IMG/VR virus record: IMGVR_UViG_3300023180_006024
Reading direction: 5' to 3' (one strand)
DNA length: 64,000 nt
Source of the DNA: a virus
Position numbers and translations under genes: made by a program
Shown here: piece after piece, positions 1-64,000 of the stretch
Position numbering within the stretch: position 1 is the first letter of the stretch
Layout of the letters: every line of letters starts with the position of its first letter
Notes under the pieces: generated by a model
The model's input: only the letters and a program-made list of their open reading frames with translations
The model's database searches: none
What the model was told of the DNA's origin: nothing

Positions 1-589
1 GTACAGTTTCAAATGGTATAAACTCAGTTCCGTCATTTAACCAAGGACCATTCATGTTTGTACAGTTTTGAACATAAGGTGACACAGTAACAAGTGCACC
101 TGGTTTGATTTCAGCACACCAACCTGGATCTCTTAGTGCACGGAAAGTAAGTTGAAACAAATAACACGCATTATCCATATAAAATATAGTTTCTGTATTA
201 TTTTTTGGATAAATTTGAGTATTACGTAAACTATCACCTCTAACAGTTTGTCTTGCTTTTAGTGTAATAGGGTTTTCTTCATAAAAGTCTCCGGCAGCAA
301 CATGTATTGTAGCACCAGCAGGAGCTGCTTCAACCGCTGCTTTAACAGTTCTTTTTGCTTGCCCCGGTCCTGCACCTTTACCGTTGTTACTATCGTTACC
401 TTGTAAACTCACATAGTAAACATTATCATTTGTTGCGCCAGGCGAGTTTCCTGTTACATTTAGATTACCTGTTATTGTAACATCTTTTCCTGGCAACGGT
501 GTAAGTTCAATACTACCATCTGCGTTCAAAACAAACGATTGATTGTTTACTTTTCTTTCGTGTAATATCTGCTTCTTTATGTACTTCAT
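1..589 (-). CDS. Partial (runs off left edge) virion/tail protein with a right-handed beta-helix (pectin-lyase-like) domain
   Basis: Not in the ORF track. ATG at 589 overlaps the upstream TAA (TAATG) and the frame stays open to the window edge. Translation MKYIKKQILHERK...VYYVSLQGNDSNNG...AKRTVKAAVEAAPAGATIHVAAGDFYEENPITL resembles the N-cap of parallel beta-helix tailspike domains. Confidence 0.75.
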   Translation of the reverse strand, partial: MKYIKKQILHERKVNNQSFVLNADGSIELTPLPGKDVTITGNLNVTGNSPGATNDNVYYVSLQGNDSNNGKGAGPGQAKRTVKAAVEAAPAGATIHVAAGDFYEENPITLKARQTVRGDSLRNTQIYPKNNTETIFYMDNACYLFQLTFRALRDPGWCAEIKPGALVTVSPYVQNCTNMNGPWLNDGTEFIPFETV

Positions 590-921
590 TATACTTCCAA
601 ATAACTAATAGTAGCACTTAGTTTGTCGTCGTCAGGGCTGTTCAAAATAACCCTATCGCCTGCTTCCAATATCAGTCTTTCAACATTAAATGTAAATGTT
701 TCTTGAGCTGGTAAAGATATACTATTCAATATTAAATTTTCGTTTGATTTAACTCCTCCAGATCCTTTAATAACATGCATATTAAAAGAACTATCGTTTA
801 TACTGTTAGACGATGACGCATAGTTACAAACAAGTAATGTTGTGATAGCATACTTTTTGTCAGCAGGAACCGATAATGCCGTTGTGTCAGTTGATAGTAT
901 TGATACATTGTTTATTGCCAT
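589..921 (-). CDS. Small hypothetical virion protein (110 aa)
   Basis: AAGGA RBS upstream. Beta-rich sequence ending ERLILEAGDRV...ATISYLEV, within a structural operon. Confidence 0.7.
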   Translation of the reverse strand: MAINNVSILSTDTTALSVPADKKYAITTLLVCNYASSSNSINDSSFNMHVIKGSGGVKSNENLILNSISLPAQETFTFNVERLILEAGDRVILNSPDDDKLSATISYLEV

Positions 922-932
922 AATCTAATCCT

Positions 933-1961
933 TTAAAAAATAATACTGTAAAGTAATGCTTTGTTCCTACTAATCAATTCGTCGTTTGTGCTGTTTTCAT
1001 TAATAAAAAACAAACCTGTACCGCCGTCTGCTTCAGTCTTTGAATACAACTTTATACCATCAGTTGGTGCAGTTGGGTCTGTTTGTTTTTCTATTTCAAA
1101 CGGAAACCCTGTAATAATACTGCCTGTTCCATTGGCTGATATCCTCAAGTTACCATCAAGATTTGTTGTTTCCAAATCTCCAGTGCTAAAACGATAATCG
1201 AATATATCTGCATATGATGCTTTAAAAGTTGCTGTAACAATATTGTCTATTTGAATATCAACGCTGCTTACAGTAACATCTGGATCATCTGCATCAAATG
1301 CAGTTACCCTTGTGTCACTATCTTGAAGTGCGGCAATAGTATCTTGGAAGTTCCTTGAGTTATATGCCTTGACATAATCTTTTACAGATTTGACGTTTGG
1401 TATTGCATCGTCGTCAACTGGTGGTTGTAATCTGTCGTCAGTGCTTGGGTTTCCTTGTATTGCACCACTAACATACGGAAATAGTTGTTGTTCGTAGTCT
1501 ACTGTGCCTGTAACACTTAGAAATCCTGTTGAGTTTTCTCCTAAGAGATACAGATTTTGATCATCTGCTGTTTTAATACTTGCAACATGAATACCTAGGA
1601 AATCACCATTGTCATTTGTAAAACTAAATGCACCTGGCTGACTATCATTACCACCCGAGTCAATAGTTGTTAATCTTTCATCAAATAGTAGGTTAGCAAA
1701 AGTTAAAGTTCCTCTATCTATAATCAAGCCGGCAGTGTTTAATGAAACACCAGCGCCTGTTTCGCCGCTGTTGACTGTAATAGTATTATCAGATACTACC
1801 AAGTCACTAGAGCCAACAGTTGTTGTTTCACCTTGCACATTTAAGTTTCCATTAACGAATACTGTGCCTGTGCCGTCACCTGTATCAAATGTAAAGTTGC
1901 CTCCGTCGGAGATCTTTACTTTGTATTCGCTTACTTGATCATACTGTTGTAACTTTAACAT
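933..1961 (-). CDS. Virion/tail-fibre-like structural protein (342 aa)
   Basis: AAGGAG RBS. The motif GNLNVQGETTTV...VSDNTITVN...AGLIIDRG is similar to a segment of 47473..49302. Confidence 0.7.
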   Translation of the reverse strand: MLKLQQYDQVSEYKVKISDGGNFTFDTGDGTGTVFVNGNLNVQGETTTVGSSDLVVSDNTITVNSGETGAGVSLNTAGLIIDRGTLTFANLLFDERLTTIDSGGNDSQPGAFSFTNDNGDFLGIHVASIKTADDQNLYLLGENSTGFLSVTGTVDYEQQLFPYVSGAIQGNPSTDDRLQPPVDDDAIPNVKSVKDYVKAYNSRNFQDTIAALQDSDTRVTAFDADDPDVTVSSVDIQIDNIVTATFKASYADIFDYRFSTGDLETTNLDGNLRISANGTGSIITGFPFEIEKQTDPTAPTDGIKLYSKTEADGGTGLFFINENSTNDELISRNKALLYSIIF

Positions 1962-1971
1962 GTATCACTCC

Positions 1972-2337
1972 TTAGATAGCTGTAAGTCTAAGTAATGATT
2001 CTGTTGAGTCGTCTTCTGCTGTCCATGTATAACGATTGTTGTTGAAGTCTACTGCTGTTCTGTTAAACAACTTTTTGATTGCAATAGCACCACCGCCATC
2101 AACAATACCAATGATTTGGCATTCGCCGTTTGCATTTGGTGCAGAACCATCCGAAGTTAATGTGCATACTTCAGTGACTGAATCACCGTCATTTGAACAG
2201 TTAAACTTGTTTGTTGCTCTTTGTGAAAGAATTTTTCCTTCATACAAACTTCCACCTGAGTAGAAGCGGATTGGAACTGTAGGTGCTGCATCAACACCAG
2301 TTGCTCCGAAGTTTCTTTTATTTACTGGACGTCCCAT
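1972..2337 (-). CDS. Hypothetical late/virion protein (121 aa, MGRPVNKRNFG...)
   Basis: Start moved from 2418 to the in-frame ATG at 2337, which has an AAGGAG RBS. The 2418 ATG lies immediately next to the promoter motif. Confidence 0.75.
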   Translation of the reverse strand: MGRPVNKRNFGATGVDAAPTVPIRFYSGGSLYEGKILSQRATNKFNCSNDGDSVTEVCTLTSDGSAPNANGECQIIGIVDGGGAIAIKKLFNRTAVDFNNNRYTWTAEDDSTESLLRLTAI

Positions 2338-2428
2338 TGTTTTCTCCTTATGTTGACGTTCTAGGTCTACGGGGTTGGGTCCCCATAAGTCCTCATCGTG
2401 AGGCTCTCCTCTTGACATAAGTATTTAT
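2338..2428 (-). promoter_or_regulatory. Late-type promoter (ATAAATA, 2428-2422) with a structured 5' leader
   Basis: Hairpins CCTCA-CGA-TGAGG and TATGGGG-ACCCAA-CCCCGTA. CTTATGT (2421-2415) is complementary to ACATAAG (2353-2347), which overlaps the RBS. Confidence 0.6.
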
Positions 2429-2459
2429 CTTTTTCGTAAAAATGGGTTATAATGTCCGT

Positions 2460-2490
2460 AAAAAAAGGCCTACCGTAGTAGACCTTTTTT
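2460..2490 (-). terminator. Intrinsic terminator (bidirectional-type)
   Basis: GGTCTAC-TACG-GTAGGCC stem with a cUACGg loop, followed by a T run and flanked by A/T tracts. Confidence 0.85.
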
Positions 2491-2708
2491 AATAGTGATA
2501 GGTAGGACTAAGGATTACCTACAAGTGCCGTGACATATCCTGTCTACATAACTAGCACAACCTCACAATAGAATGGTTAGTTCTACTTTCTCTGCAACGC
2601 CTTGTCTCCAAAGTCTTACAGCGCCACCACAGCGTGTGAGTCAAGTTAATGCCTATGTGAAGCATCGTTTCCTTGCACTATCTAACTCGGACCGTCGTCT
2701 TTGTTATG
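2491..2708 (-). ncRNA. Candidate structured non-coding RNA of about 220 nt (family not recognised)
   Basis: GC-richer intergenic stretch with its own sigma70-type promoter and terminator and several nested helices (see findings). Confidence 0.65.
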
Positions 2709-2713
2709 TACTT

Positions 2714-2742
2714 AATATAGCAAAAGAATAAGCTAAGGTCAA
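2714..2742 (-). promoter_or_regulatory. Sigma70-type promoter for the candidate ncRNA
   Basis: TTGACC (2742-2737), 17-nt spacer, TATATT (2719-2714) with an extended -10 TG. Confidence 0.75.
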
Positions 2743-2764
2743 CCACTTTTTTTAAAAAAGTCAT

Positions 2765-2791
2765 AAAAAAAGGCCCCGTAGAGCCTTTTTT
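2765..2791 (-). terminator. Intrinsic terminator after the major capsid gene
   Basis: GGCTC-TACG-GGGCC stem with a cUACGg loop plus T run, 20 nt after the capsid stop codon. Confidence 0.85.
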
Positions 2792-2810
2792 CTTATTTTT
2801 AAAATAAAAC

Positions 2811-3983
2811 TTAGCTGAAGCTTAGGTTTGCAGAAGTAACTTCTACTTTTTCTAGGTAGTCAGCTGCGTTACCAAGTGAAGACGCTGTGTTTGAAAGCTC
2901 AACATAACCGTAACGAGTCATGAAGCTCACGACTGGTTCGAATGTTGTTGGATCAAGTACAACACCGCTTGACATCAATGGGATGTATGGGCAGTAGAAT
3001 GCTGCTGCGTCTGATTCAGATGAACCTTTGTAACCTACAAGTACATCATCGTCGTCTGCATATGTGTTAACATAAATGCGCATTGCGTTGTTTAGTGTAC
3101 CAACCATTTTTGTGTTTGTTGGTGCTTCAAATGAACCTTCAGTAGTACGTGCAAACGCTGATGTTGTTGCTGATTGTAGTACTGTTAAGATTGCTGGTGA
3201 TACAACAGCCCAGTTACCTGCGCCTCTACGTGTACGTTGTGCGATACGGTTTGCTGCACGGTTAACTAGAACCGCTAATGCTGCATGTTCGTCACCAACG
3301 AATGTAGCTGTACCAGATACACCTGCTTGGTTGTATGTGTCTGTACCTGTACCTGCAAGTGTTGCTAGGCTACGTAGTACTTCTTGGTCGATTTCAGCAG
3401 TAATCTCTTGTGCAAGTGCTGCCATGATTTCTGCTTCTACGTCGATACCGTGTTGTGACTGAGCGTCTTGAGCTGACTCAAATGTCCAACGTGCTGATAG
3501 CTTACGTGATTTAGCTTCAACAGTTTGCTTCAAGATTTGGATGCTTAGTCTATTACCAGCTGTACCTTCTTTTGTTGCAGTTGCGTCTGCTTTACCATTT
3601 GCATTACCTGAATAACCTTCAGCAATTTTAAATGGTGAAAGTGCTTCTTCACCTGCTGTTGTTGATCCACCTGCTGTACCTGTGAACGCATCTGCATAGC
3701 GTACACGCAATGTGTGAATCTGGCCAACTGGACCAGTCATTGGTTGAACACCAACGATTTCGTTCGCGATCACTGTTGGCATAACACGTCTGATTACTGG
3801 TAGAATCACACGGTTTAATGTTGCTACGTTACCTGCAGAAGTTGCACCCGCTGTTGCTGTCTCCATCAAATGCTTACGAGTATTTTCAAGAGTTGTTTCC
3901 ATAACAGCTTTTTTGTTGCCTGAAAGGCCTTCGACTAGGGCACCTTTGGTCTCCTGCCAGCGACTTTCTAATAGTTCTGACAT
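2811..3983 (-). CDS. gp23: Major capsid protein, T4 gp23-like
   Basis: Motifs RRVMPTVIANEIVGVQPMTGPVGQIHTLR, KSRKLSARWTFESAQD, YCPYIPL and FMTRYG. AAGGAG RBS. Confidence 0.97.
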   Translation of the reverse strand: MSELLESRWQETKGALVEGLSGNKKAVMETTLENTRKHLMETATAGATSAGNVATLNRVILPVIRRVMPTVIANEIVGVQPMTGPVGQIHTLRVRYADAFTGTAGGSTTAGEEALSPFKIAEGYSGNANGKADATATKEGTAGNRLSIQILKQTVEAKSRKLSARWTFESAQDAQSQHGIDVEAEIMAALAQEITAEIDQEVLRSLATLAGTGTDTYNQAGVSGTATFVGDEHAALAVLVNRAANRIAQRTRRGAGNWAVVSPAILTVLQSATTSAFARTTEGSFEAPTNTKMVGTLNNAMRIYVNTYADDDDVLVGYKGSSESDAAAFYCPYIPLMSSGVVLDPTTFEPVVSFMTRYGYVELSNTASSLGNAADYLEKVEVTSANLSFS

Positions 3984-3995
3984 AATGTTTCTCCT

Positions 3996-5087
3996 TTATA
4001 ATCCAGCTAGACGCTTAATATCAATGACATTTTTGTCATTTGCGTCTGCTTCATTATTGAACTTTTCTTTTCTGTTGCCTGTAATTTCTTTGCCTTCTGT
4101 TAATGGTGCCTTCTGCTTTGCTGGGCTCTTACCATCAATAACCGATGGTAGGTATTTGTCAAACGATTCACGTAGTTTCTTCGTTTGAACTGTTTCCAGT
4201 AAATCTGTCATGATTTCTCGCTGATCTTTACCTAATGGTGCAATCAACTCGTTCATTACTTTTGTACGCTCTTGCGCTTCTACAAGACGAGATACTTCTT
4301 GATCTTTTACTTCAGCAATATCTTTTGCTTTAGCAGCAAGATCTTTTGCCTCAGATAGTAGTTTGTCTTTAGCTGCAAGAACTTTTAATAGTTTTTGAGT
4401 TTCTGATTTTTCGTTCAAATGCGATGACATGTACTCATTTGCAAATGCTTCAAAAATCTTACGCCCAAAATCATTTTGGCGTGCTGAATCAATGTCTTCT
4501 TTCAACTGCGAAATCTCATTTGTCAATGCTTTTTCAACAGTTTCTGAAATCATTGCTGCACTTTTTTGAATAAAGTTTGTTTTAACTTTATTTAGGTGGT
4601 CTTTGCTTTCACGTACTAAACGTACTTTTGTTTCAGCAAGATCTTTTTTGTCTTCTTGGAACTCTGCAATCTCTTGTGAAAGTTGATCTACAACAAACTC
4701 TTCAAGAACAGCAAACTTGCTTGCCATTGCTCTTTGATCTTCGTGTAGTTCATTAACTTCTTTTGCTAAGTTTTCTGTTACAAATCTTTGCAACATACTT
4801 GCATTTTCTTTCATTGCTACTGCATATTTTGCTTTTTGTTCTGCAAGTTGTTTACGATCTTCATGGAACTCTGTCATTTCCTCAGCTAGTTTTTCAGTAA
4901 CTAGTGCGTCAACGGCTTCAACCATAACACCTTTATCGTGCTCGTATTTTTTTGCAAACTCTTCACGCAGTTCAGCAGTTACAGCCACACGATTTTCATT
5001 AACTTTTGAATCAAAAGCTTCTTGAATTTCGGCAGCCATTTGCTCTGTGATTGCTTCGCTCTCTAAAAGGGATTTAAGTGCTTCCAT
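3996..5087 (-). CDS. Prohead core/scaffolding protein, gp22-like
   Basis: E/K/A-rich coiled coil located between the protease and capsid genes, as in T4-like phages. Confidence 0.8.
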   Translation of the reverse strand: MEALKSLLESEAITEQMAAEIQEAFDSKVNENRVAVTAELREEFAKKYEHDKGVMVEAVDALVTEKLAEEMTEFHEDRKQLAEQKAKYAVAMKENASMLQRFVTENLAKEVNELHEDQRAMASKFAVLEEFVVDQLSQEIAEFQEDKKDLAETKVRLVRESKDHLNKVKTNFIQKSAAMISETVEKALTNEISQLKEDIDSARQNDFGRKIFEAFANEYMSSHLNEKSETQKLLKVLAAKDKLLSEAKDLAAKAKDIAEVKDQEVSRLVEAQERTKVMNELIAPLGKDQREIMTDLLETVQTKKLRESFDKYLPSVIDGKSPAKQKAPLTEGKEITGNRKEKFNNEADANDKNVIDIKRLAGL

Positions 5088-5099
5088 TGTATTCTCCTT

Positions 5100-5720
5100 T
5101 TATTGGAGCCTGCTTATTATATCTAATAAGCTCTCTTTGATGTATTTTTTTGCCTTTGGGTCGCCTGTTACTTCTTTAGAAGTTAATAATGCCTTGTATC
5201 CACCTTTTTCGTTCATTATATGCTCGTAAATTGGTGTAGGATACGCACCGGGGGCGCTGGGCTGAGCCACAACGTCCACAGTGATTATTTCAAAGCCCGA
5301 AACATCTCCGGACTCGTTTACTTCACCGCTACCTCTAGATGAGACACCTAGTTTAACGCCGCTTTCTAGCATTGTTTTTACTAGGCCTCCCATCGGAGTT
5401 GGTAGGATTTTTAGTTTTCCGTAACCATTTGGTCCGTCCATCCACATTTCTGTTACCATGTGACATACACGATCAAGGTTAATATTAAGTCCTTCAGGAT
5501 GATCAACTTCGCCTAAAACTGAGTAACCGCCGCTTATTTGCTCATTGAGCGTGGTGACAGCCCTGCCAATTTCTTCTACGGGATAAACACGCTGGTTAGC
5601 GTTTTTTACGCCGCCTTGAATGCAAATACCTTTCATGTAAAGATCTTTGCCTTCGTTGGCAGACTCAACGACCATTCTAGCTTGGTCAAAACTTAGATTT
5701 TCACGTAGTTGAAACATCAT
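5100..5720 (-). CDS. gp21: Prohead protease, T4 gp21-like
   Basis: Motifs NANQRVYP, LGEVDHP, GVSSRGSG and DVVAQPSAPGAY. Confidence 0.95.
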   Translation of the reverse strand: MMFQLRENLSFDQARMVVESANEGKDLYMKGICIQGGVKNANQRVYPVEEIGRAVTTLNEQISGGYSVLGEVDHPEGLNINLDRVCHMVTEMWMDGPNGYGKLKILPTPMGGLVKTMLESGVKLGVSSRGSGEVNESGDVSGFEIITVDVVAQPSAPGAYPTPIYEHIMNEKGGYKALLTSKEVTGDPKAKKYIKESLLDIISRLQ

Positions 5721-5732
5721 TTAGTCCTTATC

Positions 5733-6704
5733 TTAGCTGCCAATAGTTGATTTTTTATTGTCAGCAGTCTCTGGCTTGCCCTTTTTCTCAGCGCCGTGGC
5801 CAGGTTCGTTTTTCATGCCAGATTTGGCACTTGTACCGCCTTTAACATTTCTGTTACCTGCGTTATCTTCTTTTGTAGATGGCTGTGCTAAACCGCCTGC
5901 TGTACCTTTTGTATCAGCTTCGCCGCCTGCTACGATGTTTGACGTTGTTCCGCCCATATCGTTTTTACCTGCTACTGGTGATTTTGCGTTTGCGCCGTTG
6001 TCACCTTTTTTTGGTTCGTCTGCCATTTTGTTAGCATACTCACGCATGATTTCTGCTGCTGATTTGTCTGTTGATTCTTCAACTTCTTCATCTGCTGCTT
6101 CTTCTACTTCCTCGTCAGCTGCTTCTTCTACTTCCTCGTCAGCTGCTTCAAATGGCATATCCATTGCTTCTTCTTCAGCTTCGTCGTCATCGCCTTCATC
6201 TTCGTCGCCCATCATTTTTTCAAACTCGGCTTGTAGATTTTGGAATGCTGCTTCTAGATCAGCCATTGCTTCTTCTGGACCTTCAGGTGCTTCTTCGTCG
6301 TCACCTTCTTCGTCATCATCGCCATCCATGTCGGCTGCAATGTCACCCATCATGTCGTCTGTTTCGTCTCCGCCCATTTCTGGTGCGTCTAGTTCGTCTA
6401 GACCAAACATTTCGTCAAGGTCGTCTTCTTCTGACTCGTCAACTTCTTCATCAGTTGCTTCGTCTACTTCCTCGTCTGCTGATTCATCAACTTCTTCATC
6501 AGTTGCTTCATCAACTTCTTCATCAGTTGCTTCGTCTAGGTCATCATCTTCTGATTCGTCGACTTCTTCGTCTGACTCGATGATGTTTTGGTAAATCTCA
6601 CGTGATTTTTCTACCACGATTTCGTGGAATAGCTCTTCTGCACCTTCTTTGTCTTCATTGACAAGACGCTCGAGCATTTCCTCAAACTTATTTAGATCAG
6701 TCAT
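5733..6704 (-). CDS. Highly acidic prohead core/scaffold protein
   Basis: Start placed at ATG 6704 (AAGGAG RBS). D/E-rich with EEVDEATD-type repeats, directly upstream of the protease. Confidence 0.75.
   Translation of the reverse strand: MTDLNKFEEMLERLVNEDKEGAEELFHEIVVEKSREIYQNIIESDEEVDESEDDDLDEATDEEVDEATDEEVDESADEEVDEATDEEVDESEEDDLDEMFGLDELDAPEMGGDETDDMMGDIAADMDGDDDEEGDDEEAPEGPEEAMADLEAAFQNLQAEFEKMMGDEDEGDDDEAEEEAMDMPFEAADEEVEEAADEEVEEAADEEVEESTDKSAAEIMREYANKMADEPKKGDNGANAKSPVAGKNDMGGTTSNIVAGGEADTKGTAGGLAQPSTKEDNAGNRNVKGGTSAKSGMKNEPGHGAEKKGKPETADNKKSTIGS
6075..6580 (-). repeat. Two clusters of imperfect 24-nt coding repeats (EAADEEVE / EATDEEVD)
   Basis: Repeated tcaacttcttcatcagttgct and gctgcttcttctacttcctcgtca units at about 6075-6150 and 6430-6580. 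Confidence 0.8.
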
Positions 6705-6801
6705 GATTATCTCCTTTATTGTCAAGGCTGTCAGTTATATTTACACTTTTTAGAAAAATATGCGTAGAAATGGGCTCATTTGAGCCTATTTTCTAAGCAG
6801 T

Positions 6802-7521
6802 TTAAGAAATATTAAATTGTTTTTTAAAATCTTTTACTGTAATATGTTCTAGATTTGGTATTCCTTCTAAGTTATCTGGCAAAAAATAATCTTTATCTTG
6901 CACAACTCTGATATATTTAGTACTAGAGTTTTGTCGTAATATAGTCATAGTTTGACGAGACCAGTTGCCAAAATACGTTGCTTTGTCATTAACTTTTTTA
7001 TAGTTATCAGTTCCTGCATAGATATTATTAACTAGTTCATGTTTTCTACCTATGCCTTGGTAGTCAAAACCTAAAATATATATAATATCATTTTCATGTT
7101 TGCTTGCTAAGTTGAGTGCAGTAGGTCCGCTACTCCAACCTAAGTTAGGATTAAAAAGGTTTAATCCTGGTATGCTTCTTGTATACTTGTTAGGGTTAGT
7201 CCATACATTTCCGTGTTGTAAATGGTAGTTTTTGTTGCTTATTTCACGTATCATTTTAGTGTCTACGGCAATCAAATAATCTGGATTAAAGGACCTATAC
7301 AATGCATTACAACCATATATTCTTCCGTGTGGTCTAAGTAATACAGGATCGATACTTTCTCTGCTAGTTCCATTGCCTAGAACAAATGCTGTACGTCCTA
7401 TAATCATACTAGGACGTTCTGCTATTTCTTGAAGTTGTTTTTGTTCTTGTCTAGCTTTTTCTAGGCGCTTCCTGGCTTTTCTTTGTTCTTTGGTTTCGCC
7501 AGGTATATATTTTTTAACCAA
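6802..7521 (-). CDS. Maf/DUF115-like (GT29-like fold) putative nucleotide-sugar transferase
   Basis: Motifs AFVLGNGTS, IYGCNALY, PDYLIAVD, SSGPTAL and IYILGFDY. Confidence 0.55.
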   Translation of the reverse strand: MVKKYIPGETKEQRKARKRLEKARQEQKQLQEIAERPSMIIGRTAFVLGNGTSRESIDPVLLRPHGRIYGCNALYRSFNPDYLIAVDTKMIREISNKNYHLQHGNVWTNPNKYTRSIPGLNLFNPNLGWSSGPTALNLASKHENDIIYILGFDYQGIGRKHELVNNIYAGTDNYKKVNDKATYFGNWSRQTMTILRQNSSTKYIRVVQDKDYFLPDNLEGIPNLEHITVKDFKKQFNIS

Positions 7522-7529
7522 CTTAACTC

Positions 7530-7778
7530 CTACAGTGCTTCCTCAGGTTGCTGTGCTGCAATACCATACATTTGTCTTATATGCACTAAATCTTTTTGCG
7601 CCTCTTGTCTGTGCATATCATCTGCCCTACGTGCTTTGTTGATATCTTTAAGTGTAAGTCTAGTTTTACGTGTGTCATCCATATCTACAATTGATTCATC
7701 GTCTTCAGCATTATATCGCTGATCTTCAATAGGTTCCATTGTATCTTTGTCAAAGTAATATAGTTCACGTAATATCAT
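7530..7778 (-). CDS. Small hypothetical head-module protein (82 aa)
   Basis: ORF directly after the portal gene, preceded by ATAAATA. Confidence 0.7.
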   Translation of the reverse strand: MILRELYYFDKDTMEPIEDQRYNAEDDESIVDMDDTRKTRLTLKDINKARRADDMHRQEAQKDLVHIRQMYGIAAQQPEEAL

Positions 7779-7785
7779 AATGTAT

Positions 7786-15281: not shown

Positions 15282-17056
15282 TCTACAATGTCAATATCGG
15301 TTGCATAGCTGGTAAAGCCATTTTCTTTAACAACTTTTAGTACATTGTTAACTCTACCAACTAGTTCGTCTTTGTGTGAGATAAGAAAAACATTTTTATT
15401 TCGTTCTCTTGTCATCTTTTTAAGAATGCCTATACTATTTTCTACTCCAGCAGTATCCATACCACTGTCAATCAACTCGTCAATAAACATTAAGTTAATA
15501 CTTTGGTATAAACTTTCCCAAACATCTCGAAATGCAAAGGAAAGACCAAGTATTAGCCTGTTACGTTCTCCACGTGACAAGTTATCGAAGTCTAAGTCCT
15601 GTCCTAGTTGTGTAATCTCTACTGCTAGGTCGTTTTGGAACACCACTTGATGCGGTAAGCCTATTTTATCTAGGTAATATGTGAGCCTTGCGTTTAAATA
15701 TGCCAAGTTTTGGTCGATAATCTTCTTTCTAATGAAAGAATCTTTGTTTGTAAGCAGTTTTAACAAGAACTCTTGGTGGTCTTTGAGGTTGTTTAACTCA
15801 TTCACCGATGTCCAATCAACTTCTTGCAATGCTGTTGTTTGTAAATCTTCAATTTGTGCCTGATAAGGATCTTCTTCTTGCTGTTTACTTAGCTTAGTTT
15901 GCTTTAAGTTATCTACGTTGTTTCTATGTTCATATGCTTCACGTGCAGTTTCGTAAAATGTAGTGGGTTTGCCGTTTATATTACCAATATCATCAAGAAA
16001 TCTCATGGTTGACTCTAGTTTATCAGCAACTTCTGTCTGATATGCTATTGAATCTTGTAGATCTTTAGTTTTTGTTGCAAGAATCTCTGCTTTTTTGTCT
16101 TCATGCAGTGCTTGACCGCAAGTATAGCAGGTTGCATCGTCTAAATCAGTGATATCCTTCTGTGCTTTGTCAACACTCTTGGTTGCTCGCATCAAAGCAC
16201 TCTCTAATGTAGACTTTTCTTTGTTTAAACTGGTTAAACGATTGTTTAATTCGGTCCAATCGCTAAGTTTTTCGTGACTATCTAGCTCTTTTTCAATATC
16301 TAGTTGTTCTAACTCGTTAATAGCATTGTCTAAACGCTGAATATCACTTTTTTGCTTGCTTTTCCATGCTTTTTGTCTATTAAACAGCGAATCGATACTG
16401 GTTTGTATCTTTTCGTTGGCAGAGTTAATAGCATCAATACGTAAAGTTTCTTCTGTAATAGCATCTTTTGTTTCTTTTATGCGATCTTTTAACGTATTTG
16501 CTTTATCACTGAGGATAGTTATACCTAATAACTGTTCAATAATAGCTCTCTGATCGTTTGTACGCATACTTAAGAACGGTTCGGTATATGTGTTTAATGC
16601 AACAATATGTTTGAACATATCGTGACTCATATTCAATAAATCACTGATACTTTCTTGTGTTTTTCTACTATCACCTTGACTTGCATCTTGTAAATCGTCA
16701 ACTTGTTCCTGTTCGTTTACATAAAACTTGAGTACATTAGGCGATCTACCACGTTCGATTCGATATTTGTTAGCGCCTTTCTCAAAGTTAAGCGTAACTA
16801 GCATGCCTTTGCTGTTTGTTTTGTTAATCAAGTTGTTTCTTTTGATGTTTGTAAGTGCTGTACCGTACAAAGCATAGGAAAGAGCATTGATAATAGTGGT
16901 TTTACCAGTGCCGTTTCTTGATCCTGTGTCATCTCCGCCTTGATCTAGGTTTTCACCTAATACAAGTGTAAGTTGTTCTTCGTCAAAGTCTACGGCTTGG
17001 GTTACATTTCCCACACTCATAAAGTTTTTTACTGTAAGGTCTTTAAGTTTTATCAT
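15278..17056 (-). CDS. gp46: Recombination endonuclease ATPase subunit (gp46/SbcC/Rad50)
   Basis: Walker A NGTGKTT, zinc hook CYTCGQ, signature LSRGE, Walker B MFIDELID and ISH switch. Confidence 0.96.
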   Translation of the reverse strand: MIKLKDLTVKNFMSVGNVTQAVDFDEEQLTLVLGENLDQGGDDTGSRNGTGKTTIINALSYALYGTALTNIKRNNLINKTNSKGMLVTLNFEKGANKYRIERGRSPNVLKFYVNEQEQVDDLQDASQGDSRKTQESISDLLNMSHDMFKHIVALNTYTEPFLSMRTNDQRAIIEQLLGITILSDKANTLKDRIKETKDAITEETLRIDAINSANEKIQTSIDSLFNRQKAWKSKQKSDIQRLDNAINELEQLDIEKELDSHEKLSDWTELNNRLTSLNKEKSTLESALMRATKSVDKAQKDITDLDDATCYTCGQALHEDKKAEILATKTKDLQDSIAYQTEVADKLESTMRFLDDIGNINGKPTTFYETAREAYEHRNNVDNLKQTKLSKQQEEDPYQAQIEDLQTTALQEVDWTSVNELNNLKDHQEFLLKLLTNKDSFIRKKIIDQNLAYLNARLTYYLDKIGLPHQVVFQNDLAVEITQLGQDLDFDNLSRGERNRLILGLSFAFRDVWESLYQSINLMFIDELIDSGMDTAGVENSIGILKKMTRERNKNVFLISHKDELVGRVNNVLKVVKENGFTSYATDIDIVE

Positions 17057-18066
17057 TCTAGCTCATTGTATATTTCTAAAAGTAACGATTTATTAAAGTT
17101 TTCACTATCTATTGCTAGTATTTCGTTACTAACAATCTGGTCAACACTTTCAAAGTGCTCGATATCTAGCTCTGAACTAATGTCTTCGATGCTTTTTTGT
17201 GGAATAAGAGTAATTTCTCTGCACTGATAGTCTTTAATAAAAGTTTCTTTGATAAAGGTAGCTTCTTCAAAGCTAATCGGCAAGTCTAATGTAACTCTCA
17301 AGTACATGTTAGGCTTAATCAGTGAGTCTTTTTCGTCAATCAACTGTGATAACTTTACTGTACGGTATTTAGGACAATCTAACCAGTTAATATATAATGG
17401 TTCTGCTGCATTTTCTCTATCCAACACCATCATACCACGGTCATCATCCCAAGCATCTGCATAGTTATGCGGAAATGCGTTACCAATATAGTGTACATTC
17501 TTCTGACTTTGACGTTTGTGGAAGTGTCCTGTAAACACATATTCAGGTTTTGTTAAGTTTTCTGCTTTAAGTTCGCCGTGATCTGGCATTCTTACCATAG
17601 CGTTCATTAAAAAGTTAGGAAGTTCAAAGTGTCCAAACATATATTTGCAATCTAGTGCTGCAACTTTTTTCCATTCGTCACTTACCATCCACGGAACCAG
17701 GGCAACATCTTCGATTTGCATAATATCATCAACGACTGTAATGCCAGGAATGTGTTTTGCCCACTCTGTGCTTTTAATATCACGTTTATCTTTGAAATAC
17801 AAATCGTGGTTACCAGCAAACATATAAAACTGATCAAATGCTGCACCTAGTTTTTCTAAACTGCGAATACCAGCATCCATAGTGGTTAAGTTAAGACTAT
17901 TTCTATTGTGATTCCAATCTCCACAAAAAATACCAGTCTCGCAACCATGTTCTTTTGCTGTTTCGATGTACCAATCGACAAAATCTTCACAATCTTTGTT
18001 ATGAACACGACTATTGCCTTTCATACCAAAGTGAATGTCAGTAAATACTGCTGCTTTTTTAAACAA
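17053..18066 (-). CDS. gp47: Recombination endonuclease nuclease subunit (gp47/SbcD/Mre11)
   Basis: Metallophosphoesterase motifs DIHFG, GDWNH, GNHD, GHFE and GHFH. TTG start after GGAG. Confidence 0.95.
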   Translation of the reverse strand: MFKKAAVFTDIHFGMKGNSRVHNKDCEDFVDWYIETAKEHGCETGIFCGDWNHNRNSLNLTTMDAGIRSLEKLGAAFDQFYMFAGNHDLYFKDKRDIKSTEWAKHIPGITVVDDIMQIEDVALVPWMVSDEWKKVAALDCKYMFGHFELPNFLMNAMVRMPDHGELKAENLTKPEYVFTGHFHKRQSQKNVHYIGNAFPHNYADAWDDDRGMMVLDRENAAEPLYINWLDCPKYRTVKLSQLIDEKDSLIKPNMYLRVTLDLPISFEEATFIKETFIKDYQCREITLIPQKSIEDISSELDIEHFESVDQIVSNEILAIDSENFNKSLLLEIYNELE

Positions 18067-18089
18067 ACTTATACTCCGTGTTTAATACT

Positions 18090-18118
18090 ATTGTAAAACA
18101 CTAATAAATCTAAGTCAA
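18090..18118 (-). promoter_or_regulatory. Sigma70-type promoter of the gp47-gp46-GIY-YIG operon
   Basis: TTGACT (18118-18113), 17 nt, TACAAT (18095-18090). Confidence 0.8.
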
Positions 18119-18122
18119 CCGG

Positions 18123-18947
18123 TTATTTTTTCTCTGATTCTCTGCGGAGAGCAGCTTCCCACTCGCCTGCGTGTTGTCTTGTATGACTTGGATTGAGGTT
18201 ATTTATTTCAAGAATGTCATCTCGTATGTTTTGATTGCGTTTTTCGAGGTTTATAACTCGAACAAAACTGTTTGTGACTGCTGCTGTGTAATATGCAAAA
18301 GGATTTTGCGACTTTGATTCGTCAAACTGTAACCCAATCTGCGAAAGTTGCAAAATAGCTTGTCCTTTCATTTCGTCGTTGTAAGTATATCCACGCACAT
18401 TGCCTCTTGTGGCATATCTATCAACTAGTTTTAACCACATCATTGCAAGTTTGTTTGTAGCACGACCATTTGCTTTTTCAAAATAGCCGTTTTCCATGCC
18501 ACCGACCCAATGACTCTTTCCTACACATATTAAATTGTCGTTTTCGTCAAACTTCCAATGCTGAAATGGTGGAAAGTTTAGTTTTGTTTTTTTATCTGCA
18601 ACAGTTTTTGGGTTCTTTTTTCTACCAGGTTCGTCTGGAATGTGATCAAACGTCATAATACGGAAAACTAAATCTTCTTTTTGTATTTTTTTGTAATCAT
18701 ACTCGCATTCTGCAAGTTTAACCTTGTTACCTATTGATTTTTCATATTCGTATTTTTGATTTGTAAGTAGTTTAGCACGATTTTTCTTTGCTTCACTGAT
18801 TGTTCTAATATTGATTTTATCAACTGATGGTAATATAATATCATAACTTGCATATTCGGGATCGACAAAACTACAGAATGTGTTTTTTGACTTGTGTATT
18901 TCAGCAAGCATGTCTTTATTGTTTAAATAATTTACTTTTCTAGCCAT
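18123..18947 (-). CDS. gp55: Late-transcription sigma factor, T4 gp55-like
   Basis: Motifs NYLNNKDML, RGYTYNDEM and FDESKSQNPFAYYT...NSFVRVINLEK. Conserved 55-47-46 gene order. Confidence 0.88.
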   Translation of the reverse strand: MARKVNYLNNKDMLAEIHKSKNTFCSFVDPEYASYDIILPSVDKINIRTISEAKKNRAKLLTNQKYEYEKSIGNKVKLAECEYDYKKIQKEDLVFRIMTFDHIPDEPGRKKNPKTVADKKTKLNFPPFQHWKFDENDNLICVGKSHWVGGMENGYFEKANGRATNKLAMMWLKLVDRYATRGNVRGYTYNDEMKGQAILQLSQIGLQFDESKSQNPFAYYTAAVTNSFVRVINLEKRNQNIRDDILEINNLNPSHTRQHAGEWEAALRRESEKK

Positions 18948-18964
18948 ATGTGCTCCTAAGATTG

Positions 18965-19005
18965 TATTTATAATAAACTACGTACTTAAAAAAGTCAACT
19001 AAATA
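18965..19005. promoter_or_regulatory. Divergent control region: sigma70-type and late promoters for gp55 (-), late promoter for the baseplate operon (+)
   Basis: Minus strand: TTGACT (18998-18993), 17 nt, TATTAT (18975-18970), overlapping TATAAATA (18972-18965). Plus strand: TAAATA at 19000-19005. Confidence 0.7.
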
Positions 19006-19021
19006 CTATAGGAGACTCAGC

Positions 19022-19894
19022 ATGGCTTTTTGGAACTTTTTAGATACTATTGAAGATATTACTAACACTGTTGGAGGTGTTGTTAATACAGTTCAATCGG
19101 GTATTAACACAGTAAAAAATATTAAAAACACTTTTGACGATTTTATTGACGATCCGTTTGGATTAATTTCAACTATTCGTCGAGGAACAATACCTCCAGG
19201 AGCAGAACCATTAACTCCTATTATACAAAATGCTAGTTTTTTAGCAGACAATGGTAGTGGCGAAGATTGGAGAGTTAGAATACACATTCCGGCAAGTCCA
19301 CAAAACATGTTTGGAGCAGATATTTTTACTCCTTTAAGGAATAGCAACAACAGTATGGTATTTCCAACAACTCCACAGATTTTGGTTACACATAGTGCAA
19401 ACTATAGTATGCTTTCTCCAATACATACTAACTATCCATATCCTGTTTATCAAAACAGTCAAGTTGAGGATATTACCATTACAGGAGAGTTTCCGGTTGA
19501 AAACGAAGCAGATGGTAGATATTGGATTTCAAGTGTGCATTTTTTAAGAACGATTACAAAAATGTTTTACGGAAACGGAGATGCAAAAGGTGCCCCACCA
19601 CCTAGAGTAGCATTAAGCGGTTACGGAGATTTTATTTTTCAGCGTACTCCTGTAATAGTTAAAATGTTTAGTGTTGACTTACCAAGAGATGTAGACTATA
19701 TCAAAGTACCTATTGCACAAAGCGACATAGGCGATGCAAGTGCAGCAGGAACATACACATATGTTCCTACATTAAGCACACTAAACATTACAGTACAACC
19801 AGTATACAGTAGAGATATCACTAGACAGTTTAATCTTACAGACTTTGCAAGTGGTGCCTATATTACTGATCCTAATAAAGGAGGATTTATTTAA
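19022..19894 (+). CDS. Tail-tube-like baseplate/tube initiator protein
   Basis: Motifs FPTTPQI, DITITGEF and GAPPPRVALSGYG. First gene of the baseplate operon, with an AGGAG RBS. Confidence 0.6.
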   Translation: MAFWNFLDTIEDITNTVGGVVNTVQSGINTVKNIKNTFDDFIDDPFGLISTIRRGTIPPGAEPLTPIIQNASFLADNGSGEDWRVRIHIPASPQNMFGADIFTPLRNSNNSMVFPTTPQILVTHSANYSMLSPIHTNYPYPVYQNSQVEDITITGEFPVENEADGRYWISSVHFLRTITKMFYGNGDAKGAPPPRVALSGYGDFIFQRTPVIVKMFSVDLPRDVDYIKVPIAQSDIGDASAAGTYTYVPTLSTLNITVQPVYSRDITRQFNLTDFASGAYITDPNKGGFI

Positions 19895-20193
19895 TGGCAC
19901 AATATTCACAGAAAAGTCCTTATCAGTTTACTAAACTAGAAAAAAACAATCTAGGTTATTATGTTCACGTTCCTATTATTGGCGAAGACGATGACATAAA
20001 CTATACTATACAACCGCAATATAACTTTAGACCTGATTTATTAGCATATGATTTATACAAAGATGCAAAACTTTGGTGGGTATTTACAAATCGTAATATG
20101 GAAATATTAAAAGATCCTATATTTGACTTTAGAGCTGGTGTTGAAATAAAGCTACCTAAACAAAGTTATCTCAGTAGAATACTTGGAGGTTAA
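19894..20193 (+). CDS. gp53: Baseplate wedge protein, gp53/LysM-like
   Basis: Motif RPDLLAYDLYKDAKLWWVF. Confidence 0.8.
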   Translation: MAQYSQKSPYQFTKLEKNNLGYYVHVPIIGEDDDINYTIQPQYNFRPDLLAYDLYKDAKLWWVFTNRNMEILKDPIFDFRAGVEIKLPKQSYLSRILGG

Positions 20194-22551
20194 ATGGCTA
20201 CGCTTAGAAATGAACTGCACAAGTTTGTATCTTATAACTATCGTTGGAGATTTGCTTGTTTATCTCAAACCGAGTTTAATACGGGTAATATCACCTACAA
20301 TAGCGGTGTAACTCTTATTGAAACTGGCGGGCTAGGAAACAATGCTGTTGTACAAACAGCAGTTGAAAGAGCATTAGGCATTAATGTTGAATATTTCATA
20401 GATGATGTAAATATCGAATATTTGCACAGTTTCAATCCAGGTACAGGATATGCTAACGCAACTCAGTTATCGTTTACTGTAACAGAACCGTACAGTGTTG
20501 GATTATTTTTCCAAGCACTTGCAATAGGTGCAGCAGAAGTTGGTCACACTAACTATCTCAATACACCATTTTTGTTAGCATGTGAATTTGTTGGGTTTGA
20601 TGATTCAGGTGCAAGCAGTGTTGTGCCTGGTGCATTACTGTGCATAAAACTAGTAGACATGCAGTTTAGTGTAGAAGCGTCTGGAAGTGTATATCAGCTT
20701 AACGCAATACCATACAACCATGTTGCATTTGCTGATACATTTAACACAACTAGAACAAATACTACTTTTTCTGGTGCAACAGTATCAGAAGTTTTACAAG
20801 ATTTTATCACTGAAATAAACAGACAAGAATTTCAAAAATCGCAACAAGGTTTAGTTGCACAACCTGATGCATATAGAATAGAGTTTCCGAATGATATTTC
20901 ATCTGTTACAGGTGGAACAAATACATATACTCAAACTGTTCAAACTGGCGAAGATGCACAACGTGCTGTAGATGCTTCTTTAAGTGGTGCAAATGATTTT
21001 GTAGAGGCACAAGATTTTATAAGACAAAGAAGCATTGAAAATGCATTTAACCTAGATCCAAACCTAAGATTTGAACAAGAACAAAGTTTAAATGTTGTTC
21101 GAAGTGAAGCAGCGCAAGCAGCATTTGATCCGTCTGTAAACATAATAGGAAATGCTCCTATAGTCAACAACTTTTCTGATTTTGGTATAAACGATTTTGG
21201 TGATAACACTATCATTTGGAATGCTGAAAGAAGAGTATGGCAAAGAGGATCAATGTCTATTAGTGAAACCGATAGAAGATTTCAGTTTGCGCCAGGAACA
21301 AAAATAGAAAGAATAATAGAAGAAGTAATATTAACCAGTGATTATGGGCAGTCGTTATTGTCTCAAACACCAGTTGATGAAATGGTAAACTGGTTTAAGA
21401 TAACAAGTAGAGTTTTTGTAGCAGATGCACAAGAAGATCAAGTATCAGGTAGACCAGCTTATGAAATAGTTTATGTAGTTACTCCATTTAGAATGCATAT
21501 GAGTGCTATAAGTCAAGTTACAGCAGACTTTAGTTACTCCTATGCTATAGATAATGCACATAAAGCATATAGATATAGCTACACCGGCGATAATAGTGAT
21601 ATACTAGAGTTTACATTTAATATTGATAACAGCTTTTATAAAGAACTTGCAACTACTGCAAACACTCCTGCAAATGTTCACGAAGGTGGTAATATCACAG
21701 GTTTAGAAAATAATGCACAGTATTCTGCATCAGCCAGTGCTTCAGCTAATGCAACAAGCACGATTACAAGACATAATAGAGTGAACTTTATTCCTATTGA
21801 TGCAAGTGGCGGCGCCGGAATGGAAGAAAATGCTCTCAGAGCAGCTAGAATATTTAATGCAAATATTTTAAATAGCGATGTTGATAACATCGAACTAGAA
21901 CTTAAAATATGGGGCGATCCTTTTTATCTGCATGATAGTGATTTTGGTAACAGATCTGTATCTGCGGGACCAGAAGGATTAAATGCAGATGGTACAGTTG
22001 ATTTTTTACGATCAGAAGTTTTTGTTTTGATTGATTTTAAAAGTGCAGTAGATTATAACGGTAACTTATTACAAATAGATCCTATTAATCAGTTTAGTGG
22101 TGTATACAAACTTGTAACTTTCACAAGTAGCTTTTCTGACGGAATGTACAATAATACTTTAACACTACTAAGAATGGCAAACCAGCCTTCGAATAGTATT
22201 CTAAGATTACGAAACCTACTCAACGATTTGCCTCAGAATAACAATGCACTCATAGACGAGTTATCAAGTGTTGCAAACAACGAGTTTAAGCCGTTGTTAC
22301 AAAGAGCACAACAGTTTCAGCAAGCATACACACATTTTCAAAATCTAGATATTGAAAATTTAGCAAAACTTGCACCAGGAAATCTCGGACAGGTTCTTAA
22401 CCAGTTTGATAACCTAGTATCAGAAGCAAGACAGATAGAACAAAATATACAAAAAACTTTAGACTTTATACAAGATCCACTTGCAGGTATCAATGACTTT
22501 GCTAGAGATTTTAAATCACAACTAGATAACATATTTAAAGGATTACGATGA
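20194..22551 (+). CDS. Baseplate hub-like structural protein (785 aa)
   Basis: Located between gp53 and gp5. Motifs ELKIWGDPFYL and FSGVYKLVTFTSSF resemble hub proteins. Confidence 0.55.
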   Translation: MATLRNELHKFVSYNYRWRFACLSQTEFNTGNITYNSGVTLIETGGLGNNAVVQTAVERALGINVEYFIDDVNIEYLHSFNPGTGYANATQLSFTVTEPYSVGLFFQALAIGAAEVGHTNYLNTPFLLACEFVGFDDSGASSVVPGALLCIKLVDMQFSVEASGSVYQLNAIPYNHVAFADTFNTTRTNTTFSGATVSEVLQDFITEINRQEFQKSQQGLVAQPDAYRIEFPNDISSVTGGTNTYTQTVQTGEDAQRAVDASLSGANDFVEAQDFIRQRSIENAFNLDPNLRFEQEQSLNVVRSEAAQAAFDPSVNIIGNAPIVNNFSDFGINDFGDNTIIWNAERRVWQRGSMSISETDRRFQFAPGTKIERIIEEVILTSDYGQSLLSQTPVDEMVNWFKITSRVFVADAQEDQVSGRPAYEIVYVVTPFRMHMSAISQVTADFSYSYAIDNAHKAYRYSYTGDNSDILEFTFNIDNSFYKELATTANTPANVHEGGNITGLENNAQYSASASASANATSTITRHNRVNFIPIDASGGAGMEENALRAARIFNANILNSDVDNIELELKIWGDPFYLHDSDFGNRSVSAGPEGLNADGTVDFLRSEVFVLIDFKSAVDYNGNLLQIDPINQFSGVYKLVTFTSSFSDGMYNNTLTLLRMANQPSNSILRLRNLLNDLPQNNNALIDELSSVANNEFKPLLQRAQQFQQAYTHFQNLDIENLAKLAPGNLGQVLNQFDNLVSEARQIEQNIQKTLDFIQDPLAGINDFARDFKSQLDNIFKGLR

Positions 22552-25500
22552 GATCACAAGAGCGTAGAAGTGCAAGATCTTCAGATAGATCTTACAACAC
22601 AGGACCTTTTATAGGTAGGATTGTATCTCACCTTGACCAAAAGTTTATGGGTGCGTTACAAGTACAAATATTAAATTACAATGACACAGGAGATGATTAT
22701 CAAGCAAGTAATGAAGTAATCACTTGTTTTTATGCACCTCCATTTTATGGAGCAACACCTAGTACTGGATTGCAAGGTGGCACAACTTATGCAGAAAGTA
22801 CACAAAGTTATGGCATGTGGTTTGTTCCTCCTGATGTGGGTTCAAAAGTTTTAGTAATGCTCATAGAAGGTAGAAGAGATTTTGGTTATTGGTTTGCGTG
22901 TGTGCCTGAAGAGTTTATGAACTTTATGATTCCTGACGGTAGAGCAAGTACTTTGAATACTACTGCTAATGCCGATCTGCAAAGTGAAATACCTGAAATG
23001 GTTGCAGCAGCAGAAGGACTGAAAGTTCCTGTAGGAGAATACAACAGAGCTACTATAGATCCAGCCGGAGAAACACAGCCTACTAACTACCCTAAACCTA
23101 GAAATGATTTGTTTATTGAAAGATTAACCGAACAAGGTTTATTAGCTGATGATATTAGAGGAACTACAAGCACAAGTGCTAGAAGAGAAGTTCCTAGCAT
23201 GGTTTTTGGTGTAAGCACACCTGGTCCTATGGACAAAAGACCAAACGCTCCTACTACTAATATTGGCACTGTGCAAAATGAAATAAATGTCCCAAGTAGT
23301 AGATTAGGTGGCAGTAGCATTGTTATGGATGACGGCGACGACAAGTTTGTAAGAGTAGGTCCTGCCGACAGCACTCCATCTGAATATATTGATAGAGAAT
23401 ATGGTTCAACAACTGAAGGCGATGTAACAATACCTGCTAATGAATTGATAAGGATGCGTACTCGTACAGGACATCAAATATTATTACACAATAGTGAAGA
23501 TTTGATTTATATAGGTAATGCCAGGGGAACAAGTTGGATTGAAATGACCAGCAATGGTAAAATTGACATTTATGCAAATGACAGTATAAGTGTGCACTCC
23601 GAAAACGACTTAAACTTCAGTGCGGATAGAGATATCAACTTTGAGTGTAGAAATATGAATATGGTTATTGGCGGCACATATAAAAATAGCACATCAAAAT
23701 CTCATAGCACTACATCAGGAGAGTTTTTTGCAGTCAAAGCCGGTGACAGTATAACACACGATGCAGGTACATTTATTTCAGATACTGCTCAATCAGGCAT
23801 TTCGCATAGTGCAAATTCAGGAAGCATTGGCATTACAGAAAGCGGCGAAATATGCATTGATAGTGATAGAAATATTAATGTAAACAGTGCAGACAATTTT
23901 AATCTTACCACAGGATTGAACTTTAATCTAAAGAGTACTGGAGGTATTTTCTTAACATCAACTGAAGCTGATTTACATTTGTTTAGCCAACAGCGTATGA
24001 ATATTAACACAAATGCTGTAATGAACCTTAGATCAGAAAGCACAATGAATCTGCATACAAAAAGTAACATGAATACACAAGTTGATGGAAAGCATAAAAG
24101 CACAGCAGATCTTGGATTTGAGTTTTTTACTCCTATTGCATATAATGTTTGGGCCGAAGGCAATATGAACCTAAAAGTTGACGGTGACATTCTTAGCTAT
24201 AGTAATGGTAATACATACATCAAATCTAATAACTACATAAATTTACAAAGTACTAATGATATAAATGTTAAATCATCGCAAGCTATTCGAATAAATCCTA
24301 CTGGTGCATTAAGTTTATACTCAGGTAATAATACGGTTTATATTGATGGCACAACTGATGTACGTATAAACGAAGGCGGTAGTACAGCAGCAAATACTGC
24401 TGATACAGCAAGACAAGCAGAAGAAGTAACTGTGTTCGCACCAGAAGCATATTTTGCATCAGAAGCAACACAGTGTGCTACACTTCCTCCGGTAAATCCT
24501 TTTGAAGCAGATTTGCTGGCTCGTAAGCCAATGCATGAGCCATGGGCACAACATGAAAATTTAAATCCGTTACTTTACACACCAGAAAGAACCGAAGCTG
24601 GACAACCATCGGAAGATAGTTTTAAAACTCCTATTGCTGATACATTTATCAATATTGGAAAAGATAGAGGCACAGCAGACACAACTGTTAGCACCACAAC
24701 TAACAGAGCTATTGAGCCTTTAGACGAGGGAGGCGATATTGGAGACGATGTAGATTTAGACCTAGTTGGATTAAGCGATAATGTTGAGTTTGCGTTTAAC
24801 TATCTAAAACAACAACTAAATCTTACAGATGCTCAAGCCGCAGGTATTGTAGGAAATATACGAGTTGAATCGTATCCAGAAATCAGACCACAAGCATACA
24901 ATGGCGCTGGCGGAGGTTTAGGTGCTAGAGGTATTGTGCAATGGCGAGGAGATAGAATACGCAAGTTTAGAGAACGTTACAATAAAGATATTCTAGAAGC
25001 AAGTTTACAAGAGCAGTTAGATTACCTTATTTGGGAAATCACAGATCCTACATCTCCTGAAGCATGGGCAAAAACTTTGGAAAGATTAAGAGAAACAAGA
25101 ACACCTGCAGAAGCAGCTAGAAGTTTTGAAGCTACATTTGAAAGATCGGGCGGACATAATCTAACTACTAGAGTTCGTTATGCTGAAGAAGTCTATCTTG
25201 CAGCACAAGATGCATTTGAACTTGTTGAAAGAACAGAACCTGGCTCACCGCCTCATCCAGATGTACGTATCGAAAGAGGTGAAGTTGTGCCAGAAGGCGA
25301 ATCCGATGTAGAAACAAATCCAAACGCAGAAAGTAGAAGTCTTTCAGGCGATGCTGGAGATATAGTTATACAACAAAACCGTGCATGTAGTAGACGATTT
25401 GATATTTCTCCGCAGTTAGAAAGAATACTTAGACGTGCCGCCGCTGCCGCAGGTATTACAAAAATCTATATTTCAAGTGCAGGTCAAGCACCAAAAGGAC

Positions 25501-25985
25501 ACCCTAATGCAGTGCAAGGAAGATATCCAAACGGAAATAGAGTGAGAAATAGTACAAGACACGACTGTATTACATTTAATGGAGAAAGCGGATATGCTCA
25601 TGCAGCAGATATTGATTTGTATCAGGGTAATACTATATTAGATGGTAGAAACTCTAGCCACCAAGCTATACTAAGAAGATTTTTACAAGTATGTGTTCAA
25701 CAAGGTGTAAAAGGGTTTGGTTGGGATTCTGGATCTCGTGGGCAATCTAGATATTATATGGGTCCGTGTAGATTCCATGTTGATCTTTATGGATTTTTGT
25801 CATATTGTCCTGGACCGTGGAGCACATCTAGAGGAAGAGCAAATCCTTCAGGCAGAGTAAGTGAAGGTCCTATTGCAGTATGGGGAGATAATATGAGGAC
25901 TGCACCTACTGCCTGCAGATGGGTAAGAAATGGAAACATAATCAGTCAAAGATATGATTGGTTCCCAAGAGCAGTTTTAAGTTAA
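22548..25985 (+). CDS. gp5: Baseplate central spike, gp5/VgrG-like, with a tail-lysozyme domain and a putative Zn-peptidase domain
   Basis: OB-fold motif YGMWFVPPDVGSKVLV, RTRTGHQI and beta-helix repeats. Lysozyme-like QAAGIVGNIRVES...RGIVQW. M15-like RHD...HAADID...FHVD. Confidence 0.8.
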   Translation: MRSQERRSARSSDRSYNTGPFIGRIVSHLDQKFMGALQVQILNYNDTGDDYQASNEVITCFYAPPFYGATPSTGLQGGTTYAESTQSYGMWFVPPDVGSKVLVMLIEGRRDFGYWFACVPEEFMNFMIPDGRASTLNTTANADLQSEIPEMVAAAEGLKVPVGEYNRATIDPAGETQPTNYPKPRNDLFIERLTEQGLLADDIRGTTSTSARREVPSMVFGVSTPGPMDKRPNAPTTNIGTVQNEINVPSSRLGGSSIVMDDGDDKFVRVGPADSTPSEYIDREYGSTTEGDVTIPANELIRMRTRTGHQILLHNSEDLIYIGNARGTSWIEMTSNGKIDIYANDSISVHSENDLNFSADRDINFECRNMNMVIGGTYKNSTSKSHSTTSGEFFAVKAGDSITHDAGTFISDTAQSGISHSANSGSIGITESGEICIDSDRNINVNSADNFNLTTGLNFNLKSTGGIFLTSTEADLHLFSQQRMNINTNAVMNLRSESTMNLHTKSNMNTQVDGKHKSTADLGFEFFTPIAYNVWAEGNMNLKVDGDILSYSNGNTYIKSNNYINLQSTNDINVKSSQAIRINPTGALSLYSGNNTVYIDGTTDVRINEGGSTAANTADTARQAEEVTVFAPEAYFASEATQCATLPPVNPFEADLLARKPMHEPWAQHENLNPLLYTPERTEAGQPSEDSFKTPIADTFINIGKDRGTADTTVSTTTNRAIEPLDEGGDIGDDVDLDLVGLSDNVEFAFNYLKQQLNLTDAQAAGIVGNIRVESYPEIRPQAYNGAGGGLGARGIVQWRGDRIRKFRERYNKDILEASLQEQLDYLIWEITDPTSPEAWAKTLERLRETRTPAEAARSFEATFERSGGHNLTTRVRYAEEVYLAAQDAFELVERTEPGSPPHPDVRIERGEVVPEGESDVETNPNAESRSLSGDAGDIVIQQNRACSRRFDISPQLERILRRAAAAAGITKIYISSAGQAPKGHPNAVQGRYPNGNRVRNSTRHDCITFNGESGYAHAADIDLYQGNTILDGRNSSHQAILRRFLQVCVQQGVKGFGWDSGSRGQSRYYMGPCRFHVDLYGFLSYCPGPWSTSRGRANPSGRVSEGPIAVWGDNMRTAPTACRWVRNGNIISQRYDWFPRAVLS

Positions 25986-25995
25986 GGAAGAATAC

Positions 25996-27066
25996 ATGGC
26001 ACAAGACGATTCATTGATAACTGTTGTTGCTAATGCAGTAGATGATGTTGGTCAAACAACTAATGACTTTACGGTGAGAGCAAGAAATGCTATACAAAAC
26101 GCAGATACAGTTTTTAATACTTTTGCAGAAAATATCGGAATAGAACTTGGATTATCACAAGTAGTAGAAAATCTAAGAGCTGCTGCATTACCAGATTCTC
26201 CTGTATCTGCTTTTGAAAACTGTATCAATGTATTTGATAGAATAGAAGGACCAAGAATCAAAGAAGGACTTCCTACTGCTAGTGATTTTGATGAAAACAT
26301 AAGTGGATTTGAAATCTTAGAAAAAAATCTACAAAAAGCTCTTGCATCAAACTGGAGGGTAAATGGAAAAAATAAGAACATTTTAGATGCATTTGTGTTA
26401 AGTGGTTATGATTACAGCAAAGATGGATATAAAGCAGAATACAACTGGAATGTTGCATTTATAAATTATATATTAAGCAGGAGTGGCTTTCGTTATTTAA
26501 AAACCTGTCAAGTTACACCGTATGAAAACTATGGTAGATCTATACCATTTACTAAGTTTGACAAAGTTAGAAAAAATGATATTTTGGTGTTTAAAAGTGT
26601 TGATTATAAACAAGTTTTAGGTTTTGTTCAGTCATATGATCCTGCTACAAAAACATGCAGTGCTATTGTAGGTAACGCAAACAGAGATGTAAAACTTGTT
26701 AGAAATATTCCAGTTTCTGCAACCAATCCTAAACTAAAACTAGTAACGATTAGGAGAAACTGGGATATACCTGAAGCATTTGACAAACCTTTGTACAACT
26801 TTAAAAGTCCTAATAATCCAAATAATGCGCAAGATCAGTTTTCTGCAGGATTACAATCTTTAGCAGATGTAGCAAAAGATCTTCCTATACCTTTAGATTT
26901 TGGAGTAGAAACAGTAAGAAACTTAACCGAAACAGTAAACACACTTGCACCTGGCGTTGTATCTGCGGTAGAGCAAGCAACAAAACAGTTGAATAATAGT
27001 CAAATAGCAAGTGATGTAACAGCAGTAAGTAATAGTTTGAGAAACAAGTTAAGTTCACTACAATAG
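25996..27066 (+). CDS. Baseplate-associated protein with a degenerate CHAP/NlpC-P60-like (TIGR02594-like) domain
   Basis: WNVAFINYIL...YENYG...DILVF...VLGFV...IVGN aligns by eye with WCAAFVxW...GHVGF...GGNQ. Confidence 0.55.
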   Translation: MAQDDSLITVVANAVDDVGQTTNDFTVRARNAIQNADTVFNTFAENIGIELGLSQVVENLRAAALPDSPVSAFENCINVFDRIEGPRIKEGLPTASDFDENISGFEILEKNLQKALASNWRVNGKNKNILDAFVLSGYDYSKDGYKAEYNWNVAFINYILSRSGFRYLKTCQVTPYENYGRSIPFTKFDKVRKNDILVFKSVDYKQVLGFVQSYDPATKTCSAIVGNANRDVKLVRNIPVSATNPKLKLVTIRRNWDIPEAFDKPLYNFKSPNNPNNAQDQFSAGLQSLADVAKDLPIPLDFGVETVRNLTETVNTLAPGVVSAVEQATKQLNNSQIASDVTAVSNSLRNKLSSLQ

Positions 27067-27081
27067 GAAAATAAATACGTT

Positions 27082-27525
27082 ATGAGCACTTTAGAAAAAA
27101 ATCTTTATAAAAATCTACAGATTAACAATCCTAGATACAAAAATAATCCTATTGTAAATAGGAGCTATAGAGGCTTGAGTACAGTTGATCCAAACTCAAA
27201 AGATTTTGTTTTAAATGATATTGCTTTAATCAAACAAGATATTGTTAATCATTTTCATATACGTTTAGGAGAAAAGTTAGAACAGCCGGAGTTTGGAACT
27301 ATTATTTGGGATGTTATATTTGAACCGTTGACAGATGCTTTAAAAAGTGCTATTGTTAAAAATGTAACCAATATTATAAACTACGATCCTCGTGTATCAG
27401 CAAACAACATAACAGTTGATAGCTTTGAATACGGTATACAGATTTATGCAGAACTAACATTTGTTGACTATAATATTAGCGAAAAACTTCGCTTTACTTT
27501 TGATTCAAGAAACAACATCTTTTAA
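27082..27525 (+). CDS. gp25: Baseplate wedge subunit, gp25-like
   Basis: Motifs GEKLEQPEFGTIIWDVIFEP and YDPRV. ATAAATA upstream. Confidence 0.9.
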   Translation: MSTLEKNLYKNLQINNPRYKNNPIVNRSYRGLSTVDPNSKDFVLNDIALIKQDIVNHFHIRLGEKLEQPEFGTIIWDVIFEPLTDALKSAIVKNVTNIINYDPRVSANNITVDSFEYGIQIYAELTFVDYNISEKLRFTFDSRNNIF

Positions 27526-27576
27526 TGTACGCATATTATAAAATGCATAAATATTGTATTAGCCGAGGATTGCAAA

Positions 27577-30500
27577 ATGTCATCAACTGATAGACAAAAT
27601 AGATTATTACTTGCCGAAGATTGGCAAAAAATATATCAGAGTTTCAAGTACGCAGATTTCAAAAGTTACGACTTTGAAAATCTTCGTAGAACTATGATCA
27701 ACTACATTAGACAAAACTATCCAGAAGATTTTAACGATTATATTGAATCAAGTGAGTATCTTGCATTGATTGATATGATTGCATTTCTTGGGCAAAATAT
27801 TAGTTTTAGAGTAGACCTTAATGCTAGAGAAAACTTTATAGAGCTTGCTGAACGCAGAGAAAGCGTTTTACGTATGGCAAGACTTTTAAGTTACAATGTA
27901 ACTAGAAATCAAGCAGCAAAGGGTCTTTTAAAGATTTCAAGTGTCAGCACCACTGAAAATATAACAGATAGCAACGGTACAAATCTAAGCGGTAAAACAG
28001 TAAAATGGAATGACACGGTTAACACTAACTGGTACGAACAGTTTATAAAAGTTGTAAATGCATCATTGAATACAATCAATAGATTTGGTACACCAAACAA
28101 ACTTGATAATGTTGCCGGCATACCCACAGAAAAATACAAAGTAAATGTTGCAAATGGTATTTTACCAATATTCACATTTAACTCAAGTGTGAATGGTGCA
28201 GACTTAGAGTTTGAAGTTGTAAGTGCAGACATACAAGATGGCTCTATTGTAGAAGAACCGCCATTACCAGGAAATACTTTTGGTATTCTATACAAAGATA
28301 ACGGACAAGGACCAGGAAGTACACAAAGTGGATTCTTTGTAAACTTTGTTCAAGGTAGTTTACAAAAAGGAGATTTTACAGTAAACTTGCCAACACCAAA
28401 TCAAACTATTGATATTAATATTACAAATGTAAACAATAATGATGTCTGGTTATATGGACTAAATGAAAGCAATGTAGAACAAGATTTATGGACAAAAGTT
28501 GAAGCAGTAGAAGGCAACAATATAATCTATAACAGTGTTTCTAAAGGTATTAGAAACATATTCAGTGTATTGACACGTAGCGAAGACAGAATAAGTCTAA
28601 TATTCAGTGATGGAACATTTGGAGAACTTCCAAAAGGCACATTTAGATCTTATTATCGTAGAAGTGCAAATAGAGATTTTGACATTTTACCTGCTGATAT
28701 AAAAAATGTTACTTTGCGTATTCCTTATACAAGTTCAAAAGGCAGAGTTGAAACAATGATCATTGTTGCAGATCTTGCTTCTCCTGTATACACAGCTACA
28801 AGCACAGAATCAACAGACAGTATTAAAACAAACGCACCAAGTACATATTATACACAAAACAGACTTATTACAGGTGAAGATTATAATGTAGGACCTTTAG
28901 GTGTAAGTCAAGAGATTATAAAAATTAAATCTATTAATAGAACCAGCAGCGGTATTAATAGATATTATGATTTGACTGACGCTACAGGAAAATATAGCAC
29001 AACAAATCTATTTGCTGATGATGGTATTCTTTATAAAGAAACTATTAACAAAGTTGATGCATTTGATTTTTTAACACGAACAGATATCGAAGCTATTATT
29101 AACAACAAAATAACAAGCATATTAGCTGATAATAATATTAGAAACTTTTATTTAAGCGAGTTTACTGAGCAAAACTACACTGAATTAAATCTAAAATGGA
29201 ATCAAGAAACATACGATTCTTCGTCTAGCTCTGGTTACATCACTGATGGAGATATAAACTTTGCAGTTTCAACCGCAACATCAGGGCCATTAAAATACGT
29301 AGAGCCTGGTGCATTGGTTAAGTTTACTCCGCCTGAAGGATATTATTTTGACAAAGATAATAAAATAGTGTTTGGCACTCCTGCTAACTTAGGAGACAAA
29401 ACAGAAATATGGACTAAAGTTATAAATGTTTACGATACAGGAACAAGTGTAACAGATGCAGGACTTGGAGGTATACTTTTAGATGATTTTGTGCCAACTG
29501 ATGCTGTTTTAAATAGTTTAAAAATTAAATATGTTAGAGATATTATTGATGATGTAAAAAATCAAATGATTGATCAAGTATTTTCTTATAAAACATTTGG
29601 ATTGCGTTACGATCTTGTTGACAGGCAATGGAAAGTAATCTTACAAGAAGATTTAAATGTTTTAGGAGATTTTAGTCTAGGTCTGGCAGGTGACGTTACT
29701 GGGCAAAAACTAGATTCTAGTTGGGTTGTCTTATTTGAAACTAACGGAGACACCTACAATATAACCTATCGTACAATAAGATATATTTTTGAAAGCAAAA
29801 GTCAAACAAGATTCTATTTTGATAATAACAAAAAAATCTATGATAGTAAAACAGGAAAGATCATAAGAGACAAAGTTTCTGTTTTAAATATCAACAGAGA
29901 TTTGTACAGTGAAGGAACAACATCTCCTTTTACAGTTGACTATGATTGGGCTATTAGCAGCGAGTTTAGAGACTTAAACGGTTATGTAGATAGTAAAAAA
30001 GTTGAAGTTATTTTCTTTGATAATGACGACGACGGTGTTGTAGACAATCCAGAAATATTTGAAAAGATTGTTACATTTGGAGATACAGATTATATCTTTT
30101 TGAAAAAAGTTGCCTATGCAGATAGCGAGTTTTACCAATATTGCGATGATGTTATTACTGTTGGTACTCCAGATGCAACAGTCGACGGTGTTTGGTACGA
30201 TGCAAATAATGATACTTTTTATTCTACAAATAGCAGTACAAGAAAAGTTACAGAACTCACTGGATATAAAGCGTTCAGAGGACGTGATAATCTAAAGTTC
30301 CAATATGTACATGCCAGTGATGAAAATGCACGTATAGATCCTAGCAGCAGTAATATTATAGATCTTTTTGTATTAACAAAAACATATGATACATTATTTA
30401 GACAATATTTGATTGGTAATGTGGCATCAATGCCATTGCCACAAAGCAGCGATAGTCTTTACAGAGATTACGGCGAATCAATCAATGCAATCAAAAGTAT

Positions 30501-30981
30501 CAGCGATGAAGTAATATACCATCCTGTAAAGTACAAAGTACTGTTTGGCGATAAGGCAGAAAATGCATTGAAAGCAACATTTAAAATAGTAAAATCAAAA
30601 GAGCGTGTTACAAATGATAATGATATTAAGTCAAGAGTTATTGAAGCAGTAAATCAATATTTTGCTTTAGAAAACTGGGACTTTGGAGAAACATTTTACT
30701 GGAGTGAACTTTCTGCATATATAATGAACAGTTTGTCACCTGATATTACCAGTATTGTTATTGTTCCTAATGATAGCACTAGTGCATTTGGTAGTTTATT
30801 TGAAGTAAACAGTGAAAGCGATGAGTTGTTTATTAGCGGCGCAACTGTGGCAGACGTTGAAATCATTACAGCAAATACAGCAGAAAAACTCAAATCTCAA
30901 GGAAATCTAGTAACAGATACTTCAAACACAACAGCTGGAATACAAAGCACCACTAATATAATAGTAGGTGGAGGATATTAA
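27577..30981 (+). CDS. gp6: Baseplate wedge subunit, gp6-like (extended)
   Basis: Motifs DFENLR, AERRESVLRMARLLSY, FSDGTFG and ESTDSIKTNAP...QNRLITGEDY. Confidence 0.88.
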   Translation: MSSTDRQNRLLLAEDWQKIYQSFKYADFKSYDFENLRRTMINYIRQNYPEDFNDYIESSEYLALIDMIAFLGQNISFRVDLNARENFIELAERRESVLRMARLLSYNVTRNQAAKGLLKISSVSTTENITDSNGTNLSGKTVKWNDTVNTNWYEQFIKVVNASLNTINRFGTPNKLDNVAGIPTEKYKVNVANGILPIFTFNSSVNGADLEFEVVSADIQDGSIVEEPPLPGNTFGILYKDNGQGPGSTQSGFFVNFVQGSLQKGDFTVNLPTPNQTIDINITNVNNNDVWLYGLNESNVEQDLWTKVEAVEGNNIIYNSVSKGIRNIFSVLTRSEDRISLIFSDGTFGELPKGTFRSYYRRSANRDFDILPADIKNVTLRIPYTSSKGRVETMIIVADLASPVYTATSTESTDSIKTNAPSTYYTQNRLITGEDYNVGPLGVSQEIIKIKSINRTSSGINRYYDLTDATGKYSTTNLFADDGILYKETINKVDAFDFLTRTDIEAIINNKITSILADNNIRNFYLSEFTEQNYTELNLKWNQETYDSSSSSGYITDGDINFAVSTATSGPLKYVEPGALVKFTPPEGYYFDKDNKIVFGTPANLGDKTEIWTKVINVYDTGTSVTDAGLGGILLDDFVPTDAVLNSLKIKYVRDIIDDVKNQMIDQVFSYKTFGLRYDLVDRQWKVILQEDLNVLGDFSLGLAGDVTGQKLDSSWVVLFETNGDTYNITYRTIRYIFESKSQTRFYFDNNKKIYDSKTGKIIRDKVSVLNINRDLYSEGTTSPFTVDYDWAISSEFRDLNGYVDSKKVEVIFFDNDDDGVVDNPEIFEKIVTFGDTDYIFLKKVAYADSEFYQYCDDVITVGTPDATVDGVWYDANNDTFYSTNSSTRKVTELTGYKAFRGRDNLKFQYVHASDENARIDPSSSNIIDLFVLTKTYDTLFRQYLIGNVASMPLPQSSDSLYRDYGESINAIKSISDEVIYHPVKYKVLFGDKAENALKATFKIVKSKERVTNDNDIKSRVIEAVNQYFALENWDFGETFYWSELSAYIMNSLSPDITSIVIVPNDSTSAFGSLFEVNSESDELFISGATVADVEIITANTAEKLKSQGNLVTDTSNTTAGIQSTTNIIVGGGY

Positions 30982-33900
30982 TGGCATACGAAAAAAATCA
31001 AAACGAATCACCTATTCCTACAGACGAAAACTTTACAAGAACAGCTAGTGAGTTTCTTCCTAAGTATTTTAGAACTGATACAAACAAAAAGTTTCTACAA
31101 TCTAGTATAGATCAGATGATTAGTTCTGGAACACTTGAAAAACTGAATAGTTTTGCAGGTAGAAGATATGCAAGAGCAACAAAAGTTGATGATGCATTTT
31201 ATCCAGATGTAACAGAAACAAGAGAAAATTATCAGTTTGAAACAAGCACTGTTATTAAAGATACTTTAGATAATGTGACGTTTTTTGGTGATTATATTGA
31301 TTATTTAGGAGCCTTAAAGTACTATGGTGTGGATACAACAAATCATAATATTTTGAATAAGCAACAAAGTTATAGTTTAGATAGCCATATTGATTGGGAT
31401 AAGTTTACAAACTTTAGAGAATATTATTGGTTACCACTAGGGCCAAAACGTATAACAGTAGTTGGACAAAGTAAAAGCGTACAAAGTACATATAAGATTA
31501 CTACTAGTAATCAAGATGACAACACAACTTATGTGTTTACACCTAATGGATTTACTAATAATCCAACGATCACCCTTTACAAAGAACAAACATATCGTTT
31601 TGAAATCAATGCACCTGGGCACGGGTTTGCATTTACTTATAATAGAAATGTTGAAGATTTAAATCCTACAAATGAAATAGAACAAAATAATCTTTCAAGG
31701 ATATACACAAAAGGTATTAAAAAGTTTGTCTATGATAGCGAAGGAAAACTAGCAGAAACTGATTTAGATTACATTGAAAATGGTGTTATTGAATGGACTG
31801 TACCTGTAGATGTACCTGAAGATTTATATTACATAAGCGAAACAGATATTAATACAAGTGGTATTGTGTTAAGTAAAGATATCACAGAAAACAGCGAAAT
31901 CAATGTTGAAGAAGAAATACTAGGTAAAAAAACATACACAACAAGCAACGGTATTAAGTTGTCAAATGGTATGAAAGTTAGATTTGCCGGCAGTGTTACA
32001 CCCGAACAGTATGCAGATGGTGAATGGTTTATTGAAGGTGTAGGAGATAGCATCAGAATAATCAATCAGCAAGATCTTGAAGTTCCTGCTGTATTTACTG
32101 ACGAAATTGAAGTTCCTTTTGACACGTTCAACTTTGACGATGTGCCATTTGAAAATGCTGATAGTTATCCAGCTGTACAAGATTATATTGTGATTAATAG
32201 AGGCAGTGCTGACAGAAATCCTTGGAGTAGATATAATCGTTGGTTCCACAGAGATGTGATTATTGCATCAGCTGAAGCGAACAATGCAGATCCTGAGTTA
32301 GACGAAGTTTCAAGAGGCAAACGTCCTATTATTGAGTTTGATGCAGGACTGAAACTTTGGAATCACGGAAATAAAACAAAACAAAATATCAATCTTGTTG
32401 ATACATTCACAACTGATGTTTTTAGTACAATAGAAGGTAGCTTGGGTTACAGTATTGATGGTGTCGAAGTAACTAACGGTATGCGTGTAATGTTTACAGC
32501 AGATCCTGATAGTTTTGTAAATGGAAAAATATATATTGTAAACTTTATAGAACATAATGGTAGAACTCAGATTAGTCTTGTTCCATCAACTGATTCAGAT
32601 CCTGCAGAAGGCGACACAGTACTAGTTACTGGTGGAACAGAATACAAAGGAAAAATGTTTTTCTATGACGGAGATAAATGGAATCTAAGTCAAGAAAAAA
32701 CAAAAGTTAATCAAGCACCATTATTTGATTTATTTGATAAAAATGAAACAAACTTAAATGATACTGTTTATTATCCTACAAGTAGTTTTAGAGGAAATAA
32801 AGTATTCAGTTATGCTCAGGGCACCGGTGCTAATGATAGTATTCTAGGTTTTCCATTAAAATATAGAAACATTAATAATATCGGCGATATTGTTTTTGAT
32901 TTTAATCTTTTATCTGAAACTATTTCCTATCAAGACGAACTACAAAACGATTTTACTGTTAACAGTGACGTATTATTTTTAAAAAAATACAACTACACTG
33001 GCGATACTTTCGAATATAAAAATGCCTGGACAAAAAGTAGTGCTCAAACTATCCAGCCGGTTATATTACAATACAATAATATGTTAAACAACTTTCCTAT
33101 TGATTGTTTTAATAATGCAGGTAATTTAGACGATTTGTTTATCAAACTTTTTGTCAATGGAACAAAAAGAAATGATTACACTATTACAAAAAGAAATGGA
33201 TTAGCATTTGTCACACTTGACACTGATCTTGAATCAGCAGAACTTGTTGTTGTAAAATGTTATAGTAATGCGCCAAAAAATAATAATGGTGTGTATGAGA
33301 TACCTCTTAACTATGAAAGAAATCCATTAAATGAAAATATAACAACATTTACTTTAGGAGAAGTAAATGATCATGTTAAAACTATAACTGATTTCCATCC
33401 AGAGTTTGCAGGCGATGCACTTGGTGTTAATAACTTGAGAGATCTAGGCCCACTAAGTCCGTATGGCAGATTATTAATGCAACACGAAGGTCCTCTAAAT
33501 CTTCCATTATTCCATCTTGTTTCAAAACAATACAATGCTGTTAAAGGCTTAGATGTTGCGAGGAAAAGTTATAATACATTTATAAGAAGCTTCTTAAGAG
33601 AAGCAGAAAAAAATGCTTTTTCTGGTAGTGTAAAAGAACATGTTGATTTTATTTTACAAGAAATAAACAAAGATAAAAGTCCTACACAAAATTTTTATAC
33701 ATCTGATATGGTTCCTTTTGGAGGATATACAGTTGAACAACATGATATAGATTTTAATGGACCGACATATATTGCGTTAAAGAAAACATTTACATTAGAT
33801 TCTCTAAGTAATAAAGCAGTACTTGTTTACAGAAATGATGTGCAGTTAGTACACAATAAAGATTATACTTTCAGTGACGGGTTTGTGTATATTAGTATAG

Positions 33901-36900
33901 ATTTAGTACAGAATGATGTTATTAAAATATTTGAGTATGAAAACACAAATGGAAGTTTTGTTGCACCTACTCCTGTGAAGTTGGGATTATTACCTGCATA
34001 CGAACCAGAGAAATATATTGATAACACCTATTTAGAATCAAAAACTGTTATTCAAGGACACGATGGTAGTATTACAGTTGGATATGACGATTATAGAGAC
34101 GATCTTTTATTAGAACTTGAAAAAAGAATATACAATAATATAAAAGTAAAATATGATGCTGACATACTTAATGTATATGATTTTATACCAGGATACGATA
34201 GAACAACTAACTTTAGTAAAAATGACATTGATGCATTAATGCTTGGAGGTTTTAGCGAGTGGTTATCTTTTGCAAACAATTTTGATTATACAAAAAATAA
34301 TACAATCGAAGGTAATGGATTTACTTATAACTATAGTAGTACCAACGACTTTGCTGATAAAACTCTAAAAGGTTCGTGGAGAAATGTTTATAAAACATAC
34401 TACGATACAGACAGACCGCATACACATCCTTGGGAAATGTTAGGATTTACTGTAAAGCCAACTTGGTGGAATGAAGTTTATGGTCCAGCACCTTATACAG
34501 GAGATAACTTTGTTTTATGGCAGGATTTAGAAAAAGGTATTGTTAGAGAGCCAAACAAACCTATTGTTGTAAAAGACAAATTTAAAAGAACCAACTTAAC
34601 AAAACATATTCCTACTGATCAATATGGCAGACTTTTAGATCCAACTGCTAGTGGTTTGGCAAAAGGAACACTATTAAAAACTGTAAAAAATCCTTTTGTT
34701 TATGGAGATCAAAGTCCTGCAGAAACAGCTTGGAGAAGAAGCAGCGATTTTAGATTTAGTTTATTACGAGCTTGGATGCTATTAAGTCCTGCAAAAGTTT
34801 TTGGTTTAGGATTTGACAGAAGTAGAATCACAAAAGATATTGTTGGAAATATTGTGTGGAGTGATACACAAAAGCGTGTAAAGCTGCAAGACATTGTTGT
34901 GCCTATGATAAAAAGTGATATGCAATATTTGACAGCAGGCATTATAAACTATGTAACTGCAAATATTAGCACTCGTATTGATACAAAACTTTCTGATTAT
35001 AAAGATGAACTTGCAAAGATTAAAAACCAACTAAGCATAAGATTAGGTGGTTTTGCAGATAAAGATAAAATCAAACTGGTACTCGATAGCAGAAGTCCTT
35101 TAAATAAAACAAGTGTGTTTGTACCAGATGAAAACTACAAAATATTCTTAAACAAAAGTTCAGTACAAGATATACCTTCTATTTCAGGAATGATCATTGA
35201 ACAACTAAAAAATGCAGATGGCGAATCAACTGGTTTTACTATTAGAGGTTACGATATTGAAAATCCTGTGTTTAACTATTATCCTCATATTCCGCAGTTT
35301 AACGATCCTGGAATAACAGTTGGCGGTATTAGTGAAAGTTATGTAAACTGGGGTACAGATCAACTATACACTAAAGGCACAGTTGTATTTTATTCAGGTA
35401 GATACTATAGAGCATCTATTACACATACCAGCGGTAATAGTTTTGATAACGAAAACTTTGTTGGACTATCCAAGTTGCCTGAAGTTGGCGGCATTGGAGC
35501 ACAGATAAGAAAAGTATTTGATTATTCAAATCCACAAAAAATATATTATGGAGCATATTTTTCTAGCGTTCAAGAAGTAGTAGATTTTATGTGTGGCTAT
35601 GAAGCATACTTAAAACAACAAGGATTTATTTTTAATAACGTAAGCGATGCAGGTGTTCTTGAAGATATGACACTTTGTATTAAAGAGTTTTTGTTTTTCA
35701 ACACACAAAACTGGGATCAAGGTGCAGTAATCAGCACAAGTCCTGTTGCAAATAAACTTACATTCTTTAGAGATTATTTTGGTGTTGATGATATTTACGA
35801 ACCGTTTTACAACTATAACTTGTTAGGTGGAAACGGACAAAAAATTGAACCAGCATTTGTAAACCTGTTTAGAGACAACACAGACTTTAATGTTCAGTCA
35901 TTAGGCGAAGGTGTTTACCTTGCTAAACTACCTTTAATACAAACCGAACATGTTATTCTAATAGACAACGAAACAGTATTCAATGATGTTATATACGACA
36001 CAATACCTGGATACAAACAAGAAAGAATAAAAGTTGTAGGGTATAGGACAGATTTTTGGGATGGTACACTTAATGTTCCAGGATTCTTCTATGACGAAGC
36101 AAAAGTAGTAGAATGGACACCAAACACTGATTATACTGTTGGCGATCTAGTAAAGTTTAAACAGTTTTACTATTCTAATGTAACTGGTCATACAAGCGGA
36201 GAAACTTTTGACAGTAGCCAATGGACACTATTAAGCAGTAGACCACAAGACCAACTATTTCCTAACTGGGATTATAAAGCAAAACAGTTTGCTGATTTCT
36301 ACGATTTAGACACTGATAACTTTGATGCGGAGCAACAAAGATTAGGTCAGCACTTAATAGGTTACCAAAAAAGAGATTATCTAAATAATATTATTACAGA
36401 TGCAACAAGTCAGTACAAGTTTTATCAAGGATTTATCCAAGATAAAGGAACAAAAAATGCACTTACAAAACTATTTGATCCATTGAGTAGTGCAAATGCA
36501 GATAGTATTGAGTTTTTTGAAGAATGGGCATTACGTCTAGGACAATACGGTGCAATAGATAATATAGAAGAAGTTGAGTATGTTTTAGACGATAAAAAGT
36601 TTAAGACAGAACCACAAATAGTTGAACTAGTTCAAAATAAAACACCAGCAAGAACTGATCTTACATTTGAAATAGCAGATTTTGAAGTATATGCAAAACC
36701 TTTAGGTTATAACCATAAACCATTTACTGTTAGAAATGATAATGAAATATACACAAGAGATGCTGGTTATGTTAGAGACAAAGATGTAGACTATAGTGTT
36801 GCATCTTATGACGATTTAGCAAAACTAGATATTGAAAGCGTAAAAATAGGCGATAATATCTGGGTGCAAAAAATAAAACAATCTTGGACAGTTTTACAAA

Positions 36901-39900
36901 ATGTTGACACTGATTTAAAAGTGACAAGATTAGAAGTTGATAACGATAAGTTACAAGGCGTTCCTGGATATACAATAACTGTAGATACATATAACCATAA
37001 CATCAAAAAAGACGATGTGATTGGTGTATATGCAAGTGTACAAGAAGGCAGAGGCTTCTTTAAAGTAATAAATGTTGAAGGCAAATCGTTTACAGTTCAA
37101 ACGGAAAAAGATGTTGATGTAGAACAGTTCAACGATAGTAGTATTCCTGGTATTTCGAGATTTATTGCAAAAAGATATGCAGATGTTGATACCTGGAATA
37201 CAGAGGCAAAAAACAAAAAAACTTATTGGCAGGATAAAGTTTGGTTAGATGCAGACGGCAACGGTGATTGGTCTGTTTACCAGCATAACAAATCTTGGAG
37301 TTTACAAGAAGAAACAAACAATGAATATGAAACTGATGTAAACTTTTTAACATCTTTTGCAAGTAATGCAACAAATACACATCTTGCAGTAGGAACTTCA
37401 CTATATCAAAATCCAAGCAGTCTTGGTGCTGTAAAGATTTGGAATAGAACAAATGAATCATTTACAAAAACAGACATTTATGATTTAACACCAGATGTAG
37501 ATTATCATGATGACAATAGTGGATTTGGTTCTAGTATTGCAATAAGTGATGATGCAAAGTATATTGCAGTTGGTGCACCAACAGCCTCAAATGTTAAAAC
37601 AAAGTTTGTAGGCGACCTTTATAGTTTAGACAGTGCAAATATTTTCTTTAATGACATTGTTGCAGACAGAGGGGTGCTGTGGAAAGCCAAAAAAAACATT
37701 AACGATATTGACTACAAAGTTGGACAAGATGGAAGTACTATTAACAGTTTAAGTCAAGACTTCGAACCTGCTTACATGATACCTGCAGACGCAGACGGAT
37801 TAGCAAGTGGATTAAATAGTCAAGGTTGTGTTTATATTTTTAAAAGAAGCGATTTACAATACTATGTTTTAGATCAAATAATCACAAGTCCAAACCCAGT
37901 TTCTGAAGAAGAGTTTGGATACAGTGTGCAGTTTAGAAACAATCCAGATACAGGATTAAAACTGTTTATTGGTGCACCAGGTGCAGACGCAGGAAAGATT
38001 TACTTTGTAGGATATGATGATATAAATGGATGGCAGTATACAACCAACAGAGACTACAAAGGCGAGTATAGTGCAACGTATGCATACAACAAAGATGATA
38101 TAGCATTATATGATTACAAGTTTTATAAAGCATTAGATAACTTGACACCTGGACAAGCAGATCCAACGGATGCAACCAAGTGGGAAGAGCTAAGTGAAAA
38201 TGCAACTTATACAGAGCATACCGGGTATGTACCTAACTATGCAGAAAGTTTAAATGCAGCAAGTCAAGGTATATTTAATGCAGGTTCTCGTATAGGCGAA
38301 AAGTTTGATGTTAACAAACATGGTGATGTATTAGTATTTGCTGCTGTAAACACTGATAATACACCTGAAAGAAAAGTAGGAATATATGCAGCACCTAATC
38401 GACGTTGGCAATATATTCAAACAATAGAAATAGAAGACAGTACAAGTTTTGGAAAAAATATTGCTATTAATGATAACGGTGATAAAGTTGCTGTTAGTGC
38501 AATGCAATATGATGGTTCTACGACTGATACCGGTGCTGTCTATGTTTTCAAAAAAACAGGCACTGGTTTGCAGGCATTTGCACTCGATCAACTTGTAGAA
38601 AATCCGTATTCGGGTAAAGACAAGCTATTTGGTCAAAACATGAAATTTAGCGGAAACAAACTAGCTGTTTCTGGTAAAAATATTGACAACAGATATCAAA
38701 CTATTTTTGATAATGACACAACTATTTTTGATGCAGGAAATACTGCTTTTGGATATTTAGAAGACAGCACCGGAGGCATAGTTGTATTTGAAGAAATAGC
38801 AAACAAGTTTGTGTATTCTGAAACTCTTGAATATTTAAGAGAAACTAGCAACTTTAACTTTGATTATTTTGACTTTGTAGATAATCATATTTACGTTGCA
38901 TTTGAAAATATGGTTCCTGCACTAGAAGGCGAAAGAATTGATACAGATACATATCCCGAATACTTAGATAGTACAAATGTAAACAAAGGTGTTATCGCTG
39001 ATTTTAGAATCGCAAAAAACACAAACACATGGAATACACTAGTACAGCAAAGTGAAAAGATTGATATTTCAAATATTAATCGTGTGTTTATATACGATAA
39101 GAAAACCAAAGATATTATAACTAACTTAGATTTTGTGGATCCTCGTTTAGGAAAAATACCTGGACCTGCAGAGCAAGAAATTTATTATAAAACTTTCTAT
39201 GACCCAGCAGTCTACACAACTAGTGATAATGTCAGCACAATCGTTGACAGTGGTATTAACTGGACAGATGAACAGGTAGGTAGATTATGGTGGAATGTAA
39301 GTAAAGCATCGTGGTATAATCCTTACCAAGATTCGAACACATACAGGACTGCTTATTTCAATAAGTTATTACCAAGCTCTGAAGTAGAAGTTTGTGAATG
39401 GGTAGGAACAACATTAACACCAAGTGAATGGAACGAGATTGCCAACACTGCTCAAGGGTTTGCAAAAGGTATAACTGGGACTACACTTTATGATGACAAC
39501 ACATTTAGCAGTAAGCCTGTTTTTGATGAAGTTAAACAATCATTTACAAACTACTATTACTACTGGGTAAAAAATACTTTGACTGTTCCGGAAAATGGAA
39601 TAAGAAAACTAAGTGCAGACGATGTTGCAAAAGTTATTAGTGCGCCACAGGACTATGGTTATAGATTTATTACACCACTGAGCACTTCTAGTTTTGCACT
39701 GTACAACGTTGCATCTTTTGTAAATGGCAAAGATTCCATTTTGCATATTAGCTTTACTAAAGATCAAGATAATAAAAATAATATTCATTACGAATATCAG
39801 TTGTTAAGCGAAGGATTTGCTACAACTAAACTAGATTCGGAAATAGAACGAAAGTGGGTTGATAGTTTAGTAGGATATGACGAAAATGTTAGACCTGTAC

Positions 39901-42900
39901 CAGATCCAAGTGTTCCTAGTGTACAACAAATAGGAGTTTTAAACTTCCCTAGACAAAGCATGTTTATTAATAGACTTGAAGCTGTAAAACAGTTTGTTGA
40001 AAGAGTGAACAGCGTGTTTATTCAAAATCCTATTGTTGATAACTTTGTGATCGATAAACTTTTAGAAAAAGACGAAGTACCACTTGCAAGTTCAGGGCAG
40101 TTTGATACAACTGCTGATTCTACAAGTTTATTAAGATTTGTTGAAGTTGCTAAAGTTGTAAGTGCAGAGATTGAGCCTGTTATTGACAACGGTAGAATAA
40201 CTGGAGCAAACATTATTAATCCTGGCAGAGGATATAAAAATGCACCTGTTATAAAAATAAACAGCGACACAGGATATAATGCAAGTATTAAAACAGTTAT
40301 TGATAGTGTTGGTAAAGTTGTAGATGTTACTATTTTAGCCCAAGGGTTTGATTACGGAGCAGATACAAATTTTGTGGTTAGAGATTTTTCTGTATTGATA
40401 GAAAATGATGAAACAATCGGCGGAAGATGGGCTATTTACAGCTATCAAAACAAAGAGTGGATTAGAACAAATAACCAAAACTTTGATACTACAAAATACT
40501 GGGATTATGCAGATTGGTATGCATCCGGGTACGATTCGAATACAGCTATAAACCATATTGCAAGTTATACATATAACTTGTTTGGCTTATCAACAAATAT
40601 TGGTGATATTGTTAAAATAGAAAATGTAGGTTCTGGAGGCTGGTTATTATTGAAAAAAATAGATGACCAGTTAGTAGAAGACTACACTGTAAACTATGAA
40701 ACTATCGGACGTGAAAACGGAACAATACTTTTGAGCACAAGATTATATGATTATAGTTTCAAAACCAGTGGATATGATGCAAATATTTACGATAGTGGTT
40801 TCTATGATAGAGAACCTGTACAAGAACTACGTAACATTCTGTCTGCTTTAAAAGAAGATATTTTTGTTGCAAACTTATATAATGAATACAATAAATGTTT
40901 CTTTGCATCATTGAGATATGTATTTGCAGAACAGTCGAATGTTGATTGGGCATTTAAAACAAGTTTTGTAAAAGCCAAGCACAATGTGTCAGGGTTAGAT
41001 CAAAAACTAAGTTATCAAAATGATAACCTTGAAAGTTATCAAGATTATGTTAACGAAGTAAAACCATACAAAACAAAAATAAGAGAGTATGTTAGTGCAT
41101 ATGAAAAGGTTGATCCAACTGGTTCACTAGTAACTGACTTTGATTTACCACCAAATCACAACGAAGTAACAAAAGAAATACAAACCAGTGATGCTGTAAT
41201 GCGAAATAATAGCATTGAAAATATTGATAACAAGTACCAATCATATCCTTACAAGAGTTGGATTGATAATAATCAATATGATGTGATTAGTATTGAAGTT
41301 GCAAATGGCGGTAGTGGTTATTTGTCAACACCAAAAGTTATAGTTAGTGGAGATAATGGTACAACAGCCGAAGCCTTCTTGTCAAGAGGAAGTGTAAAAG
41401 AAATACAGATTACAAACAAAGGCGGAAAATATTATACTGCACCAACAGTTACTATAGAAGGTAATCTAGCAGATGACGGCGTTGCAGCAACAGCAAGTGC
41501 TATATTAGGCAATCCTAATGTACGTAGTACTCATATGGTTATGAAGTTTGATAGGGTATCTGGAAAAACTTATATTGCTGATATAGACACCACTGAAACA
41601 TTTACAGGTACAGGTGCAAAAAACAAGTTTACTCTAGAATGGCCTATGAATGTTAACAATGAAACATTTGAAGTATTTGTTGATGATAAAAAACTATTAT
41701 CAAGTGAATTTACATATGGAAATGATGTAAACAGTGATAAAAGTTATAAAAGAAAACAAGGATATATCAATATTCTAAACGCTCCTAGTATAGATGCAGC
41801 AGTTGTAATCAAATACAAAAAAGATATTTCTATGTTAAGTGCGGCAGATAGAATTACACAATATTATTCACCAACAACAGGTATGCTAGGAAAAGACTTA
41901 GCACAGTTAATGACTGGTGTTGAATATGATGGTGCAATATATGACAGCATTGACTTTGGTACCGATGCTGGTTTTGATATTGGTGGATTTGCAGGCACAG
42001 GATTTGACACATTTGTAAACACATTTGAAGATGAAATATTTGAAATAACATCTGACAGTACTTTTGAAGAAACCTTTGTGTTATCTAAGCCTTTGGAGAC
42101 TGGTTATCAGTACAATGTTTTTGTAAAAGTAGCAGGTGAAACACAGTCGGATGATTGGAAGATATATAGACTAGATGATCCAGCATATGATGGCAGTACT
42201 GTTGCAGACAACGAATATGCTCAAATGTTGACATTGGAAGGTGACGATAGCACAGCAAGTGTAACAGTTGACTTAACAGATATTAGCACTGCACCAGGTG
42301 ATAAAGTTATTGTCAGCAAAAGCACAAGTGATGGCAGCTTTACACCTGTTGCTACAACATATGATACTGCACTTAGCGGCGGAGATTTGTCGTATACTAC
42401 TGCAACTGGAATCGAAGCAGGCGATATTACAGTCGACGGCGACGGGTTCTATACACAAAATACTGCAAAAGGTCCTGAAGAAATGGTGCCTGGAAAAGTT
42501 CTTGACACACTTGACATACAGGTATACACTAGAGCCAGTGATGGTGTTGCAAATATTGCTGTCGCTACATATAAAATACAAAACGACAGCACTGACGAAT
42601 ACAAACTACCTGGATTGCCGCAATCAAATGATGGTGTTATTGTTAAACTAGATGATGTAATATTACCAAGTGAAAGGTATTCGATTGATTGGAACAATAA
42701 TGTTTTATTATTTGATGATAGTACGAGCAACGTAGGAGAGACGCTTGCAATCATCACTTACGGAACGAATGGTACAGGATTAATAGATACAGCAACTACA
42801 ATATTTGATGGTAGTACAACAGGTATTGTTACTTCTGTATCGTGGGATAATGATCGCGGTGCACTAGTTACAGTAAATGGTGTAGTTCAAGTTGAAAACG

Positions 42901-44756
42901 ATGCGTACAATCTTATTGAAAGTGATAATCGTGTAAAAATACAGTTTGAACCAGAAGTGTTAACAGAAGGCGATCATATTCAGTACACAATTTACAACAG
43001 TAAATCTCAAACCTATAGTCAGATTGTTATTGATAATACTTTTGAATCTGATGGAGAAAATGATTATCACAAGTTTACAGGAGATATTCCTGTACCATTT
43101 AATGCACAGCCATTCTCTCATAGATTACTTGTAAAATCAAATAACAAAATTTTAAACCCAGGTTATAGTGTTAATATTAAAATCACTGATGCACGTTCGT
43201 ATAGCTTAGATGCTTGGAACTTTGCAGACACCACTGCTATTGAGCAACAAGACGTATTGGTTTTTGAAGGAATGACTCAACTTGCTGATGATGCATGGAG
43301 TTATGATCCAGTAAACTGTAAGATTGATTTGTTAAGAACTGACGTTGCACTAGAAGGATCGACAATCAGTGTATTTGTTATTAAAGAAGCAGAATATTTC
43401 TTTGTAGATACTGAAGTACAGTTTGAAAGCATAGACAGTAGTGTTTTAGACATGACCGAGTTTGTAGAGACAGGCGATACATTAACTCTGCTTGCAGCAG
43501 ACAGCACTGAATACACCGGACTTGTTGAAAAGATAGTGGATAACTGTATTACTTTAAGATCGATACAAAAAGATATTAAAGATGCATTCCAAACCGATAA
43601 CGAGTTTATTGTAAGTGTAGCTGGAGAAGACAGTACTCAAGTAATGGTTTCAGGTGTTGAATACATACTAAGTGATAACTTGTCATTTGCTACACCACCA
43701 AGTAGCGGTGAAGAAATAGAAATATATCAGTTTAGTAATCACGATGTCAATAACTTTAATAGATATACATACAATGTGACCTCAACTACTGTGAATGCAG
43801 CAAGCGACACATACATAAGAAGAAACTTGCTAAGTGCAGGAGTTGTTCAGTTAACAGATCCTATTATTGGTACACCTTATGCATGGGTAATCAAAAATGG
43901 AACGTTGTTAACACCTGGTGTTGACTATATTGTTAATGACGATTATAAAGCAGTAAGATTAAAAGATATACCTAACGAAGACGATGTCATTGACATTTTA
44001 CAGTTTGGTGCACAGCCTGTTCATCCGAAGTTTGGATTTAGAATATTTAGAGACATGTTGGGTAGAACTCATTATAAACGTTTGAATGAAGGCAATAGTT
44101 ACATTCTACAAAGTCCTTTAAACTATTATGATAACACAATATATCTAGAAAGTGTTGAAGGACTTTATAAACCAAACAGAACTAAAAACTTACCTGGTGT
44201 GTTGTTTATACAAGGTGAACGCATTGAATACTTTGAAATAAAAAATAACACTGTTACACAACTGCGTAGAGGAACACTAGGCACTGGTGTGAAAGATGTG
44301 TACGAAGAAGGCACCAAGTTGTATGGACAAGCATCAAATGAAACTATCGATTATCAAGATACAACAACAATACAAACTATAAAAGCAGTAGCAGTAGATA
44401 GCACTCAGTTTGTGTTAAATCGAATAGTTTCAAATATTAATGAAATAGATGTTTATGTAGCAGGCAGAAAACTTATAAAAAACCAGATATCAGTGTTTAA
44501 TCCAACATTAGCACTAGATAGTAGTGAAGGTGATACAACAGTTGAAGCTGAGTTTAGTTTAGAAACTAGAATAAGCAGTGATGGAAGTACACAAGAAACT
44601 GTGCTACTATTAAGAGACGAACCAGTAGAAGGAACAGAAATAAAAATCGTAAGTCAAACCGGAAAAGTTTGGAACGATACAGGAAAGAGTTTAGGAGATT
44701 CGGACAATCCAATATCTAAATTCTTGCGTAGAGCAACTATTAGCTTACCTAAATAA
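30981..44756 (+). CDS. Giant virion/baseplate protein (4591 aa)
   Basis: Continuous ORF coupled to gp6 (TAATG). Contains FG-GAP-like propeller blades (FGSSIAISDDAKYIAVGAP), WTPNTDYTVGDLV-type modules and GSGYLSTPKV repeats. Confidence 0.85.
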   Translation: MAYEKNQNESPIPTDENFTRTASEFLPKYFRTDTNKKFLQSSIDQMISSGTLEKLNSFAGRRYARATKVDDAFYPDVTETRENYQFETSTVIKDTLDNVTFFGDYIDYLGALKYYGVDTTNHNILNKQQSYSLDSHIDWDKFTNFREYYWLPLGPKRITVVGQSKSVQSTYKITTSNQDDNTTYVFTPNGFTNNPTITLYKEQTYRFEINAPGHGFAFTYNRNVEDLNPTNEIEQNNLSRIYTKGIKKFVYDSEGKLAETDLDYIENGVIEWTVPVDVPEDLYYISETDINTSGIVLSKDITENSEINVEEEILGKKTYTTSNGIKLSNGMKVRFAGSVTPEQYADGEWFIEGVGDSIRIINQQDLEVPAVFTDEIEVPFDTFNFDDVPFENADSYPAVQDYIVINRGSADRNPWSRYNRWFHRDVIIASAEANNADPELDEVSRGKRPIIEFDAGLKLWNHGNKTKQNINLVDTFTTDVFSTIEGSLGYSIDGVEVTNGMRVMFTADPDSFVNGKIYIVNFIEHNGRTQISLVPSTDSDPAEGDTVLVTGGTEYKGKMFFYDGDKWNLSQEKTKVNQAPLFDLFDKNETNLNDTVYYPTSSFRGNKVFSYAQGTGANDSILGFPLKYRNINNIGDIVFDFNLLSETISYQDELQNDFTVNSDVLFLKKYNYTGDTFEYKNAWTKSSAQTIQPVILQYNNMLNNFPIDCFNNAGNLDDLFIKLFVNGTKRNDYTITKRNGLAFVTLDTDLESAELVVVKCYSNAPKNNNGVYEIPLNYERNPLNENITTFTLGEVNDHVKTITDFHPEFAGDALGVNNLRDLGPLSPYGRLLMQHEGPLNLPLFHLVSKQYNAVKGLDVARKSYNTFIRSFLREAEKNAFSGSVKEHVDFILQEINKDKSPTQNFYTSDMVPFGGYTVEQHDIDFNGPTYIALKKTFTLDSLSNKAVLVYRNDVQLVHNKDYTFSDGFVYISIDLVQNDVIKIFEYENTNGSFVAPTPVKLGLLPAYEPEKYIDNTYLESKTVIQGHDGSITVGYDDYRDDLLLELEKRIYNNIKVKYDADILNVYDFIPGYDRTTNFSKNDIDALMLGGFSEWLSFANNFDYTKNNTIEGNGFTYNYSSTNDFADKTLKGSWRNVYKTYYDTDRPHTHPWEMLGFTVKPTWWNEVYGPAPYTGDNFVLWQDLEKGIVREPNKPIVVKDKFKRTNLTKHIPTDQYGRLLDPTASGLAKGTLLKTVKNPFVYGDQSPAETAWRRSSDFRFSLLRAWMLLSPAKVFGLGFDRSRITKDIVGNIVWSDTQKRVKLQDIVVPMIKSDMQYLTAGIINYVTANISTRIDTKLSDYKDELAKIKNQLSIRLGGFADKDKIKLVLDSRSPLNKTSVFVPDENYKIFLNKSSVQDIPSISGMIIEQLKNADGESTGFTIRGYDIENPVFNYYPHIPQFNDPGITVGGISESYVNWGTDQLYTKGTVVFYSGRYYRASITHTSGNSFDNENFVGLSKLPEVGGIGAQIRKVFDYSNPQKIYYGAYFSSVQEVVDFMCGYEAYLKQQGFIFNNVSDAGVLEDMTLCIKEFLFFNTQNWDQGAVISTSPVANKLTFFRDYFGVDDIYEPFYNYNLLGGNGQKIEPAFVNLFRDNTDFNVQSLGEGVYLAKLPLIQTEHVILIDNETVFNDVIYDTIPGYKQERIKVVGYRTDFWDGTLNVPGFFYDEAKVVEWTPNTDYTVGDLVKFKQFYYSNVTGHTSGETFDSSQWTLLSSRPQDQLFPNWDYKAKQFADFYDLDTDNFDAEQQRLGQHLIGYQKRDYLNNIITDATSQYKFYQGFIQDKGTKNALTKLFDPLSSANADSIEFFEEWALRLGQYGAIDNIEEVEYVLDDKKFKTEPQIVELVQNKTPARTDLTFEIADFEVYAKPLGYNHKPFTVRNDNEIYTRDAGYVRDKDVDYSVASYDDLAKLDIESVKIGDNIWVQKIKQSWTVLQNVDTDLKVTRLEVDNDKLQGVPGYTITVDTYNHNIKKDDVIGVYASVQEGRGFFKVINVEGKSFTVQTEKDVDVEQFNDSSIPGISRFIAKRYADVDTWNTEAKNKKTYWQDKVWLDADGNGDWSVYQHNKSWSLQEETNNEYETDVNFLTSFASNATNTHLAVGTSLYQNPSSLGAVKIWNRTNESFTKTDIYDLTPDVDYHDDNSGFGSSIAISDDAKYIAVGAPTASNVKTKFVGDLYSLDSANIFFNDIVADRGVLWKAKKNINDIDYKVGQDGSTINSLSQDFEPAYMIPADADGLASGLNSQGCVYIFKRSDLQYYVLDQIITSPNPVSEEEFGYSVQFRNNPDTGLKLFIGAPGADAGKIYFVGYDDINGWQYTTNRDYKGEYSATYAYNKDDIALYDYKFYKALDNLTPGQADPTDATKWEELSENATYTEHTGYVPNYAESLNAASQGIFNAGSRIGEKFDVNKHGDVLVFAAVNTDNTPERKVGIYAAPNRRWQYIQTIEIEDSTSFGKNIAINDNGDKVAVSAMQYDGSTTDTGAVYVFKKTGTGLQAFALDQLVENPYSGKDKLFGQNMKFSGNKLAVSGKNIDNRYQTIFDNDTTIFDAGNTAFGYLEDSTGGIVVFEEIANKFVYSETLEYLRETSNFNFDYFDFVDNHIYVAFENMVPALEGERIDTDTYPEYLDSTNVNKGVIADFRIAKNTNTWNTLVQQSEKIDISNINRVFIYDKKTKDIITNLDFVDPRLGKIPGPAEQEIYYKTFYDPAVYTTSDNVSTIVDSGINWTDEQVGRLWWNVSKASWYNPYQDSNTYRTAYFNKLLPSSEVEVCEWVGTTLTPSEWNEIANTAQGFAKGITGTTLYDDNTFSSKPVFDEVKQSFTNYYYYWVKNTLTVPENGIRKLSADDVAKVISAPQDYGYRFITPLSTSSFALYNVASFVNGKDSILHISFTKDQDNKNNIHYEYQLLSEGFATTKLDSEIERKWVDSLVGYDENVRPVPDPSVPSVQQIGVLNFPRQSMFINRLEAVKQFVERVNSVFIQNPIVDNFVIDKLLEKDEVPLASSGQFDTTADSTSLLRFVEVAKVVSAEIEPVIDNGRITGANIINPGRGYKNAPVIKINSDTGYNASIKTVIDSVGKVVDVTILAQGFDYGADTNFVVRDFSVLIENDETIGGRWAIYSYQNKEWIRTNNQNFDTTKYWDYADWYASGYDSNTAINHIASYTYNLFGLSTNIGDIVKIENVGSGGWLLLKKIDDQLVEDYTVNYETIGRENGTILLSTRLYDYSFKTSGYDANIYDSGFYDREPVQELRNILSALKEDIFVANLYNEYNKCFFASLRYVFAEQSNVDWAFKTSFVKAKHNVSGLDQKLSYQNDNLESYQDYVNEVKPYKTKIREYVSAYEKVDPTGSLVTDFDLPPNHNEVTKEIQTSDAVMRNNSIENIDNKYQSYPYKSWIDNNQYDVISIEVANGGSGYLSTPKVIVSGDNGTTAEAFLSRGSVKEIQITNKGGKYYTAPTVTIEGNLADDGVAATASAILGNPNVRSTHMVMKFDRVSGKTYIADIDTTETFTGTGAKNKFTLEWPMNVNNETFEVFVDDKKLLSSEFTYGNDVNSDKSYKRKQGYINILNAPSIDAAVVIKYKKDISMLSAADRITQYYSPTTGMLGKDLAQLMTGVEYDGAIYDSIDFGTDAGFDIGGFAGTGFDTFVNTFEDEIFEITSDSTFEETFVLSKPLETGYQYNVFVKVAGETQSDDWKIYRLDDPAYDGSTVADNEYAQMLTLEGDDSTASVTVDLTDISTAPGDKVIVSKSTSDGSFTPVATTYDTALSGGDLSYTTATGIEAGDITVDGDGFYTQNTAKGPEEMVPGKVLDTLDIQVYTRASDGVANIAVATYKIQNDSTDEYKLPGLPQSNDGVIVKLDDVILPSERYSIDWNNNVLLFDDSTSNVGETLAIITYGTNGTGLIDTATTIFDGSTTGIVTSVSWDNDRGALVTVNGVVQVENDAYNLIESDNRVKIQFEPEVLTEGDHIQYTIYNSKSQTYSQIVIDNTFESDGENDYHKFTGDIPVPFNAQPFSHRLLVKSNNKILNPGYSVNIKITDARSYSLDAWNFADTTAIEQQDVLVFEGMTQLADDAWSYDPVNCKIDLLRTDVALEGSTISVFVIKEAEYFFVDTEVQFESIDSSVLDMTEFVETGDTLTLLAADSTEYTGLVEKIVDNCITLRSIQKDIKDAFQTDNEFIVSVAGEDSTQVMVSGVEYILSDNLSFATPPSSGEEIEIYQFSNHDVNNFNRYTYNVTSTTVNAASDTYIRRNLLSAGVVQLTDPIIGTPYAWVIKNGTLLTPGVDYIVNDDYKAVRLKDIPNEDDVIDILQFGAQPVHPKFGFRIFRDMLGRTHYKRLNEGNSYILQSPLNYYDNTIYLESVEGLYKPNRTKNLPGVLFIQGERIEYFEIKNNTVTQLRRGTLGTGVKDVYEEGTKLYGQASNETIDYQDTTTIQTIKAVAVDSTQFVLNRIVSNINEIDVYVAGRKLIKNQISVFNPTLALDSSEGDTTVEAEFSLETRISSDGSTQETVLLLRDEPVEGTEIKIVSQTGKVWNDTGKSLGDSDNPISKFLRRATISLPK

Positions 44757-44778
44757 ATACAGTATAAGGTACAAACAG

Positions 44779-45390
44779 ATGAATGATTTAAAAGATATTA
44801 ACGGCATACATGTTGAAGGACACATAAAAATACATGATCCAGAATCAGGCGATGTATATGTGAATAAAAGAAATGCTATTCACTACGAAAACATGAGTAT
44901 AGCCTTAGCAGAAAGTCTAGCCAATCAAGGACAAGGCTTTATCAATAGTATGAGTTTTGGCAATGGCGGTACTAGTGTTGATCCAACAGGTATTATTACA
45001 TATCTAACTCCTAATAGCACCGGAACAAATGCAACTTTATATAATCAAACATTTGACAAAGTTGTTGATGATAGAAGTGTAAACAATGTTGATCCAACTA
45101 GAAACAAAACCGAAATAAGACATGTTAGCGGAACCAACTATACTGATATTTTAGTCACATGTCTTTTAGATTATGGTGAGCCAGAAGGACAGGACGCATT
45201 TGATACATCAGCAAATCAAGATGGTATATATGTGTTTGACGAGTTAGGATTAAAAAGTTATAGCTCTAGTGGCACAGGCAGATTGATTACTCATGTCATC
45301 TTCCACCCAGTACAAAAAAGTTTAAACAGACTGATACAAATCGATTATACTGTGCGTGTACAAAGTTTGAGTGGATTTAACGAGGGGTAA
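44779..45390 (+). CDS. Baseplate/tail structural protein (203 aa)
   Basis: ATAAATA upstream. Motifs FGNGG, FDELGL and THVIFHPVQKS. Confidence 0.65.
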   Translation: MNDLKDINGIHVEGHIKIHDPESGDVYVNKRNAIHYENMSIALAESLANQGQGFINSMSFGNGGTSVDPTGIITYLTPNSTGTNATLYNQTFDKVVDDRSVNNVDPTRNKTEIRHVSGTNYTDILVTCLLDYGEPEGQDAFDTSANQDGIYVFDELGLKSYSSSGTGRLITHVIFHPVQKSLNRLIQIDYTVRVQSLSGFNEG

Positions 45391-45393
45391 AAA

Positions 45394-47460
45394 ATGGCAG
45401 GCTATGAAGTAAGATTTACAGATTTCACCAACAAAGGAGCAATAACTGTCGATGACAACTCCACAAACAGTGATGAAACATCTATTACATTAATAGGTAG
45501 AAACTTTAGCGACTTTGGCGAACTGTTAAATACAAATCTTCTTCAAATGCTAGAGAACTTTGCTAACGCATCAAGCCCTAGCAATCCTGTTGAAGGGCAA
45601 CTATGGTATGATAATACAACAGGTGTTGATCAACTAAAAGTATATGATGGTGCAGTGTGGGTAAGTGCCGGAGGCATCAAAAAAGCAACTAGTGAACCAG
45701 AAGCAAGTTCTAGCACTATTGGAGATATTTGGGTTGATACTGCAAATAGTCAAGTTTATGTTTATACAGGCAGTGGTTATATTTTAGTTGGTCCAGACTA
45801 TAGCGAAGGTGCTAGTACTGGTGCAAGGTTTGAAGAAGTTATAAACTCTACAAATATTACTGAAAATGTAGTTATTGACAGAGTAAACAATGTTCCAGTT
45901 GCAATCACTGCACAAACTGAGTTTAGTTTAAAAAAGGCCGAAACAGGATTTCCTGTTTCAAATGTTCTTAAAAAAGGTATAAATCTTGCAAACGATGCAA
46001 AACTTTATGGTGTTGCAACAGCAGCAGAAAATCTAGTTATTTCAAATAGCAATATTTCAGCAGCTACTTTTGCAAGAAAAGACATTACAAATAACTTTAC
46101 AAAATCACAAAACATAATTGATAATACTGGTTTGTCTATTGGAGAAAATGGTTTACTAAGATTAAGTATCACAGGTAGTACAGCGCAAATTAGACACACA
46201 GCAACGGATGGTGCATTAGATTTTAAAACTAATGATTCGGGAACTGTGCGCACTGCAATACGTATCACACCAGACAGAAAAGTAGGTATTGCAAACGAAG
46301 CACCTCAAGAGGCATTAGATGTTACAGGCAATGCTCAAGTAAGTGGTACTTTGAAAGTTAATAGTGGTAACGGTAGCACAAGTTTTAGCACTGGTGCACT
46401 AGTTGTGTCAGGAGGACTTGGAGTAAGTCAAAACATGTATCTAGGCGGAAGTTTAGATGTTGCAGAAAGTCTTGTAGCAAAAAACATTACCCCAAAAGAT
46501 AATCTTTCTTATAACTTAGGTACAACTACTTTAAAATATAATAATGTGTATGCAAATAACTTTGTTGGTAATCTTACTGGTACAGTTAACGGTAACATAA
46601 GTGGTACAAGTGCCTCTGCAGGAAAACTAGCTAGTCCTACTACATTTAGAATGTCGGGTCATGTTACTGCACCAGAGTTTACATTTGACGGCAGCGGAAC
46701 TAGCACAAAAGAGTTTGTAACAACTGTTAGTGAGGCATTTATCACTGGACAATCGTTATCAACTACTATCGAAGGCACAGACGATATATTGATTGCCAGA
46801 GGCACAGACATTAAAAGAGTCAAGCAATCAACTTTAGTAAGCACAGTTCCAACTTTTACACTAGGCATGATTATGCCATATGCAGCAGAGGAACTTCCAG
46901 CATCAGAAGTTCTTTGGGTGTTATGTCACGGACAGGAACTTGTAAAAGCAAACTATCAATCACTTTATGATTTGATTGGAGATACATATGGAGCACCCTC
47001 GAGTGCACTCTATTTTAAAGTTCCAGATTTAAGAGGTAGATATGTTTTAGGTCATGTTCCTGACGATGTATCTTATATCGATACAAACCGTGTATATGAT
47101 AAAGCAAGCGAAAGTGATTCGTTTGGTGCTTCAAGTGTGATGGGCACAACAGCAGGTCAAGAAAGTGATTGGATTACAAAGGATCAGCTTCCAAATCACG
47201 AACACAGTTTAGAAGGTGATGCAGCAAATCAATACCTAGCAATGACAAATGCAGGCGATGGATCAGACACTGGTGCCGCAGCTAACAACTTGTTAGGAAA
47301 TACAGCAGGGTACGGAATAGACAGGACAGGCGGTGTTGAAGATGTAACATTCACAACAGAAAATATTGACAATGTCAATCAAGAGGTTGGTACCAAGTTT
47401 AAGGTTACTAGTCCTAGTGTTGTAATGAACTATATCATGTACATTGGACCATCTACATAA
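45394..47460 (+). CDS. Tail fibre protein with a tail-collar domain
   Basis: Collar motif GMIMPYA...WVLCHGQ...LYDLIGDTYG...FKVPDLRGR. N-terminal domain shared with the next two genes. Confidence 0.85.
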   Translation: MAGYEVRFTDFTNKGAITVDDNSTNSDETSITLIGRNFSDFGELLNTNLLQMLENFANASSPSNPVEGQLWYDNTTGVDQLKVYDGAVWVSAGGIKKATSEPEASSSTIGDIWVDTANSQVYVYTGSGYILVGPDYSEGASTGARFEEVINSTNITENVVIDRVNNVPVAITAQTEFSLKKAETGFPVSNVLKKGINLANDAKLYGVATAAENLVISNSNISAATFARKDITNNFTKSQNIIDNTGLSIGENGLLRLSITGSTAQIRHTATDGALDFKTNDSGTVRTAIRITPDRKVGIANEAPQEALDVTGNAQVSGTLKVNSGNGSTSFSTGALVVSGGLGVSQNMYLGGSLDVAESLVAKNITPKDNLSYNLGTTTLKYNNVYANNFVGNLTGTVNGNISGTSASAGKLASPTTFRMSGHVTAPEFTFDGSGTSTKEFVTTVSEAFITGQSLSTTIEGTDDILIARGTDIKRVKQSTLVSTVPTFTLGMIMPYAAEELPASEVLWVLCHGQELVKANYQSLYDLIGDTYGAPSSALYFKVPDLRGRYVLGHVPDDVSYIDTNRVYDKASESDSFGASSVMGTTAGQESDWITKDQLPNHEHSLEGDAANQYLAMTNAGDGSDTGAAANNLLGNTAGYGIDRTGGVEDVTFTTENIDNVNQEVGTKFKVTSPSVVMNYIMYIGPST

Positions 47461-47472
47461 GCAGGAGTAAAT

Positions 47473-49302
47473 ATGAGTTATAAAATAAACAAAACAGACG
47501 GTACATTACTTGTAGATCTTGTAGATGGTAAAATAGATTCAGATTCCATAGATGTAACACTTATAGGTAGAAATACCACAAGTTATGGCGAAGTTATGAA
47601 TGAAAACTTTGTCAAGATATTGGAGAACTTTGCCAATGCAGCCGAACCTGATAATCCACTACGTGGACAAATATGGTACGATACAAGCGATGGACGTTTA
47701 AAAGTATTTGACGGCACAAGATTTAGAAATACAGACACTACAGTTCTTGGAGCAAGTCAACCTACAATGCTTGCAGGCGATATTTGGATTGATAGTGCAA
47801 ATCAACAAATGTATTTTAGTGATGGTGTAGATGTAATACTTGCAGGACCTACGTATACAAGCACACAGGGCTACACAGGAGTTGAACCAGTAACATTAGT
47901 TGACAGATTTGGACAAAGAAAAACTGTAACGATTTACAAGATTGGAAACCAACCTGCAATGTTGATCAGTAGAGAAGCATTTACTGCTGCTTCAACAACT
48001 GACAATCTTACAAAACTCACAGGATTTACAACGGCTATTAAATCGGGTATCACGATTGCAACTGCACTTAGTGATTTTTCTTTTTATGGAAACGCAGATA
48101 GCACAACAAAGTTGAGCGACGGTACTACTACTTTTGTCCCTAATGATTTTTTAATAAAAGCATCAACTAGTACTCAAGAAGTTTCAGCAAGATTGCAAGT
48201 TACCAACATTGAAGGTTTAAAAGTTGGACCAAATCTAGAAATATTACTAAAAGCTGAAACCAATAAGGTTGTATTACGATCTACTTCTAATACAGATGAT
48301 TTAGCGTTACAAGTTACAAGATCTAATGTACCAACAGATGCTATTTTTATAGACAATGATGTGTTTAGATTAGGATTTAAAACTTCAACTCCAGAATATG
48401 ATTTTGATTTTGCTGGAGATATGAGAGTTACAGGCGACCTAACAGTTCAAGGTGACACTACATATATTTCTACACAAACACTACAACTTGAAGATCATCA
48501 GATTGAGTTGGCAGTTGCAGATGATAGTAGTACATATCCTGATAGTGCTGCTATTGATGACGCAGGTATTGTTATTCGCGGCGGTCCTGAAGGTTACGAA
48601 TCTAATACAAAGTCTTGGACTTGGAAAAATGCAACTGACGCTTGGACTCCACATGCCTACATAGATTTACCTTCTGGATATCATTATAAAATAGGCGGAT
48701 CTGAAGTGCTATCATCAACTGCACTTGCAACAAGTGTTACTAGTGCATTAGGCATAACACAGATTGGTACATTAACAGAACTTACAGTTGATAACTTTAC
48801 TTTTAACAGTAGTACATTAACAATGGCTACTCCTTTAACTCTTACAATCGGCGGCGATATTACATTTACAAATGAAAACAAGTTACTTAATGTAGGAACA
48901 CCAGATGTTAGCGATGATCCAAACACTGCTGCAACAAAAGAATATGTTGATAATGCATCATTAGAACGTGACGAAGCATTTTCTTTAGATACAACAGGAT
49001 TAACAGACGTACAAATAGCTGATGTTATTGAAGATTTATTTCCAGCTATAACAAAAAACCCTGGAGTATATTGTAAAGTGCATTGTACTAGTTATAGTGG
49101 TACATACGCTTATGACGCAGGCGATGGACTTACAAAAAGTTTTGTTACAGTTGACAAAAACGGCGTTGAAAACCAAAGTGTTTTACAAGACGTTGCATTT
49201 GCTGAACAAACAAACCAAACTGTTACACTCACAGTAACACGAACATTAAAAAGATTTGTAGTAAACGGTGCTCAGCAATGGGAGTTTGATACGGATTTAT
49301 AG
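47473..49302 (+). CDS. Tail fibre/baseplate-attached protein
   Basis: N-terminal LIGRN...YGE..NENF..ILENFA...GQIWYD is paralogous to its neighbours. Confidence 0.75.
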   Translation: MSYKINKTDGTLLVDLVDGKIDSDSIDVTLIGRNTTSYGEVMNENFVKILENFANAAEPDNPLRGQIWYDTSDGRLKVFDGTRFRNTDTTVLGASQPTMLAGDIWIDSANQQMYFSDGVDVILAGPTYTSTQGYTGVEPVTLVDRFGQRKTVTIYKIGNQPAMLISREAFTAASTTDNLTKLTGFTTAIKSGITIATALSDFSFYGNADSTTKLSDGTTTFVPNDFLIKASTSTQEVSARLQVTNIEGLKVGPNLEILLKAETNKVVLRSTSNTDDLALQVTRSNVPTDAIFIDNDVFRLGFKTSTPEYDFDFAGDMRVTGDLTVQGDTTYISTQTLQLEDHQIELAVADDSSTYPDSAAIDDAGIVIRGGPEGYESNTKSWTWKNATDAWTPHAYIDLPSGYHYKIGGSEVLSSTALATSVTSALGITQIGTLTELTVDNFTFNSSTLTMATPLTLTIGGDITFTNENKLLNVGTPDVSDDPNTAATKEYVDNASLERDEAFSLDTTGLTDVQIADVIEDLFPAITKNPGVYCKVHCTSYSGTYAYDAGDGLTKSFVTVDKNGVENQSVLQDVAFAEQTNQTVTLTVTRTLKRFVVNGAQQWEFDTDL

Positions 49303-49352
49303 TTTCCAGCGTATAACTGGTAAATACATAAACATAACAAGGTTAGGTAACT

Positions 49353-50921
49353 ATGGCATATACAATTAATAGATTCAATGGAACTGTTCTTACAAGTGTT
49401 GAAGACGGAACAGTTGATCAAACAACAGATTTAAAACTGATAGGTAAAAACTATTCAGGATATGGTGAAGCACAAAACGAAAACTTTTTGTTTTTATTGG
49501 AAAACTTTTCAGGAACTGCTGCACCAACAAAACCTATTACTGGTCAACTATGGTTTGACAACAGTGGTAATAGACTGAAAGTTTATGATGGTACACAATG
49601 GAAAGGTACAGGTGGTGCCGAGGTAGCCGCTGCTACTCCAACTAGTAGAGCAGAAGGTGATTTATGGTGGAATACAACAACTGATCAGCTTTATGGTTTA
49701 AATGAATCTAACACTTGGGTATTGATTGGACCGCAAAAAGCAGGCACAGGTACAACTTCTATGCAAAGTTTTACAATCTTTGAAGACAGTACAGGTGTAG
49801 CTAAATCAGTGATTGCAGCCGTAACAAACAATAAAATCGTATCTATTATTAGTCCTAACAATGATTTTGTTCCTGCTGTTAATACATTACAAACAGAAAT
49901 ACCTGCAGAAATAAAAACTGCCACAGGTGAACTAAAAACTGCTGGTGTATTTCCTACAATCAAAAAAGGTATCACATTATTTGGTGCAGCATCTGACGGT
50001 AACACATATACATCGGATCATTATTTTTGGGGAACAGCAGCCGCAGCTAATGGTCTAGTTGACGGTTCTGGTGTATATCACGCAGAAAATGAATATGTTA
50101 AAACAGCGTCTTTAGATTTTAGATCAGGTGCAACTGCTGCACAGTTTCCAGATCAAGGATTTACAGTAGGTACTGATAATGCAGATATTACAATGCGTAT
50201 TAGACAGGCAGGAGATCCAAGCGGTGACGGCGTAACAGGAGACACTCCTGTGCTAGAGTTAGATCATAATATGCTTGAGTTTTTATCAAGTGGTGCAAGC
50301 ACAACTATTGCTACACTTACAAATACTCATTTTTATCCATTTGGAAACTCAACTTATACATTAGGTAAAAGCACAAACAAGTTTTTAAATGTACACGCAA
50401 CAACATTTACTGGTCAAGCAACTGCTGCTGATACATTATCAGTAGGTGGTACAAACAGAAGTGCTGCAACTGCTGCAACACCAAATACTATTGCTGCACG
50501 TGATGGCAGCGGAAACATTACAGCAAATGTTTTCACTGGTACTGCAACAAAAGCTCGATATGCTGACCTTGCAGAAAAGTACACAGTAGAAGAAGGTGTA
50601 GAGCATCCGGTAGGAACAGTTATGATGGTTGGCAAAAACAGCAAGTTTGAGATTGAGCCATATCAACTTGGGGGTGTAGCAGTTGGTGTTATAAGTGAAA
50701 AACCTGCTTACCTTATGAATGAAGATTGTGATGGACAGCCTATTGCATTAAAAGGTCGTGTTCCTGTTAAAGTTGTATTTCCGGTAGGAAAAGGACAAAA
50801 ACTTTACGGTTGGTCAGATGGCACTGCATCTACTATTCCTACTGACACAGTTGTAGGTGTAGCTTTAGAATCAAATACAGCTCAAGAAGAGAAATTAGTT
50901 GAGGTATTACTACAGGTATAA
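49353..50921 (+). CDS. Tail fibre protein with a C-terminal intramolecular-chaperone-like (peptidase G2-like) domain
   Basis: Same N-terminal domain as its neighbours. C-terminal YADLAEKY...GVIS..PAYLMN...IALKGRVPVKV. Confidence 0.75.
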   Translation: MAYTINRFNGTVLTSVEDGTVDQTTDLKLIGKNYSGYGEAQNENFLFLLENFSGTAAPTKPITGQLWFDNSGNRLKVYDGTQWKGTGGAEVAAATPTSRAEGDLWWNTTTDQLYGLNESNTWVLIGPQKAGTGTTSMQSFTIFEDSTGVAKSVIAAVTNNKIVSIISPNNDFVPAVNTLQTEIPAEIKTATGELKTAGVFPTIKKGITLFGAASDGNTYTSDHYFWGTAAAANGLVDGSGVYHAENEYVKTASLDFRSGATAAQFPDQGFTVGTDNADITMRIRQAGDPSGDGVTGDTPVLELDHNMLEFLSSGASTTIATLTNTHFYPFGNSTYTLGKSTNKFLNVHATTFTGQATAADTLSVGGTNRSAATAATPNTIAARDGSGNITANVFTGTATKARYADLAEKYTVEEGVEHPVGTVMMVGKNSKFEIEPYQLGGVAVGVISEKPAYLMNEDCDGQPIALKGRVPVKVVFPVGKGQKLYGWSDGTASTIPTDTVVGVALESNTAQEEKLVEVLLQV

Positions 50922-50942
50922 ATACCCTAGTAAAGGAATGAT

Positions 50943-51830
50943 ATGGCAGTAGGAGAAATAATCACAGTAACTAGGTACAACCAAATGCAAGCAAAGGTTG
51001 CTCTAGTTTACGGAAATGGTTCAGGTACATATGGATATGGACAAACACTGAATAGTTCAGCAGTATCAACCTCAGATACTGTGAATGCTTTTCATATGAC
51101 AAACTTAAAATCAGATATGACTAATGCTAGAGTGCACCAAACAGGTGCTGCACCTACTTTGTCTAATGTAGTAGCCCAAGAAGATATCACTGATGCAGTG
51201 TATGCACAGTATGAAACTCAATCGACAAACATTTTAAATGACGCTGCTCTTATATTTGCAACAACACAAGCAAGTGCAGAAGATAAACTTACTACTCAAA
51301 GAACAACAAACTGGGGCGGCACTTCTGAAGTGCAAAGTGTAGAGCATCATTTTACAGTTACATTTAATTCAGAAGATCATAGAAGACATTTTTTTAATAG
51401 TGGCGGAGAAATACGTTTGACTGCTAGTTTAACTGGTGGCACAGGTTCTAAATACACAGAATGGAACGGTATGCTGTCTGCTCTAGGTACAATAAAAGTT
51501 ACATCGCAAAATACTACTGCTGATAGCGGCACTAGTTCTGGATTAGGAAACTTTGATTTAACAACATCGTATCAAACTTTACTTATAAAAACAGGTAGTG
51601 GTGTATATGTCGATAATGACTATACACTTAAAGCAAAAGCAAATGGAGCAGTGATTACATTTGTTGCAGAATTTAATGATGATGCAGCAGGCAGCGGTGC
51701 TGGCGGCCATGGTCCTATAGACGAATCAGTAACTGGCACACTTACAAGTTCTGTAAGTCAACTTAGAGCAACAGGTTCGTATGTTGAGGTAGCCACTCCA
51801 ATATATAATACAACAACATCTTTAGCTTGA
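50943..51830 (+). CDS. Virion structural protein (paralogue of the next gene)
   Basis: TATAAATA at 50917-50924. T/S/G-rich. Shares QRTTxWGGxSEVQSV and KTGSGVYxDNDYT with 51875..52894. Confidence 0.75.
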   Translation: MAVGEIITVTRYNQMQAKVALVYGNGSGTYGYGQTLNSSAVSTSDTVNAFHMTNLKSDMTNARVHQTGAAPTLSNVVAQEDITDAVYAQYETQSTNILNDAALIFATTQASAEDKLTTQRTTNWGGTSEVQSVEHHFTVTFNSEDHRRHFFNSGGEIRLTASLTGGTGSKYTEWNGMLSALGTIKVTSQNTTADSGTSSGLGNFDLTTSYQTLLIKTGSGVYVDNDYTLKAKANGAVITFVAEFNDDAAGSGAGGHGPIDESVTGTLTSSVSQLRATGSYVEVATPIYNTTTSLA

Positions 51831-51874
51831 CAAAACTGTTTTAATATGTAATAAATGTACAAAGGAGAATAGTT

Positions 51875-52894
51875 TTGGTAGCAACTGGCGGAAAAATCTT
51901 AGCAACTGATTACAATAGTATGCGTACTAATGTAACTGGTATTTTGGTTGCTTTGTGGGGCCAGAGTGCAACTAGTAGCAACGTATCTGCTACAGTTGAC
52001 AGCGTTACCGAGGACCAACTATTTGATTTATATATTGATATACAAAAAGTTTCAGTACATCAAACTGGTGCTTTAGATGCTACTATAGCTGCTGTTAGTG
52101 CAGGAAACACTATCGGCGCAGATACTAGTTTCAACTTTAATACATCTACTGGTACTAAAACAGCTATCACAGATGGTACGTTAATGGGATTTAATGACTA
52201 TATTAATGCTGTGACAACAATACAAAACTTTGATGATGAAGTAACAGGTTATCCCCCTCCTAACTTTGATATTAGTTCTCCAGAAACTAGCCAAAGAACT
52301 ACTCAATGGGGCGGAGCAAGCGAAGTACAAAGTGTTTATCATGTAATGACTGTAACATGGACTAATGCATCACAAAGAGCATTTTTCTTCAATGCAGGTG
52401 GATCTATCAAGTTTGATGCAAGTCTAACAGGTTCAAGTGGTGCAAAAGGCACAGATTGGGCAAGTATGCTGTCTGCAATGGCAACTATTGATTTTGACAA
52501 ATATGCAACAACTGCATCAAGTGGTACACCAGCATTAAACAGCGGTTTTGATGATCTAACTTCGAACTATCAGATTATTTTTACAAAAACAGGTAGTGGC
52601 GTATACGCAGATAACGATTATACAATATCTGCACGTTTAGATGGTACCACTGCTGTAAGATTTAGAATCGAGTTTAATGACGGCGATGTTGGTGAAGGTG
52701 GTCAAGGGATCGGCGGAGTTAATGATCCTATTGACGAAACTGTAACAGGAACACTAACAAGCAATGTTCGTACTAGTACACCAAATAGTAGTTTTACAGT
52801 TAATGCAGTAAACTATACAGCTTGTAGTCTTACAGCACCCACAATGTCTACAAGCACAAACATTTCTCAAGATTTAAGTACTCCTCCTACATAA
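51875..52894 (+). CDS. Virion structural protein (paralogue of the previous gene)
   Basis: TTG start after AAGGAG. Shared motifs as above. Confidence 0.75.
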   Translation: MVATGGKILATDYNSMRTNVTGILVALWGQSATSSNVSATVDSVTEDQLFDLYIDIQKVSVHQTGALDATIAAVSAGNTIGADTSFNFNTSTGTKTAITDGTLMGFNDYINAVTTIQNFDDEVTGYPPPNFDISSPETSQRTTQWGGASEVQSVYHVMTVTWTNASQRAFFFNAGGSIKFDASLTGSSGAKGTDWASMLSAMATIDFDKYATTASSGTPALNSGFDDLTSNYQIIFTKTGSGVYADNDYTISARLDGTTAVRFRIEFNDGDVGEGGQGIGGVNDPIDETVTGTLTSNVRTSTPNSSFTVNAVNYTACSLTAPTMSTSTNISQDLSTPPT

Positions 52895-52897
52895 AAC

Positions 52898-52926
52898 TTG
52901 ACTTTTTGTTTTCACTAATATATAAT
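52898..52926 (+). promoter_or_regulatory. Near-consensus sigma70-type promoter of the modification operon
   Basis: TTGACT (52898-52903), 17 nt, TATAAT (52921-52926). Confidence 0.85.
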
Positions 52927-52946
52927 AATTTAAAAGGAGTTCTTCA

Positions 52947-53294
52947 ATGGATGAAAGACTAGAAAAAGCTCTTGACTTCAGTAACTATATGATTACTTTA
53001 GACAATACAAAAAGAGTTTTAAAAGAACAATATCAAGATGATCTATTACATTTTTGTAATGGTGGGCAGTTTACAGTAACTCCTGGACTTGTAAGTTTTT
53101 GTCAAAGTTTATTAGCACTAGGGCAAGAAGAAACTGTGATTATTGATGATAATGATATTCCTATTCATATTGAAGATTTAAAAAAGTTTGCTAATGAAAT
53201 GGTTAATGTTTACACAAAAGCTGCAAACAAGTATATTACAGAATATAACAAGTTAAAAGTAAACAGAACAGTTGAAGGTATTATTGAAGTATGA
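52947..53294 (+). CDS. Hypothetical protein (115 aa)
   Basis: AAGGAG RBS. First gene of a chain of overlapping ORFs. Confidence 0.75.
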   Translation: MDERLEKALDFSNYMITLDNTKRVLKEQYQDDLLHFCNGGQFTVTPGLVSFCQSLLALGQEETVIIDDNDIPIHIEDLKKFANEMVNVYTKAANKYITEYNKLKVNRTVEGIIEV

Positions 53295-54136
53295 GTCAAG
53301 GTGTTGTACTTATAGCTAGAAATAATACCGAAATCGACTATATTAAGCAAGCAGTTTTTCTTGCAAAACGTATAAGCAAGTATTTAAACTTGCCCACAAC
53401 ATTGATCACTGATAACATTGAATATCTACACAAAACTTATCCAAAAGATATAGATGTATTTGATAAAGTTATTGAGATTGACAATGATAAAAAGTATAGT
53501 TACAAAAAATATTTTGATGGTATTTTTTCAAAAAAACAACTAGAGTTTAAAAATGGAAATCGTAGTAGTGTATATGATTTAACACCATATGAAGAAACAT
53601 TATTACTAGACACTGATTTTGTAGTATCTAATAATATTTTTAAAAATTGTTTTAACCAATCTAAAGATTTTTTGATATATGATTCTGCTTATGATTTTGC
53701 AGGGTGGAGAGATCCTAACGAGTTTACATATATAAGCGAAATAGGACCAAAGTTTTATTGGGCAACTTGTGTATTTTTTAGAAAGACTGAGCAAAATAAA
53801 ATATTTTTTGATTTAGTATCGCACATACAAGATCATTATGCACATTACAGAAATCTATACAAATTAAATACAAATGTATTTAGAAATGATCATGCATTTA
53901 GTATTGCAATACATATTATGAATGGATTTACAGATAATAACTTTGCAGGTAAAATGCCAGGAACAATGTATTATTGCACTGACAAAGACGTACTTTTAGA
54001 TTTACGAGAAGACAACTTTTTGTTTTTAGTTCAAAAAAGAAATGAAAGTAACGAATATACTCCTTTAAGAATAAAAGGTAGTAATGTGCATGTTATAAAC
54101 AAGTACAGTTTGAATAGGATTATTGATAATGCCTAA
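53291..54136 (+). CDS. GT-A fold (GT8-like) putative glycosyltransferase
   Basis: YDLTPYEETLLLDTD (DxD motif), YWATCVFFRK and FRND. Confidence 0.7.
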   Translation: MSQGVVLIARNNTEIDYIKQAVFLAKRISKYLNLPTTLITDNIEYLHKTYPKDIDVFDKVIEIDNDKKYSYKKYFDGIFSKKQLEFKNGNRSSVYDLTPYEETLLLDTDFVVSNNIFKNCFNQSKDFLIYDSAYDFAGWRDPNEFTYISEIGPKFYWATCVFFRKTEQNKIFFDLVSHIQDHYAHYRNLYKLNTNVFRNDHAFSIAIHIMNGFTDNNFAGKMPGTMYYCTDKDVLLDLREDNFLFLVQKRNESNEYTPLRIKGSNVHVINKYSLNRIIDNA

Positions 54137-54959
54137 CTTTACTATGTTAGCAGAAAATAAAAACAGTGATTATATAAAGCAAGCCTATCTTGCTGCATGT
54201 AGTATTAAACGATATAATAAAAATGCAAATATCTGTTTGATTACAAATGATGAAGTAAGTGCAAAACAAAAAGCAGTATTTGATGAGATTGTAGATATTC
54301 CGTGGTATAGCGAAACTGAATCTAGATTTAGTGCTGAACACAGATGGAAAGTGTATCATGCTACACCGTTTGATAAAACATTTGTATTAGACACAGATGT
54401 ATTAGTTTTAGAAAATATTGAACACTGGTGGAACTTTTTAGAAAAGAAAGATTTGTATTTTACATCAAATGTAAAAACTTACAGAGGAACAAAATACACA
54501 ACTAACTACTACAGGCAATCATTTAGAACACATCAACTTCCTGATATTTATTGTGCATTATATTATTTTAAAAAGTGTGACTTTTCGCATAAGTTTTTTA
54601 AACTACTAGAAATGATAATGAATAACTGGGAGATGTTTTATGGACAGTTTGCAGGAGGTAAATACTTTCAGAAGTTTCCAAGTATGGATGTAAGTTGTGC
54701 TATTGCTGTAAAGTTGCTTAACATTGATAAACAAGTAACTAGTAATACAAGTTTTCCTAATATTACACACATGAAGTTGCACGGACAAGATTGGTGGGAT
54801 ATTAAGACCGAGACATGGCAAGATAAAGTTGGCGTGTATTTAGATAACGATTGCGACTTGTTTATTGGTAACTACAAACAATCTGGTGTTTTTCATTATA
54901 CTGAAAAAGACTTCCTTACTGACGAAATAGTTGAGATATTTGAAAAAGGAATAGCATGA
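54129..54959 (+). CDS. GT-A fold (GT8-like) putative glycosyltransferase, paralogue of the previous gene
   Basis: YHATPFDKTFVLDTD (DxD motif) and THMK. Confidence 0.7.
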   Translation: MPNFTMLAENKNSDYIKQAYLAACSIKRYNKNANICLITNDEVSAKQKAVFDEIVDIPWYSETESRFSAEHRWKVYHATPFDKTFVLDTDVLVLENIEHWWNFLEKKDLYFTSNVKTYRGTKYTTNYYRQSFRTHQLPDIYCALYYFKKCDFSHKFFKLLEMIMNNWEMFYGQFAGGKYFQKFPSMDVSCAIAVKLLNIDKQVTSNTSFPNITHMKLHGQDWWDIKTETWQDKVGVYLDNDCDLFIGNYKQSGVFHYTEKDFLTDEIVEIFEKGIA

Positions 54960-55528
54960 GCGTATTTGTAAATGTTGACAAATATGTGTCATTTGATGAA
55001 AATGGCACACTCTTAGGTATTTACAACAGAGAACCTACTGATGCAAACTACATCAAAGTAGAGCCTAGTGATGTGGAAACATTAATCACAGGTAAAGAGC
55101 AGTTTAGACATTATCTAGTTATATTTGATAGTGATCAAAAAAAGCATGTTCTAAAACATATCTATAATGAAGATAACTACATGCCAAATATCAATGATCA
55201 AATATTTAAACTTCCTAGAACAAAAAACAATCCAGACTTAACTGTAACACAAGACATAAAAAATAAAAAATGGACATTTACAGTTGCAGAAGAAATATGC
55301 GAAAACTTTAGAAAAAATAACTTAAACTTTAACCAAGTAATGGGTTTTAGTATTACACGTAAAAATAATCCAAATCATTTACATCGTTTTTTTACTATTG
55401 ACATTTCTAGTGTGATTACAGGTGATTATTCTATTGACTTTGACAGCGATTTAGAACTTGACCCTGACGGGTTTAGCGTGTATACTTCTAAGAGACTAGA
55501 AAGTTATTATCACGAGGTATTACTATGA
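54956..55528 (+). CDS. Hypothetical protein (190 aa)
   Basis: ATGA overlaps with the genes on both sides. Confidence 0.7.
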   Translation: MSVFVNVDKYVSFDENGTLLGIYNREPTDANYIKVEPSDVETLITGKEQFRHYLVIFDSDQKKHVLKHIYNEDNYMPNINDQIFKLPRTKNNPDLTVTQDIKNKKWTFTVAEEICENFRKNNLNFNQVMGFSITRKNNPNHLHRFFTIDISSVITGDYSIDFDSDLELDPDGFSVYTSKRLESYYHEVLL

Positions 55529-56442
55529 CTGAATTTAGGGTATTAGATTATGATATAATTTACCTAAGCTATGATGAGCCAAATGCTGAAAAGAACTATG
55601 CAGACTTGTGCAAAAAGATTCCTTGGGCAAAAAGAGTACATGGTGTTAAAGGTAGCGATGCAGCACACAAAGCCTGTGCTGAGTTATCAGAATCTGATAG
55701 ATTTATTACAGTTGACGGTGATAATATTATTAATCCTGACTTCTTAACAAAAAGTTTTAATTTAGATGATCACGAAGATGGACATTGGAATAAAAATGTT
55801 AGTTTAGATGAATGTGTAATCAGTTGGAGTGCAAAAAACACAATCAACGGATTAGAGTATGGCAACGGTGGTATCAAATGCTGGCCTAAGCAAAAAGTAT
55901 TAACCATGCGTACTCACGAAAATGCTGATCCTAATAATGCACATGCACAAGTTGATTTTTGTTGGGATATTGAATACATTCAGATGAATGGTTGTTATAG
56001 TGAAATAATGAATAACGGATCTCCTCAACAAGCATGGAGAGCAGGTTTTCGTGAAGGTGTAAAGATGGCACTTGATAGAGGACTAAAGCCGACAGTAGAA
56101 GAGTTTCAGAAGAATCATTGGAAGAACTTGCATAGATTATATGTTTGGTTAATGGTAGGTGCAGATGTTGAAAACGGTGATTGGGCAACCTATGGTGCAA
56201 GAGAAGGCTTGTATAAAACTATGTGTACTGATTGGGACTTTGTAAATGTGCGTGACTTTGATTGGTTAAATGAATATTGGGATAATAAAGATATTTCAGA
56301 TATTGATCAACAATCACAAGAACTTGGATACAAGTTGATCGAAGAACTTGAGTTGCCTATTGCTGCTGAGCCATTAAACGGCAATCAAAGTTTGTTCTTT
56401 AAAACTGTATACACCAATCCGCCTAGAACAGCAAAGAGATAA
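55525..56442 (+). CDS. GT-A-like putative glycosyltransferase
   Basis: Motifs IIYLSYDEP, RFITVDGDN (DxD), YGNGGIKCWP and AWRAGFREGVK. Confidence 0.55.
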   Translation: MTEFRVLDYDIIYLSYDEPNAEKNYADLCKKIPWAKRVHGVKGSDAAHKACAELSESDRFITVDGDNIINPDFLTKSFNLDDHEDGHWNKNVSLDECVISWSAKNTINGLEYGNGGIKCWPKQKVLTMRTHENADPNNAHAQVDFCWDIEYIQMNGCYSEIMNNGSPQQAWRAGFREGVKMALDRGLKPTVEEFQKNHWKNLHRLYVWLMVGADVENGDWATYGAREGLYKTMCTDWDFVNVRDFDWLNEYWDNKDISDIDQQSQELGYKLIEELELPIAAEPLNGNQSLFFKTVYTNPPRTAKR

Positions 56443-56443
56443 T

Positions 56444-57826
56444 ATGTCAGAAAACACAGACAAGTTAAAAAGTATTAATGCTATTACTACACGGCATTTT
56501 TCACCTACATTTTGTTTTGCAAAATGGTACCATACAACAATATATTTGCAAACAGGTGAAACACACAGTTGTTATCACCCTGCTCCGCATCAGATTGATG
56601 TTGACGAGCTCCTAACCAATCCTAGTGCGTTACATAATACAAAGCAAAAAAAGCAAGAACGCAGAGAGATGTTAGAAGGCAAACAATGCAATGGTTGTAA
56701 CTATTGCTGGAATATTGAAAACATGGGCGACGATTATATTAGTGATCGACATATACGTAGTGGTAGTATTTACAGCGAAGAAAGATTACAAGAAGTAAAG
56801 TTTAATCCTTGGGACTTTAATGTTAATCCTGAATACATTGAGATTTCGTTTGGTAACGAATGCAACTTCCGTTGTGGGTATTGTCACCCGAAAGCCAGCA
56901 GTAGATATTATAACGAAATACGACAGCACGGTCCGTATGATATGGTTAAAAATCACAGAAATGATATTGATTGGTTCCGTGTATACGAAGAAGATCGCAA
57001 CCCTTATTTACGTGCTTGGTGGAAATGGTGGCCCGAAGTTAGCAAGACACTGAACATTTTGCGTGTTACTGGCGGAGAGCCTACAATACAAAAAAGCACA
57101 TACAGGTTGTTTGATGAACTTGAAAAGGATCCAAAGCCGCATCTTGAACTTAATGTAAACAGTAACTTAGGCGGTAAAGAAAAACAACTTGAAAAGTTTA
57201 CCGATAATGTTAATAGTTTATTAAGCCAAAATAAAATCAAAGCATTTAAACTTTTTAGCAGTATTGATACTTGGGGCAATCGTGCAGAGTATATTCGTGA
57301 CGGATTAGATATTGAAGTTTTTGAACGTAACCTAGATTACTTTATGCGCAATACAACTGCACCGGTGACATTTATGATTACGTTTAGTCTTTTTAGTGTA
57401 ACAACATTTGAAACACTACTTGAAAAAATGTTAGAATGGCGCCGTAAATACAACGATGTTAACAGTGGTAGATGGCAAAGAATACATTTCGATACACCAT
57501 ATCTAAAAGAACCTTTGCAATATGATATAAATATTTTGCCCAAAGAACAATACTTACCTTACATGGAAAAGCATTTACAGTTTATCAAAGATAATGTGCA
57601 AGAAGGTAGTAAACATCATTTTAGTGAACTAGAGTATGAAAAGTTTCGCAGGGTAGTTGATTATATGAAAACTACTCAATACACACCTGATAGAGTTAGA
57701 GAAGGACGTAGAGACTTTTGGAACTTTTTTAAAGAACAAGATCGCAGACGTAATCTTGACTTTGAAGCTACCTTTCCTGAAATGAATGACTTTTTTGAGT
57801 TGTGTAAGGAAGCTAATGGATTTTGA
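56444..57826 (+). CDS. Radical SAM protein with an N-terminal Cys-rich (SPASM/twitch-like) region
   Basis: CNFRCGYC and TGGEP. N-terminal FCFAKW...SCYH...CNYC. Confidence 0.9.
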   Translation: MSENTDKLKSINAITTRHFSPTFCFAKWYHTTIYLQTGETHSCYHPAPHQIDVDELLTNPSALHNTKQKKQERREMLEGKQCNGCNYCWNIENMGDDYISDRHIRSGSIYSEERLQEVKFNPWDFNVNPEYIEISFGNECNFRCGYCHPKASSRYYNEIRQHGPYDMVKNHRNDIDWFRVYEEDRNPYLRAWWKWWPEVSKTLNILRVTGGEPTIQKSTYRLFDELEKDPKPHLELNVNSNLGGKEKQLEKFTDNVNSLLSQNKIKAFKLFSSIDTWGNRAEYIRDGLDIEVFERNLDYFMRNTTAPVTFMITFSLFSVTTFETLLEKMLEWRRKYNDVNSGRWQRIHFDTPYLKEPLQYDINILPKEQYLPYMEKHLQFIKDNVQEGSKHHFSELEYEKFRRVVDYMKTTQYTPDRVREGRRDFWNFFKEQDRRRNLDFEATFPEMNDFFELCKEANGF

Positions 57827-59045
57827 TAAAGAAAAGTTATTGAACAGTAAAACGTTTTGTATGTTTCCGTGGATACATATGAATGTTACGCCAAAAGGAG
57901 ATGTATATCCTTGTTGTAGCAGTGATTATACAGATCCGTTTGATAATGTAAAAAATAAACCTTTGTCTGAAATATTCAACGATGATTTGATGCGTGAACT
58001 GCGTTTGCGTATGCTCAATGATGAAAAAAGTAGTATTTGTGAATATTGTTACAAACATGAGAAAAGTTCACCTTTTAGTTTTAGAACTTATAGTTTGGAA
58101 AACTTTAGCAAATATTTTGACGAAGTTGTTCCTACTACACAAGAAGACGGAACTGTACCTGAGTTTAAAATGAGATACTTTGATGTCCGTTTCAGTAATA
58201 TTTGTAACTTTAAATGTAGAACATGTGGAGCAGAATTTAGCAGTCAGTGGGCACAAGAAATGAAACAGCACGATCATGTTCCGCCTAACTATAGGATTAT
58301 AAATCATGCAGATTCTAGTGGAAAACTTTTAGAAGAAATCAAGTCACAAGTTTGTCATATGGATATGGCATATTTTGCAGGTGGCGAACCCTTAATCACT
58401 GATGAACATTATCAAATATTAGAAGCCATGATCGAAGGTGGTTATAACAAACAAATCACATTACGTTACAACACAAACATGAGTAACTTTAAATATAAGA
58501 AATATGATGTTCTAGATTTATGGAGCCGATTTAAAAAAGTTGAAATCAGTGCCAGTTTAGATCATTACGGTAAACGTGCTGAATACTTGCGACATGGAAC
58601 AGACTGGGGAGTAGTTGAAGAAAATCTAAAAAGTATTAGAAACTTAGATTTTATTGATTATCAGTTTAACACTGTATTGAGCGTATTTAACTATAGAACA
58701 CTAGCAGATTTCTTTACATACCTAATGGAAAAAGATTTATTTAGACATAAAGATAGTATTAGTATATATAGGGCTATTACACCTAGTTATTTTTGTGCCC
58801 ATGCAATGCCAAAAAATCTTAAAGAAATCGGAAATAGCAATAATCAAAAGTTATATAACTTTATGCAAAACGATAACTGGTGGCCTGCTTTACACGTCAA
58901 AGATGCAGTAAGTTTTGCAAATGAGCAAGATACATGGGACGAACAAAAAGAACAGTTTCAACATCATATACAAAGACGTGACGAAATACGCAACGAAGAT
59001 TTTTGTAAAACCTTTCCAGAACTTGCGGAGATGATGGATGGATAA
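57816..59045 (+). CDS. Radical SAM protein with an N-terminal SPASM/twitch-like region
   Basis: CNFKCRTC and AGGEP. FCMFPW...PCC...CEYC. Start at ATG 57816 after AAGGA. Confidence 0.9.
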   Translation: MDFDKEKLLNSKTFCMFPWIHMNVTPKGDVYPCCSSDYTDPFDNVKNKPLSEIFNDDLMRELRLRMLNDEKSSICEYCYKHEKSSPFSFRTYSLENFSKYFDEVVPTTQEDGTVPEFKMRYFDVRFSNICNFKCRTCGAEFSSQWAQEMKQHDHVPPNYRIINHADSSGKLLEEIKSQVCHMDMAYFAGGEPLITDEHYQILEAMIEGGYNKQITLRYNTNMSNFKYKKYDVLDLWSRFKKVEISASLDHYGKRAEYLRHGTDWGVVEENLKSIRNLDFIDYQFNTVLSVFNYRTLADFFTYLMEKDLFRHKDSISIYRAITPSYFCAHAMPKNLKEIGNSNNQKLYNFMQNDNWWPALHVKDAVSFANEQDTWDEQKEQFQHHIQRRDEIRNEDFCKTFPELAEMMDG

Positions 59046-60321
59046 AGAACATTTATTAAAAGAAAACAAGGCATTTTGTATATTGCCATGGATTCATATG
59101 CATGCCTGGCCTGACGGAAGAGTTATGCCTTGTTGTATTGCTGACAGTGATCAACCATTTGCAAATCTTAAACAAAGTAGTATCGAAGAAGCCTGGAATA
59201 GTGACAGGTATAAAGAACTACGTCTTGCAATGCTTAATGGAGAACGTTTAGATTGTTGTAGACGTTGCTATGAGTTAGAAGATAGAACATATGTGTGGAC
59301 ATTACGGAAAAATCACAATCATTGGTATGGAGACAAGCATTTTGATCTTGTAAGACAAACCAACGATGATGGTAGTATTGATGAAATGCGTATGGTATAC
59401 CTTGATGTACGCTTTAGCAATATATGTAATATGAAATGTCGTAGTTGTGGACCAGAACTTAGTAGTTTACATGCTAAAGAACATGGCGAGTTATATGGTA
59501 AACATGAAGTTGCAAATATTCTTAATAACGACGGCGAGATTATTATTAATATTGCAAAACAAAATAACTTCTGGGAAGACTTGCAAAAATATTTGCCAGA
59601 CTGTGAAGAAGTATATTTTGCTGGAGGTGAAGCACTTATCACCGAAGAACATTACAAAATACTAGACAAGTGGCTTGAAACTAACAAAACAGATGTAGCT
59701 TTACGCTACACAACTAACTTTAGTAACTTCAAGTACAAACGTAAAAGTATACTTGAGTATTGGAAACAGTTTAGAGATATACATGTTAGTGCAAGTTTGG
59801 ATTGTAATGGTGCAAGAGCAGAATACAGTAGACACGGCACAGATTGGAATGTAATCGAACAGAACCGTTTACAGATGATGGAAGAAGTTCCTCATGTGCA
59901 TTTTGAGTTAACTCCTACCATAAGTTTATATAATGTTTGGAACTGGCCCGATTTCCATATGGATTGGGTTGAAAGAGGACTTGTTGATATTGAGAATTGT
60001 AGATTAAACATGCTTACTGGGCCTGACTTTATGCGTGTTGATTATATACCCGAACATTACAAACAAGAGTTACGTGCAAAATATATCGATTACAAAGCCT
60101 GGGCATTTGATAAAATCAAAGATAGAGCAGTTGCAAAACCTGAAATAATCAAAGATGTAATAGGCAAAATTGATAGTGTAATACAGTTTTTTAATGCAGG
60201 CACACTCAACGAAGATAAACTTAAACAGTTTTTTGAAAACAATCATCGTCTTGATCAATACAGAGGTGAAGATTTTTGGAGTACATTTCCTGAAATGGAG
60301 TGGTTAAGAAGTTATGTCTAA
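59038..60321 (+). CDS. Radical SAM protein with an N-terminal SPASM/twitch-like region
   Basis: CNMKCRSC and AGGEA. FCILPW...PCC...CRRC. Confidence 0.9.
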   Translation: MDKEHLLKENKAFCILPWIHMHAWPDGRVMPCCIADSDQPFANLKQSSIEEAWNSDRYKELRLAMLNGERLDCCRRCYELEDRTYVWTLRKNHNHWYGDKHFDLVRQTNDDGSIDEMRMVYLDVRFSNICNMKCRSCGPELSSLHAKEHGELYGKHEVANILNNDGEIIINIAKQNNFWEDLQKYLPDCEEVYFAGGEALITEEHYKILDKWLETNKTDVALRYTTNFSNFKYKRKSILEYWKQFRDIHVSASLDCNGARAEYSRHGTDWNVIEQNRLQMMEEVPHVHFELTPTISLYNVWNWPDFHMDWVERGLVDIENCRLNMLTGPDFMRVDYIPEHYKQELRAKYIDYKAWAFDKIKDRAVAKPEIIKDVIGKIDSVIQFFNAGTLNEDKLKQFFENNHRLDQYRGEDFWSTFPEMEWLRSYV

Positions 60322-61276
60322 GTTACTCAAAATCACTCCAATGGCAGAGCCTTACGCATGTATTACTTGGCAAGTCAACAACTTTTGTAACTTTCAATGT
60401 ACATATTGCAATCCTGGTAACTGGGCAGGCGATGTAAGAAACAATGGTAATCTAGATCAGTATATTGAAAATGTAACAAAAATATTTCAAACGTACAAAG
60501 ATAAAGGTTACAAATATTTTAAAATATTCTATAGTGGCGGCGAACCTACTCATTGGGAAAACTTTATTCCTCTTACAGAATATTTAAAAGACTGGTTAGG
60601 AGATACTCTAACAGTTAGTGTTAATACAAACTTATCTCGTCCTGTAAAATATTGGCAACAACATCATCATTTATTTGATGATATTATTGCAAGTTTTCAT
60701 ATTGAGTTCAGTAAAAAAGATAGATATATTGAAAATGCAAAGTTTTTGTGCGACAAAGTAAACTATTTGTGTACAAAAATGCTGATGCACGAAGAACGCT
60801 TTTGGGAGATTGTTGAGTTTGGAAATCGGGTAAGAGAAGAAGTACCAAACTATAACTTAGAATGGACACCTCTGTTTGATGAAATGAGTGTGAATGCAGG
60901 ACCTTGGGAGTACAGTGATCCTGAAAAAGTAAAGTTTTTAGAAGAAGCACAGTTTGAAACTGTTGAAAAACTTCCCAAGCCTTACAATCCAAACAAAGCT
61001 GTAAGCATGGCACATTATACTGATACTATTGAACCTATTAACAGTAACAAGATTATTGCTGCTAGACAAAACTTTTTTAAAGGATGGAAATGTTTTGTAG
61101 ATGATGCACTGTTTATTAATCCTAGAGGGGAAATCAGCAGTGCAAGTTGTGGTGTAGGACGAAATCATGGTAATATTTTACAAAAAAACTTGCAATTTAC
61201 TACAAGACCTGTTATATGTAGTAAAGAGCATTGTCATTGCGGAACTGATATTATTATACCAAAAGAACGATTATGA
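60314..61276 (+). CDS. Radical SAM protein with a C-terminal Cys cluster
   Basis: CNFQCTYC and SGGEP. C-terminal WKC...ASC...CSKEHCHC. Confidence 0.9.
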   Translation: MSKLLKITPMAEPYACITWQVNNFCNFQCTYCNPGNWAGDVRNNGNLDQYIENVTKIFQTYKDKGYKYFKIFYSGGEPTHWENFIPLTEYLKDWLGDTLTVSVNTNLSRPVKYWQQHHHLFDDIIASFHIEFSKKDRYIENAKFLCDKVNYLCTKMLMHEERFWEIVEFGNRVREEVPNYNLEWTPLFDEMSVNAGPWEYSDPEKVKFLEEAQFETVEKLPKPYNPNKAVSMAHYTDTIEPINSNKIIAARQNFFKGWKCFVDDALFINPRGEISSASCGVGRNHGNILQKNLQFTTRPVICSKEHCHCGTDIIIPKERL

Positions 61277-61923
61277 ATATAGAAGAATGGCAAATATTTT
61301 ATAAGTATCAAAACAGAGGAATGGTACGTCCTAACATTGTTTATGTTCCTCGCATTAGTCCAAATAAAAGCATATTTTGTATGCAATATCAATATGATCG
61401 CAGATACTTTTTTGATAGAGCAGGATATACCCAAGCGCATATCGATTTCTTTTTTGAAAATGAATGCAAATGGCTAGAGCATGTTCAAAAAGAAAAGTTT
61501 GCTCCAGAGATTATTGATATCGATAAAAAGAAACAACTGATATTTTTCAAATGGTATGATACAAGTTTAAATCATTTAATAGAAAAAGCCAAATGGAAGA
61601 ATGATTACACAAATAAAGTAAATGATGTTCTTGATGCATTAGAAAAACATAATATGATTAAAATGAACTTTTATCCTCATAATGCATATTTAGATGATAA
61701 TGATAATGTACGCATACATGATTTTTATGCATGTGCTAGTTTAAACTCTCCTTATATCCATATGGATAAAATTGAAGTTATTTTAGGTAATATCAACAAG
61801 TTTTATTATGAAAGACATACAACTGACGGATTAGTAAATCTCAAAGATATGTATATTGAAGTTATTAAAAATAATAGAGGAGAATGGCCAGTTTGTCTAA
61901 CTACAAATTTACAAACTTACTAA
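61273..61923 (+). CDS. Protein-kinase-like fold protein (degenerate catalytic loop)
   Basis: Motifs FENECKWL, APEIIDID, NFYPHN and RIHDF. Confidence 0.45.
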   Translation: MNIEEWQIFYKYQNRGMVRPNIVYVPRISPNKSIFCMQYQYDRRYFFDRAGYTQAHIDFFFENECKWLEHVQKEKFAPEIIDIDKKKQLIFFKWYDTSLNHLIEKAKWKNDYTNKVNDVLDALEKHNMIKMNFYPHNAYLDDNDNVRIHDFYACASLNSPYIHMDKIEVILGNINKFYYERHTTDGLVNLKDMYIEVIKNNRGEWPVCLTTNLQTY

Positions 61924-62642
61924 TAAACGGGTGTAGTCATTCTGCAGGTAGTGAAATATTTAGAAGTGGACTAGGAGATCACCCAGAAAACAGGAAAAGA
62001 TCTTTTGGAGCAAAGTTTGCTAATAGGCTAGGAGTATCCAAAGTTGATCTAAGTGTACCTGGTGCAAGCAACGATTATATTGCAAGAACAACTTTATTTT
62101 ATATATTAGATAATCCTAGACGTGCAAAAAATACACTGTTTCTTATACATTGGACAGGAGAACATAGAACAGAAATGTTTTATGATACACCTGATGACAG
62201 TGGAAATGATGTATATGATTATGTAGATTATACACCTGATAAGCAATCAGGTCATGTGCATCATGATCATAGTAGTAAGCTATTTCCAAGAAAGTTTAAC
62301 AATAATCAAAAAGTTCTACGTAAACATTTATTTTATAATTCTACGCATTGGTATGTGCAAAGATATTTGAATATTATACAAACACAGGCAAATATACAAA
62401 ATATCGGAGCTCAGTTTATTTTTGCAAATGCTTTCCAAGCCTGTAAAATAGGAGGCAGATATCAGTTTTATAGAAACAAAGTCGATAGGACTAGATTTAA
62501 AAACTTTGATAAGCCAGAAGAAAGTTTTTGGGAACATTGCAAGAGCCGCGGGTTTGATATTAGCGGACAAAAGTATTGGCACCATAAAGAAGATGCACAC
62601 CAATACTGGGCAGATAAACTATTCGATGATTATTTCACCTAG
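61884..62642 (+). CDS. SGNH/GDSL-like acyl-esterase or acyltransferase
   Basis: LLINGCSHSAG (block I), DLSVPGASN (block II) and a C-terminal HHKEDAHQYWA. Confidence 0.55.
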   Translation: MASLSNYKFTNLLINGCSHSAGSEIFRSGLGDHPENRKRSFGAKFANRLGVSKVDLSVPGASNDYIARTTLFYILDNPRRAKNTLFLIHWTGEHRTEMFYDTPDDSGNDVYDYVDYTPDKQSGHVHHDHSSKLFPRKFNNNQKVLRKHLFYNSTHWYVQRYLNIIQTQANIQNIGAQFIFANAFQACKIGGRYQFYRNKVDRTRFKNFDKPEESFWEHCKSRGFDISGQKYWHHKEDAHQYWADKLFDDYFT

Positions 62643-63950
62643 TTCCGCATTTATTCTGTTGTAAAAGTCTGGTATCAGTTTTATTTGATTATGATTGTGT
62701 ACTAGTATTTCTTCCATATCCTCATACATAAGCCTCATTTCTTCGATTGTAAATGAATCTATGTATTCAATTGTTTCGCATATCCTTGCAAGTCTATCTT
62801 TGTTGCTTATAATATCATCATAATCTTCTGGCCAATACTTGTCAAATGTTTTAAATCCCATATCTTTAAGCATTTGCAAAACACCTGGTGCCCCGCACAA
62901 TAAAAATGGTCTGTAACTTTTGATAGCATTGAGTGTTTTTTCACTTATGTTAGGCCATGGTTGTGTAACACGACTTTCTTGCACAATAGCACAAAAACTT
63001 TCAAAATATGTATCTGTAGGATCGTGCGTAGTTCTTGCGTTGCCGCCTGCGTCTTCTGGTTCTATACTATCATTTGGTCCTTTTTTTGTAGGGTTATTGA
63101 CAGCAAAACTTAGTGGAACTTTTTGTTGCAATATATCATTGCCTAGCAGTAATGTTTTAGATAGTGTTGGATGACGCAGTTCAAACTCTTTCCAAGAAAA
63201 CCACATTCTACGTTTCATGTCTTCATTTGTCATTCCAAAATAAAAACTAACATTGTTAGTATCTATCATATTTTTTCCTGCTAAAAACGCAGTGATAAAA
63301 TGTCTACTTGGATCATAACGCCATGCTCCGCTCCAAAACTTTTTTTGTATTTTTTCGGGAAAAAACTCAGGAGGCATTTCTTCTCTATTTTGGATAAAGT
63401 TTTTTCTGTCTCTAAGTTTTACATGACATGTCCACCATTCAACAAAAAGGTCCATAGACAATAGTTTTAGATTTGGATATTTTGGTTGATAATATTCCCA
63501 ACATTTATAATCTGTGCAATATACGTTTACATTTTCAAATCCATGACGCCCTGCCCATTCGTTTAAACTGTCGAGTTCGTATGCTCTAATATCTTTAAGT
63601 TCGTCGGGTGAGTTGTCTATTTTTAATATATGAGGTTGTTTGTATTTTTCAGGATTGTATTTGTAGTGTGTAAGAGGTTCATAAAAATAAAATCCTAAAG
63701 TTTTACTTGCTAATATTTTTCTATGTTGTTCGGTGATAATCAAACTATCTAAATAGTCAATAGTGTGTGTACCGTTGAATACAGCAATAGGATGACTACT
63801 GTCAGTTATATTTGATTCTCGTATTAAATCAACAAGTTGTTCTATTTTGCTGATATCTTGCATAGATCGTCTTTCGCCATTACTTCCAATAAGTTCGGGC
63901 AAAAGATTATTTTTTGGTCTAAAATATATTCCCATAAACCAGTTTGACAA
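62619..63950 (-). CDS. Putative glycosyltransferase-like protein (GT10-like C-terminal motif)
   Basis: FCAIVQES...ISEKT...RPFLLCG...GFKTF...YDDI. AAAGGA RBS before the TTG start and TATAAATA near 63983-63990. Confidence 0.5.
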   Translation of the reverse strand: MSNWFMGIYFRPKNNLLPELIGSNGERRSMQDISKIEQLVDLIRESNITDSSHPIAVFNGTHTIDYLDSLIITEQHRKILASKTLGFYFYEPLTHYKYNPEKYKQPHILKIDNSPDELKDIRAYELDSLNEWAGRHGFENVNVYCTDYKCWEYYQPKYPNLKLLSMDLFVEWWTCHVKLRDRKNFIQNREEMPPEFFPEKIQKKFWSGAWRYDPSRHFITAFLAGKNMIDTNNVSFYFGMTNEDMKRRMWFSWKEFELRHPTLSKTLLLGNDILQQKVPLSFAVNNPTKKGPNDSIEPEDAGGNARTTHDPTDTYFESFCAIVQESRVTQPWPNISEKTLNAIKSYRPFLLCGAPGVLQMLKDMGFKTFDKYWPEDYDDIISNKDRLARICETIEYIDSFTIEEMRLMYEDMEEILVHNHNQIKLIPDFYNRINAELGEIIIE

Positions 63951-64000
63951 GTTTTTGTATCCTTTAGCATTAAATATATTAGATATTTATAGGAACATTT

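Follow-up and report, generated by a model that had tools for sequence, protein, structure and literature searches.

A divergent manA-family RNA with its own promoter and terminator, probably a free-standing gene, behind the capsid gene of an uncultured giant phage

Main finding

The window, i.e., the whole stretch of 64,000 nucleotides analysed here (IMG/VR record IMGVR_UViG_3300023180_006024), contains a structured RNA between the major capsid gene and the next late gene. This RNA (2492-2701, minus strand) very probably belongs to the manA family (RF01745), and the joint claim, i.e., family membership plus a free-standing arrangement, is likely. Weinberg et al. 2010 (PMC2864571) described manA as a riboswitch candidate of cyanophages and marine bacteria, located in 5' UTRs. 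The window locus and its 28 relatives provide comparative evidence for manA as an independent RNA gene in giant gp23-type phages, and these giant-phage members extend the family beyond cyanophages. Comparison across the loci speaks against the riboswitch label and agrees with a recent in vitro result on RNA cages; together with covarying putative assembly loops, it supports a structural or trans-acting role over cis-regulation. A preliminary description had read the same stretch as a stand-alone RNA gene and had implied that it was new: the first part is retained, the second is not.

Genomic context of the RNA unit

All genes of window positions 1-9500 are on the minus strand. On this strand the order 3' of the capsid gene is: terminator, A/T-rich tract, promoter, gene-free structured stretch, second terminator. 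The features are the following (window positions, strand, feature).

2811-3983 (-): major capsid protein gene, T4 gp23 type, 390 aa (Pfam Gp23, 4e-100, and PHROG major head protein); upstream neighbour of the RNA unit
2765-2791 (-): intrinsic terminator of the capsid gene, with a cUACGg loop and a U-run (terminator scan)
2743-2759 (-): A/T-rich tract TTTTTTAAAAAAAGTGG directly 5' of the -35 element, UP-element-like from its sequence (putative function)
2714-2742 (-): sigma-70-type promoter TTGACC-17-(TG)c-TATATT (10/12 matches, TG extension)
2492-2701 (-): manA-family RNA core (RF01745), very probable: 5' hairpin, closing stem P1 and eight inner helices (cmscan, covariation)
2460-2490 (-): intrinsic terminator of the RNA gene, 1 nt past the RNA core and without overlap with it

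The capsid protein is 72% identical to that of Vibrio phage 2.275.O, the nearest cultured relative, followed among cultured phages by Sinorhizobium Phosso, Pseudomonas PA5oct and Cronobacter GAP32, all of them giant phages. By its sequence, the carrier of the manA cassette is an uncultured giant phage of the gp23-capsid group (GAP32/PA5oct/Vibrio 2.275.O-like). No manA is found anywhere in Vibrio 2.275.O, Phosso, PA5oct or GAP32, where only about 90-120 nt follow the capsid gene.

The RNA unit is shielded from upstream transcription since the capsid terminator precedes it; a counterpart of this terminator is present also in relatives devoid of the manA cassette. The promoter and the two flanking terminators (2765-2791 upstream; 2460-2490, with its cUACGg loop, downstream) are as the preliminary description had them, and no tRNA or tmRNA was found in the window; that description had seen no such hallmarks in the RNA. 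Its view of a structured non-coding RNA with a host-type promoter and a terminator of its own, insulated from the capsid gene, agrees with the promoter, the terminator and the relatives.

Family membership

A cmscan against Rfam 15 assigns 2492-2701 (-) to manA (RF01745) with 55.4 bits for a gathering score of 55.2, i.e., a margin of 0.2 bits. The E value is 3.8e-13 for the region and 2.1e-11 for the whole window, and the match covers model positions 1-192 of 192. manA is the sole Rfam family above threshold in the 64-kb window. An ordinary Rfam scan would label the RNA as manA; since the family is catalogued, the RNA is not a new RNA class, and the novelty implied by the preliminary description, which had itself listed a known-family match among its refuting outcomes, is lost. 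The hits around the terminators (L20 leader, STnc sRNAs, etc.) are A/T-rich terminator look-alikes, far below the Rfam thresholds, and were rejected.

Because the Rfam score is borderline, independent tests of the assignment were made. The relatives considered are 80 IMG/VR contigs with a capsid protein 80-94% identical (the L numbers of three digits below designate such relatives). The Rfam manA model has matches in 22 of them, mostly sub-threshold. A covariance model, R1, was built only from 21 manA RNAs of the giant-phage clade. It detects the RNA in the window and at 28 of the 80 related loci, always on the strand of the capsid gene and 108-1001 nt 3' of it. Another gap of the window, 14165-14602, is neither detected by R1 nor matched by an Rfam family at gathering score in the whole-window searches. 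Moreover, R1 retrieves the manA RNA of Prochlorococcus phage P-SSM2 over its full length (37.3 bits, E 3.6e-10), an RNA that scores 181.6 bits against RF01745. By blastn, the region has no match in 50,697 phage records.

The 56 base pairs of the Rfam alignment were mapped onto the alignments of the clade. In the MAFFT alignment 84.2% of the cells are paired vs. 35-44% when the partners are slid, and 45 of the 56 pairs are compensatory. In the model-based alignment the values are 86.7% vs. 36-43%, with 47 of the 56 pairs compensatory. The covariation values are reached by none of 500 shuffles. RNAalifold on the raw MAFFT alignment recovers the structure in part only; the Rfam-derived structure and the model-based alignment were used in its place. 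Covariation in related capsid-downstream regions, a check that had been proposed at the outset, is thus observed (47/56 pairs; cassette in 28 of 80 contigs). The loop and junction sequences GUGGUG, UAACCA and UUGunGGUA...UCC are seen both in the cmscan alignment and beside P-SSM2.

Membership in manA is well supported by (i) the full-length Rfam match, (ii) the reciprocal match of R1 and (iii) the covariation. On the same sequence comparisons, the giant-phage clade is a divergent branch of manA that the Rfam threshold mostly misses: the window RNA has 55 bits and the clade 30-80 bits vs. 182 bits for P-SSM2 (RF01745).

Comparison with cyanophage manA

The manA motif of cyanophages (e.g., P-SSM2 142837-143034) has the same consensus fold as the window RNA over the whole model. 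P-SSM2-type manA and the window RNA share the 5' hairpin, the closing stem, the GUGGUG and UAACCA loops, the GNRA arm and the GGUA...UCC hairpin. Cyanophage manA also has its own promoter (TTGACA-N17-TATAAT) directly upstream, and in cyanophages S-SSM5 and P-RSM4 it lies right after gp23, as in the window. No manA match is found in Syn9 or S-RSM4.

The differences concern the P2 region, the GNRA arm (about 17 nt longer in the window clade) and the carrier: the window clade belongs to non-cyanophage giant phages, whose cultured relatives are without manA. The manA RNAs of this clade are not 5' UTRs, because they are in all cases followed by a separate strong terminator and never directly by an ORF.

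Helices and loops of the fold

In the predicted manA core, the closing stem P1 bounds a junction of several helices, from which six arms capped by hairpins extend. The helices were numbered from the closing stem, and the loops were mapped to the L numbers of Ren et al. from the helix order and the GNRA loop. In this putative numbering, only helices 3, 5, 6, 7, 8 and 9 are capped by a hairpin and L6 is the GNRA loop; since the same loops are obtained, with L6 as GNRA, these L numbers are taken as those of Ren et al. The elements are as follows.

2690-2699 (-): 5' hairpin GAC-GACG-GUC, first hairpin of the manA model (covaries: GGA/UCC, GGC/GUC and others)
2622-2634 (-): hairpin with the conserved loop UGUGGUG, putative L5 (manA consensus mapping)
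2592-2621 (-): arm CUGUAA...UUGCAG with the inner hairpin CUUUG-GAGA-CAAGG, GNRA loop, putative L6 (11/11 pairs compensatory)
2569-2585 (-): hairpin UAGAA-CUAACCA-UUCUA, putative L7 (manA consensus mapping)
2525-2558 (-): arm GUGC...GCAC with apical GACA-GGAUA-UGUC, putative P8/L8 (outer helix 98% paired, 4/4 pairs covary)
2502-2522 (-): hairpin GUAGG-UAAUCCUUAGU-CCUAC, putative P9/L9 (100% paired in the alignment)

The GNRA tetraloop is retained by nearly all homologues. The helices listed by the preliminary description (CTGTAA/TTGCAG enclosing CTTTG-GAGA-CAAGG, CGCT/GGCG, TAGAA/TTCTA, CTCACA/TGTGAG, GACA/TGTC and GTAGG/CCTAC) are those of the manA consensus. Most of them covary in the homologues, except that P7 (TAGAA/TTCTA) and inner P8 (GACA/TGTC) are only 59% paired in the alignment. 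A TAACT/AGTTA extension and a second partner of TGTGAGG, i.e., CTTCACA, had also been put forward; in the alignment neither sequence is retained even by the closest relatives. Pairing of the 5' and 3' ends, which makes the closing stem, holds in the family in the register GAUAG/CUAUC, and the ATAGTG/CACTAT pairing first described is a window-specific alternative, shifted by 1-2 bases.

In the window, UGGU of L5 is complementary to ACCA of L7, and AGGAU of L8 (2537-2541) to AUCCU of L9. The relatives have L5/L7 variants (UAGU/ACUA, GGUA/UACC) and L8/L9 variants (AAUGA/UCAUU, CUGAU/AUCAG, GAGA/UCUC, CAGA/UCUG). When partners are permuted, in a test that ignores phylogeny, the observed complementarity is reached in 0 of 5000 permutations for L8-L9 and in 24 of 5000 for L5-L7. 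Control loop pairs are not significant in the same permutation test.

The window RNA looks mosaic: its 5' two-thirds are near-identical to the L019/L017 type, and its P8-P9 part is of the L060 type. The complementary loops L8 and L9 appear to have been exchanged together, since AGGAU and AUCCU are both within the L060-type part.

Assembly or monomer

The sole experimental information on the manA family is that of Ren et al. 2026 (preprint, bioRxiv 10.64898/2026.07.01.735769), obtained in vitro. Five manA RNAs form RNA-only octamers, decamers or a T=1-like 60-mer shell. Their building blocks are pentamers, held together by kissing loops (L5-L7', L8-L9' or L3-L8') and by a contact of the L6 GNRA loop with its receptor. 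The RNAs of Ren et al. are of Photobacterium or cyanophage type and shorter than 200 nt. They are of the same family as the window RNA, in which L5/L7 and L8/L9 (putative mapping) are complementary and covary and the GNRA loop L6 is present.

The following course may be proposed. A strong host sigma-70 promoter would start transcription near 2707, an RNA of about 245 nt would be made, and the strong intrinsic terminator 2460-2490 would end the transcript. The L5/L7 and L8/L9 loops would then form intermolecular kissing contacts, as in other manA RNAs, and the RNA would self-assemble into RNA-only oligomers in the infected cell. Such self-assembly in vivo is a tentative reading, with somewhat less than an even chance. 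It is preferred because both loop pairs are complementary, covary and match, in the putative mapping, the loops that build the cages. A wider reading is more speculative and rather doubtful: giant-phage manA would be an abundant free-standing early RNA, forming decamers or 60-mer shells with their own role in infection, and moving as an «RNA moron». If true, the shells would, e.g., sequester or protect a component of the host or of the phage, and manA would become the first RNA cage from nature whose genomic signature points to a stand-alone function.

The same locus might instead produce a free-standing, trans-acting RNA that remains monomeric (decoy, anti-defence RNA or protein sponge), with the loops engaged in intramolecular pseudoknots and no oligomer in vivo. 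The evidence for a stand-alone unit applies equally to it, and the covariation between loops fits intramolecular pairs equally well; Weinberg et al. 2010 drew a «pseudoknot?» (PMC2864571). This reading is nonetheless unlikely. All five manA RNAs studied gave discrete oligomers in vitro via loop-loop contacts (bioRxiv 10.64898/2026.07.01.735769), the monomer has no known protein partner or target, and cmscan of the region against Rfam finds nothing that resembles 6S, SRP or another trans-acting family at any threshold. Of the roles suggested in the preliminary description (decoy, anti-defence, 6S/SRP-like, catalytic), none finds support in the analysis.

Promoter, transcript and terminator

The TTGACC-17-TATATT promoter is unique in the 64 kb: the pattern GGTTGAC-N16-18-TATWWT occurs once vs. 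0.04 times expected. A near-consensus sigma-70 promoter lies 11-19 nt 5' of the RNA at 29 of 29 loci, and the homologous cassettes are likewise preceded by a comparable A-rich tract with GGTTGAC at its end. Transcription is predicted from the promoter to start near 2707, and the unit would be early, to judge from the promoter type.

The predicted transcript of 251 nt has a folding energy of -74.7 kcal/mol (z = -3.1), lower than all 200 shuffles. In the terminator 2460-2490 (-14.7 kcal/mol), A/U pairs lengthen a 7-bp G+C stem that carries a cUACGg loop and is followed by U7; the pairing probability within the full predicted transcript is at least 0.97. Among the homologous loci with enough downstream sequence and no tRNA (n = 21), a terminator of -11 to -19 kcal/mol lies 3-11 nt past the closing stem in all 21, and its sequence varies between loci. 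In 20 of the 21 this terminator pairs with a mean probability of 0.9 or more (equilibrium ensemble, full transcript). Its arms are no more complementary to the fold than shuffled arms are (mean z -0.5 and -0.7; 21 loci).

The next gene and its leader

Beyond the RNA unit, on the same strand, are found:

2421-2429 (-): GATAAATAC, T4-late-promoter-like element of the next gene, outside the RNA unit (sequence)
2335-2405 (-): freshwater-2 RNA motif (RF02980), 5' leader of the MGRP gene (47.3 bits vs. a threshold of 49.9)
1972-2337 (-): next gene, MGRPVNKR..., 121 aa, with the start set by AGGAG-N-ATGGGACG, conserved in relatives

The MGRP gene opens a late structural block that leads on to tail-fibre-like genes; its protein has no Pfam or PHROG family match. 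The longest ORF (148 aa, 1972-2418, ATG at 2418) is probably mis-started, the true start being at 2337, because the AGGAG-spacer-ATGGGACG arrangement is conserved in relatives. The 81 nt between ATG 2418 and the start 2337 are the freshwater-2 leader.

The T4 late promoter is TATAAATA, which GATAAATAC resembles. Six ATAAATAC sites are present in the window (2421, 7782, 18964, 27071, 44753 and 50918), all in sense orientation and just 5' of ORF starts, and their raw count equals chance expectation. Their placement is consistent with a T4-type late promoter in the phage of the window. Whether or not a relative carries the cassette, the late-type element lies 73-110 nt 5' of its MGRP start codon.

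Positional homologues of the sub-threshold freshwater-2 motif score 73.3 bits (L059:3625-3713) and 72.2 bits (L013:5390-5471). In Rfam, freshwater-2 (RF02980) is a cis-regulatory candidate known from metagenomes; the MGRP leader of giant phages gives this motif a concrete genomic context.

Free-standing gene or leader

The promoter-RNA-terminator cassette follows the capsid gene in 28 of the 80 related giant-phage contigs. In 36 informative relatives the RNA, its promoter and its terminator are missing together and the MGRP gene is kept: directly after the capsid terminator come GATAAATAC, the leader and this gene. Two lineages, L026/L097 and L065/L105, carry a tRNA gene 5 nt 3' of the manA RNA and before the terminator:

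L026:4499-4573 and L065:4366-4439 (same in L097 and L105): tRNA-Gly(UCC) with encoded CCA

As the terminator comes after tRNA-Gly, the manA-tRNA unit yields only RNAs. Behind the cassette, L051, L059 and L073 have another promoter and another gene instead. Given the uniform arrangement and the presence or absence as a block, promoter, RNA and terminator behave like a self-contained, mobile cassette, placed in a variable gap that two late genes flank.

These data bear on the possibility that the manA fold is a transcription-terminating riboswitch or another cis-regulatory leader, sensing a ligand or a factor and controlling read-through of 2460-2490 into the late genes. The order promoter, fold, terminator and gene fits such a leader, the proposal of Weinberg et al. 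(PMC2864571) and the Rfam type «Cis-reg» speak for it, and in P-SSM2 16 nt separate the end of the fold from purL. The P-SSM7 fold shares its 3' tail with a terminator-like hairpin. At the window locus, however, the RNA is not placed in, or co-transcribed as, the 5' UTR of the next gene, as the «Cis-reg» type of Rfam and Weinberg et al. has it. An expression platform is not seen either: in the clade the terminator never overlaps the fold, and anti-terminator complementarity does not exceed that of shuffles, although a kinetic switch need not show anti-terminator pairing at equilibrium. Two candidate fold-terminator pairs of the window, GUAGAC/GUCUAC and GUAGG/CCUAC, were rejected, being neither kept in relatives nor above shuffles. 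In addition, a conserved late-type promoter and leader belong to the downstream gene itself, and the 36 cassette-less relatives retain this gene unchanged; tRNA-Gly separates fold and terminator in two lineages; the downstream genes differ in L051, L059 and L073; and in P-TIM68 a convergent gene follows manA. No manA ligand has been reported since 2010 in the literature searched, and a 2020 review of orphan riboswitches omits manA. Control of the next gene by this RNA is therefore improbable, even more so than the monomeric reading.

The manA RNA of the window is most likely free-standing and not a switch for the next gene. This reading of the sequence data is favoured over a leader because (i) there is no overlap with the terminator; (ii) the MGRP gene has its own promoter; (iii) 36 relatives lack the cassette; (iv) tRNA-Gly lies between RNA and terminator in two lineages. 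Terminator-type riboswitches show the same succession of elements as the window: a promoter, a structured domain, an intrinsic terminator and the gene. The window differs from them in that domain and terminator neither overlap nor compete for pairing, the gene has an independent promoter, and presence or absence of the cassette leaves the gene unchanged.

A small protein is scarcely conceivable as the product: a 37-codon ORF (2552-2665, minus strand) and a 52-codon ORF (2573-2731, plus strand) do exist in the window, but neither their position nor their frame is shared by an ORF of any homologue (the 37-codon ORF, not conserved, was rejected on this ground, in line with the preliminary description, which had seen no convincing ORF), the closest relatives L019 and L017 have no ORF of at least 25 codons, substitutions in helices are compensatory, indels are not multiples of three and ATG 2665 has no ribosome-binding site.

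Other phage RNAs and minor observations

ROOL and GOLLD are described as large, ornate, phage-associated RNAs forming RNA-only homo-oligomers (Kretsch et al. 2025, PMC12286853). Like the manA RNA of the window they are phage-borne and highly structured; a free-standing state and self-assembly, which they also have, are probable and putative, respectively, for the window RNA. They are much larger (about 600-800 nt) and occur in different hosts, and the window RNA has no Rfam match to either of them. Genes for ROOL and GOLLD often adjoin tRNA genes, which matches the manA genes of L026 and L065.

In L059 a glutamine riboswitch aptamer (RF01739) is found at 2734-2783 (58 bits vs. a threshold of 35). 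It lies directly 3' of the capsid terminator and before a small ORF, in the gap common to manA and freshwater-2. Since this gap holds the glutamine aptamer, manA and freshwater-2, the capsid-to-MGRP gap appears to collect structured RNAs and small promoter-bearing cassettes.

In L010 (4627-4815) about 170 nt beginning with TATAAATAC are found between the manA RNA and the terminator (about 4790-4815). This unassigned stretch could hold a further RNA or else a small gene.

Far from the RNA unit, one ORF of 4591 aa occupies window positions 30981-44756 (plus strand) within the structural region.
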